Assembly (NCBI RefSeq): GCF_019464535.1 | Contig: NZ_CP080507.1 | Span: forward strand, 1,380,001-1,412,000 | Source: Horticoccus luteus | GTDB lineage: Bacteria; Verrucomicrobiota; Verrucomicrobiia; Opitutales; Opitutaceae | Direction of reading: 5' to 3' | DNA length: 32,000 nucleotides | Part shown: piece after piece, positions 1 to 32,000 of the stretch | Layout of the letters: every line of letters starts with the position of its first letter | Position numbering within the stretch: position 1 is the stretch's first letter | Notes under the pieces: generated by a model | What the model was told of the DNA's origin: nothing | The model's input: only the letters and a program-made list of their open reading frames with translations | The model's database searches: none | Translations under genes and position numbers: made by a program

Positions 1-198
1 AAAAATGCAGTGAAGGCGGCAATTGTTGCCAGCCAGCGCGACGGGCAGTCCTACCACGACTTCACGCGCCGCGTGCTGGTGGCGGGCGTGCAGGGATACT
101 GCGCGTTTTTGCGCGGGAAACGCGTGATCTATTTCGGGCGCCAGGGGGATTTGCACACGGAGTGGTTTCCGGGAGCGCAAGCGGCGTCTCGCCTTTGA
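1..198 (+). CDS. DUF1398-family protein, C-terminal fragment (5' end lies outside window)
   Basis: Open frame from the window edge to TGA 196-198. The tail ...SYHDFTRRVLVAGVQGYCAFLRGKRVIYFGRQGDLHTEWFPG matches the remembered DUF1398 (YbcV-like) C-terminal pattern (aGV..y.v.l..r.v.Yfg..G..h.E.fP). It ends 5 nt before the sigma-factor start. Confidence 0.5.
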   Translation, partial: KNAVKAAIVASQRDGQSYHDFTRRVLVAGVQGYCAFLRGKRVIYFGRQGDLHTEWFPGAQAASRL

Positions 199-202
199 TT
201 CG

Positions 203-1090
203 ATGCGCGGCATGGTTGTTGGAATGCCATCGTCCACGCCGAAGCTGCGTCCGCTTTTGGCGGCCGATCCGCAGGAGGCGGTGTGGGTGGCGGAAGCGAA
301 GGCGGGAAACTTTGAAGCACTGGACCAACTCTTGCGGCACCACCGGCCTTGGGTGTTCAACCTCGCATTGCGGATGGTCTGGCGACGAGACGTGGCGGAA
401 GATGCAACCCAGGAAATTCTGATCAAGGCGGTCACCCATCTCGCCTCGTTCGAGGGCCGCAGCGCCTTTCCCACGTGGCTCTATCGAATCGCGGTCAATC
501 ATCTGCTCAACGTGCGGAAATCGGAAATGGAAGAGTCGCGGATGACGTTTACGGACTTGGAGCGCTCGCTCGACGCGTGCGAAGACGCGGATTTGCCCGA
601 CGAGTCTTTGCTGCCGATCGGGCACGCGCTGCTCGTGGAGGAGGCGAAGCTCGGGTGCGTGACGGCGATGCTCATGTGTCTCGATCGGCGGCAACGGCTG
701 GCGTTCGTTTTGGGCGAGATCTTTGGCGTCACGAGCGATGAGGGGGCGGCGGTAATGGAGGTGACGGCGGCGAATTTCCGGCAGTTGCTCGCGCGAGCGC
801 GGCAGGACCTGTATCAGTTTATGCAGAACAAATGCGGTCTCGTGAACACGGCGAACCCATGTCGCTGCACGAAGAAAGCAGGCGCGTTCATGCGGAATGG
901 GTGGCTCGATGCGAAGGAGCGTCGGTTCACCGCGCACCGTCTCGCGTCCGTGCGTGACGCGGCGCCGGGACGACTGGAGGAGTTGCAGGAATTACAGCGC
1001 GCTCACGCGGAGATCTATCGCGCCGCGCCGTTCACCGATGCACCGGAGCTACTGGAGCGGGTGCGCCGGGTATTGAGCGCTCAGGCGTGA
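203..1090 (+). CDS. ECF-type RNA polymerase sigma-70 family factor with ~90-aa C-terminal extension
   Basis: Region 2 (DATQEILIKAVTHLASFEGRSAFPTWLYRIAVNHLLNVRK) and region 4 (LDRRQRLAFVLGEIFGVTSDEGAAVMEVTAANFRQLLARARQDL) are recognisable. An extra C-terminal domain begins with C-x10-C-x-C (NKCGLVNTANPCRCTKK). ATG at 203; alternative ATGs at 212 and 224. Confidence 0.8.
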   Translation: MRGMVVGMPSSTPKLRPLLAADPQEAVWVAEAKAGNFEALDQLLRHHRPWVFNLALRMVWRRDVAEDATQEILIKAVTHLASFEGRSAFPTWLYRIAVNHLLNVRKSEMEESRMTFTDLERSLDACEDADLPDESLLPIGHALLVEEAKLGCVTAMLMCLDRRQRLAFVLGEIFGVTSDEGAAVMEVTAANFRQLLARARQDLYQFMQNKCGLVNTANPCRCTKKAGAFMRNGWLDAKERRFTAHRLASVRDAAPGRLEELQELQRAHAEIYRAAPFTDAPELLERVRRVLSAQA

Positions 1091-1192
1091 ACGTCGAGTG
1101 CCGAGGCGAAGGATGCGGAGTCCGAACGGCGGCGCACGCGGAACGCAGGAGGTGGTGACAGGCAACGTGACTCGGCGCGCTGGCGCTCCCAG

Positions 1193-1654
1193 TCAGATGT
1201 TTTCCCAGGCGCGAGTGGCGACGGGGTCGCGGCCTTCGTCGTATTCGATGTGGTCGATGATGGTCTCGATGGGTTTGCCTTCGAGACCGCTGTCGTGGAT
1301 GCGCTGGGGCAGGACGGCGGTGCGTTCGTCGCGCCAGCCGAGCTTCAAGATGAAGCGATTCCACATGTGGCACTCCTCGTCGGTGCGGAACGTGCCGTGC
1401 GCATGAGCCCACGCGAGCAATTCCTCGTCGGTGCCGCCGGTGAGCGTGCGGGCGCGCAGCTCGTCGTAGTTGATGCCGAGGAAACGGCAGCAGCGACCAT
1501 CGAGCGTGTAGAACTGTGCCGTGCCGAGATTGGCGACGTAGTCGGCGGGGAGCTGGCCAGCGGCATGCAGGCGGATTTTGTCGAGCATGCGGCCGAAATA
1601 TATCAGGCGGCCGACTTTCGAGTAGACGCTGCGCAAACCAGGAACGTGGGGCAT
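1193..1654 (-). CDS. DUF5069 domain-containing protein
   Basis: From the internal ATG (cat at 1652-1654) the product reads MPHVPGLRSVYSKVGRLIYFGRMLDKIRLHAAGQLPADY...CCRFLGINYDEL.., which fits the remembered DUF5069 pattern. The longer ORF back to 1870 adds a non-conserved leader that overlaps the next gene. Confidence 0.6.
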   Translation of the reverse strand: MPHVPGLRSVYSKVGRLIYFGRMLDKIRLHAAGQLPADYVANLGTAQFYTLDGRCCRFLGINYDELRARTLTGGTDEELLAWAHAHGTFRTDEECHMWNRFILKLGWRDERTAVLPQRIHDSGLEGKPIETIIDHIEYDEGRDPVATRAWENI

Positions 1655-1884
1655 GGGGGAGCGGTGTTGAGGGATGCGAAGCAAACGGAACGGAGACGAT
1701 TGAACAAGGCCTTCCGGCGTGCGCGACCGGTGCAGCGAAGTTCTCTTTGCAGCACTATAGCCACTCGCCTTCGGCTCCGCGGTGCGGGCGAGACTACGAA
1801 CCTCGGCCTCGCAGGCATTGAAAACACCGCGTGAATAGAAAAAGCCCTTGCTCGCACACATTGGCGGCATCCAGCATCCAGATA

Positions 1885-2673
1885 ATGATTACTCCCCGCG
1901 TCACCCTGCTTCAGTCTGCGAAGGCCTTTATTGCGAAGTCAGCTAAAGTGGCGGCCGTGATCGCCCCGCTCGCGGTCGCAGTCCTGCCGACCGAGGCCGA
2001 AGCGCAGGTGACGTTCGGACCGGTGACATCCACGAGCGCTTCGGCTCTCCTCCCATCGGGTGGCGGCGGCGTGACCAACTACACGGCTTCGAGCTGGTTC
2101 ACCAAATCAGCCTCTCCGGAGACCGGTTTTGCGGGCCAGCAGTTCGGGGCAAACTACATCATCACCGATTTGCCAGAGACTGGTTACGGACTCATGGCGA
2201 CGATCGGATTCCAAGCCAGCTCCGGCAGCTCCGGGTCACTGGCGACCGATGGCGCGCACGTGCCTTTCGCTTACCAATTCTCCCTTACTTCCAGTCCGGG
2301 CATCGCAAACGCGTCCTGGTGGATCGATGTCACACTGCTCGGCGAGGGCGGTTACAATACGACGATCACGGCTGCATCCGGCTTTTTCGACGCGGAGACA
2401 TTTTCGGGCGTGAGCGACCTCGTCACCACTCCCGAATGGGGCGATGGTCCATCTTCGTTCGCCCTCAGCCCCGCGGGCTATTCCGTGCAGCTCCACCTCC
2501 AATTCAGCGCCATCGCGCCAACCGATTCGATTTCCGTGAGCATGGGTAACTCGGAGGGTTTTGCGCTCGGCTCGAGCTCGCTGACCGCCGTGCCGGAACC
2601 GTCGACTTACGCCTTGCTGGTCGGCGCGCTCGTCATGGGCTACGCCGCCTATCGCCGTCGCCGGGCTGCCTGA
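1885..2673 (+). CDS. PEP-CTERM sorting-domain secreted protein
   Basis: C-terminus is VPEPSTYALLVGALVMGYAAYRRRRAA: a PEP motif, a TM helix and an Arg cluster. The N-terminal signal peptide ends ..AVLPTEAEAQ. The body is Ser/Gly/Thr-rich. Start chosen at ATG 1885 (MITPRV..); the ORF track starts at 1831. Confidence 0.75.
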   Translation: MITPRVTLLQSAKAFIAKSAKVAAVIAPLAVAVLPTEAEAQVTFGPVTSTSASALLPSGGGGVTNYTASSWFTKSASPETGFAGQQFGANYIITDLPETGYGLMATIGFQASSGSSGSLATDGAHVPFAYQFSLTSSPGIANASWWIDVTLLGEGGYNTTITAASGFFDAETFSGVSDLVTTPEWGDGPSSFALSPAGYSVQLHLQFSAIAPTDSISVSMGNSEGFALGSSSLTAVPEPSTYALLVGALVMGYAAYRRRRAA

Positions 2674-2677
2674 TCTC

Positions 2678-3892
2678 ATGCCGCGGCTTTTGCTGCTGCT
2701 GCCGCAATTGCCGCACGACCCCGCCAGTGGCGCGGCTCGCTCCCTGCGCACTGCGTGCGAGTTTCTCGCCGATGCCGGCTGGTCCGTCCGCGCGCTCGCG
2801 ACCACTGCGACGGAGGCCGCCGGCGGCGATGGACGCACACTGCTCGCGCAACAGGGCATCGTGTCGGAAGAACACGCGCCGAATCGCGCGATCTACCGCC
2901 ATGATCGTCCCGTCCTGACGTTCACCGACCGGCATGGCATTCACACGGCGCTGCTCGATACCGGGCGCCTCGCTGTTTCCGCCTGGCCAGAGCGTCACGG
3001 TTCGCAGTTCAACCGACTTTACGCCCGCGAACTTGCGGACTTTCGTCCGGACATCGTCTTCGCCTTCGGGGGACAACCGGGCGACGTCGAACGTTACCGC
3101 CGCGCGTCGGCCGCGGGCGTCAAAGTCGTCTTCGGCCTGCGCAACCACGGCTATTACGAGGCGCGCTGGCTCGCCGAATTGGACGCCGTCCTGACGTGCA
3201 GCGAGTTTGTCTCCGCGCGCTACCGCGAGCGGCTCGGGCTGGAGAGCGTCGCGCTGCCCCCGCCGCTCGCCGCCCGCGATGTCATCGCAGCGGAGCGCGA
3301 ACCCATATTCTTCGTGGCCGTGAACCCGTCGGTGGAAAAGGGGGCGTTTTTCCTCGCGCGACTCGCGGAGGAGGTCGCATTGCGCCGCCCCGACTTGCCG
3401 ATGCTCTTCATCGAATCGCGCGGTTCCGCTGGCGCGCTAGTTCGCGCGGGGTTGGCGGGGGGCTTCGACTTGCGCCGGCACGAGTCGCTGATGTTCACGC
3501 CTGCCACGGCGACGCCGGCGGAGATTTTTCGCGGCGCCCGCGTGTTGCTCGCGCCTTCCGTGTGGGAGGAACCGTTCGGCCGCGTCGCCGCCGAAGCGCT
3601 TGTCAATAGCGTGCCGCCGATCGTGAGCGATCGAGGCGGCCTGCCCGAAGCGGCCAACGGCGGCGGTTTCGTGGTGCCACTTCCGGCTGATTTGACGCTG
3701 GAAACGCGCACGCCGGTCGGCCCGGCCGCCGTCGCCCCCTGGGTGGAATTCATCGAAAAGCTGGCCGACGACGACGCCTTCTACGCCGCGGCCAGCAGCC
3801 GGGCGCGAGCCGCCGGAGAAAGTTACCGCCCGCAGAACCTCGCGCCGCGGTATGTAGAATTTTTCGAGCGGGTGTTAGCTTCGCCCGCATGA
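2678..3892 (+). CDS. Glycosyltransferase (GT4/GT1-like, GT-B fold)
   Basis: Carries the C-terminal retaining-GT signature ..SVWEEPFGRVAAEALVNSVPPIVSDRGGLPEA.. (E-x7-E-like motif). The start is 4 nt after the PEP-CTERM gene stop, so co-transcription is likely. Confidence 0.7.
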   Translation: MPRLLLLLPQLPHDPASGAARSLRTACEFLADAGWSVRALATTATEAAGGDGRTLLAQQGIVSEEHAPNRAIYRHDRPVLTFTDRHGIHTALLDTGRLAVSAWPERHGSQFNRLYARELADFRPDIVFAFGGQPGDVERYRRASAAGVKVVFGLRNHGYYEARWLAELDAVLTCSEFVSARYRERLGLESVALPPPLAARDVIAAEREPIFFVAVNPSVEKGAFFLARLAEEVALRRPDLPMLFIESRGSAGALVRAGLAGGFDLRRHESLMFTPATATPAEIFRGARVLLAPSVWEEPFGRVAAEALVNSVPPIVSDRGGLPEAANGGGFVVPLPADLTLETRTPVGPAAVAPWVEFIEKLADDDAFYAAASSRARAAGESYRPQNLAPRYVEFFERVLASPA

Positions 3893-4157
3893 GCCCGCAG
3901 CGTAAGCGAAGTGTCACGAGTCGAGACATGTCCGATTCAGCTGAGCACGCCCGTGATGCTAAAGCAAAGATACGTGTGCCTGGCGATCGTTGAAGAACGT
4001 CACGCACGACCCGGATAACAGTGGCGATACGAACGTCTCGCCTCGAACTCGGAAATTTGGCGTGTGCCGCGTAATCAGGGGAGGCGCCTGCAATTCGTTT
4101 CGTTGGTCAATAGTCGAGACGTGTGGTTTAGGTATTTTCCCTTGACTGGCAGGGCCA

Positions 4158-4457
4158 TTACGCGGCGTGGCCGAGGCTTTGGGCAGGGCGGATTTTAGCG
4201 GTGAGCTTTTTCTGCTTTTTGCCCAAGGCGCGAAAATCACACTCGACTTGTAGTCCGTGCCAGAACTCGGGTGTCTGGCCGAAGAAAGCGCCGAAGCGGA
4301 TGGACATGACGGGAGTGATTGAGCGGTGGCCAAGCACGATTTCGTTGATCGCGCGCGGTGACACCCCGATGGCACGGGCCATGGCGTTTTGAGAGATTCC
4401 CATCGGAGTGAGGTATTCCTCCAGCAGGATTTCACCGGGTGTGATGGGCGGGTTCAT
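4158..4457 (-). CDS. higA: HigA-family antitoxin (XRE HTH)
   Basis: [64 protein letters not shown] is the classical HigA/VapI HTH pattern. It lies 31 nt downstream of higB on the same strand. Confidence 0.85.
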
Positions 4458-4488
4458 GGCTATAACGTGGAGCGTTATGGCAGGCGCT

Positions 4489-4767
4489 TCAATGGTAATC
4501 TACGATAGCCACCTCGGCCGGGCCATTCTCCGTCCAACGGAAAACCAGGCGCCACTGGTCGTTGATCCGGATGGCGTGTAATCCGGCCCGATCACCTTTG
4601 AGGGCTTCGAGCCGGTTGCGGGGCGGCACGGCGAGGTCTTGGAGCACTCCGGCCCGGTTCATCTGAAAAAGTTTCCGCAGGGCAACCCGGGCAATCGCCG
4701 AGAAACGCCGGTTCTTTTCCTCGCGGAAAAGCTGTTCGGTGTCGTGGTCGGCGAAGGACTGAATCAT
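4489..4767 (-). CDS. higB: HigB-family toxin (RelE/ParE superfamily, 'plasmid maintenance system killer')
   Basis: 92 aa. MIQSF.D..TEQLF......[43 protein letters not shown]....P..V.IVDYH matches the HigB pattern. Toxin-first order is typical of higBA. Confidence 0.85.
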
Positions 4768-4796
4768 AAGCGGGGCGGCCCGCCGAAGAGGTCGAA

Positions 4797-4817
4797 GGGC
4801 GCGGACAAGCCGCGCCC
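4797..4817 (-). terminator. GC-rich hairpin just downstream of icd (terminator-like, no clear U-tract)
   Basis: GGGCGCGG (4797-4804) pairs with CCGCGCCC (4810-4817) across a 5-nt loop. It sits 9 nt past the icd stop codon on the minus strand. Confidence 0.35.
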
Positions 4818-4825
4818 CTACAAAA

Positions 4826-7174
<2,349 letters not shown>

Positions 7175-7398
7175 TCAGGCTTAAAGGGAGGTAATGGGCG
7201 GAAGCAGTGGTCGCAGTGATCGCGAAGCGCCCACTGAGCCCGCGGAGCAAAGGCAATCCCGACGGGAAGAAATAAGACCATGCGAGCGCCGCAGGCGAGG
7301 TGGGCAAGGCACGAGCCCGAACGCGGGGGCGCGGGGGAGGAGCGTGGGATTCGGCTGGCACAGGGAAGCGTGGGACGATGGAATCGCGGCGCTATTTT

Positions 7399-8919
<1,521 letters not shown>

Positions 8920-9003
8920 TTTTTCTATTTACGAATGCAGACCGCGGCGGGCTTTGCGGCGAAAGGCGGCAGCAGAGGCGGGTGCGCGCCAGATATCTTC
9001 CCG

Positions 9004-9034
9004 GGCGGGCGGTCCGGCTGGCGGGCGGTCCGGC
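9004..9034. repeat. Tandem direct repeat, 2 x GGCGGGCGGTCCGGC separated by one T
   Basis: Exact 15-nt copies at 9004-9018 and 9020-9034, in the convergent spacer between xylB and the DUF1801/YdeI gene. Confidence 0.9.
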
Positions 9035-9065
9035 GGAGTGAACGCGCGCTCCGCGGGCGCTGCGG

Positions 9066-9677
9066 TCAGCGGCGTTCGTATTTCCAATTGCGCGCCTTGC
9101 CGGCGGCGAGCCACTCGAGAGTGGTGGCGAGGCGTTGCTCGCGGGTCGCGGGGCGTTTCGCTTCGGTGAGCCACTCGATGTAGTCTTTGCGTTTGGAGTA
9201 GCTGAAGGCCTTGAAGGTGGCGGCGGCGGCGGCATGGGTGCGCAACGCGGTGGCGAGATCGGCAGGCACGCGGAGCGCGATGCGCGGCGACGGCGCGGGC
9301 CGGGGGCGCGCGGGCGCGGAGTCCATGAGTTTCGCGGCGGCTTTGATGAAGCGGCGCAAGGTGGCATCGGACGGGAGATCGCCCGGGCCGGTGATGCGTC
9401 CGAGGTGCCCCATCGCCTCCTCGGTGGCGAAGCCTTCCTTGACGAGCAGTTCGGTCATGCCGCGGTGCCAGAAACCGAAAGAGCAGTGCGCTTTGAAGGC
9501 CGCCATGCCGCAGAGGATTTTTCCGCCGCGCACGAAGTTGGGCATGTTCCACTTGATGGTTTCTTCCACCTCCGGAGCCGCGGCGTGCACGAGGGCGCGA
9601 AGATGGCGAAGGATGGGCTGGGCAAACGGGGCGGACTTGGCGATGTAGGCGTCGATACGGGGATCGGTGCGAGGCAT
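9066..9677 (-). CDS. DUF1801 / YdeI (OmpD-associated) family protein
   Basis: The N-terminal half (DPRIDAYIAKSAPFAQPILRHLRALVHAAAPEVEETIKWNMPNF..GGKILCGMAAFKAHCSFGFW) is DUF1801-like. The C-terminal half (FSYSKRKDYIEWLTEAKRPATREQRLATTLEWLAAGKARNWKYE) is YdeI-like. Start at ATG 9677. Confidence 0.7.
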   Translation of the reverse strand: MPRTDPRIDAYIAKSAPFAQPILRHLRALVHAAAPEVEETIKWNMPNFVRGGKILCGMAAFKAHCSFGFWHRGMTELLVKEGFATEEAMGHLGRITGPGDLPSDATLRRFIKAAAKLMDSAPARPRPAPSPRIALRVPADLATALRTHAAAAATFKAFSYSKRKDYIEWLTEAKRPATREQRLATTLEWLAAGKARNWKYERR

Positions 9678-9844
9678 GGCGGGAATGGGTGAGAGGCGAA
9701 GGCGGGGGTGGGGGAGGCGGAGCAAAGCCAAGCATCAGATGAAACCCAAAGACCAATCCGAAATTGGGGTGGTGGAGAGGTGCGGTAAGCGGAGGCGGAG
9801 ATAGCAAGGCGCACTTTGCGAAACGAAGGCGGTCTGCGGGAGCG

Positions 9845-11161
9845 ATGAAGGACTGCGATGTGATCGTCATTGGGGCTGGCGTGGCGGGACTGGCGGCGGC
9901 GGGCGGCATCGCTCGAGACGGCTGGCACGTGCGCGTGATCGAGGCGCGCGATCGGGTGGGCGGACGGGTGTGGACGATCCGGCCGCGGGGTTGGTGCGAG
10001 CCCGTGGAGCTGGGCGCGGCGTTTGTGCATGGCGGCAACGCGGCGTTGTGGGCGGCGATGCGACGGGCGAAGATGGCGACGCGGCGCACGCCAGGAAAAC
10101 ATTGGCTGGGAAACGTGGACGGGATCGAGGCGACCAACGATTTATCGCGGCGCATCGTGGGCGTGACCCAGCGCATCGATGCACAGCGGATGCGCGGCTG
10201 GTCGTTTGCGAGATTTTTGAAGACGGTGGCCGGCGATGTGTCGGCAGACGATCGGATGCTCACGGAGAGTTTTGTCGAAGGGTTCGAAGCGGCCTCGTTG
10301 GACGAAATGAGCGCGGCGTCACTCGCGGGGGAATCGCCGGATGACGCGGAGCAGTTTATTGTGCCGGGCGGTTACGATGGGTTGGTGCAGCAACTGGCGG
10401 AGGAAGCGGTGGGGGCGGGCGCGGAGTTTGAGTTGAAGGAGGAAGTGACCGACGTGCGCTGGCGGAAGGGCGACGTGGCGGTGCGGTTGCGCGGGGGCGA
10501 CATGCGGCGGGCGCGCGCGGTGGTGGTGACGCTGCCCATCGGCGTGTGGCACCAAGGCAGCGTGACCTTCGCGCCGCGATTGCGGGCGAAGGAGCGGGCG
10601 GCCGCGCGGATCGGGAACGGGCAGGTGGTGAGACTGACGTTGCGATTGGACGTGGGGCGCTGGCGGGCGTTGCGCGCGCGGGGCCGGGCACCGGCGGGGC
10701 GGTTGGGATTTGGGTTCATCCATTCGCGCATCGCCGGCGTGCCAGTGTGGTGGTCAATGACGAAAACGCCGGTGCTCACGGGCTGGGCGGGCGGACCGGC
10801 GGCGAGCGTTTTGCGAGGGGCGACGGACGGGGAGGTGCGACAGCGGGCGGAGCAATCGCTCGCGACGCTGCTGGGCGTGCCGGTCACGGCGTTGCGCGGG
10901 GCGGTGCGCGGAATCAAACTGCACCGATGGGATCGAGATCCGTGGAGCGGCGGGGCGTATAGTTTCGTGCGCGCGGGCGGGGAAGGAGCGGCGCGGGCGT
11001 TGCGCGCGGTGGTGCAGGAGACGATGTTCTTTGCGGGCGAGGCGACGGCGGAAGGCGAGGAAGTGGGCACGGTGCACGGCGCGTTGGGCAGCGGCGTGCG
11101 GGCGGCCGAGGAGGTTCGGAACGTTTTTATGGTGAACGCGCGGGGACGGCGCGGGCGTTAA
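9845..11161 (+). CDS. FAD-dependent amine oxidase family oxidoreductase
   Basis: Has the dinucleotide-binding N-terminus DVIVIGAGVAGLAAAGGIARDGWHVRVIEARDRVGGRVWT and the C-terminal FFAGEATA....GTVHGALGSG motif typical of flavin amine oxidases. Start at ATG 9845. Confidence 0.75.
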   Translation: MKDCDVIVIGAGVAGLAAAGGIARDGWHVRVIEARDRVGGRVWTIRPRGWCEPVELGAAFVHGGNAALWAAMRRAKMATRRTPGKHWLGNVDGIEATNDLSRRIVGVTQRIDAQRMRGWSFARFLKTVAGDVSADDRMLTESFVEGFEAASLDEMSAASLAGESPDDAEQFIVPGGYDGLVQQLAEEAVGAGAEFELKEEVTDVRWRKGDVAVRLRGGDMRRARAVVVTLPIGVWHQGSVTFAPRLRAKERAAARIGNGQVVRLTLRLDVGRWRALRARGRAPAGRLGFGFIHSRIAGVPVWWSMTKTPVLTGWAGGPAASVLRGATDGEVRQRAEQSLATLLGVPVTALRGAVRGIKLHRWDRDPWSGGAYSFVRAGGEGAARALRAVVQETMFFAGEATAEGEEVGTVHGALGSGVRAAEEVRNVFMVNARGRRGR

Positions 11162-11284
11162 CTCCGGCGCGGCGCGGCGTGGTTCCTGCCGGGGAATTTT
11201 CGGCTGATCCACGGGAAACGTGTGAGGGCGGGATCAGGGTTGCGCCGACTGGTTGACTGGGCGGCGGAAGGCTATTGTGACGAC

Positions 11285-11491
11285 ATGGGCTATAGCATTC
11301 TCATCGTGCTCGCAGTCGTCCTACTGCCGTTGCTCATCGTCTTTTTGACGCGCGGGCGGAAGCCGTCGGGCGGGCGGGGGATTCCGCACGGCGTCATCCG
11401 AGAGAAGCCATCGGCGGACGCGCCGAGTGCGGGCGGTGGCACGGTGAACCGCAGCACGGAAAAGGTGCGGCGGAAAACGCCGCCGGCTTGA
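11285..11491 (+). CDS. Small hypothetical membrane protein (68 aa)
   Basis: One N-terminal TM helix (YSILIVLAVVLLPLLIVFL) is followed by a basic tail. Third-codon positions are GC-rich like neighbouring genes. No family recognised. Confidence 0.4.
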   Translation: MGYSILIVLAVVLLPLLIVFLTRGRKPSGGRGIPHGVIREKPSADAPSAGGGTVNRSTEKVRRKTPPA

Positions 11492-11530
11492 CGAGTGGCG
11501 ACCGCGGCCGGCGAGGGGCGGCGGAGGGAG

Positions 11531-12319
11531 TCAACGCTCCGCCGCGGGCGGGCGGGAGAAATGGCGGCGATACGCGCGACAGAAGGTGTTGCTGCTCGTG
11601 AAGCCGCTGGCGCGGGCGACATCCTGAATATCGAACGCGGTGGCGGCGAGCATCGTGCGCGCGTGCTCGAGACGCAGGCGGCGGAGGAGCGCGCCGGGCG
11701 CTTCGCGGTAACGCGCGCGAAAGGCGCGGATGAAGTGTTCGCGGCTGACGCCGCAGTGGGCGGCGACGCTTTTCAAATTGATGGGGGCGCGGAAGTGGTC
11801 GCGCAGATAGTGGTAGCCAAACTCGATCGGATCGCTGGTGCGGGTGCCGAGGACTTGCTCGCGATAGAGCGCGATGAGGAGGCGATGCAAGAGGTCGGTT
11901 TCATGGAAACGGTCGTGAAACGAGCGATGTTCGAAACGGTGCAACAGCTCGTCGAAGAGCGCGGTGGCCTCGCTGTCGTCGGGCATCGCGACGACGGAGC
12001 CGAAGTCGTGCCGCAGACGATTGAAGAGCGGGCGCACGCCGGCCGGGGAAAACGTGACGAAACGCAGGCGGTAAGGCGCGGTGGCTTCGGGCGGGAAGCC
12101 ATAGCGCGAAGGTTCGCGGTGCGTGAACAGCATGGCTTGACCGACGCCCACGAGTTGGCGGCGACCGGAGCGTTCGAAAAAGCCGGCGCCGGCGAGGGTG
12201 CGCTGCACGACGAGCGCGGCGGCATCTTCGCGGCGGGCGTTTTCGAGCAGGTAGTCGGGGCCGGTGCGCACCTCCTCGCCTGCACCGTGAACGGAGGAAA
12301 ATGGGTCGGCGGCGGACAT
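11531..12319 (-). CDS. AraC-family transcriptional regulator
   Basis: The C-terminal double HTH reads LKSVAAHCGVSREHFIRAFRARYREAPGALLRRLRLEHARTMLAATAFDIQDVARASGFTSSNTFCRAYRRHF. Start at ATG 12319. It is divergent from the GH4 gene. Confidence 0.85.
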   Translation of the reverse strand: MSAADPFSSVHGAGEEVRTGPDYLLENARREDAAALVVQRTLAGAGFFERSGRRQLVGVGQAMLFTHREPSRYGFPPEATAPYRLRFVTFSPAGVRPLFNRLRHDFGSVVAMPDDSEATALFDELLHRFEHRSFHDRFHETDLLHRLLIALYREQVLGTRTSDPIEFGYHYLRDHFRAPINLKSVAAHCGVSREHFIRAFRARYREAPGALLRRLRLEHARTMLAATAFDIQDVARASGFTSSNTFCRAYRRHFSRPPAAER

Positions 12320-12504
12320 GGCGCGAACATCACATTTTGCACATCGCGCATCAATCTTTTGCGCTTGGGGCCGCGGACGAGGGAGGCGAAAGTGGCGGGG
12401 AAATGTCCGCTCTTTACTGAGGTCAGCGGGGTGAGGGCACCCCGCCTGCAAATCGGAAGGCCGGGCGCGAACACTGAAGCCAAAAATCACTTTCTTCCCA
12501 AAAC

Positions 12505-13980
12505 ATGAGCACTACTTCCGCCAATAAAAAGGGTCACACCGCCCACACGCAAGATGCCGCGACCCGCGGCCTGCCCGGCACGATCGAGCGGCCGATCAAG
12601 ATAACGATGCTCGGGGCCGGTTCGGCGTTCACGCCGCGCCTCATGAACGACATTTTGCGCATCCCGGGCGAACAGGGAGGCACGATCGCACTCGTCGATA
12701 TCGATCGCGACCGGTTGAAGACGATGCATCGCCTCATCCAGAAGCTTTGCGCGCAGCTCGGGAAAACCAACTGGACCGTGGTCGCGTCGGCGAAGCGCCG
12801 GGACGTGATGGCGGATTCGGATTATATTGTGAATTGCATCGAAGTGAGCGGCACGGCGTGCGTGCGGTTCGACAACGACATCCCGGCGAAATACGGGATC
12901 GACCAGTGCATCGGCGACACGATCGGACCGGGCGGTTTGTTCAAGTCGCTGCGCACGATTCCGGTGTTCCTGCAGGTGTTGAAGGATGCTGAGGAGCTGT
13001 GTCCGCAGGCGATCGTGCTCAACTACACGAATCCGATGGCGATGATGTGTCTGGCGGCGGGGCGCACGTCGTCGATGGAGCTCGTGGGATTGTGTCACTC
13101 GGTGCAGGGCACGAGCCATTTGCTTGCGGAGCGCGCGGGCGTGCCGGTGGCGGAGATGGATTGGGAGTGCGCGGGCATCAATCACCTCGCGTGGTTCACC
13201 AAGCTCGAGCACCGCGGCCGCGATCTCTACCCGTTGTTGAAGCGCAAGGCGGCGGCGGACCTAGAGAAGGCGTTCAAGGAAGGTCGGCCGAAGAATCCGA
13301 AGCGGAAAAATCATCACGAGTGGGAGGCGCCGGAGTGGCACCGCGACATCGTGCGCAAGGACATGATGCTGCACTTTGGGGCGTTCATTACGGAGTCGAG
13401 CGGCCACTTGTCGGAATATCTCCCGTATTATCGGAAGCGGAAGGACCTCGTGGAGCGCTACAGCCGCGAAGGATATGACGGCGGCACGAGTTTTTACGCG
13501 GACAACTGGCCGACGTGGCGGAAGAACGCGGATCAAGAGCGCGCGGACATGGTGGCGGGCAAAACGCCGACCGAGTGGGAGCGCAGTTGGGAGTATGCGA
13601 GCTGGATCATCGAAGCGCGGGAGAAGGATACGCCGTTCCGGATTCACGGCAACGTGATGAACAACCACAAAGGCGCGGGGCAGCTCATTACGAATCTGCC
13701 CGCGGACGGCTGCGTGGAAGTGGCGTGCATGATCGACCAGAACGGCATCAATCCCACTCGTTACGGTTCACTGCCGGCGCAGATGGCGGGGTTGTGCGCT
13801 TCGAACATGCGGATGTTTGACCTCGGCGCGCAGGCGGCGATCGAGCGCAGCAAGGAGCTGGCGATTTATGCGCTGATGCTCGATCCGTTAACGGCGGCGG
13901 TGTGCAGCACGGCCGAGATCAAGGCGATGACGCTGGAAATGTTTGCGGCCGAGAAGGCGTTTTTGCCCGGTTATAAGTGA
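12505..13980 (+). CDS. Glycoside hydrolase family 4 (NAD/Mn-dependent alpha-glucosidase/alpha-galactosidase)
   Basis: IKITMLGAGSAFTPRL (Rossmann), NYTNPMAMM, GLCHSVQGT and GINHLAWF are GH4 signatures. The length is consistent with AglA/MelA-type enzymes. Confidence 0.8.
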   Translation: MSTTSANKKGHTAHTQDAATRGLPGTIERPIKITMLGAGSAFTPRLMNDILRIPGEQGGTIALVDIDRDRLKTMHRLIQKLCAQLGKTNWTVVASAKRRDVMADSDYIVNCIEVSGTACVRFDNDIPAKYGIDQCIGDTIGPGGLFKSLRTIPVFLQVLKDAEELCPQAIVLNYTNPMAMMCLAAGRTSSMELVGLCHSVQGTSHLLAERAGVPVAEMDWECAGINHLAWFTKLEHRGRDLYPLLKRKAAADLEKAFKEGRPKNPKRKNHHEWEAPEWHRDIVRKDMMLHFGAFITESSGHLSEYLPYYRKRKDLVERYSREGYDGGTSFYADNWPTWRKNADQERADMVAGKTPTEWERSWEYASWIIEAREKDTPFRIHGNVMNNHKGAGQLITNLPADGCVEVACMIDQNGINPTRYGSLPAQMAGLCASNMRMFDLGAQAAIERSKELAIYALMLDPLTAAVCSTAEIKAMTLEMFAAEKAFLPGYK

Positions 13981-13992
13981 ACCGGCACGCGC

Positions 13993-14021
13993 GCGCCCGC
14001 GAGCGGTGAGAACGCGGGCGC
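13993..14021 (+). terminator. Hairpin downstream of the GH4 gene (terminator-like)
   Basis: GCGCCCGCG (13993-14001) pairs with CGCGGGCGC (14013-14021) across an 11-nt loop, 13 nt after the stop. No U-tract follows. Confidence 0.35.
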
Positions 14022-14074
14022 CGTTAACGTCATCCCTTCTGCGACGGCGACGGCAGGGAAGGGCGAGAACTGAT

Positions 14075-14095
14075 GCGCGGCCGCCTTGGCCGCGC
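14075..14095 (-). terminator. Hairpin downstream of the TPR gene (terminator-like)
   Basis: GCGCGGCC (14075-14082) pairs with GGCCGCGC (14088-14095) across a 5-nt loop, in the convergent spacer 41 nt past the TPR gene stop. Confidence 0.3.
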
Positions 14096-14135
14096 CGTGG
14101 AATGCCTTGATGCGCCGGCGCGAAGCCGCGGCGGA

Positions 14136-14510
14136 TCAGGCGCTTTGCTTGAGCTGGTCGAGCAGCGAAGAAAATTCCGGCCGCGTCTTCAACGGCTCGA
14201 GATCAGGATCCTGCCGCATCCAGTCGGCGTCGCGGTAGCCGAGCGCGATGGCGTCGCGCAGGGACTTGAGTGCCGCGGCGGGGCGCTGCGAAAGGGCGAG
14301 GCTGCACGCGAGATTGTAATGGGCGGTGGCGTTGCGCGGTTGAAGGCGCACGAGCTTGCGGTCCATTTTCAAACCGTCGGGGATGCGGCCGTTTTTCGTG
14401 TAGAGGCCGCCGAGCAGCTCCACGACCTCGGCATATTGCGCATCGCGCCGGAGAATATTTTCAAAAAATCCGATCTCAAAGTCAGGATCGTGCTTGGTCT
14501 CTTTGGCCAT
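14136..14510 (-). CDS. Small TPR-repeat protein
   Basis: From ATG 14510: ..AEVVELLGGLYTKNGRIPDGLKMDRKLVRLQPRNATAHYNLACSLALSQRPAAALKSLRDAIALGYRD.. shows TPR-like helix pairs. The start is 11 nt after the Fur-like gene stop. Confidence 0.6.
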   Translation of the reverse strand: MAKETKHDPDFEIGFFENILRRDAQYAEVVELLGGLYTKNGRIPDGLKMDRKLVRLQPRNATAHYNLACSLALSQRPAAALKSLRDAIALGYRDADWMRQDPDLEPLKTRPEFSSLLDQLKQSA

Positions 14511-14521
14511 GATAGCGGGGG

Positions 14522-15058
14522 CTAGCCGTGACGCGGACAATCGCCGGTGGTGCGGAAGCGATCGCACTGGGCGCTGACTTGCAGGCGTTGGGAGACAGGG
14601 GTCAGACCGAGTTTCGAGGAGACGGTGCTGCCATACCACGACATGAACGGCGCGCTGATTTCGAAGATCTTATCGCAATCGGTGCAGACGACTTGGGCGA
14701 CCTGGCTGTTGTTGTCGGCGATGGGGCGGTAGAATTTTTCGCCGCTGCCGATGTCGACCTCGCGCAACAGCCCGCCTTCGGTCATGATGGGCAGGGTGCG
14801 ATAGACGGTGGCGCGGGAAACGGAATCATCGATGGCGCGGGCGTGGTCGAGGAGTTGTTCGGCGGTGAAATGATCGGTGCGCGCGAGGGCCGCTTCCAGA
14901 ATGGCCATCCGCTGGTTGGTGACGCGGAGCCCCTTCTGGGTGAGGAAGACCTTAAAACGTTCACGGGCGGACGGGGAGCTCACGGGGGCAATGTCGGAAT
15001 GGGTTTTAGGGGTGTCAACCGGGAAGGCGGATGAGGGCGCTACAGGGAAAGAGCGCAC
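14522..15058 (-). CDS. Fur-family transcriptional regulator (atypical metal-site residues)
   Basis: [31 protein letters not shown]......[21 protein letters not shown] is the Fur winged-helix, and a CxxC (CTDC) is present. There is no ATG upstream of the HTH. Candidate starts are GTG 15058 (ORF track) or GTG 14983, so the start is uncertain. Confidence 0.7.
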
Positions 15059-15339
15059 GCTGTCGCAAAGCGTGGAGCGCCAAGCGTCAGGCGTGGCAAG
15101 TCACGCGAGCGTGGGCGGGCGAAGGGCGGGCGAGACGGCGAGCACGTGAACACCCTGTCAGTCACCGGAAACGAATGGAGCAGAGGCGGTTGACGGGAGC
15201 GGACGCACGCAGAGAAGGGCGAAGGCTTAGGCGGGCCGCGGCGGCGCTGGGATGCGTGAATCCCGCCCCAGGATGACGTCGTGCGCGTGGGGAACGTGCG
15301 GCGCGAAACGCGTTGCCATGCGGAGGCAGCGGCGGCGTG

Positions 15340-17586
15340 ATGCGCGGCATGATTGTCGGGGTGCATCCGCTCGCGGGATTCGACAAGCTCCTGCACTATA
15401 AGGTGCCGGAGGCGTTGCGCGCGGGCATGCAACTCGGGTTGCTGGTGCGCGTGCCGATCGGGCCGCGGGTGACGCTCGGTCTCGTGGGGCAAATGGGGGC
15501 GCCGACGGACTTTCCGGTCGAGAAGCTGAAGCCGGTCACGCAGATTGTTTATCCATTTCCTGCGCTGCCGGCGGACTTGCTGGAACTCGCGCGTTGGATG
15601 AGCCGTTACTATGCGGCGCCACTGGATGGGATCATTGAAACGATGATTCCGGGGGCGGTGCGGCACGGTGCGGCGTTGAAGCAGGAAAAGCTGCTTTCCC
15701 TCGCGAGGCGGTTGGCGCCCGATGAACTGGCGGCATTGGAAAAACGTGCGCCGCAGCAGGCGCGACTGTATCAGTTTCTCGCGCAGCAATTCAAGGCGCA
15801 GCCGAAGAGTCTGGTGTTGTCGCGGCTCGGGCAGACGGCGGCGGTGGTGAATGCGTTGATGAAACGCGGGGTGGTGCAGGAGGAAGCGCAGCGCGTGGAG
15901 CGCATTGCGTATGCCGATGGCTTCGCCCACGGCGAACTCGTGGCGGCGCAACCGCACGCGCTCAACGCCGAGCAGCAGGCGGCGGCAGAGGCGGTGGCGG
16001 CGGCGCTGGCGGAAGAGAAATTCAGTGTGACGCTGCTCCACGGCGTGACGGGCTCGGGGAAGACGGAAGTCTACCTGCGCGCGATCGATGCGGCGCTCAA
16101 GGCGGGCGGTGGCGTGGTGTTTCTCGTGCCGGAGGTGGCGCTGACGCCGCAGACGGTGGCGCGGTTGCGTTCGCGGCTGGAGGCGATCGCGCCGGGGCAT
16201 CAGTGCGTGGTGTGGCACAGTCATTTGAGCGAAGGTGAGCGGCTCGACGGCTGGTTTGCCTTGGCCACGGGAGAGGCCCGCGTGGTCGTGGGAGCGCGCT
16301 CGGCGATTTTCGCGCCGGTGCGCGATTTGCGGTTGATCGTCGTCGATGAGGAACACGAGCCCGCCTACAAGCAGGATGAAACGCCGCGCTATCACGGACG
16401 CGATGTGGCGGTGTATCGCGCGAAGTTGAACCGGGCGGTCGGCCTGCTGGGCTCGGCGACGCCGTCGTTGGAAAGTTTCGTCAATGCGCAGGCGGGCAAA
16501 TACCGCCTGCTGCGGCTGACGCAGCGGGTGGATGCGCGCAAGCTGCCCGATATCGACATCGTGGACATGCGCATTGAAGCGATGCGCCAGCGGACGCTGC
16601 CGACGCTGTCGCGGCGCCTGGTGGACGCGATGCACCGGCGGTTCGAGCGGAAGGAGCAGACGATCTTGTTCATCAACCGCCGGGGCTATTCGTCGTCGAT
16701 GCTGTGCACCGATTGCGGCCAGGTGGAAGAGTGTGAGCATTGCAGCATCACGATGACGTATCATCGGGCGGACGAAGTGTTGCGGTGCCATTTATGCGGC
16801 GCGGAGCGGCCGGCGCCGCTGGTGTGTCCCAAATGCCGTTCGCCGAAGATCCGCTGGCGTGGGCTGGGCACGCAACGGGTGGAGGAGTCTGTGCGCCGGG
16901 TGCTGCCGCGCGCGCGGATCGAGCGGATGGATACGGACACGATGGCGAAGAAGAACCGGTTTCGGGAGGTGTTGATGGAGTTTCGCGCGGGGAAAATCGA
17001 TGTGCTCGTGGGCACGCAGATGATCGGAAAGGGGCTGGATTTTCCGAACGTGACGCTGGTGGGGCTGATCGACGCAGACATCTCCATGCACATTCCGGAT
17101 TTCCGCGCGAACGAGCGGACGTTTCAGTTGCTGGTGCAAGTGGCGGGACGGGCGGGGCGGGGTGACCGGGCGGGCGAGGTGGTGGTGCAGACGTTCACAC
17201 CGCAGGCGGAGGCGATTCAATTTTCGCGGCACGCGGATTTCGAAGGCTTCGCGGAGTCGGAGTTGAAGCTGCGGCGGGATTTTCGTTATCCGCCATTCCG
17301 GCATTTGATTCACCATCTGTTTCGCGGCCAGAATCCGGAGAAGCTGCAATTTTTCGCGGAGCAATGGGCGAAGCGAGTGGAGCAGGTGTTTGGCGATCGG
17401 GTGGAGTTGCGGGGCCCGTCGCCGTCGCCGATCGAGAAGATCAAGGACCACTACCGCTGGCAGGTCTGGTATTTCACGGCGTCGGCGACAAAGGTGGTGC
17501 CGGAGTTGGTGAAGTTGCGCGCGGAGTTTGCGTGGCCGGATGACATCACGCAGGTGCTGGACGTGGACCCGGTGAATTTGTCGTAG
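15340..17586 (+). CDS. priA: Primosomal protein N' (replication restart helicase PriA)
   Basis: Walker A is LLHGVTGSGKTEVY and the DEAH-like box is VVDEEHE. The Cys-rich Zn module is CTDCGQVEECEHCSITMTYHRADEVLRCHLCGAERPAPLVCPKCRS. Motif VI is QVAGRAGRG. Start at ATG 15340, or possibly 15349. Confidence 0.9.
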   Translation: MRGMIVGVHPLAGFDKLLHYKVPEALRAGMQLGLLVRVPIGPRVTLGLVGQMGAPTDFPVEKLKPVTQIVYPFPALPADLLELARWMSRYYAAPLDGIIETMIPGAVRHGAALKQEKLLSLARRLAPDELAALEKRAPQQARLYQFLAQQFKAQPKSLVLSRLGQTAAVVNALMKRGVVQEEAQRVERIAYADGFAHGELVAAQPHALNAEQQAAAEAVAAALAEEKFSVTLLHGVTGSGKTEVYLRAIDAALKAGGGVVFLVPEVALTPQTVARLRSRLEAIAPGHQCVVWHSHLSEGERLDGWFALATGEARVVVGARSAIFAPVRDLRLIVVDEEHEPAYKQDETPRYHGRDVAVYRAKLNRAVGLLGSATPSLESFVNAQAGKYRLLRLTQRVDARKLPDIDIVDMRIEAMRQRTLPTLSRRLVDAMHRRFERKEQTILFINRRGYSSSMLCTDCGQVEECEHCSITMTYHRADEVLRCHLCGAERPAPLVCPKCRSPKIRWRGLGTQRVEESVRRVLPRARIERMDTDTMAKKNRFREVLMEFRAGKIDVLVGTQMIGKGLDFPNVTLVGLIDADISMHIPDFRANERTFQLLVQVAGRAGRGDRAGEVVVQTFTPQAEAIQFSRHADFEGFAESELKLRRDFRYPPFRHLIHHLFRGQNPEKLQFFAEQWAKRVEQVFGDRVELRGPSPSPIEKIKDHYRWQVWYFTASATKVVPELVKLRAEFAWPDDITQVLDVDPVNLS

Positions 17587-17731
17587 AGGGGAGTTTGCCG
17601 GCAGAGAGCGGACGCAGCGGAATTTGGCGCATGGTCGTGCGCAGCGGCGTGCGAGGTGAAATCAGGCGGGCCGGCGCGGGAATTTGCGTTGCGAGGTGGC
17701 CGGGGAGCGCGTTGAACGAAGGGCGTCCCGC

Positions 17732-18298
17732 ATGTTCAACCCCGAGGAACAGCCTGAGGCCGGAAGCGAGCGCCCGCGCGGTGCAGGGCGGCGCGCCTTC
17801 ACGCTGGTGGAGTTGTTGACGGTGATCGCGATCATCGCGGTGCTGGCGGGGATCACGATCGGCGCGGCGCGGGGCGTGAAGGAACGTGCGGCCCGGTCGC
17901 GGGCGAAGGGGGAACTGGCGGCGGTGTCGGTCGCGCTTGAATCCTACAAAAGGCAATATGGCGACTATCCGGAAACGAAGGATGCAGCCGCGCTGCTGCA
18001 ATGCCTGATCGGCAAACGCGGTCCGACGGGCGCGGCGATGACGGGGCGATCGATGCTCGAAACCGCGCGTTTCAGCCTGAGCGCGGACCCAACCACAGAC
18101 GTGACTGCGACGTTGCAGGATCCTTGGGCGCGCGCGTACGAGTATCATTACAAGACGGATCCGGCGGCGACGTGGCGCGCCCCGGGTTACGTGCTGTATT
18201 CCGCCGGGCCGGACGGCGCAGACGATACGCCGGCAGCGGACGGAGCACTTGATGCGACGACTGCGGCAAACGCCGATAATATTTACGCGAACCAATGA
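17732..18298 (+). CDS. gspG: GspG-like major pseudopilin (prepilin-type N-terminal methylation domain)
   Basis: RRA/FTLVELLTVIAIIAVLAGI is a class-III signal. ..RAKGELAAVSVALESYKRQYGDYPET.., LQDPWARAYEY and YVLYSAGPDGADD resemble conserved GspG blocks. The leader is about 22 aa if the start is ATG 17732. Confidence 0.75.
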   Translation: MFNPEEQPEAGSERPRGAGRRAFTLVELLTVIAIIAVLAGITIGAARGVKERAARSRAKGELAAVSVALESYKRQYGDYPETKDAAALLQCLIGKRGPTGAAMTGRSMLETARFSLSADPTTDVTATLQDPWARAYEYHYKTDPAATWRAPGYVLYSAGPDGADDTPAADGALDATTAANADNIYANQ

Positions 18299-18924
18299 GT
18301 CAGCCCGAACATCGCCGTGCCGCGTTTACGCTGATCGAATTGCTCACCGTGATCGCGATCATCGCGATTCTCGCGGGCATCCTGATTCCGACGGTGAGCG
18401 GCGTACGCGTTTCGGCAAAGAAAGCGGAGACGAAGGTGCGCTTCAGTCAATGGGCGTCGGCGATGGAGCAGTTTAAGCAGGAGTATGGTTATTATCCGGC
18501 AATCGACAGCGGCGGCACGGCCAACAAGATCAATCCGGCGCGGTTCGCGGGCGCGCTGACGGGGCGTCGACTCGACGGCACGGCGTTTGCCTCGACCACC
18601 GACCTGGATCTGGCGGGCAACAAGCGAATGATCGCGTTCTATTCGCTGACAGAACGGGAACTGAACGCAGATCGGACGGCGTTGGTGGACGCATTTGGCA
18701 ATACGGATTTTGCCGTTTACTACGACAAGGATGGCGACGGGCACATCACGACAGCGGACACGGGAGGCGCTGGACCGGTAGCGGTTGCAGGAGACGCCCA
18801 GGCCTTGTCGCCGGTCAGCACGGACGTGGATTTGACTACGACGCAGGGCGTGCGAGCGACCGTAGTATTCTATTCGGCGGGCAAGGGCGACAGTGCGAGT
18901 GACATTATTTACAGTTGGAAATGA
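18295..18924 (+). CDS. Prepilin-type N-terminal domain protein (extra G-like pseudopilin) with an EF-hand-like loop
   Basis: MSQPEHRRAA/FTLIELLTVIAIIAILAGILIP. The stretch GTGATCGCGATCATCGCG is identical at DNA level to the previous gene. Its ATG overlaps the upstream stop (ATGA at 18295-18298). Contains DKDGDGHITTAD. Confidence 0.75.
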   Translation: MSQPEHRRAAFTLIELLTVIAIIAILAGILIPTVSGVRVSAKKAETKVRFSQWASAMEQFKQEYGYYPAIDSGGTANKINPARFAGALTGRRLDGTAFASTTDLDLAGNKRMIAFYSLTERELNADRTALVDAFGNTDFAVYYDKDGDGHITTADTGGAGPVAVAGDAQALSPVSTDVDLTTTQGVRATVVFYSAGKGDSASDIIYSWK

Positions 18925-19580
18925 GGCTCCGTCGTCGAGGCTTCACATTGGTCGAATTGCTGGTGGTGATTGGCATCATTGCACTCACGGCGGGCGTCCT
19001 CGGTATGGCGTTTCGCGGGGCCAGCGCGTCGACCGGTTTACAGGCGGCGCAGAACTGTCTCGCCACCGTGCTGGCGGGGGCCCGCGGGCAGGCGGCTTTG
19101 GGGCAGGCGGAAGCGGCGGTGATCGTCGATGCCGACCCGGCGAGCGCCACGTATTTGCGGGCGGTGGGCGTGGCAACACGGCAGTCCGGAGCGACCCAAT
19201 TTGTCTTCGCGGGCGACTGGCTTGTGTTGCCAGATGGCGTCTATATCGTGCCGCCCAATTCAGCGAGCGCGGGCACCTCGTTTGAGATCGATAGTGGGGC
19301 GGGTGGCGCGTGGACGCCGGAAAGCTTTTCATCGCTGCTGGCGCCCTCGAATTCGGACGTGCGCAAGAGCGATGGCACGTCCGCCGGGATGGTGATGAGG
19401 TTGGATGCCACCATCTCGCCAGTGGGTCGGGTGACATCGGCGGGCGAGGTGCGGCTGGCAGTGGCAGCGGCGCGGCGCAGCGCAGATACAATTATTTTCG
19501 GCCACCCAGCGGCGGAGCGCGGTGTGCTGGTGAGCGCTTACGGCGCCGTGATTTTCGTCAATGATGCGAGCGCGTTTTAG
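18921..19580 (+). CDS. Minor pseudopilin, GspH/FimU-like
   Basis: MRLRRRG/FTLVELLVVIGIIALTAGVL, followed by ..LQAAQNCLATVLAGARGQAAL.., as in GspH-type proteins. There is an ATGA overlap at 18921-18924. Confidence 0.65.
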   Translation: MRLRRRGFTLVELLVVIGIIALTAGVLGMAFRGASASTGLQAAQNCLATVLAGARGQAALGQAEAAVIVDADPASATYLRAVGVATRQSGATQFVFAGDWLVLPDGVYIVPPNSASAGTSFEIDSGAGGAWTPESFSSLLAPSNSDVRKSDGTSAGMVMRLDATISPVGRVTSAGEVRLAVAAARRSADTIIFGHPAAERGVLVSAYGAVIFVNDASAF

Positions 19581-20082
19581 TCGAGGATTTACCTTGGTCG
19601 AAGTCGTGCTCGCCGTGGGCGTGTTCGCGGTGACGATCGTGGGCCTGCTGGCGTTGTTGACGCCGACGGCAAAATCGACGGCGGAAATCTCAGACTACGC
19701 GCGAGCCAGTGCGCTGGGTGATGGCATCCAAGGGGAACTGGAACGGTTGCGCGATGCAAACGTGGGCGCTGGCCGGCTCGACGCGTTGCATGACGTGGTA
19801 GCAGCAAATACACCGTTGAAGTTGGTCGCGTCGGCCGACGCGACCCGCGTATTGCGCGAGAGCGATGCCGTCGCGGCAGGATTGTCGGAGCGGGACTGGC
19901 ACTTTCTCATCGAGATTAGAGAGCAGCCCGCACCGCTCAACTATACCGCAGGCGCAGCGTTTCTGGCGCTCACCGCGACGGTGAAATGGCCGTATAAAAT
20001 TCCCAGCGGTGAGACCGACGTGACCGACGCAGACCTTACACAGGCGTCGTCGTTGATGTTAAACTTTGCGATCTCACCATGA
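19561..20082 (+). CDS. Minor pseudopilin, GspI/PilV-like
   Basis: MMRARFSRG/FTLVEVVLAVGVFAVTIVGLLAL. Small size (173 aa). Overlaps the previous gene by 20 nt. Confidence 0.6.
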   Translation: MMRARFSRGFTLVEVVLAVGVFAVTIVGLLALLTPTAKSTAEISDYARASALGDGIQGELERLRDANVGAGRLDALHDVVAANTPLKLVASADATRVLRESDAVAAGLSERDWHFLIEIREQPAPLNYTAGAAFLALTATVKWPYKIPSGETDVTDADLTQASSLMLNFAISP

Positions 20083-21044
20083 AGCAAGCGCGTTCGGCGA
20101 AGGACGGCGGTCAAGCGACGTGGGCGTTTACGCTGTTGGAATTGCTGGTGGCAATGGCAATCACGGCGGCACTGGCGGGAGTGATGTTCGTTCTCTCGAC
20201 CAACGTGTTGCGGGTGTGGAATCGGACGCAAGGCACGTTGACGACGGAGGGACAGGCGCGGTTGGCGCTCGATTTACTCACCGAGGATCTGCAGGGCGCG
20301 CTCTATCGCAATGATGGTAATGTGTGGCTGGCCGCGACCGTGCAGACTGACACCGGCGCGAGCGGGCTGTGGGATGCGACGGTGAACAATGCGAACCCGA
20401 AGGCGTCGGGAGGAGATTGGGCGAACGTTGATTTCACCGAAGCGCGTTTCGGACTGGCGGGGGTGTGGTTGCGTTTTTTCACGACGGTGACGGCAGCCGG
20501 CGCGGGCGATGCGGACATTGCGGGGCCGGCGGCGGTGAGTTACCAGATCATCCGACGAGCAAGCCCTGGCGCGGACGGAACGGAGCCGCACTACCTGCTT
20601 TACCGCAGCGAAGTGACGCCGAAGGCCACCTTTGAAACGGGTTATAATCTCGATCCGGCGACAGGAGACTATCGGACAGGGTCAGTGGTGGAGGGCGAGG
20701 CGGGCAACGTGCTCACACCGCCGATCGCACGAGTGCTGGCAGACAATGTGATCGACTTTGGGGTGCGACTTTATGCGCGCGACACGAATGGGACGCTGAC
20801 CACGATATTTCCGGCGAGCGCTGCGGCGACGTCATACTTTGCGAAATCTCCGGCGTCGGCCGTGAGCGCGGGGGATCGATTCCCCGAAGTGATCGACGTT
20901 TCCCTGCGCGTGCTCACGCCCGAAGGCGTGAGGTTGATTCAAGCGCTGGAATCTGGGCAGACCCGAGGGGATTGGTGGTCGGTGGCGCTGGCCAATTCGC
21001 GGTTGTTCACGCGGCGGGTGAAGGTGGCCGCTAAGGGGTTTTGA
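20079..21044 (+). CDS. Minor pseudopilin, GspJ/PilW-like
   Basis: ..ATWA/FTLLELLVAMAITAALAGVMF....VWNRTQGTLTTEGQARLALDLLTEDLQGAL follows the GspJ/PilW N-terminal pattern. There is an ATGA overlap at 20079-20082. Confidence 0.65.
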   Translation: MKQARSAKDGGQATWAFTLLELLVAMAITAALAGVMFVLSTNVLRVWNRTQGTLTTEGQARLALDLLTEDLQGALYRNDGNVWLAATVQTDTGASGLWDATVNNANPKASGGDWANVDFTEARFGLAGVWLRFFTTVTAAGAGDADIAGPAAVSYQIIRRASPGADGTEPHYLLYRSEVTPKATFETGYNLDPATGDYRTGSVVEGEAGNVLTPPIARVLADNVIDFGVRLYARDTNGTLTTIFPASAAATSYFAKSPASAVSAGDRFPEVIDVSLRVLTPEGVRLIQALESGQTRGDWWSVALANSRLFTRRVKVAAKGF

Positions 21045-21046
21045 AC

Positions 21047-24037
21047 ATGACGAGCGCGCTGACGTTCTCCCGACTCTATGGTGCGCGCCGACGCCAGGCG
21101 GGGTTTGCCTTGCTGCTGACGGTGACGCTCGTGGCCGCGTTGCTGGTCTTGCTCGTGAGCTTGGTGGCGTTGACGCGCGTCGAAACGAAAATTTCGGATA
21201 ACGGCGTGAAGGAGGCGCAAGCCCGGCGAAACGCGCTGATGGCGTTGAACATTGCGCTGGGCGAGTTGCAAAAATATGCCGGACCGGATCAACGCGTGAC
21301 GGGGACGGCGGACGGTTTCGGCGGGGTGGTGGGCACGCGATACTATACGGGCGTGTGGGATTCGCGCACAACAGGCACGGGGACGTTACGCTGGCTGGTC
21401 AGCGGTGGCGAGTCGGCGGCGTTCTCGCCGGCGGCTGCGCCCCTTGATGCGGTTGAGCTTGTCGGAGAACGGACGTCAGCGACCGCAGGTGAATCGGTGG
21501 TGGCCATGAAGCGGCCGATCACAGCGGTGGTCGCCGGCCAATCGAACGAAGCCGTGACCGGTGCCTACGCGTGGTGGGTGGGGGACGAAGGGGTAAAGGC
21601 CAGCCTGGCGGTGGGCGATCGCACGGAGGCAATCACCTACCCGCCATATCAATCGGGCGACGCCCGAGCACGATTGCGCCAGCAAACGGGACTGGGGGCG
21701 GCGCCGACCGATACAGCGGGTGAGACTTTAGTGGAGCCGCGCTCCGCCAGTAACGCGTCGAGCCTAGCGCGGTTGTTCGGCCGCGAGCAGATCTCTTTGT
21801 TGACGACACCGGCGACGGCACCGTTGGGACTAACCGTAACTCGGGATAACTATCACAATTGGACGGTGTTGAGTAAAGGGGTGTTGAGCGATACGGTCCG
21901 CGGTGGTTTACGGCAGGATGTGTCGTTGAACGCCAATCTGCTCGGCGAAGAGTATGCGGTGTGGGCGGATTATACGAACACGAGCGTAATGGAAGACCCG
22001 GCATCGCCTGGAACTCCGGCACCTTCACCCGGCTACGGAAGCGAACCGCTGCGTCGGCGCTATACGATAGGGCCGTTCGTCGCGTCGCAGCGACCGCGGA
22101 TTGCGCCGGTGATATCGTATTTTTATATTCTATTCGGGGTGCGCAAGCAGTCTGCGTCGGCGCCGTTTACCTTGAGTATGCGTTGGGCAGTCGCGCTATG
22201 GAATCCTTATACGAGTGCGCTCGTTCCAGAGCCGCTTTCGATCGAGGTGACTGGTTTGCCGGAGCAGGTATCGTTTTTGCACGCATCAACGCAGGCGGTG
22301 GACGCGACGGTATCCCTCCGAAACTTGTATGGCGCACCGATGAAATTGCGGTTGCCGTGGGACAGCGCGCCGACGAGCCCGGATCGCAAGTCCTGGCTTC
22401 CCGGACGCGTGTACAATTGGGTGAGTACGGGTGATCCGGCGTTCACTGCTTCGTCGACAAACCCCGGAAGATTCTATTCTCGCGATTTACCAGGCTTTGC
22501 GACGGGACTGATGACGAGCGTGGCTGGCTCGGGCGTGATCAATGGCAATTCTCCTTTGGCGGTGCGAGTCGGTGGCAAGACGACGCTCACCGTGAAGTTA
22601 TTTCGCGACAGTGACCACGCGCTCCTCGCCACTTATACCAGTCCGGAATACGACGCAGTGCCGACGACAGCAGGAACGGCGGCGTCGAACTCGACCTCGC
22701 AGCTCGGTTTTTTATTTCGACTCGCAGAGAGCTACGACACGGTGGCATCGGACCCCGGGCTGTGGCTGAAGACGACGTTGGAAGACCCGCGAGCCGAAGA
22801 CTATCCAGCGGATGGATTGCGAGCGGTGCCCAACGGAACGAATCCGGCGCTCTACGTGAATTACACGACGATCTCAGCGCCCGACCGCCTGCTTGATCGA
22901 GATATCACTTGGGGAACTTCGTTCGATGAAGACGTGCCGGTGTTTGAATTACCGCGGGCACCGCTGCTGTCGCTCGGCGCTTTGCAGCAACTCTACGTCG
23001 CGGGTGCGCGACCATTTGCGATCGGCAACTCGTGGGGACAATCGGCCCTCATCAACAATCTGCACGGCAACGAATTGTTCGACCGGTTTTTCCTCAGCGG
23101 CTTGTGCCCCGGCGTTGCGCCCGATCTGGCGGCGGGAGAACCGTTGCCGAATCAAATGCTATTACCGCTGACGGAAAAACCGGATGGCACGGCGGTATTG
23201 TTAGCGACACTGCAGGGGGCAGCCGCGCAAAGGAGCTCCGAATTTCTCCTTCAACAGGGCGCGTTTAACATCAATTCGCTAAGTGCGTCGGCGTGGCGGG
23301 CGGTGTTGCACGCAGGCCGGTTTGGCGATGGAGGAGCGTTTTCCTATCTTAATCCGAGTGCGGCGACCGGCACGGCGGGTGACGCGAGCAGGCAGACAAT
23401 CGATGCGATTGACGCGCAGTTTTTCCGGTTTCCGCAGTCCGCGCAAGAGACCTTCGCGGCCAGCGACAACTACGCGCAGTCGACCACGGGTGCCAACGGC
23501 GCCGGCGGACCGGTGATCAATACTCCTCTATTTCGGCGTGGAAAACGAGCGCTGTCGGCCACGCAAATTCGTGACCTTGCCCAGCAAGTTGTGACGCTAA
23601 ATCGACAGAAGCAGGCTGCGTCGGGTCCCTTTCGGAGCTTGGAGGAATTTCTAAATCCGAATGATCTCTTTGCAGAGGCCGACGGAACTCCCAGCAGTTT
23701 GCTGGAAAAAGCGATCCGCGATGCCGGGCTGAACGAAGCGATCGGAGAATTTAGTTCACAATGGCTCACGCAAGCCGATCTCGTGACGGCCATCGGACCG
23801 GTGTTGTCCGCCCGGAGCGACACGTTTGTGGTCCGCGCTTATGGAGAGACGCGTAATCCCGTCGGCGGGAATATTGAAGGTCGGGCATGGGCGGAGGCGG
23901 TGGTGCAACGGCTTCCCGAACCGAAGTCTCCCGCGAATCGACAGCATCCGACCGAGGCCGAATACCAAAGCCCGGGTACACTCGGCCGGCGGTTCAAAAT
24001 TTTATCATTCCGATGGCTTTCTTCCTCCGACATCTAG
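21047..24037 (+). CDS. Giant GspK/PilX-like pseudopilin-tip protein (~996 aa)
   Basis: The N-terminus RRRQAG/FALLLTVTLVAALLVLLVSLVAL has a pilin-like helix but no Glu at +5, which is a GspK hallmark. Also present are WWVGDEGVKASL (21572-21607), FNINSLSASAWRAVL (23264-23308) and SARSDTFVVRAYGE (23807-23848). Start is ATG 21047, or TTG 21041 overlapping the upstream stop. Confidence 0.6.
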   Translation: MTSALTFSRLYGARRRQAGFALLLTVTLVAALLVLLVSLVALTRVETKISDNGVKEAQARRNALMALNIALGELQKYAGPDQRVTGTADGFGGVVGTRYYTGVWDSRTTGTGTLRWLVSGGESAAFSPAAAPLDAVELVGERTSATAGESVVAMKRPITAVVAGQSNEAVTGAYAWWVGDEGVKASLAVGDRTEAITYPPYQSGDARARLRQQTGLGAAPTDTAGETLVEPRSASNASSLARLFGREQISLLTTPATAPLGLTVTRDNYHNWTVLSKGVLSDTVRGGLRQDVSLNANLLGEEYAVWADYTNTSVMEDPASPGTPAPSPGYGSEPLRRRYTIGPFVASQRPRIAPVISYFYILFGVRKQSASAPFTLSMRWAVALWNPYTSALVPEPLSIEVTGLPEQVSFLHASTQAVDATVSLRNLYGAPMKLRLPWDSAPTSPDRKSWLPGRVYNWVSTGDPAFTASSTNPGRFYSRDLPGFATGLMTSVAGSGVINGNSPLAVRVGGKTTLTVKLFRDSDHALLATYTSPEYDAVPTTAGTAASNSTSQLGFLFRLAESYDTVASDPGLWLKTTLEDPRAEDYPADGLRAVPNGTNPALYVNYTTISAPDRLLDRDITWGTSFDEDVPVFELPRAPLLSLGALQQLYVAGARPFAIGNSWGQSALINNLHGNELFDRFFLSGLCPGVAPDLAAGEPLPNQMLLPLTEKPDGTAVLLATLQGAAAQRSSEFLLQQGAFNINSLSASAWRAVLHAGRFGDGGAFSYLNPSAATGTAGDASRQTIDAIDAQFFRFPQSAQETFAASDNYAQSTTGANGAGGPVINTPLFRRGKRALSATQIRDLAQQVVTLNRQKQAASGPFRSLEEFLNPNDLFAEADGTPSSLLEKAIRDAGLNEAIGEFSSQWLTQADLVTAIGPVLSARSDTFVVRAYGETRNPVGGNIEGRAWAEAVVQRLPEPKSPANRQHPTEAEYQSPGTLGRRFKILSFRWLSSSDI

Positions 24038-24708
24038 CGTTGCGCGGCAGTCTATTTTTGGCCGTAGCGGTGGCCGCGATCGCGCAGCCGGCCCGGCCGC
24101 GCGAACTCGAGGTTCATTTTACTGTGTTTGCGCCGACGTTCGTGAGTGACCTTGCGTATCGGATCAAAACTGAACGGGCGGTGAAACTGGTGCCTTTGAC
24201 GTTCTTCCCCACGGCGCGCTCGCCGGTGTATGCGTATCGAGGACCGGCACCGTTGGAGATCGTGGATGAGAAGTCGGGTGAAGTAGTGGCGTTGGCAGAT
24301 GTGCCGCCAAATATTTCGGAGCCCTTGATCATCTTGTTTCCCCTAACTCCAGCGCCGACCAAAGGAACACGATTTCGCGTTTACGTGCACGATGACGCGA
24401 AATCCAAGCACGGACCAGGAGGCTTGGGTGTTCTGAATTTCTCGAACCTTTCGCTAGATGGGACAGTGGATCGGCAGGCGGTGCAATTCGGGAACGGATT
24501 CTACGGCCCCTATAACGTGGGAGCGGTAGCGAAGGTGATGCTGCGCACCCGATTTCGCGGACGCAGCCTGCAAACCTACGCCGACAGCATTCACCTCGGC
24601 CGCGACGGCCGGGCGCTCCTTCTACTGTTGCCGCCGTTTTATCGCGGCTCGTTGGAAGTGCAGACGCGGATATTGTTGGACGAGGTGACGCATCCGGACT
24701 CGCGTTAG
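24013..24708 (+). CDS. Hypothetical secreted protein (231 aa), last gene of the pseudopilin operon
   Basis: Signal peptide MAFFLRHLALRGSLFLAVAVAAIAQP. The composition looks beta-rich and no family is recognised. ATG 24013 overlaps the upstream gene by 25 nt. Confidence 0.55.
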   Translation: MAFFLRHLALRGSLFLAVAVAAIAQPARPRELEVHFTVFAPTFVSDLAYRIKTERAVKLVPLTFFPTARSPVYAYRGPAPLEIVDEKSGEVVALADVPPNISEPLIILFPLTPAPTKGTRFRVYVHDDAKSKHGPGGLGVLNFSNLSLDGTVDRQAVQFGNGFYGPYNVGAVAKVMLRTRFRGRSLQTYADSIHLGRDGRALLLLLPPFYRGSLEVQTRILLDEVTHPDSR

Positions 24709-24782
24709 GCTGGTCTAGCGAGCGCCGGGGTTCTGGGAAGCGAATAGCTCACGCGTCAATAGTTCGGCGGAAGTGGTAACAT

Positions 24783-25928
24783 CTACCCCAGCAGCACCTG
24801 CCATTGGTTTTCGCGGGCGGAGCGGGCGGCTTTCAGGGCGCCGAGGGCGACGTAGCGTTTATAATCCTGGCCGGCGATTTTCACTTTCGGTGATTCATAT
24901 CCGTCGTCGGCGAGGCGTTTTTGCAGCACGGTGTCGATGCCTTTGATCTGCGATCCGCCGCCGGTGATAATGATGTTTTGCAGCAGCGGCACGACCGAAT
25001 CCGAGGAGGCGCGTTGGATCAGCGTCGTGAGCGCAGGATAGATTTTATCGAGCAGGGCGTTGGCGGCGCGCCCGATGACGTCACCGAGTTCCAGCGTATG
25101 GCCTTTGCCGCCCATGATGACTTTGACGTCGATGGGCTTGCGGGTCGGGCCGACGTAGGCGTGCGCCTCTTTGATTTCGCGCACTTTCAAGCGGGAAAGG
25201 CCGTTGTTGGGATAGGTGCGATCGAGTTCATCGTGCATGAGGGCGTCGATCGCGTCGCCGGCGAAAGCGATGCTGACCTGATCGTCGCTCGTGGGAAAAT
25301 AGCCTTGGACGAGGCAGATGTCGGTGGTGCCGCCGCCGATGTCGATGAAGAGCGAATTGACGACCGGATCGAGGTAACCGGGCTGGCCGACGCGGGCGTC
25401 GTCGCGGTAACCGAGTGCGGCGAGAAACGGTTCCGGGATCAGGAGGATGCGGCTGAAGATGCCTTGGGCGATGCGGCGGATTTCTTCGCGGGCAGGTTCT
25501 TCGGCGTTGGCGGGCACGCCGACAACCGCGCGGATTTCAGCGGTGCCGCTCGGGTCGACGAGGGTGCGGATGTGGTGGAAGAAATCGCGGGCGGCTTCCT
25601 CGCGGGTGATGACGCCGCTTTCGAGCGGCGTGACGAGGCGGGCGTGCAATTGGTTGCGCAAAGCATCCTCGCCGAAGAGCACGCGGTGGTTGCCGGTGAT
25701 GATGCCGTCGACGATGCCTTCTTTGACGTAGCCGACGATCGAGGGGATGACTTTGCTGACAAGAATGTCGTTGGTGCCCGGAGCACCCGCGAGCACGCAC
25801 GATTTGTTGGTGCCGAGATCGAAGCCGACGAGGATCGTCTTGCCGCCGGCGCGCGAAGGCACGGTGGATGGCGTGGGGGCGGGCGTGTGGGCCGTGAGCG
25901 GGCGTTCAGGAGTGGAGACGGAGGACAT
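24783..25928 (-). CDS. MamK-family actin-like ATPase
   Basis: Actin-fold motifs are present: GFDLGTNKS (phosphate 1), VVGVPANAEE, IPEPFLAALGY, FIDIGGGTTDICLV (phosphate 2) and IIITGGGSQIKGI (adenosine). EPF, TTDIC, SIVGYVKE and the C-terminal ..ALGALKAA....QWQVL resemble MamK as I remember it more than MreB does. There is a ~30-aa Pro/Thr-rich N-terminal extension. Confidence 0.75.
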   Translation of the reverse strand: MSSVSTPERPLTAHTPAPTPSTVPSRAGGKTILVGFDLGTNKSCVLAGAPGTNDILVSKVIPSIVGYVKEGIVDGIITGNHRVLFGEDALRNQLHARLVTPLESGVITREEAARDFFHHIRTLVDPSGTAEIRAVVGVPANAEEPAREEIRRIAQGIFSRILLIPEPFLAALGYRDDARVGQPGYLDPVVNSLFIDIGGGTTDICLVQGYFPTSDDQVSIAFAGDAIDALMHDELDRTYPNNGLSRLKVREIKEAHAYVGPTRKPIDVKVIMGGKGHTLELGDVIGRAANALLDKIYPALTTLIQRASSDSVVPLLQNIIITGGGSQIKGIDTVLQKRLADDGYESPKVKIAGQDYKRYVALGALKAARSARENQWQVLLG

Positions 25929-25943
25929 AGGAATTTAAACGGG

Positions 25944-26315
25944 TTAAGAGGTCCGCGCGGCGCGTTGGCCGGCGAGCATGCTGTCGATCATGTCGGCGAT
26001 GTTAATGTCGCCGCCTACCGGACGGGCGGGTGGCGGCGGCGGAGATGAAGCGGGGACCAAAGGCTGGGAGGGAGCGGCGGGGAGGCGGGCGGCAACCAAG
26101 TCGGCGACCACGCTCGCGGTGGCGAGGCGTTCGTCTTCGGTGTGCTGCAGCGCGGCCAGTTCGTCGTCTTCACCGCCGTGTGCGTGCGCGGCGGCGATGG
26201 CCGGCGTCCATGCGGTGTGTTCGAGGCGCGCTGCTTCGCTGGCGCGTCCGAGCAGGCGGAGCATCACCATGCGCCGGTAGATCAAAATAGCATCCGCCCA
26301 CGGCGACGCGACCAT
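25944..26315 (-). CDS. Hypothetical small acidic/proline-rich protein (123 aa; 133 aa if TTG 26345 is used)
   Basis: GC-rich third positions support coding. It has an acidic patch (HGGEDDELAALQHTEDERL), a proline run (PASSPPPPPARP) and a C-terminal amphipathic segment (DINIADMIDSMLAGQ). The stop is 15 nt before the actin-like gene start. Confidence 0.5.
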   Translation of the reverse strand: MVASPWADAILIYRRMVMLRLLGRASEAARLEHTAWTPAIAAAHAHGGEDDELAALQHTEDERLATASVVADLVAARLPAAPSQPLVPASSPPPPPARPVGGDINIADMIDSMLAGQRAARTS

Positions 26316-26425
26316 CGGGCAGAGCGAAGACACAGATTCGCTCAAGATGAGGCGCTAGACCGAGCAGGCGCGGGCGGGTTCGCGATTTTCTGCGGCGCGG
26401 CGCGGGGTTTTCCGTAAGCTCTTTG

Positions 26426-26737
26426 TCAGAGCGGTCGTCGCAAAAAATAAAAAATCAACAGGGCGGCGGCGAGTCCGAGGAGGGCGAGGGCGAAATAGAG
26501 AAAGCAGCCGCGGCGGACGGTGCGGTGGACGACTTGAGGGTCGATGGTATCTTGTTCGAATGCGTCGGCGGGTTGACCGGTGGTCAAATCGACGCCGGGA
26601 GACGCGGGCGAGGAAACTTGGGCGGCGGCGTGGGCGCTGGCGGCGGCGGCGGCGATTTCGCGTTCCAAGCGGGCGAGATGTTCCTGCGCCAACTCGCGCT
26701 GGCGGAGTAGTTCGGAGAGTCGGTCGGGCGTCGGCAC
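26426..26737 (-). CDS. Hypothetical tail-anchored coiled-coil membrane protein (103 aa, GTG start)
   Basis: The N-terminus is heptad-like (LSELLRQRELAQEHLARLEREIAAAAA), followed by a Pro/Ser linker and a single C-terminal TM (CFLYFALALLGLAAALLIFYFL). Third positions are GC-rich. There is no in-frame ATG. Confidence 0.5.
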   Translation of the reverse strand: MPTPDRLSELLRQRELAQEHLARLEREIAAAAASAHAAAQVSSPASPGVDLTTGQPADAFEQDTIDPQVVHRTVRRGCFLYFALALLGLAAALLIFYFLRRPL

Positions 26738-26760
26738 AGCGAGGAGAGGGGAAGCGCGGG

Positions 26761-26793
26761 CAATAAAAAACGCAGCCCAGAACGGGCTGCGTT
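26761..26793 (-). terminator. Rho-independent terminator of the rplU-rpmA operon
   Basis: On the minus strand, AACGCAGCCC (26793-26784) pairs with GGGCTGCGTT (26778-26769) across a 5-nt loop and is followed by TTTTTTATTG. It starts 27 nt after the rpmA stop. Confidence 0.8.
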
Positions 26794-26819
26794 GGAAGAT
26801 AAATGTGGCTCGGTCTGGC

Positions 26820-27059
26820 TCAGACGATCGAGACCTTGCGGTGGGGCTTGTCGTATTTCACGGTGCCGTCCGTGAGGGCGAAAAGCGTCCAATCGCGGCC
26901 GATGCCGACGTTCTTGCCGGCGTGCAGCTTGGAGCCGCGCTGGCGAACGATGATGTTACCCGCGATGACGGCTTCTCCGCCGAAGCGTTTAATGCCGAGC
27001 CGCTTGGACTGGCTCTCGCGTCCGTTGGTGGATGTTCCCTGACCTTTCTTATGCGCCAT
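26820..27059 (-). CDS. rpmA: 50S ribosomal protein L27
   Basis: [56 protein letters not shown].. is the canonical L27 sequence. Confidence 0.95.
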
Positions 27060-27071
27060 GACGAGGAGTGA

Positions 27072-27386
27072 TTAAGCGTTAATGGATTCGATCTTGATGA
27101 CGGAAAGCTCCTGGCGATGGCCGCGTTTACGCTCCATGCCTTTGCGCTTCTTCTTCTTGAAGACGATGACCTTATCGCCGCGTTTGTTTTCGAGAATCTT
27201 GGCGGACACCGTGGCGCCCGTGAGCAGAGGTGTGCCGATCTTGAAGGTTTCGCCCTCACCAGCGGCCAGCACGTCGGTAATCTCGATGGTCGAGCCCTTT
27301 TCCGTGTTCGGGTAACGGTTTACGATGAGAATGTCGCCCTCAGAGACATTGAACTGCTGTCCCTGAGTCTTGATGGTGGCTTTCAT
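27072..27386 (-). CDS. rplU: 50S ribosomal protein L21
   Basis: From ATG 27386: [24 protein letters not shown]......IEITDVL.......KIGTP...[28 protein letters not shown] is the L21 pattern. It sits directly upstream of rpmA. Confidence 0.92.
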
Positions 27387-27511
27387 AAATAAAACCGCAG
27401 AAAAAACGGGTTCGCGGAAGTGAACGCAAGGTTTAATTGAGGATTTACCGAGGCCGGCGCGCGCGCAAGTGCGGAGAGTCGGGCGCGAGTGAAAACGGCG
27501 CGAGTCGGGCC

Positions 27512-28435
27512 CTAGCAATTCTCTTGGATTACGTTAGTTAAGTCGAATTCGGCGATGCCGGCGTGCGCGGCGTTGGCGGCGGCGAATGGGAGCGCCCACG
27601 CAAGCGCGTGAGGAAGGTCGAGTGCAAGCACATGGCGCGCATGGACAAGGCAGGCGAGCAACACGTCGCCGGATCCGGTAGCGGACACTTCTTGGACGCG
27701 CGGCGGCGAAAATTCGCGGGCGGACACGTCGGCGGACTGGAGCCAGATGGATTCGCCGCCGGAGGTGACAATCCATGCTTGGGCGGCGTAACGGGCTTGG
27801 GCGAGCGCGAGGCGCGCAGCGGGCGAAGTCTCGCCGGGCGGCGGCGGAATCAAGCTGTCGAACTCGGTGCGGTTGATCTTCACGAGCGCGACGGGCAATT
27901 GCGCGAACCAAGGCAGCGGCGGGCCGTAGGTATCGACGTAGAGGACGCCGCGCTTGCACCAGCGTTGGAAGGCGGCGCGCAACGGGTCGAAGGCGGGCGT
28001 GCTCCAGCCGGGAAGGCTGCCGGCGACGACGAGCACGGCGTGGTCGGGTTGCGCATCGAGAAAGGCGGCGCACGCGAGCAGCGCGTCGGCGTCGGGAGCG
28101 GCGTCGGGGCCGAGAAACGTCGTCTCGGCGTGAGCGCCGCCGCGGACAACGATGCCGATGCGCGTGGGCGCGGTTGTGGCGAACGCGACGTGTGGCAGGG
28201 CGTGTTGCTCCAGCCAGCGCGTGCAATCGCTGCCCGTAGCGCCGCCGGGAAAACAGAGCGCAGGCGCGGCTGTGCCGAGGCGGGCGAGCATGCGGGTGAC
28301 GTTGATGCCCTTGCCGCCGACTTGAAACGATTCGCGTTCGGCGCGCTGCGTGCGACCGGGTGTCCACGCGGAAAATTCGAGCGTGCGTTCCCAGAGGAGA
28401 TTGCCGGTGAACGTGAAACAGGGCGAGGCGTTCAT
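27512..28435 (-). CDS. PfkB-family carbohydrate kinase (1-phosphofructokinase/tagatose-6-P kinase-like)
   Basis: [15 protein letters not shown] near the N-terminus and the C-terminal [14 protein letters not shown] / AANAAHAG motifs fit the PfkB/FruK family. ATG 28435 overlaps the stop of the upstream MFS gene (ATGA). Confidence 0.7.
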
Positions 28436-29844
28436 GACGGGTCGTCGTCGGTGCGCGGCGGGCGTTTCGCGGAGCGGTAAAACGCGTAGTTGAGGAGGAA
28501 GCCGAGGCCGAAGACGGCGCCGAGCGTGCGAACGTTGCGCATCGCACCGACGACGTAGCCGACGGGGCTGGACTTGGGTTCCTGGACGCGACGGAGCAGG
28601 AGGCAGGAGGCGAAGCCGAGGACGGGTTGGACGAGGAAGGCGAGGTGGTAGACGTTGAGCGGGGCGTGGCCGCGGGCGAAGGCCCACGAGAGGAGCTGGC
28701 CGCCGATGATCGGAGCGATGGCGGTGACGAGGGACGTGACGGCGAGGTTGATGCCGATGGCGAGCGCCTTGGCTTCGGCGGGGATGAGTTTAAGGAGGAG
28801 ATTAAACTGACCGAGCACGAAACCGGCACCGGTCGCTCCGGCCCACGCCCACATGAAGTAGAGGAGGTTGGTGTTGTGGGGCGCGAGGAAGCACCAGAGG
28901 AAATTACTCGTCTGCCAGAGGGCGAACGAGACGAGCATGACGGGTTTATTGCCGAAGCGATCCTGCATCTGGCCCCAGCCCGGCAGCGAGAGCGCGCCGG
29001 CGGCGAGGCCGATGACCTGGAAAAAGCTGACCTCGGTGGCGGAGAGCTCGAGGCGGTTGAACATGAACAGCGTGTAAAACGCGCCGAAGGAATTGGCGGC
29101 GAAACCCCAGGCGGCGCCGAAGGCGATGAAGAGCGACAGCGACGGCGCGCGCAGCACGAGCCGGATCAATTCGCGCGGATCGCGGCGCGGCGCGTGAGGC
29201 GTCACCGGTAGAAGGCCCACGTGCATCCGGCGATACAACAGGAGCGAACAGAAACGCAGCACGACGGCGCCGGCGAAAAGCCATTGGAAGGCGACGAGGG
29301 CGTTATCCCAGCGGTCGACGAGCTCGCCGGCGACGAGAAGAAACGTGAGCAGGGCAAGCTGGAGGATGCGGTTGCGCCAGCCGAAATATTTTCCGCGCAC
29401 GCGCTCCGGGACCCACTCCTGCACCCACGTGGTCCACGACACGCCGTTGATCGATTGGAGAAAACTCGAACACAGGTAGAAGATAAAAAACCAGCGGCCG
29501 CTCGTTTGGGGATCACCGACGGGGAAACGCGTCAGGACGGCGGCCAGCGCGGCCCAGGCGGCGAAATGGAGCCAGCCGGAAGCGATGACGATGGTGCGCG
29601 CGGCGAAGCGGTGGGTGAGCGGCGGCGTGAGGAAGATCTGCAGGAAATTGCACCAGAACGGCAGCGAGACGATGAGGCCGTAGGTGTCGGCGGGCAGGTG
29701 CAGGGCGTTGGCGAGCAGGGCGGCAATGACGAAGTTGCCGGGCAGCATCAGGTAGACGAGGGGCATCGCGAGCACGCCCTCGATTCCGCAGAGCAGTAAG
29801 CTGCGGCGGACCAAGCCCCGACGTTCGCCCGCAGTGGTTGCCAT
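28432..29844 (-). CDS. MFS-type transporter
   Basis: 470 aa from ATG 29844 with about 12 hydrophobic segments. It is translationally coupled to the PfkB kinase. The substrate is unknown. Confidence 0.65.
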   Translation of the reverse strand: MATTAGERRGLVRRSLLLCGIEGVLAMPLVYLMLPGNFVIAALLANALHLPADTYGLIVSLPFWCNFLQIFLTPPLTHRFAARTIVIASGWLHFAAWAALAAVLTRFPVGDPQTSGRWFFIFYLCSSFLQSINGVSWTTWVQEWVPERVRGKYFGWRNRILQLALLTFLLVAGELVDRWDNALVAFQWLFAGAVVLRFCSLLLYRRMHVGLLPVTPHAPRRDPRELIRLVLRAPSLSLFIAFGAAWGFAANSFGAFYTLFMFNRLELSATEVSFFQVIGLAAGALSLPGWGQMQDRFGNKPVMLVSFALWQTSNFLWCFLAPHNTNLLYFMWAWAGATGAGFVLGQFNLLLKLIPAEAKALAIGINLAVTSLVTAIAPIIGGQLLSWAFARGHAPLNVYHLAFLVQPVLGFASCLLLRRVQEPKSSPVGYVVGAMRNVRTLGAVFGLGFLLNYAFYRSAKRPPRTDDDPS

Positions 29845-29862
29845 CACAATTTCACGTGGCAA

Positions 29863-30438
29863 ATGGGAGACATGCGACGCGTTGTGAAGGCTAAAGTTTG
29901 GTTGAATCCCGATCCCGTGGCGGTGGCGCGGTCGTTGCTCGGAAAATTTCTCGTGCGCGAGTCGGCGCCGGGGGCAGTTGAGGCGCGGATGATCACGGAA
30001 ACCGAGGCGTATTTTGGCGAGAGCGATCTGGCGTGTCACGCCCGGGCGGGGCGCACGCGCAGAACCGAGGTGCTCTATGCGCGCGGCGGGATTTGGTATG
30101 TGTATCTATGCTACGGCATCCACGAGATGTTGAACCTGGTGACGGGGCCGGAAGACGAGCCGGCGGCGGTGTTGATTCGCGGCGTGGAAGGCATCGTGGG
30201 GCCGGGGCGGGTGACCAGACAACTGGCGATCGGCCGGACGCTCAACGGGGCGCGCGTGGAGCCGGAGTCGGGATTGTGGATCGAGGATCGCGGGGTGGTG
30301 CTGGCGGAGGCGGATGTGATCGTCACGCCGCGGATCGGGGTGGATTACGCCGGGGCGGAGTGGGCGGGGAAACCGTGGCGGTTTGTGGTGCGAAAAAAAA
30401 TGCGGCGGGGCGAACGTCGCGCGTCAGAGGAGCTTTGA
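29863..30438 (+). CDS. DNA-3-methyladenine glycosylase (Mpg/AAG family)
   Basis: VARSLLGKFLV......ARMITETEAYFGESDLACHA..GRT.RTEVLY..GG.WYVYLCYGIH.MLN.V........AVLIR..E is the Mpg family pattern. The start (ATG 29863 or 29872) is uncertain. Confidence 0.85.
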   Translation: MGDMRRVVKAKVWLNPDPVAVARSLLGKFLVRESAPGAVEARMITETEAYFGESDLACHARAGRTRRTEVLYARGGIWYVYLCYGIHEMLNLVTGPEDEPAAVLIRGVEGIVGPGRVTRQLAIGRTLNGARVEPESGLWIEDRGVVLAEADVIVTPRIGVDYAGAEWAGKPWRFVVRKKMRRGERRASEEL

Positions 30439-31341
30439 AGGACGGAGAGACGGCGGGGCGAGCGGCGCGCGGATGAGGCGCGGGCGCGCGGCGGCGAGGA
30501 CGTCGTCGACAGTGATGGTGCTGAGGTCGGAGCCGCGGCGGAGAGCGTGGACGTGTTCGCCGGGCGGCGACCAGACGGCGGGATCGGTGGGACCGAACAG
30601 CAGGACGCAGGGCACGCCGCAGGCGGCGGCGAGATGGCTGATGCCGGAATCGTGGCCGAGGAAGAGGCGGCACTCGCGCAGGGCGGCCACGAGTTGAGGC
30701 AGCGGCAACGCGTGGGCGTGGCGGCCGAAGTTCGCGAGCGCGCCGGGGTCGGGCTCGGCGTCGCCGGTGACGATGAGGAATTCGGTGGGCGCGATTTCGC
30801 GCAGGCGCAGGCAGAGTGCGTGCCAGCGGTCGAGGGGCCAGTTTTTGCGCGGCGAGCCGCTGCCGGGATGGACCGCGACGAGACGCGCGTCAGGCGACGG
30901 GGAGCCGAGGGGGAAGCGAAAGGAATCCGCGGTGAGACCGAGAGGATGCAGCGCGGCGCAATAGTGCGCGGCGGCGGGAGCAACGGCCGGATGGGAGGGC
31001 GCGGTAAGGAAGCGTTGCGCGGGGTGGCGCGGAAAATGGCGGGCGAGTTCGCCGTCGGGATCGGGCCAGAAGTTGAGGACCAGATCGAACGCGGCGAGTT
31101 CGTCGGCGAAGGCGGAGGGCAACGGCGGGGAGGCGTAGAGCGCGGACCAGCGCGCTTCGGATTGTGAACACACGCGGTCGATCACGCCGGCGGTTTGACC
31201 CAGCGCAGCGGCGCGGGCGTTACCGACCAGCGTGATAGGGGCGGCGGGCCAGACGCGGCGGAGCAACTGCAGCGCCGGGAGGGTGACGATGAAATCGCCG
31301 AGCGCGCCGCCTCTAAGGACGAGAATCCGCGTCGGCGGCAT
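30424..31341 (-). CDS. Glycosyltransferase family 9 (heptosyltransferase-like)
   Basis: From ATG 31341: MPPTRILVLRGGALGDFIVTLPALQLLR.., ..VHPGSGSPRKNWPLDRW.. and ..FLGHDSGISHLAAACGVPCVLLFGPTDP..W.P are GT9 signatures. The 3' end overlaps the Mpg gene by 15 nt (convergent). Confidence 0.8.
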   Translation of the reverse strand: MPPTRILVLRGGALGDFIVTLPALQLLRRVWPAAPITLVGNARAAALGQTAGVIDRVCSQSEARWSALYASPPLPSAFADELAAFDLVLNFWPDPDGELARHFPRHPAQRFLTAPSHPAVAPAAAHYCAALHPLGLTADSFRFPLGSPSPDARLVAVHPGSGSPRKNWPLDRWHALCLRLREIAPTEFLIVTGDAEPDPGALANFGRHAHALPLPQLVAALRECRLFLGHDSGISHLAAACGVPCVLLFGPTDPAVWSPPGEHVHALRRGSDLSTITVDDVLAAARPRLIRAPLAPPSLRPSKLL

Positions 31342-32000
31342 CGGAAGCCGGGGCGGGTTGGGCGGCAGGGGCAGCGGTCGCGCCGGTGGGTGGGGTGTAA
31401 CTGACGAGCGTGGCCGTGCCGGTGCCGACCTTGAACTCAACCTCGAAGCGCACGGGCAGGTGGCGTTCATCCTGCGAAATCCAGACGCGCACGGAGGAGC
31501 CGCGTTTGAACATGCCTTTGGGCGGCGTCTTTTCCATGCGCGGCACGAGCACGAGCGTGCGGAAATCACCGAGGGGGGTGGAGATGTTTTCGTAGCGCTC
31601 GGCGTGGATTGTGAGTTCGTAAAACTCGTCATCGAAGAGGACGAGGGCGTCGCGTTGTTCACCGGGTTGCAGATTCCACGCGCGCGTGCTGATGAGTTGC
31701 GTGATGAGATCGACGGGCTGGCCTGCGGGCATCGAGAGCTCGCGGGATTCGCTCGTCCAGCTTCCGGGCGCGTAGAGGGCGGTGCGTTTGTCGTAATCGA
31801 AGGTGACGAAGTGCTCGCTCACTTTTTTCTTCACGAGGCTGACTTCGTGGAGGAGCACGCAGCGGCCGGTTTGCTCGTCGAAATAGGATTCGCCAGTGGC
31901 CTCGAATTTCATGAAGACGTGGGCGAGGCCGCGGGTGCGGGTGGTGGTGGTGACTTTGAGGCGTTTCACGCCGTCGAGTGCTTCGTTCGTCACGCCGATG
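31313..32000 (-). CDS. DUF3108-like protein, C-terminal part (5' end outside window)
   Basis: The frame is open to the window edge. ..YFDEQTGRCVLLHEVSLVKKK.....TFDYDKRTALY... and ...VWISQDERHLPVRFEVEFKVGTGTATLVSY resemble DUF3108 beta-barrel proteins. The tail is Ala/Pro-rich. Confidence 0.5.
   Translation of the reverse strand, partial: IGVTNEALDGVKRLKVTTTTRTRGLAHVFMKFEATGESYFDEQTGRCVLLHEVSLVKKKVSEHFVTFDYDKRTALYAPGSWTSESRELSMPAGQPVDLITQLISTRAWNLQPGEQRDALVLFDDEFYELTIHAERYENISTPLGDFRTLVLVPRMEKTPPKGMFKRGSSVRVWISQDERHLPVRFEVEFKVGTGTATLVSYTPPTGATAAPAAQPAPASDAADADSRP

What the first reader, a model, noticed from the sequence alone, without database searches (positions are those of the whole stretch)
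17732..24708. Stand-alone G-x-H-I-J-K pseudopilin operon with no assembly machinery in the window
What the sequence shows:
- Six consecutive plus-strand ORFs each open with a basic leader, (G/A)-F-(T/A)-L-x-E and a hydrophobic helix.
- Their sizes and N-terminal patterns follow the canonical gspG-H-I-J-K order, with one extra G-like paralogue inserted after G.
- Coupling is extreme: ATGA overlaps at 18295, 18921 and 20079, a TTGA/ATG junction at 21041-21047, a 20-nt overlap at 19561-19580 and a 25-nt overlap at 24013-24037.
- The operon is bounded by priA upstream and a convergent operon downstream.
- No GspE/PilB ATPase, GspF/PilC platform, GspC/L/M, secretin or prepilin peptidase gene is present anywhere in the 32 kb.

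Inference: the fibre/tip module is genetically uncoupled from its motor and ends in two non-canonical genes (a ~996-aa K-like protein and a 231-aa secreted protein). This suggests a specialised pseudopilus or short pilus variant, not a textbook T2SS.
Basis: partly seen in the sequence, partly recalled or inferred. Interest (0 to 1): 0.65.

Follow-up and report, generated by a model that had tools for sequence, protein, structure and literature searches.

The report
Opitutales pseudopilin cassette with giant cap
A seven-gene operon conserved across Opitutales bacteria encodes the fibre and tip subunits of a type II secretion / type IV pilus-like filament, capped by a very large (996 aa) GspK-like subunit that is paired with a small secreted protein, while the assembly motor lies elsewhere in the genome; it is a lineage-specific variant of a well-known machine, not a new kind of system.

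Summary
Seven tightly overlapping plus-strand genes (17732-24708) lie between priA and a convergent actin-like gene. Five open with a prepilin motif that occurs nowhere else in the window. The sixth has the Glu5-less GspK-type N-terminus. No assembly gene was found in the 32 kb.

- **Subunit classes.** p1 is a real GspG homologue and p2 is G-like only at its N-terminus. p5 and p6 match GspJ and GspK best, but only through their N-termini. The H and I labels rest on position, size and weak hits. Apart from p1's Pfam T2SSG hit, no class-specific G-K model reaches its curated cut-off.
- **Conservation.** p6 belongs to an unnamed family of about 1000 aa found in 463 species genomes, nearly all Opitutales. 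The same seven-gene order recurs almost everywhere the flanks are available, with changing neighbours and no adjacent machinery.
- **p6.** The model is confident (pLDDT 90) but has no structural match. I read it as a GspK-class cap with a very large insertion and a near-invariant C-terminal strand, like the published CpaL and ComZ architecture.
- **p7.** It is a signal-peptide protein with two Ig-like domains.

Separate pilin operons and insertion-bearing K homologues are both known, so this is a new variant of a known kind. Whether the partner machine is T2SS or T4P is untested.

The parts
17587..17731 (+). 145-nt intergenic region between priA and p1; presumed promoter and leader of the operon
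   Evidence: Inference from position only. No sigma-70-like site or Rfam family was found here.
17732..18298 (+). p1: GspG-type major pseudopilin (188 aa), prepilin leader ...GRRA|FTLVELL
   Evidence: Pfam T2SSG 30.5 bits (cut-off 21) plus N_methyl. TIGR01710 GspG 54.2 bits, below its 88.85 cut-off. BLASTP against E. coli GspG gives 31% identity over 143 aligned columns, E 2e-10, including the DPW...Y.L.SAGPDG motif. hhalign against GspG: 98.4% probability.
18295..18924 (+). p2: second pilin (209 aa), G-like at the N-terminus, with its own globular domain carrying an EF-hand-like loop DKDGDGHITTAD (residues about 143-155)
   Evidence: N_methyl 28.5 bits and weak EF-hand hits at 143-155. GspG N-terminal match. 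51% identical to p1 over 61 N-terminal residues only. Family alignment A3 conserves D144, N146, D148 and G149, and p2 is the best-conserved pilin of the block. PDB profile hits cover only the pilin helix.
18921..19580 (+). p3: minor pilin in the GspH/FimU position (219 aa)
   Evidence: N_methyl 30 bits. Best NCBIfam hits are GspH (39.1 bits, cut-off 80, N-terminal 65 residues) and Verru_Chthon D (28.5 bits, cut-off 70). hhalign shows the N-terminal helix only. The class is assigned from position, size and weak best hit.
19561..20082 (+). p4: minor pilin in the GspI/PilV position (173 aa)
   Evidence: N_methyl 21.8 bits. Best NCBIfam hits are PilV (25.1 bits, cut-off 52.2), Verru_Chthon B, XpsI and GspI, all N-terminal and below cut-off. 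hhalign with E. coli templates is ambiguous: J 69%, H 43%, I 18%.
20079..21044 (+). p5: minor pilin in the GspJ/PilW position (321 aa)
   Evidence: N_methyl 18.4 bits, just below cut-off. Best NCBIfam hits are Verru_Chthon C, HpsC and GspJ, N-terminal only. hhalign best match is GspJ: 83% probability over 57 columns.
21047..24037 (+). p6: 996-aa GspK/PilX-class cap pilin. Glu5-less leader ...RRRQAG|FALLL, alpha1 helix 20-78, beta strands 83-180, a large mixed/beta-rich middle (about 181-925), and C-terminal strands 926-936, 943-959 and 981-991 ending in the near-invariant GRRFK(V/I)(V/I)SFRWLTRSDI-COOH
   Evidence: No Pfam family. hhalign of family alignment A1 against a GspK alignment: 93.4% probability, E 2.6e-7, over the N-terminal 68 columns. 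The last 300 aa are colinear with GspK 64-321 at E 0.0023 but only 12.5% probability, with FNLN-type and S-x-F motifs aligned. The N-terminus is specific for K over G/H/I/J. Only the GspK and Verru_Chthon A models hit 7 of 8 family members. AF2 model: pLDDT 90.4, pTM 0.88. No Foldseek match in PDB or BFVD and no PDB sequence match.
24013..24708 (+). p7: 231-aa protein with a Sec-type signal peptide (MAFFLRHLALRGSLFLAVAVAAIA|QP, no Cys) and two tandem Ig-like beta-sandwich domains; overlaps p6 by 25 nt
   Evidence: No Pfam or NCBIfam family. AF2 model: pLDDT 92.8. Foldseek matches the tandem Ig-like extracellular domain of PepT1/PepT2 (E 2e-5 to 3e-3; TM-score normalised to target length (TMt) up to 0.53). 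Always found directly after p6, with the reading frames overlapping in at least 20 related loci, and still paired with the K-like gene in loci L072 and L078 that lack upstream pilins. 720 representative clusters, all about 230-260 aa.

Best explanation
The block is the complete filament set of a type IV filament machine of the T2SS (pseudopilus) class: fibre subunits plus the tip-initiation complex. It is conserved as a self-contained operon across Opitutales, and the machine itself (ATPase, platform, secretin, prepilin peptidase) is encoded elsewhere.

Proposed mechanism; the steps are inferred from the established T2SS/T4P model, not shown here:
1. A prepilin peptidase encoded elsewhere cleaves the leaders of p1-p6.
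2. p4 and p5 (I- and J-position pilins) recognise the folded beta-sheet of the K-class subunit p6. That sheet is completed in cis by p6's own near-invariant C-terminal strand. Together they form the licensing trimer at the inner-membrane platform.
3. p3 (H position) joins the trimer, and the GspG-type subunits p1 and p2 then polymerise underneath.
4. p6 stays at the apex and displays its very large inserted region (about 650-750 aa by the different estimates) as a binding or gating module.
5. p7, exported by Sec and translationally coupled to p6, acts in the periplasm as a stoichiometric partner of p6: a chaperone, a tip accessory or a cargo.
For: - **Shown: five real prepilin leaders.** They lie in a row and only there.
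- **Shown: p1 is a full-length GspG homologue.** It carries the GspG C-terminal SAGPDG signature.
- **Shown: no conserved cysteine pair** in any of p1-p5. From my own knowledge this fits pseudopilins better than T4aP major pilins. p2 has a conserved EF-hand-like Ca loop.
- **Shown: T2SS-like gene order.** The order is major pilin(s), then H, I, J, K positions, and the independent best NCBIfam or hhalign hits of p3, p5 and p6 agree with that order.
- **Shown: p6 has a Glu5-less GspK-type N-terminus.** hhalign gives 93.4% against GspK, against 9% or less for G/H/I/J. GspK and Verru_Chthon A are the only NCBIfam models hit, in 7 of 8 relatives.
- **Shown: p6 has a confident pilin-like layout.** A long alpha1 helix is followed by strands, and C-terminal strands return at the end. 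The extreme C-terminus is near-invariant.
- **From the literature.** PilK-family sheets are completed by a terminal strand in cis (GspK, CpaL, with large and partly dispensable insertions) or in trans (PilC/PilY1, MshQ), and the I-J dimer recognises this (PMC13533445).
- **Shown: conservation as a unit.** 463 species genomes encode a p6 relative. Seven-gene synteny holds in nearly all loci with enough flank, and 31 of 47 full-flank loci have exactly 5 upstream prepilin motifs. Neighbours vary, and priA or the actin-like gene is never adjacent elsewhere.
- **From the literature.** Opitutales genomes carry a separate T2SS cluster and dozens of PulG-like paralogues (PMC13274419).
Against: - Apart from p1's Pfam T2SSG hit, no class-specific G-K (or Verru_Chthon) model reaches its curated cut-off; the generic prepilin-leader models do pass for p1-p4.
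- The globular domains of p2-p5 show no detectable similarity to E. coli or PDB G/H/I/J proteins.
- The p4 class is ambiguous.
- The C-terminal GspK similarity of p6 is weak (12.5% probability), and Foldseek did not recover any GspK structure.
- I could not inspect model coordinates, so packing of the terminal strand into the pilin sheet is inferred from the secondary-structure order only.
- No genome inventory was possible, so both the partner machine and whether the genome has a second H-I-J-K set are unknown.
- A 110-kDa cap is large for a periplasmic pseudopilus tip.
- The role of p7 is purely inferential.
Confidence: 0.55

Rival explanations
1. The block is the minor-pilin and tip set of a surface-exposed, possibly retractile, type IVa-like pilus. 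p6 combines the roles of PilX (cap pilin) and PilY1 (large tip adhesin) in one polypeptide, and p7 is a tip accessory. The filament would mediate adhesion, for example to polysaccharide particles, and not secretion.
For: - The best weak hit of p4 is PilV.
- Some JGI annotations of p6 relatives read 'Tfp pilus assembly protein PilX/PilV'.
- A very large apical subunit is typical of adhesive pili: PilY1, MshQ, CpaL, ComZ (PMC13533445).
- Opitutaceae isolates are reported to encode T4P parts including PilT (PMC7251102).
- Two T2SSE-family ATPases, one of them with a PilT-type Walker box, occur in a relative's locus, L078.
- The p6 middle is beta-rich, with only faint lectin or GH2 sugar-binding-domain-like Foldseek hits.
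Against: - p1 matches GspG, not a T4aP major pilin, and p1-p5 have no conserved disulfide pair.
- The gene order G-G'-H-I-J-K is the T2SS order. From my own knowledge, T4aP operons run fimU-pilVWXY1-pilE with the major pilin elsewhere.
- No PilY1/PilC domain or propeller match was found.
- The ATPases in L078 are separated from the K-like gene by nth, DUF2490 and clpB, and occur in 1 of 84 loci.
Confidence: 0.25
2. The proteins are pilin-like but do not build a dedicated filament. They would be membrane-anchored or peptidase-released periplasmic or surface proteins, like the many PulG-like paralogues of PVC bacteria, and p6 and p7 would carry an unrelated envelope function.
For: - Opitutales genomes hold dozens of PulG-like paralogues, some co-regulated with polysaccharide-utilisation loci (PMC13274419).
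- The globular domains of p2-p6 have no detectable similarity to characterised pilins.
Against: - A fixed set of one G-type pilin plus four differently sized pilins ending in a Glu5-less K-type subunit is the signature of an initiation complex plus fibre, not of isolated paralogues.
- The order and tight overlaps are strictly conserved across hundreds of species.
- The near-invariant extreme C-terminus of p6 fits the buried terminal strand of tip complexes (PMC13533445).
Confidence: 0.1

Closest known systems
T2SS pseudopilin operon gspG-H-I-J-K (E. coli K-12 gsp locus; GspI-J-K tip complex)
   Same: - The gene order runs major pseudopilin, then four minor pilins, ending in a Glu5-less cap.
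- p1 is homologous to GspG over its whole length.
- The p6 N-terminus is GspK-specific.
- The terminal beta-strand appears to be supplied in cis, as in GspK (PMC13533445).
   Different: - There are no adjacent gspC/D/E/F/L/M/O genes, either here or in 84 related loci.
- There is an extra G-like paralogue, p2.
- p3-p6 fall far below the equivalog cut-offs.
- p6 is three times the size of GspK (996 against 327 aa) and has no T2SSK Pfam hit.
- An extra secreted gene, p7, follows the K-like gene.
Verru_Chthon cassette proteins D, B, C, A (NCBIfam TIGR02596, TIGR02598, TIGR02599, TIGR02600)
   Same: - It is a Verrucomicrobia-specific cassette whose models are hit by p3 (D), p4 (B), p5 (C) and p6 (A) respectively.
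- The A model is very long (1296 positions) and its N-terminus matches p6.
- That the cassette is uncharacterised, and that its B, C and D members have prepilin-type leaders, is my recollection of the TIGRFAMs description, not a test done here.
   Different: - All scores are far below the cut-offs: A 14-32 bits against 332, C 27.5 against 256.5, D 28.5 against 70, B 23 against 51.4.
- The matches cover only the N-terminal 25-115 residues.
- This is a distinct, at best distantly related, family set found in Opitutales.
Insertion-bearing PilK homologues: Tad CpaL/TadG (~600 aa), Thermus ComZ, V. cholerae competence-pilus PilK homologue (PMC13533445)
   Same: - The architecture is an N-terminal pilin-like domain, a large middle insertion, and an extreme C-terminal beta-strand returning to complete the pilin sheet.
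- No separate PilY1-type adhesin is present.
   Different: - No sequence or fold match was found.
- p6 is larger (996 aa).
- The secondary-structure order and the weak colinearity with GspK suggest the insertion sits in the middle of the sheet, at the GspK alpha-domain position, and not just before the last strand. This is inferred, not verified on coordinates.
T4aP minor-pilin/adhesin operon fimU-pilV-pilW-pilX-pilY1-pilE, and MSHA mshD-O-P-Q
   Same: - It is a pilin-only operon separate from the motor genes.
- The H-I-J-K order is followed by a non-pilin gene.
- There is a large apical protein.
   Different: - The gene after the K-like pilin here is a small (231 aa) tandem-Ig protein, not a propeller adhesin of about 1000-1200 aa.
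- The large size resides in the K-like pilin itself.
- The fibre subunit is GspG-like and is encoded first in the operon.

Membership tests
Type IV filament pilins (class III signal peptide; Pfam N_methyl PF07963 / TIGR02532) | Short basic leader, G/A at -1, F at +1, E at +5, followed by a hydrophobic helix of about 20 residues | tested here: met
   p1-p4 pass the Pfam cut-off. p5 scores 18.4 against 21.2 bits but has the motif WA|FTLLELL. The motif is conserved in homologues, with A or G at -1. p6 lacks E5, as GspK does.
GspG major pseudopilin (PF08334 T2SSG; TIGR01710) | Globular T2SSG domain recognised above the curated threshold | tested here: inconclusive
   p1 scores 30.5 bits on Pfam T2SSG against a 21-bit cut-off (met), but 54.2 bits on the TIGR01710 equivalog against 88.85 (not met). 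Its alignment to E. coli GspG spans 143 columns (GspG residues 7-127 of 145), E 2e-10. p2 shows an N-terminal match only.
GspG major pseudopilin (PF08334 T2SSG; TIGR01710) | Encoded within or next to a gspC-O machinery cluster | tested here: not met
   No GspC, D, E, F, L, M or O homologue in the window or next to the block in related loci.
GspH (TIGR01708) | Equivalog HMM score at or above 80 bits over the globular domain | tested here: not met
   p3 scores 39.1 bits over the N-terminal 65 residues only. With the helix removed, hhalign probability is 0.1%.
GspI (TIGR01707) / PilV (TIGR02523) | Equivalog HMM score at or above the cut-off (44.35 / 52.2 bits) | tested here: not met
   p4 scores 17.6 bits on GspI and 25.1 bits on PilV, N-terminal only. 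hhalign with E. coli templates is ambiguous.
GspJ (TIGR01711) | Equivalog HMM score at or above 64.85 bits | tested here: not met
   p5 scores 17 bits. hhalign best template is GspJ, at 83% probability, but over the N-terminal 57 columns only.
GspK (NF037980; Pfam T2SSK PF03934 / PF21687) | Prepilin-like leader without Glu5 | tested here: met
   The p6 leader is ...QAG|FALLLTV. The family consensus is GFALLIT.
GspK (NF037980; Pfam T2SSK PF03934 / PF21687) | HMM recognition of the T2SSK domains (alpha-domain with N-x-N motifs plus the C-terminal pilin strands) | tested here: not met
   No Pfam hit at E<=1. NF037980 scores 13-28 bits against a 130-bit cut-off, N-terminal only. Profile-profile comparison gives 93.4% for the N-terminal 68 columns. 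The C-terminal 300 aa are colinear with GspK but at only 12.5% probability.
GspK (NF037980; Pfam T2SSK PF03934 / PF21687) | GspK fold forming the I-J-K trimer with a cis terminal strand | not testable with these tools
   The whole-chain Foldseek search found no GspK structure. No coordinates, domain-wise search or multimer modelling were available.
Verru_Chthon cassette A/B/C/D (TIGR02600/02598/02599/02596) | Subfamily HMM scores at or above the cut-offs (332.3 / 51.4 / 256.5 / 70 bits) | tested here: not met
   p6 scores 14.3 bits and its relatives up to 31.7; p4 scores 23; p5 scores 27.5; p3 scores 28.5.
T4aP PilY1/PilC tip adhesin | C-terminal beta-propeller domain (Pfam Neisseria_PilC) in a non-pilin protein encoded after pilX | tested here: not met
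   p6 and p7 have no Pfam family. p7 is a 231-aa tandem Ig-like protein. No propeller match was found for p6.

The most novel reading that the evidence does not exclude
The very large inserted region of p6 (about 650-750 aa) is a new ligand-binding module, for example for polysaccharide or secretion substrate, displayed at the apex of a GspG-type filament. p7 is a dedicated tip-bound partner or cargo. In this reading Opitutales run a hybrid filament: a T2SS-type fibre with an adhesin-type cap that merges the PilX and PilY1 roles in one pilin. That would be a tip architecture not described for any T2SS-class system, present as a core feature of a whole order of environmental polysaccharide degraders.
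Probability: 0.2. Interest if true: 0.6.

Novelty: new variant of a known kind. Interest (0 to 1): 0.4.

Why it matters
The block defines two unnamed protein families with no Pfam or NCBIfam model. One is the roughly 1000-aa K-class cap: more than 1350 database hits, with relatives in 463 species genomes. The other is its tandem-Ig partner, with 720 representative clusters. Both are fixed in a seven-gene cassette across Opitutales, an abundant order of freshwater and soil bacteria. The cassette gives a natural test case for the recently proposed rule that tip complexes are licensed by a terminal beta-strand supplied in cis or in trans (PMC13533445). Here the cap would carry one of the largest insertions seen so far. 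The cassette may also explain how these bacteria couple secretion or adhesion to their substrates. It does not overturn current understanding, because separated pilin operons and insertion-bearing K homologues are already known.

Tried and rejected
- **PDB sequence profiles.** The p6 family gave 0 hits at E<=10. The p2 and p3 families hit only pilin N-terminal helices.
- **Foldseek on the p6 model.** Against PDB and BFVD nothing reached E<0.01. The faint GH2 sugar-binding-domain, leukocidin and lectin hits have TM-scores below 0.1 and were not used.
- **hhalign of helix-less p1-p5 family profiles** against E. coli GspG/H/I/J. No signal except p1 against GspG, so the H/I/J classes could not be confirmed from the globular domains.
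- **hhalign of the p6 middle segments** (80-340 and 340-700) against GspK. Nothing.
- **Organism identification.** Looking up the window's own p6 failed; it is not on record.
- **Whole-genome inventory of gspD/E/F/O and pilB/C/Q/D.** Not possible with these tools.
- **Opitutales T2SS cluster composition.** The supplement of PMC13274419 is truncated as stored, so the listing was not available.
- **Literature.** 'Verru_Chthon cassette' returned no papers, and nothing describes this cassette in Opitutaceae.
- **Regulatory signals.** No Rfam family in the window. Promoter and terminator scans were at chance level.
- **Exhaustive profile search with the p7 family.** It returned only same-size relatives without Pfam domains, so gave no functional lead.
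- **Motif hits dismissed.** The GspE-type Walker A hit in L045 is ClpX-like by my reading of the motif, and the single T2SSF-like pattern hit in the window contains stop codons.
Full report
**1. What is in the sequence**

The ORF table and direct translation confirm seven plus-strand genes:

| Gene | Coordinates | Length |
|---|---|---|
| p1 | 17732-18298 | 188 aa |
| p2 | 18295-18924 | 209 aa |
| p3 | 18921-19580 | 219 aa |
| p4 | 19561-20082 | 173 aa |
| p5 | 20079-21044 | 321 aa |
| p6 | 21047-24037 | 996 aa |
| p7 | 24013-24708 | 231 aa |

- A strict prepilin pattern occurs five times in all six frames of the 32 kb. Each hit is at the start of one of p1-p5. Shuffled sequence gives 0.01 hits on average.
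- The sixth gene opens with ...RRRQAG|FALLLTV. From my own knowledge, the missing Glu5 is the known hallmark of GspK-class pilins.
- priA (15313-17586) lies upstream, and a minus-strand MreB/actin-like gene (24783-25928) lies downstream.
- Pfam scans of the other large ORFs show housekeeping and carbohydrate genes only.
- tblastn with the twelve E. coli K-12 Gsp proteins finds only GspG, on p1.
- No tRNA, Rfam family or above-chance promoter or terminator signal is present.

**2. Family placement of the pilins**

- **p1** is a genuine GspG homologue.
  - Pfam T2SSG scores above its gathering threshold (30.5 against 21 bits).
  - It is 31% identical to E. coli GspG over 143 aligned columns, including the DPW...Y.L.SAGPDG C-terminal signature.
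  - It stays below NCBI's equivalog cut-off (54 against 89 bits).
- **p2** resembles p1 and GspG only in the first 60 or so residues.
  - Its globular part is a family of its own, with a conserved EF-hand-like loop: DKDGDGHITTAD here, and DxNxDGxI in the family.
- **p3, p4, p5 and p6** have as best NCBIfam hits GspH, PilV/GspI, Verru_Chthon C/HpsC/GspJ, and Verru_Chthon A/GspK respectively.
  - That is the H-I-J-K order. But every hit covers only the N-terminal 25-115 residues and lies far below the curated cut-offs.
- **Family profiles built from 40-60 orthologues** gave the same picture.
  - p1 and p2 match GspG best, p5 matches GspJ (83%), p3 matches G or H, and p4 is ambiguous.
  - With the N-terminal helix removed, no globular similarity remains except for p1.
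- PDB profile searches with the p2 and p3 families hit only pilin helices.
- None of p1-p5 has a conserved cysteine pair.

The G-G'-H-I-J-K reading is therefore firmly supported for G and reasonably supported for J and K. It is positional for H and I. Apart from p1's Pfam T2SSG hit, no class-specific G-K model reaches its curated cut-off.

**3. The large sixth gene**

- **Family.** p6 has no Pfam family. It belongs to a large, length-conserved family: more than 1350 hits among the candidates scored, the listed full-length ones mostly about 950-1150 aa, named 'hypothetical' or occasionally 'PilX/PilV/PulG' by their sources.
- **N-terminus.** A profile-profile comparison of 80 family members with a 44-sequence GspK alignment gives 93.4% probability (E 2.6e-7) for the N-terminal 68 columns.
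  - This is specific. The same segment scores 9% or less against E. coli GspG/H/I/J and 39% against the single GspK sequence.
  - In 7 of 8 diverse relatives, GspK and Verru_Chthon A are the only NCBIfam models hit.
- **C-terminus.** The last 300 residues align colinearly with GspK 64-321.
  - The conserved GAFN(I/L)NS, PFRSLEEFL and RSDTF motifs fall on GspK's FNLN, HhH-region and S-x-YF motifs.
  - The statistics are weak: E 0.0023 and 12.5% probability.
- **Model.** The AlphaFold model is confident (pLDDT 90.4, pTM 0.88).
  - It shows a 59-residue alpha1 helix, a strand-rich segment (83-180), a large mixed/beta-rich middle, and three long C-terminal strands (926-936, 943-959, 981-991).
- **No structural relatives.** Foldseek finds no significant match in PDB or BFVD, and the family profile finds no PDB sequence.
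- **Extreme C-terminus.** GRRFK(V/I)(V/I)SFRWLTRSDI-COOH is almost invariant across the family.

I read p6 as a GspK-class cap pilin. Its pilin sheet appears to be split by a very large insertion of about 650-750 aa and closed by its own terminal strands. I could not check this on coordinates.

**4. The seventh gene**

- p7 has a Sec-type signal peptide and no cysteine, so it is not a lipoprotein. It has no Pfam or NCBIfam family.
- Its model (pLDDT 92.8) is two tandem beta-sandwiches.
- The best structural matches are the tandem Ig-like extracellular domain of PepT1/PepT2 (E 2e-5 to 3e-3). That is a fold resemblance with no functional implication.
- An exhaustive profile search finds 720 representative clusters, all about 230-260 aa and without known domains.

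**5. Comparative context**

- A scan of one genome per GTDB species found 463 genomes with a p6 relative.
  - Among the 80 best, all but one are labelled Opitutaceae, Opitutales, Opitutae or Verrucomicrobiota. The exception is a Rubrivivax MAG on a 3.7-kb contig, probably a binning error.
  - The closest relative is only 50-57% identical.
- tblastn of p1-p7 against the 82 loci held at that point shows the same seven genes in the same order wherever the flanks are long enough.
  - This matches the gene calls on metagenomic contigs.
  - Of 47 full-flank loci, 31 have exactly five upstream prepilin motifs.
- The neighbours differ between loci: acetyl-CoA synthetase, two-component regulators and others. 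priA and the actin-like gene are never adjacent elsewhere.
- p6 and p7 overlap in at least 20 loci. They stay paired even in divergent loci L072 and L078, which lack upstream pilins. They are therefore the tightest functional pair.
- Across 1.35 Mb of window plus loci, no GspD, F, O, C, L or M homologue was found. GspE-type ATPases occur only in L078, 6-8 kb downstream behind nth, DUF2490 and clpB.
- The stand-alone arrangement is therefore a conserved property of an autonomous cassette, not an accident of this window.

**6. Mechanism**

- The framework comes from established T2SS/T4P biology and a 2026 PNAS paper (PMC13533445).
  - A PilI-PilJ dimer recognises the PilK-family sheet once its last strand is in place.
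  - That strand comes in cis (GspK; CpaL, about 600 aa with a partly dispensable middle; ComGG) or in trans (PilC/PilY1, probably MshQ).
  - The paper notes that K homologues of systems without a tip adhesin often carry large insertions.
- p6 fits the cis, insertion-bearing class.
- My best explanation (confidence 0.55) is a T2SS-class filament set.
  - p4, p5 and p6 form the initiation trimer. p3 docks onto it, and p1 and p2 polymerise below.
  - p6 caps the filament and presents its insert. p7 is a periplasmic partner of p6.
  - The machine is encoded elsewhere.
- The T2SS class is favoured by GspG-like p1, the operon order and the lack of disulfides.
- The main rival (0.25) is a T4aP-like adhesive pilus in which p6 fuses the PilX and PilY1 roles. 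It is supported by reports of PilT and other T4P parts in Opitutaceae (PMC7251102) and by the size of the cap.
- A non-filament role is unlikely (0.1).
- I could not decide whether this is the only H-I-J-K set of the genome (a split but otherwise ordinary T2SS) or an additional specialised one.

**7. Novelty and score**

- Pilin operons separated from their motors are commonplace. From my own knowledge, examples are T4aP fimU-pilVWXY1E and the scattered Legionella lsp genes.
- Giant or insertion-bearing K-class subunits are documented (PMC13533445). A Verrucomicrobia cassette with a 1296-position 'protein A' model already exists in NCBIfam, although this block is not a member of it.
- What is new:
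  - the specific, order-wide cassette;
  - two families with no model or name;
  - the largest K-class insertion I am aware of;
  - a dedicated tandem-Ig partner.
- I file it as a new variant of a known kind, with interest 0.4.

Noticed in passing
window 24783-26737 (minus strand): The convergent downstream gene is a divergent actin-like ATPase: MreB_Mbl 64.6 bits, with weaker Actin and Salactin hits. It is preceded on the same strand by two small ORFs (25944-26345 and 26426-26737) with no Pfam family. This looks like a small actin-like cytomotive module of unknown role, and it is not linked to the pilin block in other genomes.
   Followed up: partly
window 18295-18924 (p2 residues about 143-155): There is a canonical EF-hand/dockerin-like calcium loop, DKDGDGHITTAD, inside a pilin globular domain. 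It is conserved as DxNxDGxI in 47 orthologues, and p2 is the best-conserved pilin of the cassette.
   Followed up: partly
L072, L078, L079 (related loci): A divergent subgroup (36-38% identity to p6) carries the K-like gene, with the p7-like gene directly after it in L072 and L078 (no p7-like hit was found in L079), and has no prepilin genes upstream. In L078 the upstream gene is gcvP on the other strand. So the K-like gene, and with it the K-like/p7 pair, can be separated from the rest of the cassette.
   Followed up: partly
L078 19337-21882: Two adjacent T2SSE-family ATPase genes (486 aa and 358 aa, the second with a PilT-type Walker box) lie 6-8 kb downstream of the K-like gene in one relative. 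This shows that members of this lineage carry T4P/T2SS-type ATPases.
   Followed up: partly
window 203-3892: An ECF-type sigma factor (203-1090), a PEP-CTERM protein (1831-2673) and a GT4 glycosyltransferase (2678-3892) lie in a row. This may be an exopolysaccharide/PEP-CTERM sorting neighbourhood.
   Followed up: no
window 1-32000: GC skew is positive in almost every 1-kb bin (up to +0.30) regardless of gene strand, and long spurious antisense ORFs are abundant, for example 15040-16791 opposite priA. Strong strand composition bias makes raw ORF lists unreliable here.
   Followed up: no
L073 (JAIYCN010000214.1): One p6 relative sits on a 3.7-kb contig of a MAG labelled Rubrivivax sp. (a betaproteobacterium), while the other 79 listed loci are Opitutales or Verrucomicrobiota. 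This is most likely a binning contaminant and not horizontal transfer.
   Followed up: no
window 14136-15058 (minus strand): By eye, a small TPR-like ORF (14136-14639) and a Fur-family-like regulator ORF (14522-15058) sit between the GH4 gene and priA. Neither was scanned against the family libraries.
   Followed up: no

Follow-up and report, generated by a model that had tools for sequence, protein, structure and literature searches.

The BeeR-family actin locus of Horticoccus luteus and its small-protein neighbours p133 and p103

The window analysed here is a stretch of 32,000 nucleotides from Horticoccus luteus (contig NZ_CP080507.1, positions 1,380,001 to 1,412,000). It carries on the minus strand a gene for an actin resembling MamK, preceded by two very small genes. 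Two questions are raised by this locus: to which actin family the protein belongs, and whether the small genes encode its partners. A MamK-like actin without magnetosomes is a puzzle already in print under the name BeeR (PMC11929497). An earlier note on this DNA, which called the locus a MamK-family actin operon encoding a membrane anchor, an adaptor and a filament, had correctly placed the three open reading frames (24783-25928, 25944-26345 and 26426-26737); they are referred to below as beeR, p133 and p103.

Family assignment of the actin-like protein

The gene beeR (24783..25928, minus strand, ATG start) encodes an actin-like ATPase of 381 aa. The product matches the NCBIfam BeeR equivalog NF053558 with 607.9 bits (cut-off 530), residues 32-380 covering positions 1-349 of the 349 in the profile. 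Comparison with PDB entries gave 631 bits for the BeeR of Opitutus terrae (8R2N, E 4.8e-189, residues 8-381 on 7-386), 116 bits for MamK (5JYG) and 45 bits or less for MreB chains. The O. terrae locus, searched by tblastn, showed 74% identity to the protein over its full length. Pfam matches to MreB_Mbl (residues 34-339, E 9e-18) and to the Actin family bear out the actin fold proposed earlier.

BeeR, an actin of unusual structure for bacteria, was recently described as a family of Verrucomicrobia, sister of MamK (PNAS 2025). The O. terrae protein assembles in an ATP-dependent manner into a three-stranded tubular filament of ~80 Å, for which the structure was solved (PMC11929497). An additional hallmark is a disordered N-terminal extension of 30-50 aa (PMC11929497). 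This is also present in the H. luteus protein, in which residues 1-31 form a P/T/S/A-rich, low-complexity tail (MSSVSTPERPLTAHTPAPTPSTVPSRAGGKT) before the first conserved block, judged disordered by composition only, and residues 32-381 form the actin core. The tail aligns poorly to that of O. terrae, and the core aligns free of gaps. The lateral contacts between the three strands were reported to include R157, T307, Q310, E149, E153, N246, R242, I277, L284, L385 and others (PMC11929497). In the H. luteus protein 9 of the 12 residues on this list are identical, and I277 is conservatively replaced by M. Two published positions, R252 and N380, disagree with the residues of O. terrae itself in the present alignment; the adjacent R255 and N379 are conserved. 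The host belongs to the Verrucomicrobiota, and so do those of the 77 related loci, all of which come from Opitutaceae or Verrucomicrobiota assemblies, one of them labelled Gammaproteobacteria. On these sequence matches the 381-aa protein is assigned to the BeeR family, and a three-stranded ~80-Å tube would be predicted for it solely from its identity to 8R2N. The O. terrae and H. luteus actins share the family, the tail, the interface residues and an Opitutaceae host; nothing material separates them.

The label "MamK-family" was thus a near miss, since the MamK model NF040964 scored only 209.9 bits against a cut-off of 400 while the BeeR equivalog was passed. The MamK motif blocks given in the earlier note were nevertheless correct: residue-level alignment to 5JYG pairs SIVGYVKE with SVVGYPKD, DIGGGTTDIC with DIGAGTTDIC, and LQNIIITGGGSQIKGI with LQNIVFAGGGSRIRGL. 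The better fit to MamK than to MreB also held (116 against 45 bits), and by these alignments MamK is the closest other characterised family. MamK differs in its filament, which is two-stranded and not three-stranded as in BeeR (PMC11929497). It also differs in its surroundings, since magnetosome genes are missing here. No mam or mms genes were seen in the 32-kb window, as had been noted before, nor among the conserved neighbours at the 77 related loci. Elsewhere the window encodes housekeeping functions, a pseudopilin cassette, rplU-rpmA, a PfkB kinase and an MFS transporter.

Organisation of the locus and linkage of p133 to beeR

The three genes had been described as a compact minus-strand unit. 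The reading frames and their order are as described, but the trio is not alone on its strand: rpmA (ribosomal protein L27, 26820..27059) and rplU (ribosomal protein L21, 27072..27386), both minus-strand and identified by translation, lie 82 bp upstream. They form a conserved upstream context, and rpmA is regarded as lying outside the system. A strong intrinsic-terminator-like hairpin with a T-run stands between rplU-rpmA and p103, just after rpmA (26769..26793, minus strand; 11-bp stem with 7 G-C pairs, then TTTTATT), and marks the upstream boundary of the trio. At least 36 of 51 loci show a comparable hairpin and T-run 3' of rpmA; the stem sequences differ. Rfam gave no matches in the window. 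The genes p133 and beeR share one reading frame.

L27 is found upstream at 51 of 64 loci, and Pfam L21p is annotated at the matching position in O. terrae as well as in metagenome loci. Relatives broadly share the block MFS-PfkB-rplU-rpmA-p103-p133-beeR; the downstream neighbours of beeR in the window are not conserved. Most relatives carry scpB immediately after beeR, in convergent orientation, and this gene is absent from the window. O. terrae PB90-1, the source of the characterised BeeR, carries the same trio in the same order (rpmA-p103-p133-beeR). What the present analysis adds is the p133 and p103 families. The published BeeR work makes no mention of genomic context, partner proteins, expression or the two small neighbours, and function, expression and partners were given as unknown by its discoverers (PMC11929497).

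Of the 73 related genomes with enough sequence, 69 have a p133 homologue immediately before beeR. The two genes are separated by a median of 47 bp (range -11 to 103), in no case with another gene between them. In the opposite direction, a metagenome scan starting from the p133 motif found beeR directly downstream in all 12 contigs with room for it; the patterns were drawn from a narrower p133 alignment (A4), the broad one (A1) being too diverse. The pair is retained at 9 loci that lack both rpmA and p103, and insertions split p103 from p133 at two loci (L015 and L044) but never p133 from beeR. Among the closest pairs dN/dS was 0.22-0.67 for p133, 0.22-0.45 for p103 and 0.035-0.17 for BeeR, so both small genes are under purifying selection. 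Whichever gene is taken as the starting point, p133 and BeeR are near-obligate neighbours. The place of the middle gene beside the actin and its coding status, which the earlier note had proposed, are upheld: conserved adjacency and a coding signal, whose absence would have spoken against p133, are both found. The pairing of p133 as candidate adaptor with BeeR as filament is well supported by this linkage. The sampled genomes are fairly close relatives (BeeR 64-87% identical), so that part of the linkage is shared ancestry.

Four loci (L034, L053, L066 and L065) have BeeR with no p133 detectable nearby. Their BeeR proteins keep nearly all conserved residues, which suggests that BeeR may work without an adjacent p133 gene. 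A relaxed p133-binding site on these proteins was looked for and dropped, as only scattered conservative changes were found.

The linkage of p103 is looser. A homologue is present at 42 of 64 BeeR loci and missing from 22, and the BeeR tree implies at least five losses of p103 from the locus. At loci that have p133-beeR and lack p103, no consistent substitute membrane protein was seen, and no p103 copy was found within ~6 kb on either side. Conversely, p103 occurs without p133 or BeeR on three contigs (L096, L097 and L098), and it remains next to rpmA where p133-beeR is absent. Its adjacency could thus be inherited synteny with rpmA. p103 and p133-beeR also occur together without rplU-rpmA in at least two contexts (L014; L070 and L073). 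For the first gene of the proposed operon, therefore, conservation and coding status were confirmed, while constant membership was not.

Predicted architectures of p133 and p103

The gene p133 (25944..26315, minus strand) encodes 123 aa when read from its ATG (26315), which is also where a public gene call begins (P0014, L094); an alternative TTG at 26345 gives 133 aa. The product is acidic and proline-rich as described earlier (pI 5.2, Pro-rich stretch LPAAPSQPLVPASSPPPPPARP). AF2 predicts an acidic N-terminal three-helix bundle over residues 5-77 of the 123-aa form (26085..26303, minus strand), with helices 5-21, 25-45 and 50-77 and block-mean pLDDT of 86-96. The net charge across the family has a median of -3.7. 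The bundle is followed by a Pro-rich linker (26001..26084, minus strand) predicted as disordered (pLDDT 60-75, no secondary structure), which varies across the family from 19 to 68 aa with about 22% Pro. The C-terminus carries an acidic amphipathic helix, IADMIDSMLAGQ (25965..26000, minus strand), recognised from conservation and from AF2 helix 106-122, and proposed as a BeeR-binding peptide. Conservation is densest here, 12 residues holding 4 of the 10 invariant or near-invariant columns, and the family motif is [IV][AT]D[LF][IL]D[GE]M[LI]xQ[ED] (IADxIDxMLxQE). p133 is ~30% identical where BeeR holds ~75%, with the C-terminal motif nearly invariant; fast evolution around such a motif is what would be expected if a short peptide bound to a highly conserved partner.

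The p133 profile matches 484 clusters at 50% identity. Profile searches gave no consistent relatives in Pfam or PDB, and a Foldseek search of the PDB with the p133 model returned nothing below E=1 and only generic helical bundles at E>3.

The gene p103 (26426..26737, minus strand, GTG start) encodes a predicted tail-anchored coiled-coil membrane protein of 103 aa, supported by homologues, dN/dS and AF2; its sequence matches that of H. luteus K0B96_05760 with 100% identity. In the AF2 model residues 4-41 are helical (block-mean pLDDT up to 95), 42-66 disordered and 67-100 again helical. The conserved N-terminal helix is coiled-coil-like (26615..26728, minus strand; consensus MxDRLxELRRQRALxQEHLAWLDREIA). 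The p103 profile matches designed antiparallel coiled coils with E 3e-7. The predicted C-terminal transmembrane segment CFLYFALALLGLAAALLIF (26450..26506, minus strand, residues 78-96) has a Kyte-Doolittle mean of 2.59 over 19 residues; the value is at least 1.96 in each of the 48 family members, with 3-30 residues beyond the segment. The earlier description of the first gene product, a coiled coil with one C-terminal transmembrane helix, is borne out by these models, and a role as membrane anchor is plausible, although only that. A Cys-Cys link between p133 and p103 was considered from two nearly invariant residues, C17 of p133 and C78 of p103, and was dropped because the p133 of the window has Val in place of C17.

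Proposed mechanism and alternative explanations

It is considered fairly probable that BeeR is encoded here alongside a dedicated and previously undescribed partner, p133, acting as adaptor or regulator, with p103 as a candidate tether. The C-terminal helix of p133, carried on its flexible Pro-rich linker, would dock onto a conserved surface of BeeR. Subdomains Ia and IIa enclose a hydrophobic cleft that in other actins takes ParR- or WH2-type helices, and this would be the likeliest dock. The acidic bundle would bind a further protein, for which p103 is the most obvious candidate, and BeeR filaments would in that case be tethered to the cytoplasmic membrane. The step to p103 is the weaker one because p103 and the p133-beeR pair can occur apart. 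The scheme of anchor, adaptor and filament fits the predicted architectures. The p133 helix could instead fold back on its own bundle. A more elaborate form, in which p103, p133 and BeeR make up a self-contained, membrane-tethered machine specific to Opitutaceae, p103 recruits p133, and the p133 helix captures or nucleates the rigid BeeR tube at the membrane, is offered tentatively and may well not hold.

Known systems offer parallels. The FtsZ C-terminal peptide with FtsA and the N-terminal peptide of PilN with PilM are likewise short conserved peptides on disordered linkers that dock on an actin-fold protein, with a bitopic membrane protein as anchor. They differ in having no sequence relationship to the present proteins; here the peptide is part of a distinct three-helix-bundle protein, and the membrane component is tail-anchored. 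MamK is similar in concept: small acidic or membrane proteins (MamJ/LimJ, MamY, McaA/McaB) connect its filament with membranes. Neither p133 nor p103 has detectable similarity to any annotated family, hence they are not MamJ-like by sequence.

p133 might also mainly regulate BeeR assembly, as a nucleator, a capper, a monomer-sequestering factor or a bundling modulator, with p103 functionally unrelated. This is rather unlikely as the whole account, since the well-conserved, confidently folded bundle of p133 implies a second binding function, even if the tight p133-beeR linkage, the separable p103 and the one conserved amphipathic helix at the end of a flexible linker all agree with it. Peptides such as WH2 motifs and the ParR C-terminus bind the barbed-end cleft of actins and change their dynamics. 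In the sister family, small partners are reported to alter MamK dynamics (PMC13170167). Regulation of assembly and the adaptor role preferred here are not mutually exclusive.

That p133 and p103 are mere syntenic neighbours, inherited within the Opitutaceae with no functional tie to BeeR, is improbable for the two together. The relatedness of the genomes and the broadly conserved block from the MFS gene to beeR would allow it, and for p103, which stays by rpmA when p133-beeR is gone, it is a viable reading. For p133 it is opposed by the 9 relocated pairs, the lack of insertions between the two genes and the reverse search; the downstream neighbours of beeR, by contrast, were not kept.

It is very improbable that the locus is a chromosomal system for DNA segregation of the ParMRC type, in which p133 would be the analogue of the centromere-binding ParR. 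The locus shares with ParM-ParR-parC and Alp7A/AlfA, by analogy only, a filament and a small adaptor with a C-terminal helix that might bind it, and the scpB of most relatives might seem to point the same way. However, that gene is convergent and is missing from this window, the N-terminal domain of p133 is acidic and a long three-helix bundle in place of an RHH or HTH fold, and the adaptor gene precedes the actin gene, the reverse of the parMR order. The locus is chromosomal, and no iteron or centromere-like repeats were found around the trio, only GC-rich chance matches. A plasmid or ParM origin was also set aside, as BeeR and p133 had no homologues among 72,556 plasmids and the ParM family was absent from the profile match lists of the 381-aa protein.

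Scarcely credible is an MreB-type cell-shape actin. In its favour are the name "rod shape-determining protein MreB", given in most public annotations and to many database homologues, and the Pfam MreB_Mbl match. Against it, the MreB models fail by far (NF010539, 48.4 bits against 293; TIGR00904, 43.8 against 365.75), the PDB comparison disagrees, mreC and mreD were not seen near beeR in the window, and the solved BeeR filament, three-stranded, is unlike MreB (PMC11929497). By these scores MreB is refuted as the family assignment, which leaves room for a cell-shape role of BeeR.

The widespread "MreB" annotation of these genes is hereby corrected, and two small protein families without an annotated domain, p133 and p103, are now defined. 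The linkage of p133 to BeeR in almost every genome, including that of O. terrae, provides a first experimental handle on BeeR function. If the membrane-tethered trio is real, it would amount to a system for positioning or shape whose components are unrelated to the known partners of actins, and it would reveal the cellular role of BeeR.

Family of the actin-like protein and its surroundings

The minus-strand gene beeR (window positions 24783-25928) encodes a 381-aa actin-like protein which, by its profile and structure matches, is assigned to the known BeeR family as a new member. It matches the NCBIfam BeeR equivalog NF053558 from end to end with 607.9 bits (curated cut-off 530). Among solved structures the best match is the filament of Opitutus terrae BeeR (PDB 8R2N, 631 bits); of the other PDB chains, MamK (5JYG) reaches 116 bits and MreB no more than 45 bits. 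Bergeron et al. (PNAS 2025, PMC11929497) described BeeR from non-magnetotactic Verrucomicrobiota as sister to the MamK family, at 25-30% identity, forming a three-stranded tube of ~80 Å with ATP, with a disordered N-terminal tail of 30-50 aa as its hallmark and with unknown function. The discussion of the preprint version states that expression and function were not yet investigated, and no later study of BeeR turned up in the literature searched. The tail of the window BeeR is 31 aa long and rich in P, T, S and A. Nine of the 12 cross-strand contact residues named in PMC11929497 are kept, and one more shows a conservative I-to-M change. Two residues named there, Arg252 and Asn380, are His252 and Gln380 in the aligned 8R2N chain; agreement is seen at the neighboring Arg255 and Asn379, and the numbering has probably slipped.

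The earlier note gave the MamK sequence blocks accurately and placed the protein in the MamK family, which is one step off: the NCBIfam MamK model gives 209.9 bits (cut-off 400) and the BeeR model is passed, MamK being the sister family. The rest of the 32-kb window is free of magnetosome genes, as had been claimed, and the apparent oddity, a MamK-like actin without magnetosomes, has been published before as BeeR. The three minus-strand ORFs were located exactly: beeR is preceded by p133 (25944-26345; 133 aa from TTG, or 123 aa from the ATG at 26315, the start used by an independent public gene call) and by p103 (26426-26737; 103 aa). The GTG start of p103 agrees with the MxDRL start of its homologues, and the product is 100% identical to protein K0B96_05760 of Horticoccus luteus, the Opitutaceae species that the window matches. 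Upstream of this trio, the minus strand carries rplU-rpmA, a PfkB kinase and an MFS transporter; isocitrate dehydrogenase, an FGGY kinase, an amine oxidase, an alpha-galactosidase and PriA are encoded elsewhere in the window.

Convergent with beeR, a plus-strand pseudopilin cassette (17684-24708) contains two GspG-like, one GspH-like and Verru_Chthon A-D-like genes; the B-, C- and A-like genes, including one for a 998-aa protein, are followed by a gene for a 273-aa protein without assignment. None of these genes adjoins BeeR in any of 77 related loci. In most relatives (L036, L095, L099 and ~39 other loci) convergent pheA (CM_2/PDT/ACT) and scpB lie downstream of beeR, in the place held here by the cassette (23887-24782), and hence a rearrangement breakpoint lies directly after beeR.

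Linkage of the two small genes to beeR

The BeeR filament protein has a near-obligate small partner, p133. The comparison covered 77 BeeR loci, one genome per species, and small-gene homologues were found with iterative profiles built from plus-strand ORFs upstream of BeeR in these loci. Of the 73 loci whose sequence extends more than 600 bp upstream, 69 have a p133 homologue immediately 5' of BeeR, always as a single copy in this position and with no gene in between; from its stop codon to the BeeR start the median distance is 47 bp (-11 to 103 bp). L065 and one small clade (L034, L053, L066) are the exceptions. The pair is kept in nine loci with neither rpmA nor p103 nearby. Foreign-gene insertions in L015 (2022-3329, a 435-aa exported protein) and L044 (~4279-5436) fall between p103 and p133, so that p103 still adjoins rpmA and p133 still adjoins beeR. 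In the reverse direction, a metagenome scan seeded on the p133 C-terminal motif alone yielded 13 contigs, and BeeR follows in 12 of the 12 with room downstream. The core that is conserved is thus a mobile two-gene p133-beeR cassette. L015 (JADZEE010000115.1), with an rplU-rpmA-p103-p133-beeR block typical of Opitutaceae, is deposited as a "Gammaproteobacteria bacterium" MAG, probably through a binning or labelling error.

The conserved three-gene unit proposed earlier thus stands for p133 and only in part for p103, which is a frequent yet separable third member. Of the 64 loci that extend more than 1.6 kb upstream, 42 have a p103 homologue, usually between rpmA and p133 as in O. terrae PB90-1 (rplU-rpmA-p103-p133-beeR, with p103 of 147 aa and p133 of 153 aa), and on the BeeR tree p103 is missing from at least five separate clades. 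Among eight p103-seeded contigs five are canonical, and three bear bona fide family members (E 5e-26 to 1.5e-36) for which neither p133 nor BeeR lies within 3 kb (L096:3001-3378, L097:3001-3330, L098:256-636). In L096 and L098, p103 lies between rpmA and the convergent pheA-scpB normally found 3' of BeeR, as if the cassette had been excised. The trio occurs without rplU-rpmA in L014, L070 and L073.

Directly 3' of rpmA and before p103, the minus strand has a strong intrinsic-terminator-like hairpin (26769-26793; 11-bp stem with seven G-C pairs, then TTTTATT, the T-run reaching ~26762). At least 36 of 51 loci have a comparable hairpin with a T-run after rpmA; the stems differ in sequence, so that it is the structure that seems to be conserved. 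Transcription of the trio is thus probably separate from that of the ribosomal genes. Between p103 and p133 this strand shows no terminator-like site, and no sigma-70-type promoter was detected.

Both small ORFs show the coding signal expected of real genes. Between the most closely related genomes, compared in pairs, dN/dS values are 0.22-0.67 (p133), 0.22-0.45 (p103) and 0.035-0.17 (BeeR), and protein identity of the small ORFs is ~30-45% where BeeR retains ~75%, indicating purifying selection with change several times faster than in BeeR. An exhaustive search with the p133 profile, over 1.84 billion cluster representatives, gave 484 clusters (349 at E ≤1e-10); the best 150 of these are all small (104-273 aa). 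Both products are annotated "hypothetical protein" at source, and neither family has sequence relatives in Pfam, NCBIfam or PDB; the sole PDB matches to p103 are designed coiled coils, reflecting the generic heptad pattern.

Predicted anatomy of p133 and p103

The AF2 model of p133 (alignment of 18 sequences, mean pLDDT 84) has a three-helix bundle (helices 5-21, 25-45 and 50-77; block-mean pLDDT 86-96), a disordered Pro-rich linker of 19-68 aa across the family, and a helix at the C-terminus (106-122). With a median net charge of -3.7, the bundle is acidic. Conservation is densest in the C-terminal motif [IV][AT]D[LF][IL]D[GE]M[LI]xQ[ED], an acidic amphipathic helix. A Foldseek search with the model gave no specific fold relative. 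Residue 17 is Cys (RRIC-LLR) in 66 of 71 family members; the window p133 (V17 of the 123-aa form, 26265-26267; RRMVMLR) is the sole member with Val.

For p103, AF2 predicts a conserved N-terminal helix (4-41; family consensus MxDRLxELRRQRALxQEHLAWLDREIA), disorder at 42-66, and a C-terminal helix (67-100) with a strongly hydrophobic segment, which is present in 48 of 48 members and followed by only 3-30 residues. Since the N-terminus is without signal peptide-like features, p103 seems to be tail-anchored in the membrane, with its coiled-coil helix in the cytoplasm. At the cytoplasmic edge of the TM helix it has a Cys (RxGC) that is almost invariant. Immediately 5' of rplU, many relatives (L034:978-1682, L053:4135-4932, L066:4221-4925, L076:3753-4433; unannotated 187-232-aa genes in L092, L095 and L099), among them the clade without p103 and p133, encode a different protein that combines an N-terminal TM helix with a long coiled coil rich in Ala, Glu and Arg; it is absent from the window.

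Possible roles of the small proteins

It is fairly likely that p133 is a direct partner of BeeR, as adaptor or regulator. It would bind BeeR via its tethered C-terminal helix, and a near-invariant peptide inside an otherwise fast-evolving protein points to a very conserved surface as the target. Helices of ParR and WH2 dock in the actin cleft between subdomains Ia and IIa; by analogy, this hydrophobic cleft of BeeR is the first candidate site. The bundle may bind a second partner, the obvious candidate being the p103 cytoplasmic helix. The three proteins together could then form membrane anchor, adaptor and filament, a full tether model that is doubtful because p103 is separable in both directions. 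A role of p133 purely in regulating BeeR assembly fits the same data and can coexist with the adaptor model. Mere synteny is rejected for p133 and viable for p103; all sampled loci are Opitutaceae-level relatives (BeeR ≥64% identity), so part of the p133-BeeR linkage is shared ancestry. A ParMRC-like DNA segregation system is unlikely: p133 is acidic and without a DNA-binding fold, repeats and plasmid homologues were not found, and the gene order is reversed. MreB is refuted as the family of the actin by scores of 44-48 bits with the NCBIfam MreB models (cut-offs ~300). Most public records of BeeR-family proteins (P0019-P0138) carry the name "rod shape-determining protein MreB" despite scores far under these cut-offs; this looks like systematic misannotation.

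Bacterial actin filaments served by dedicated adaptors are a known theme, of which the p133-BeeR system is a variant. The new element lies in the two accessory families and in their linkage to BeeR, which neither the BeeR paper (PMC11929497) nor its preprint mentions. The main value of the system is that it opens the function of BeeR to experiment.
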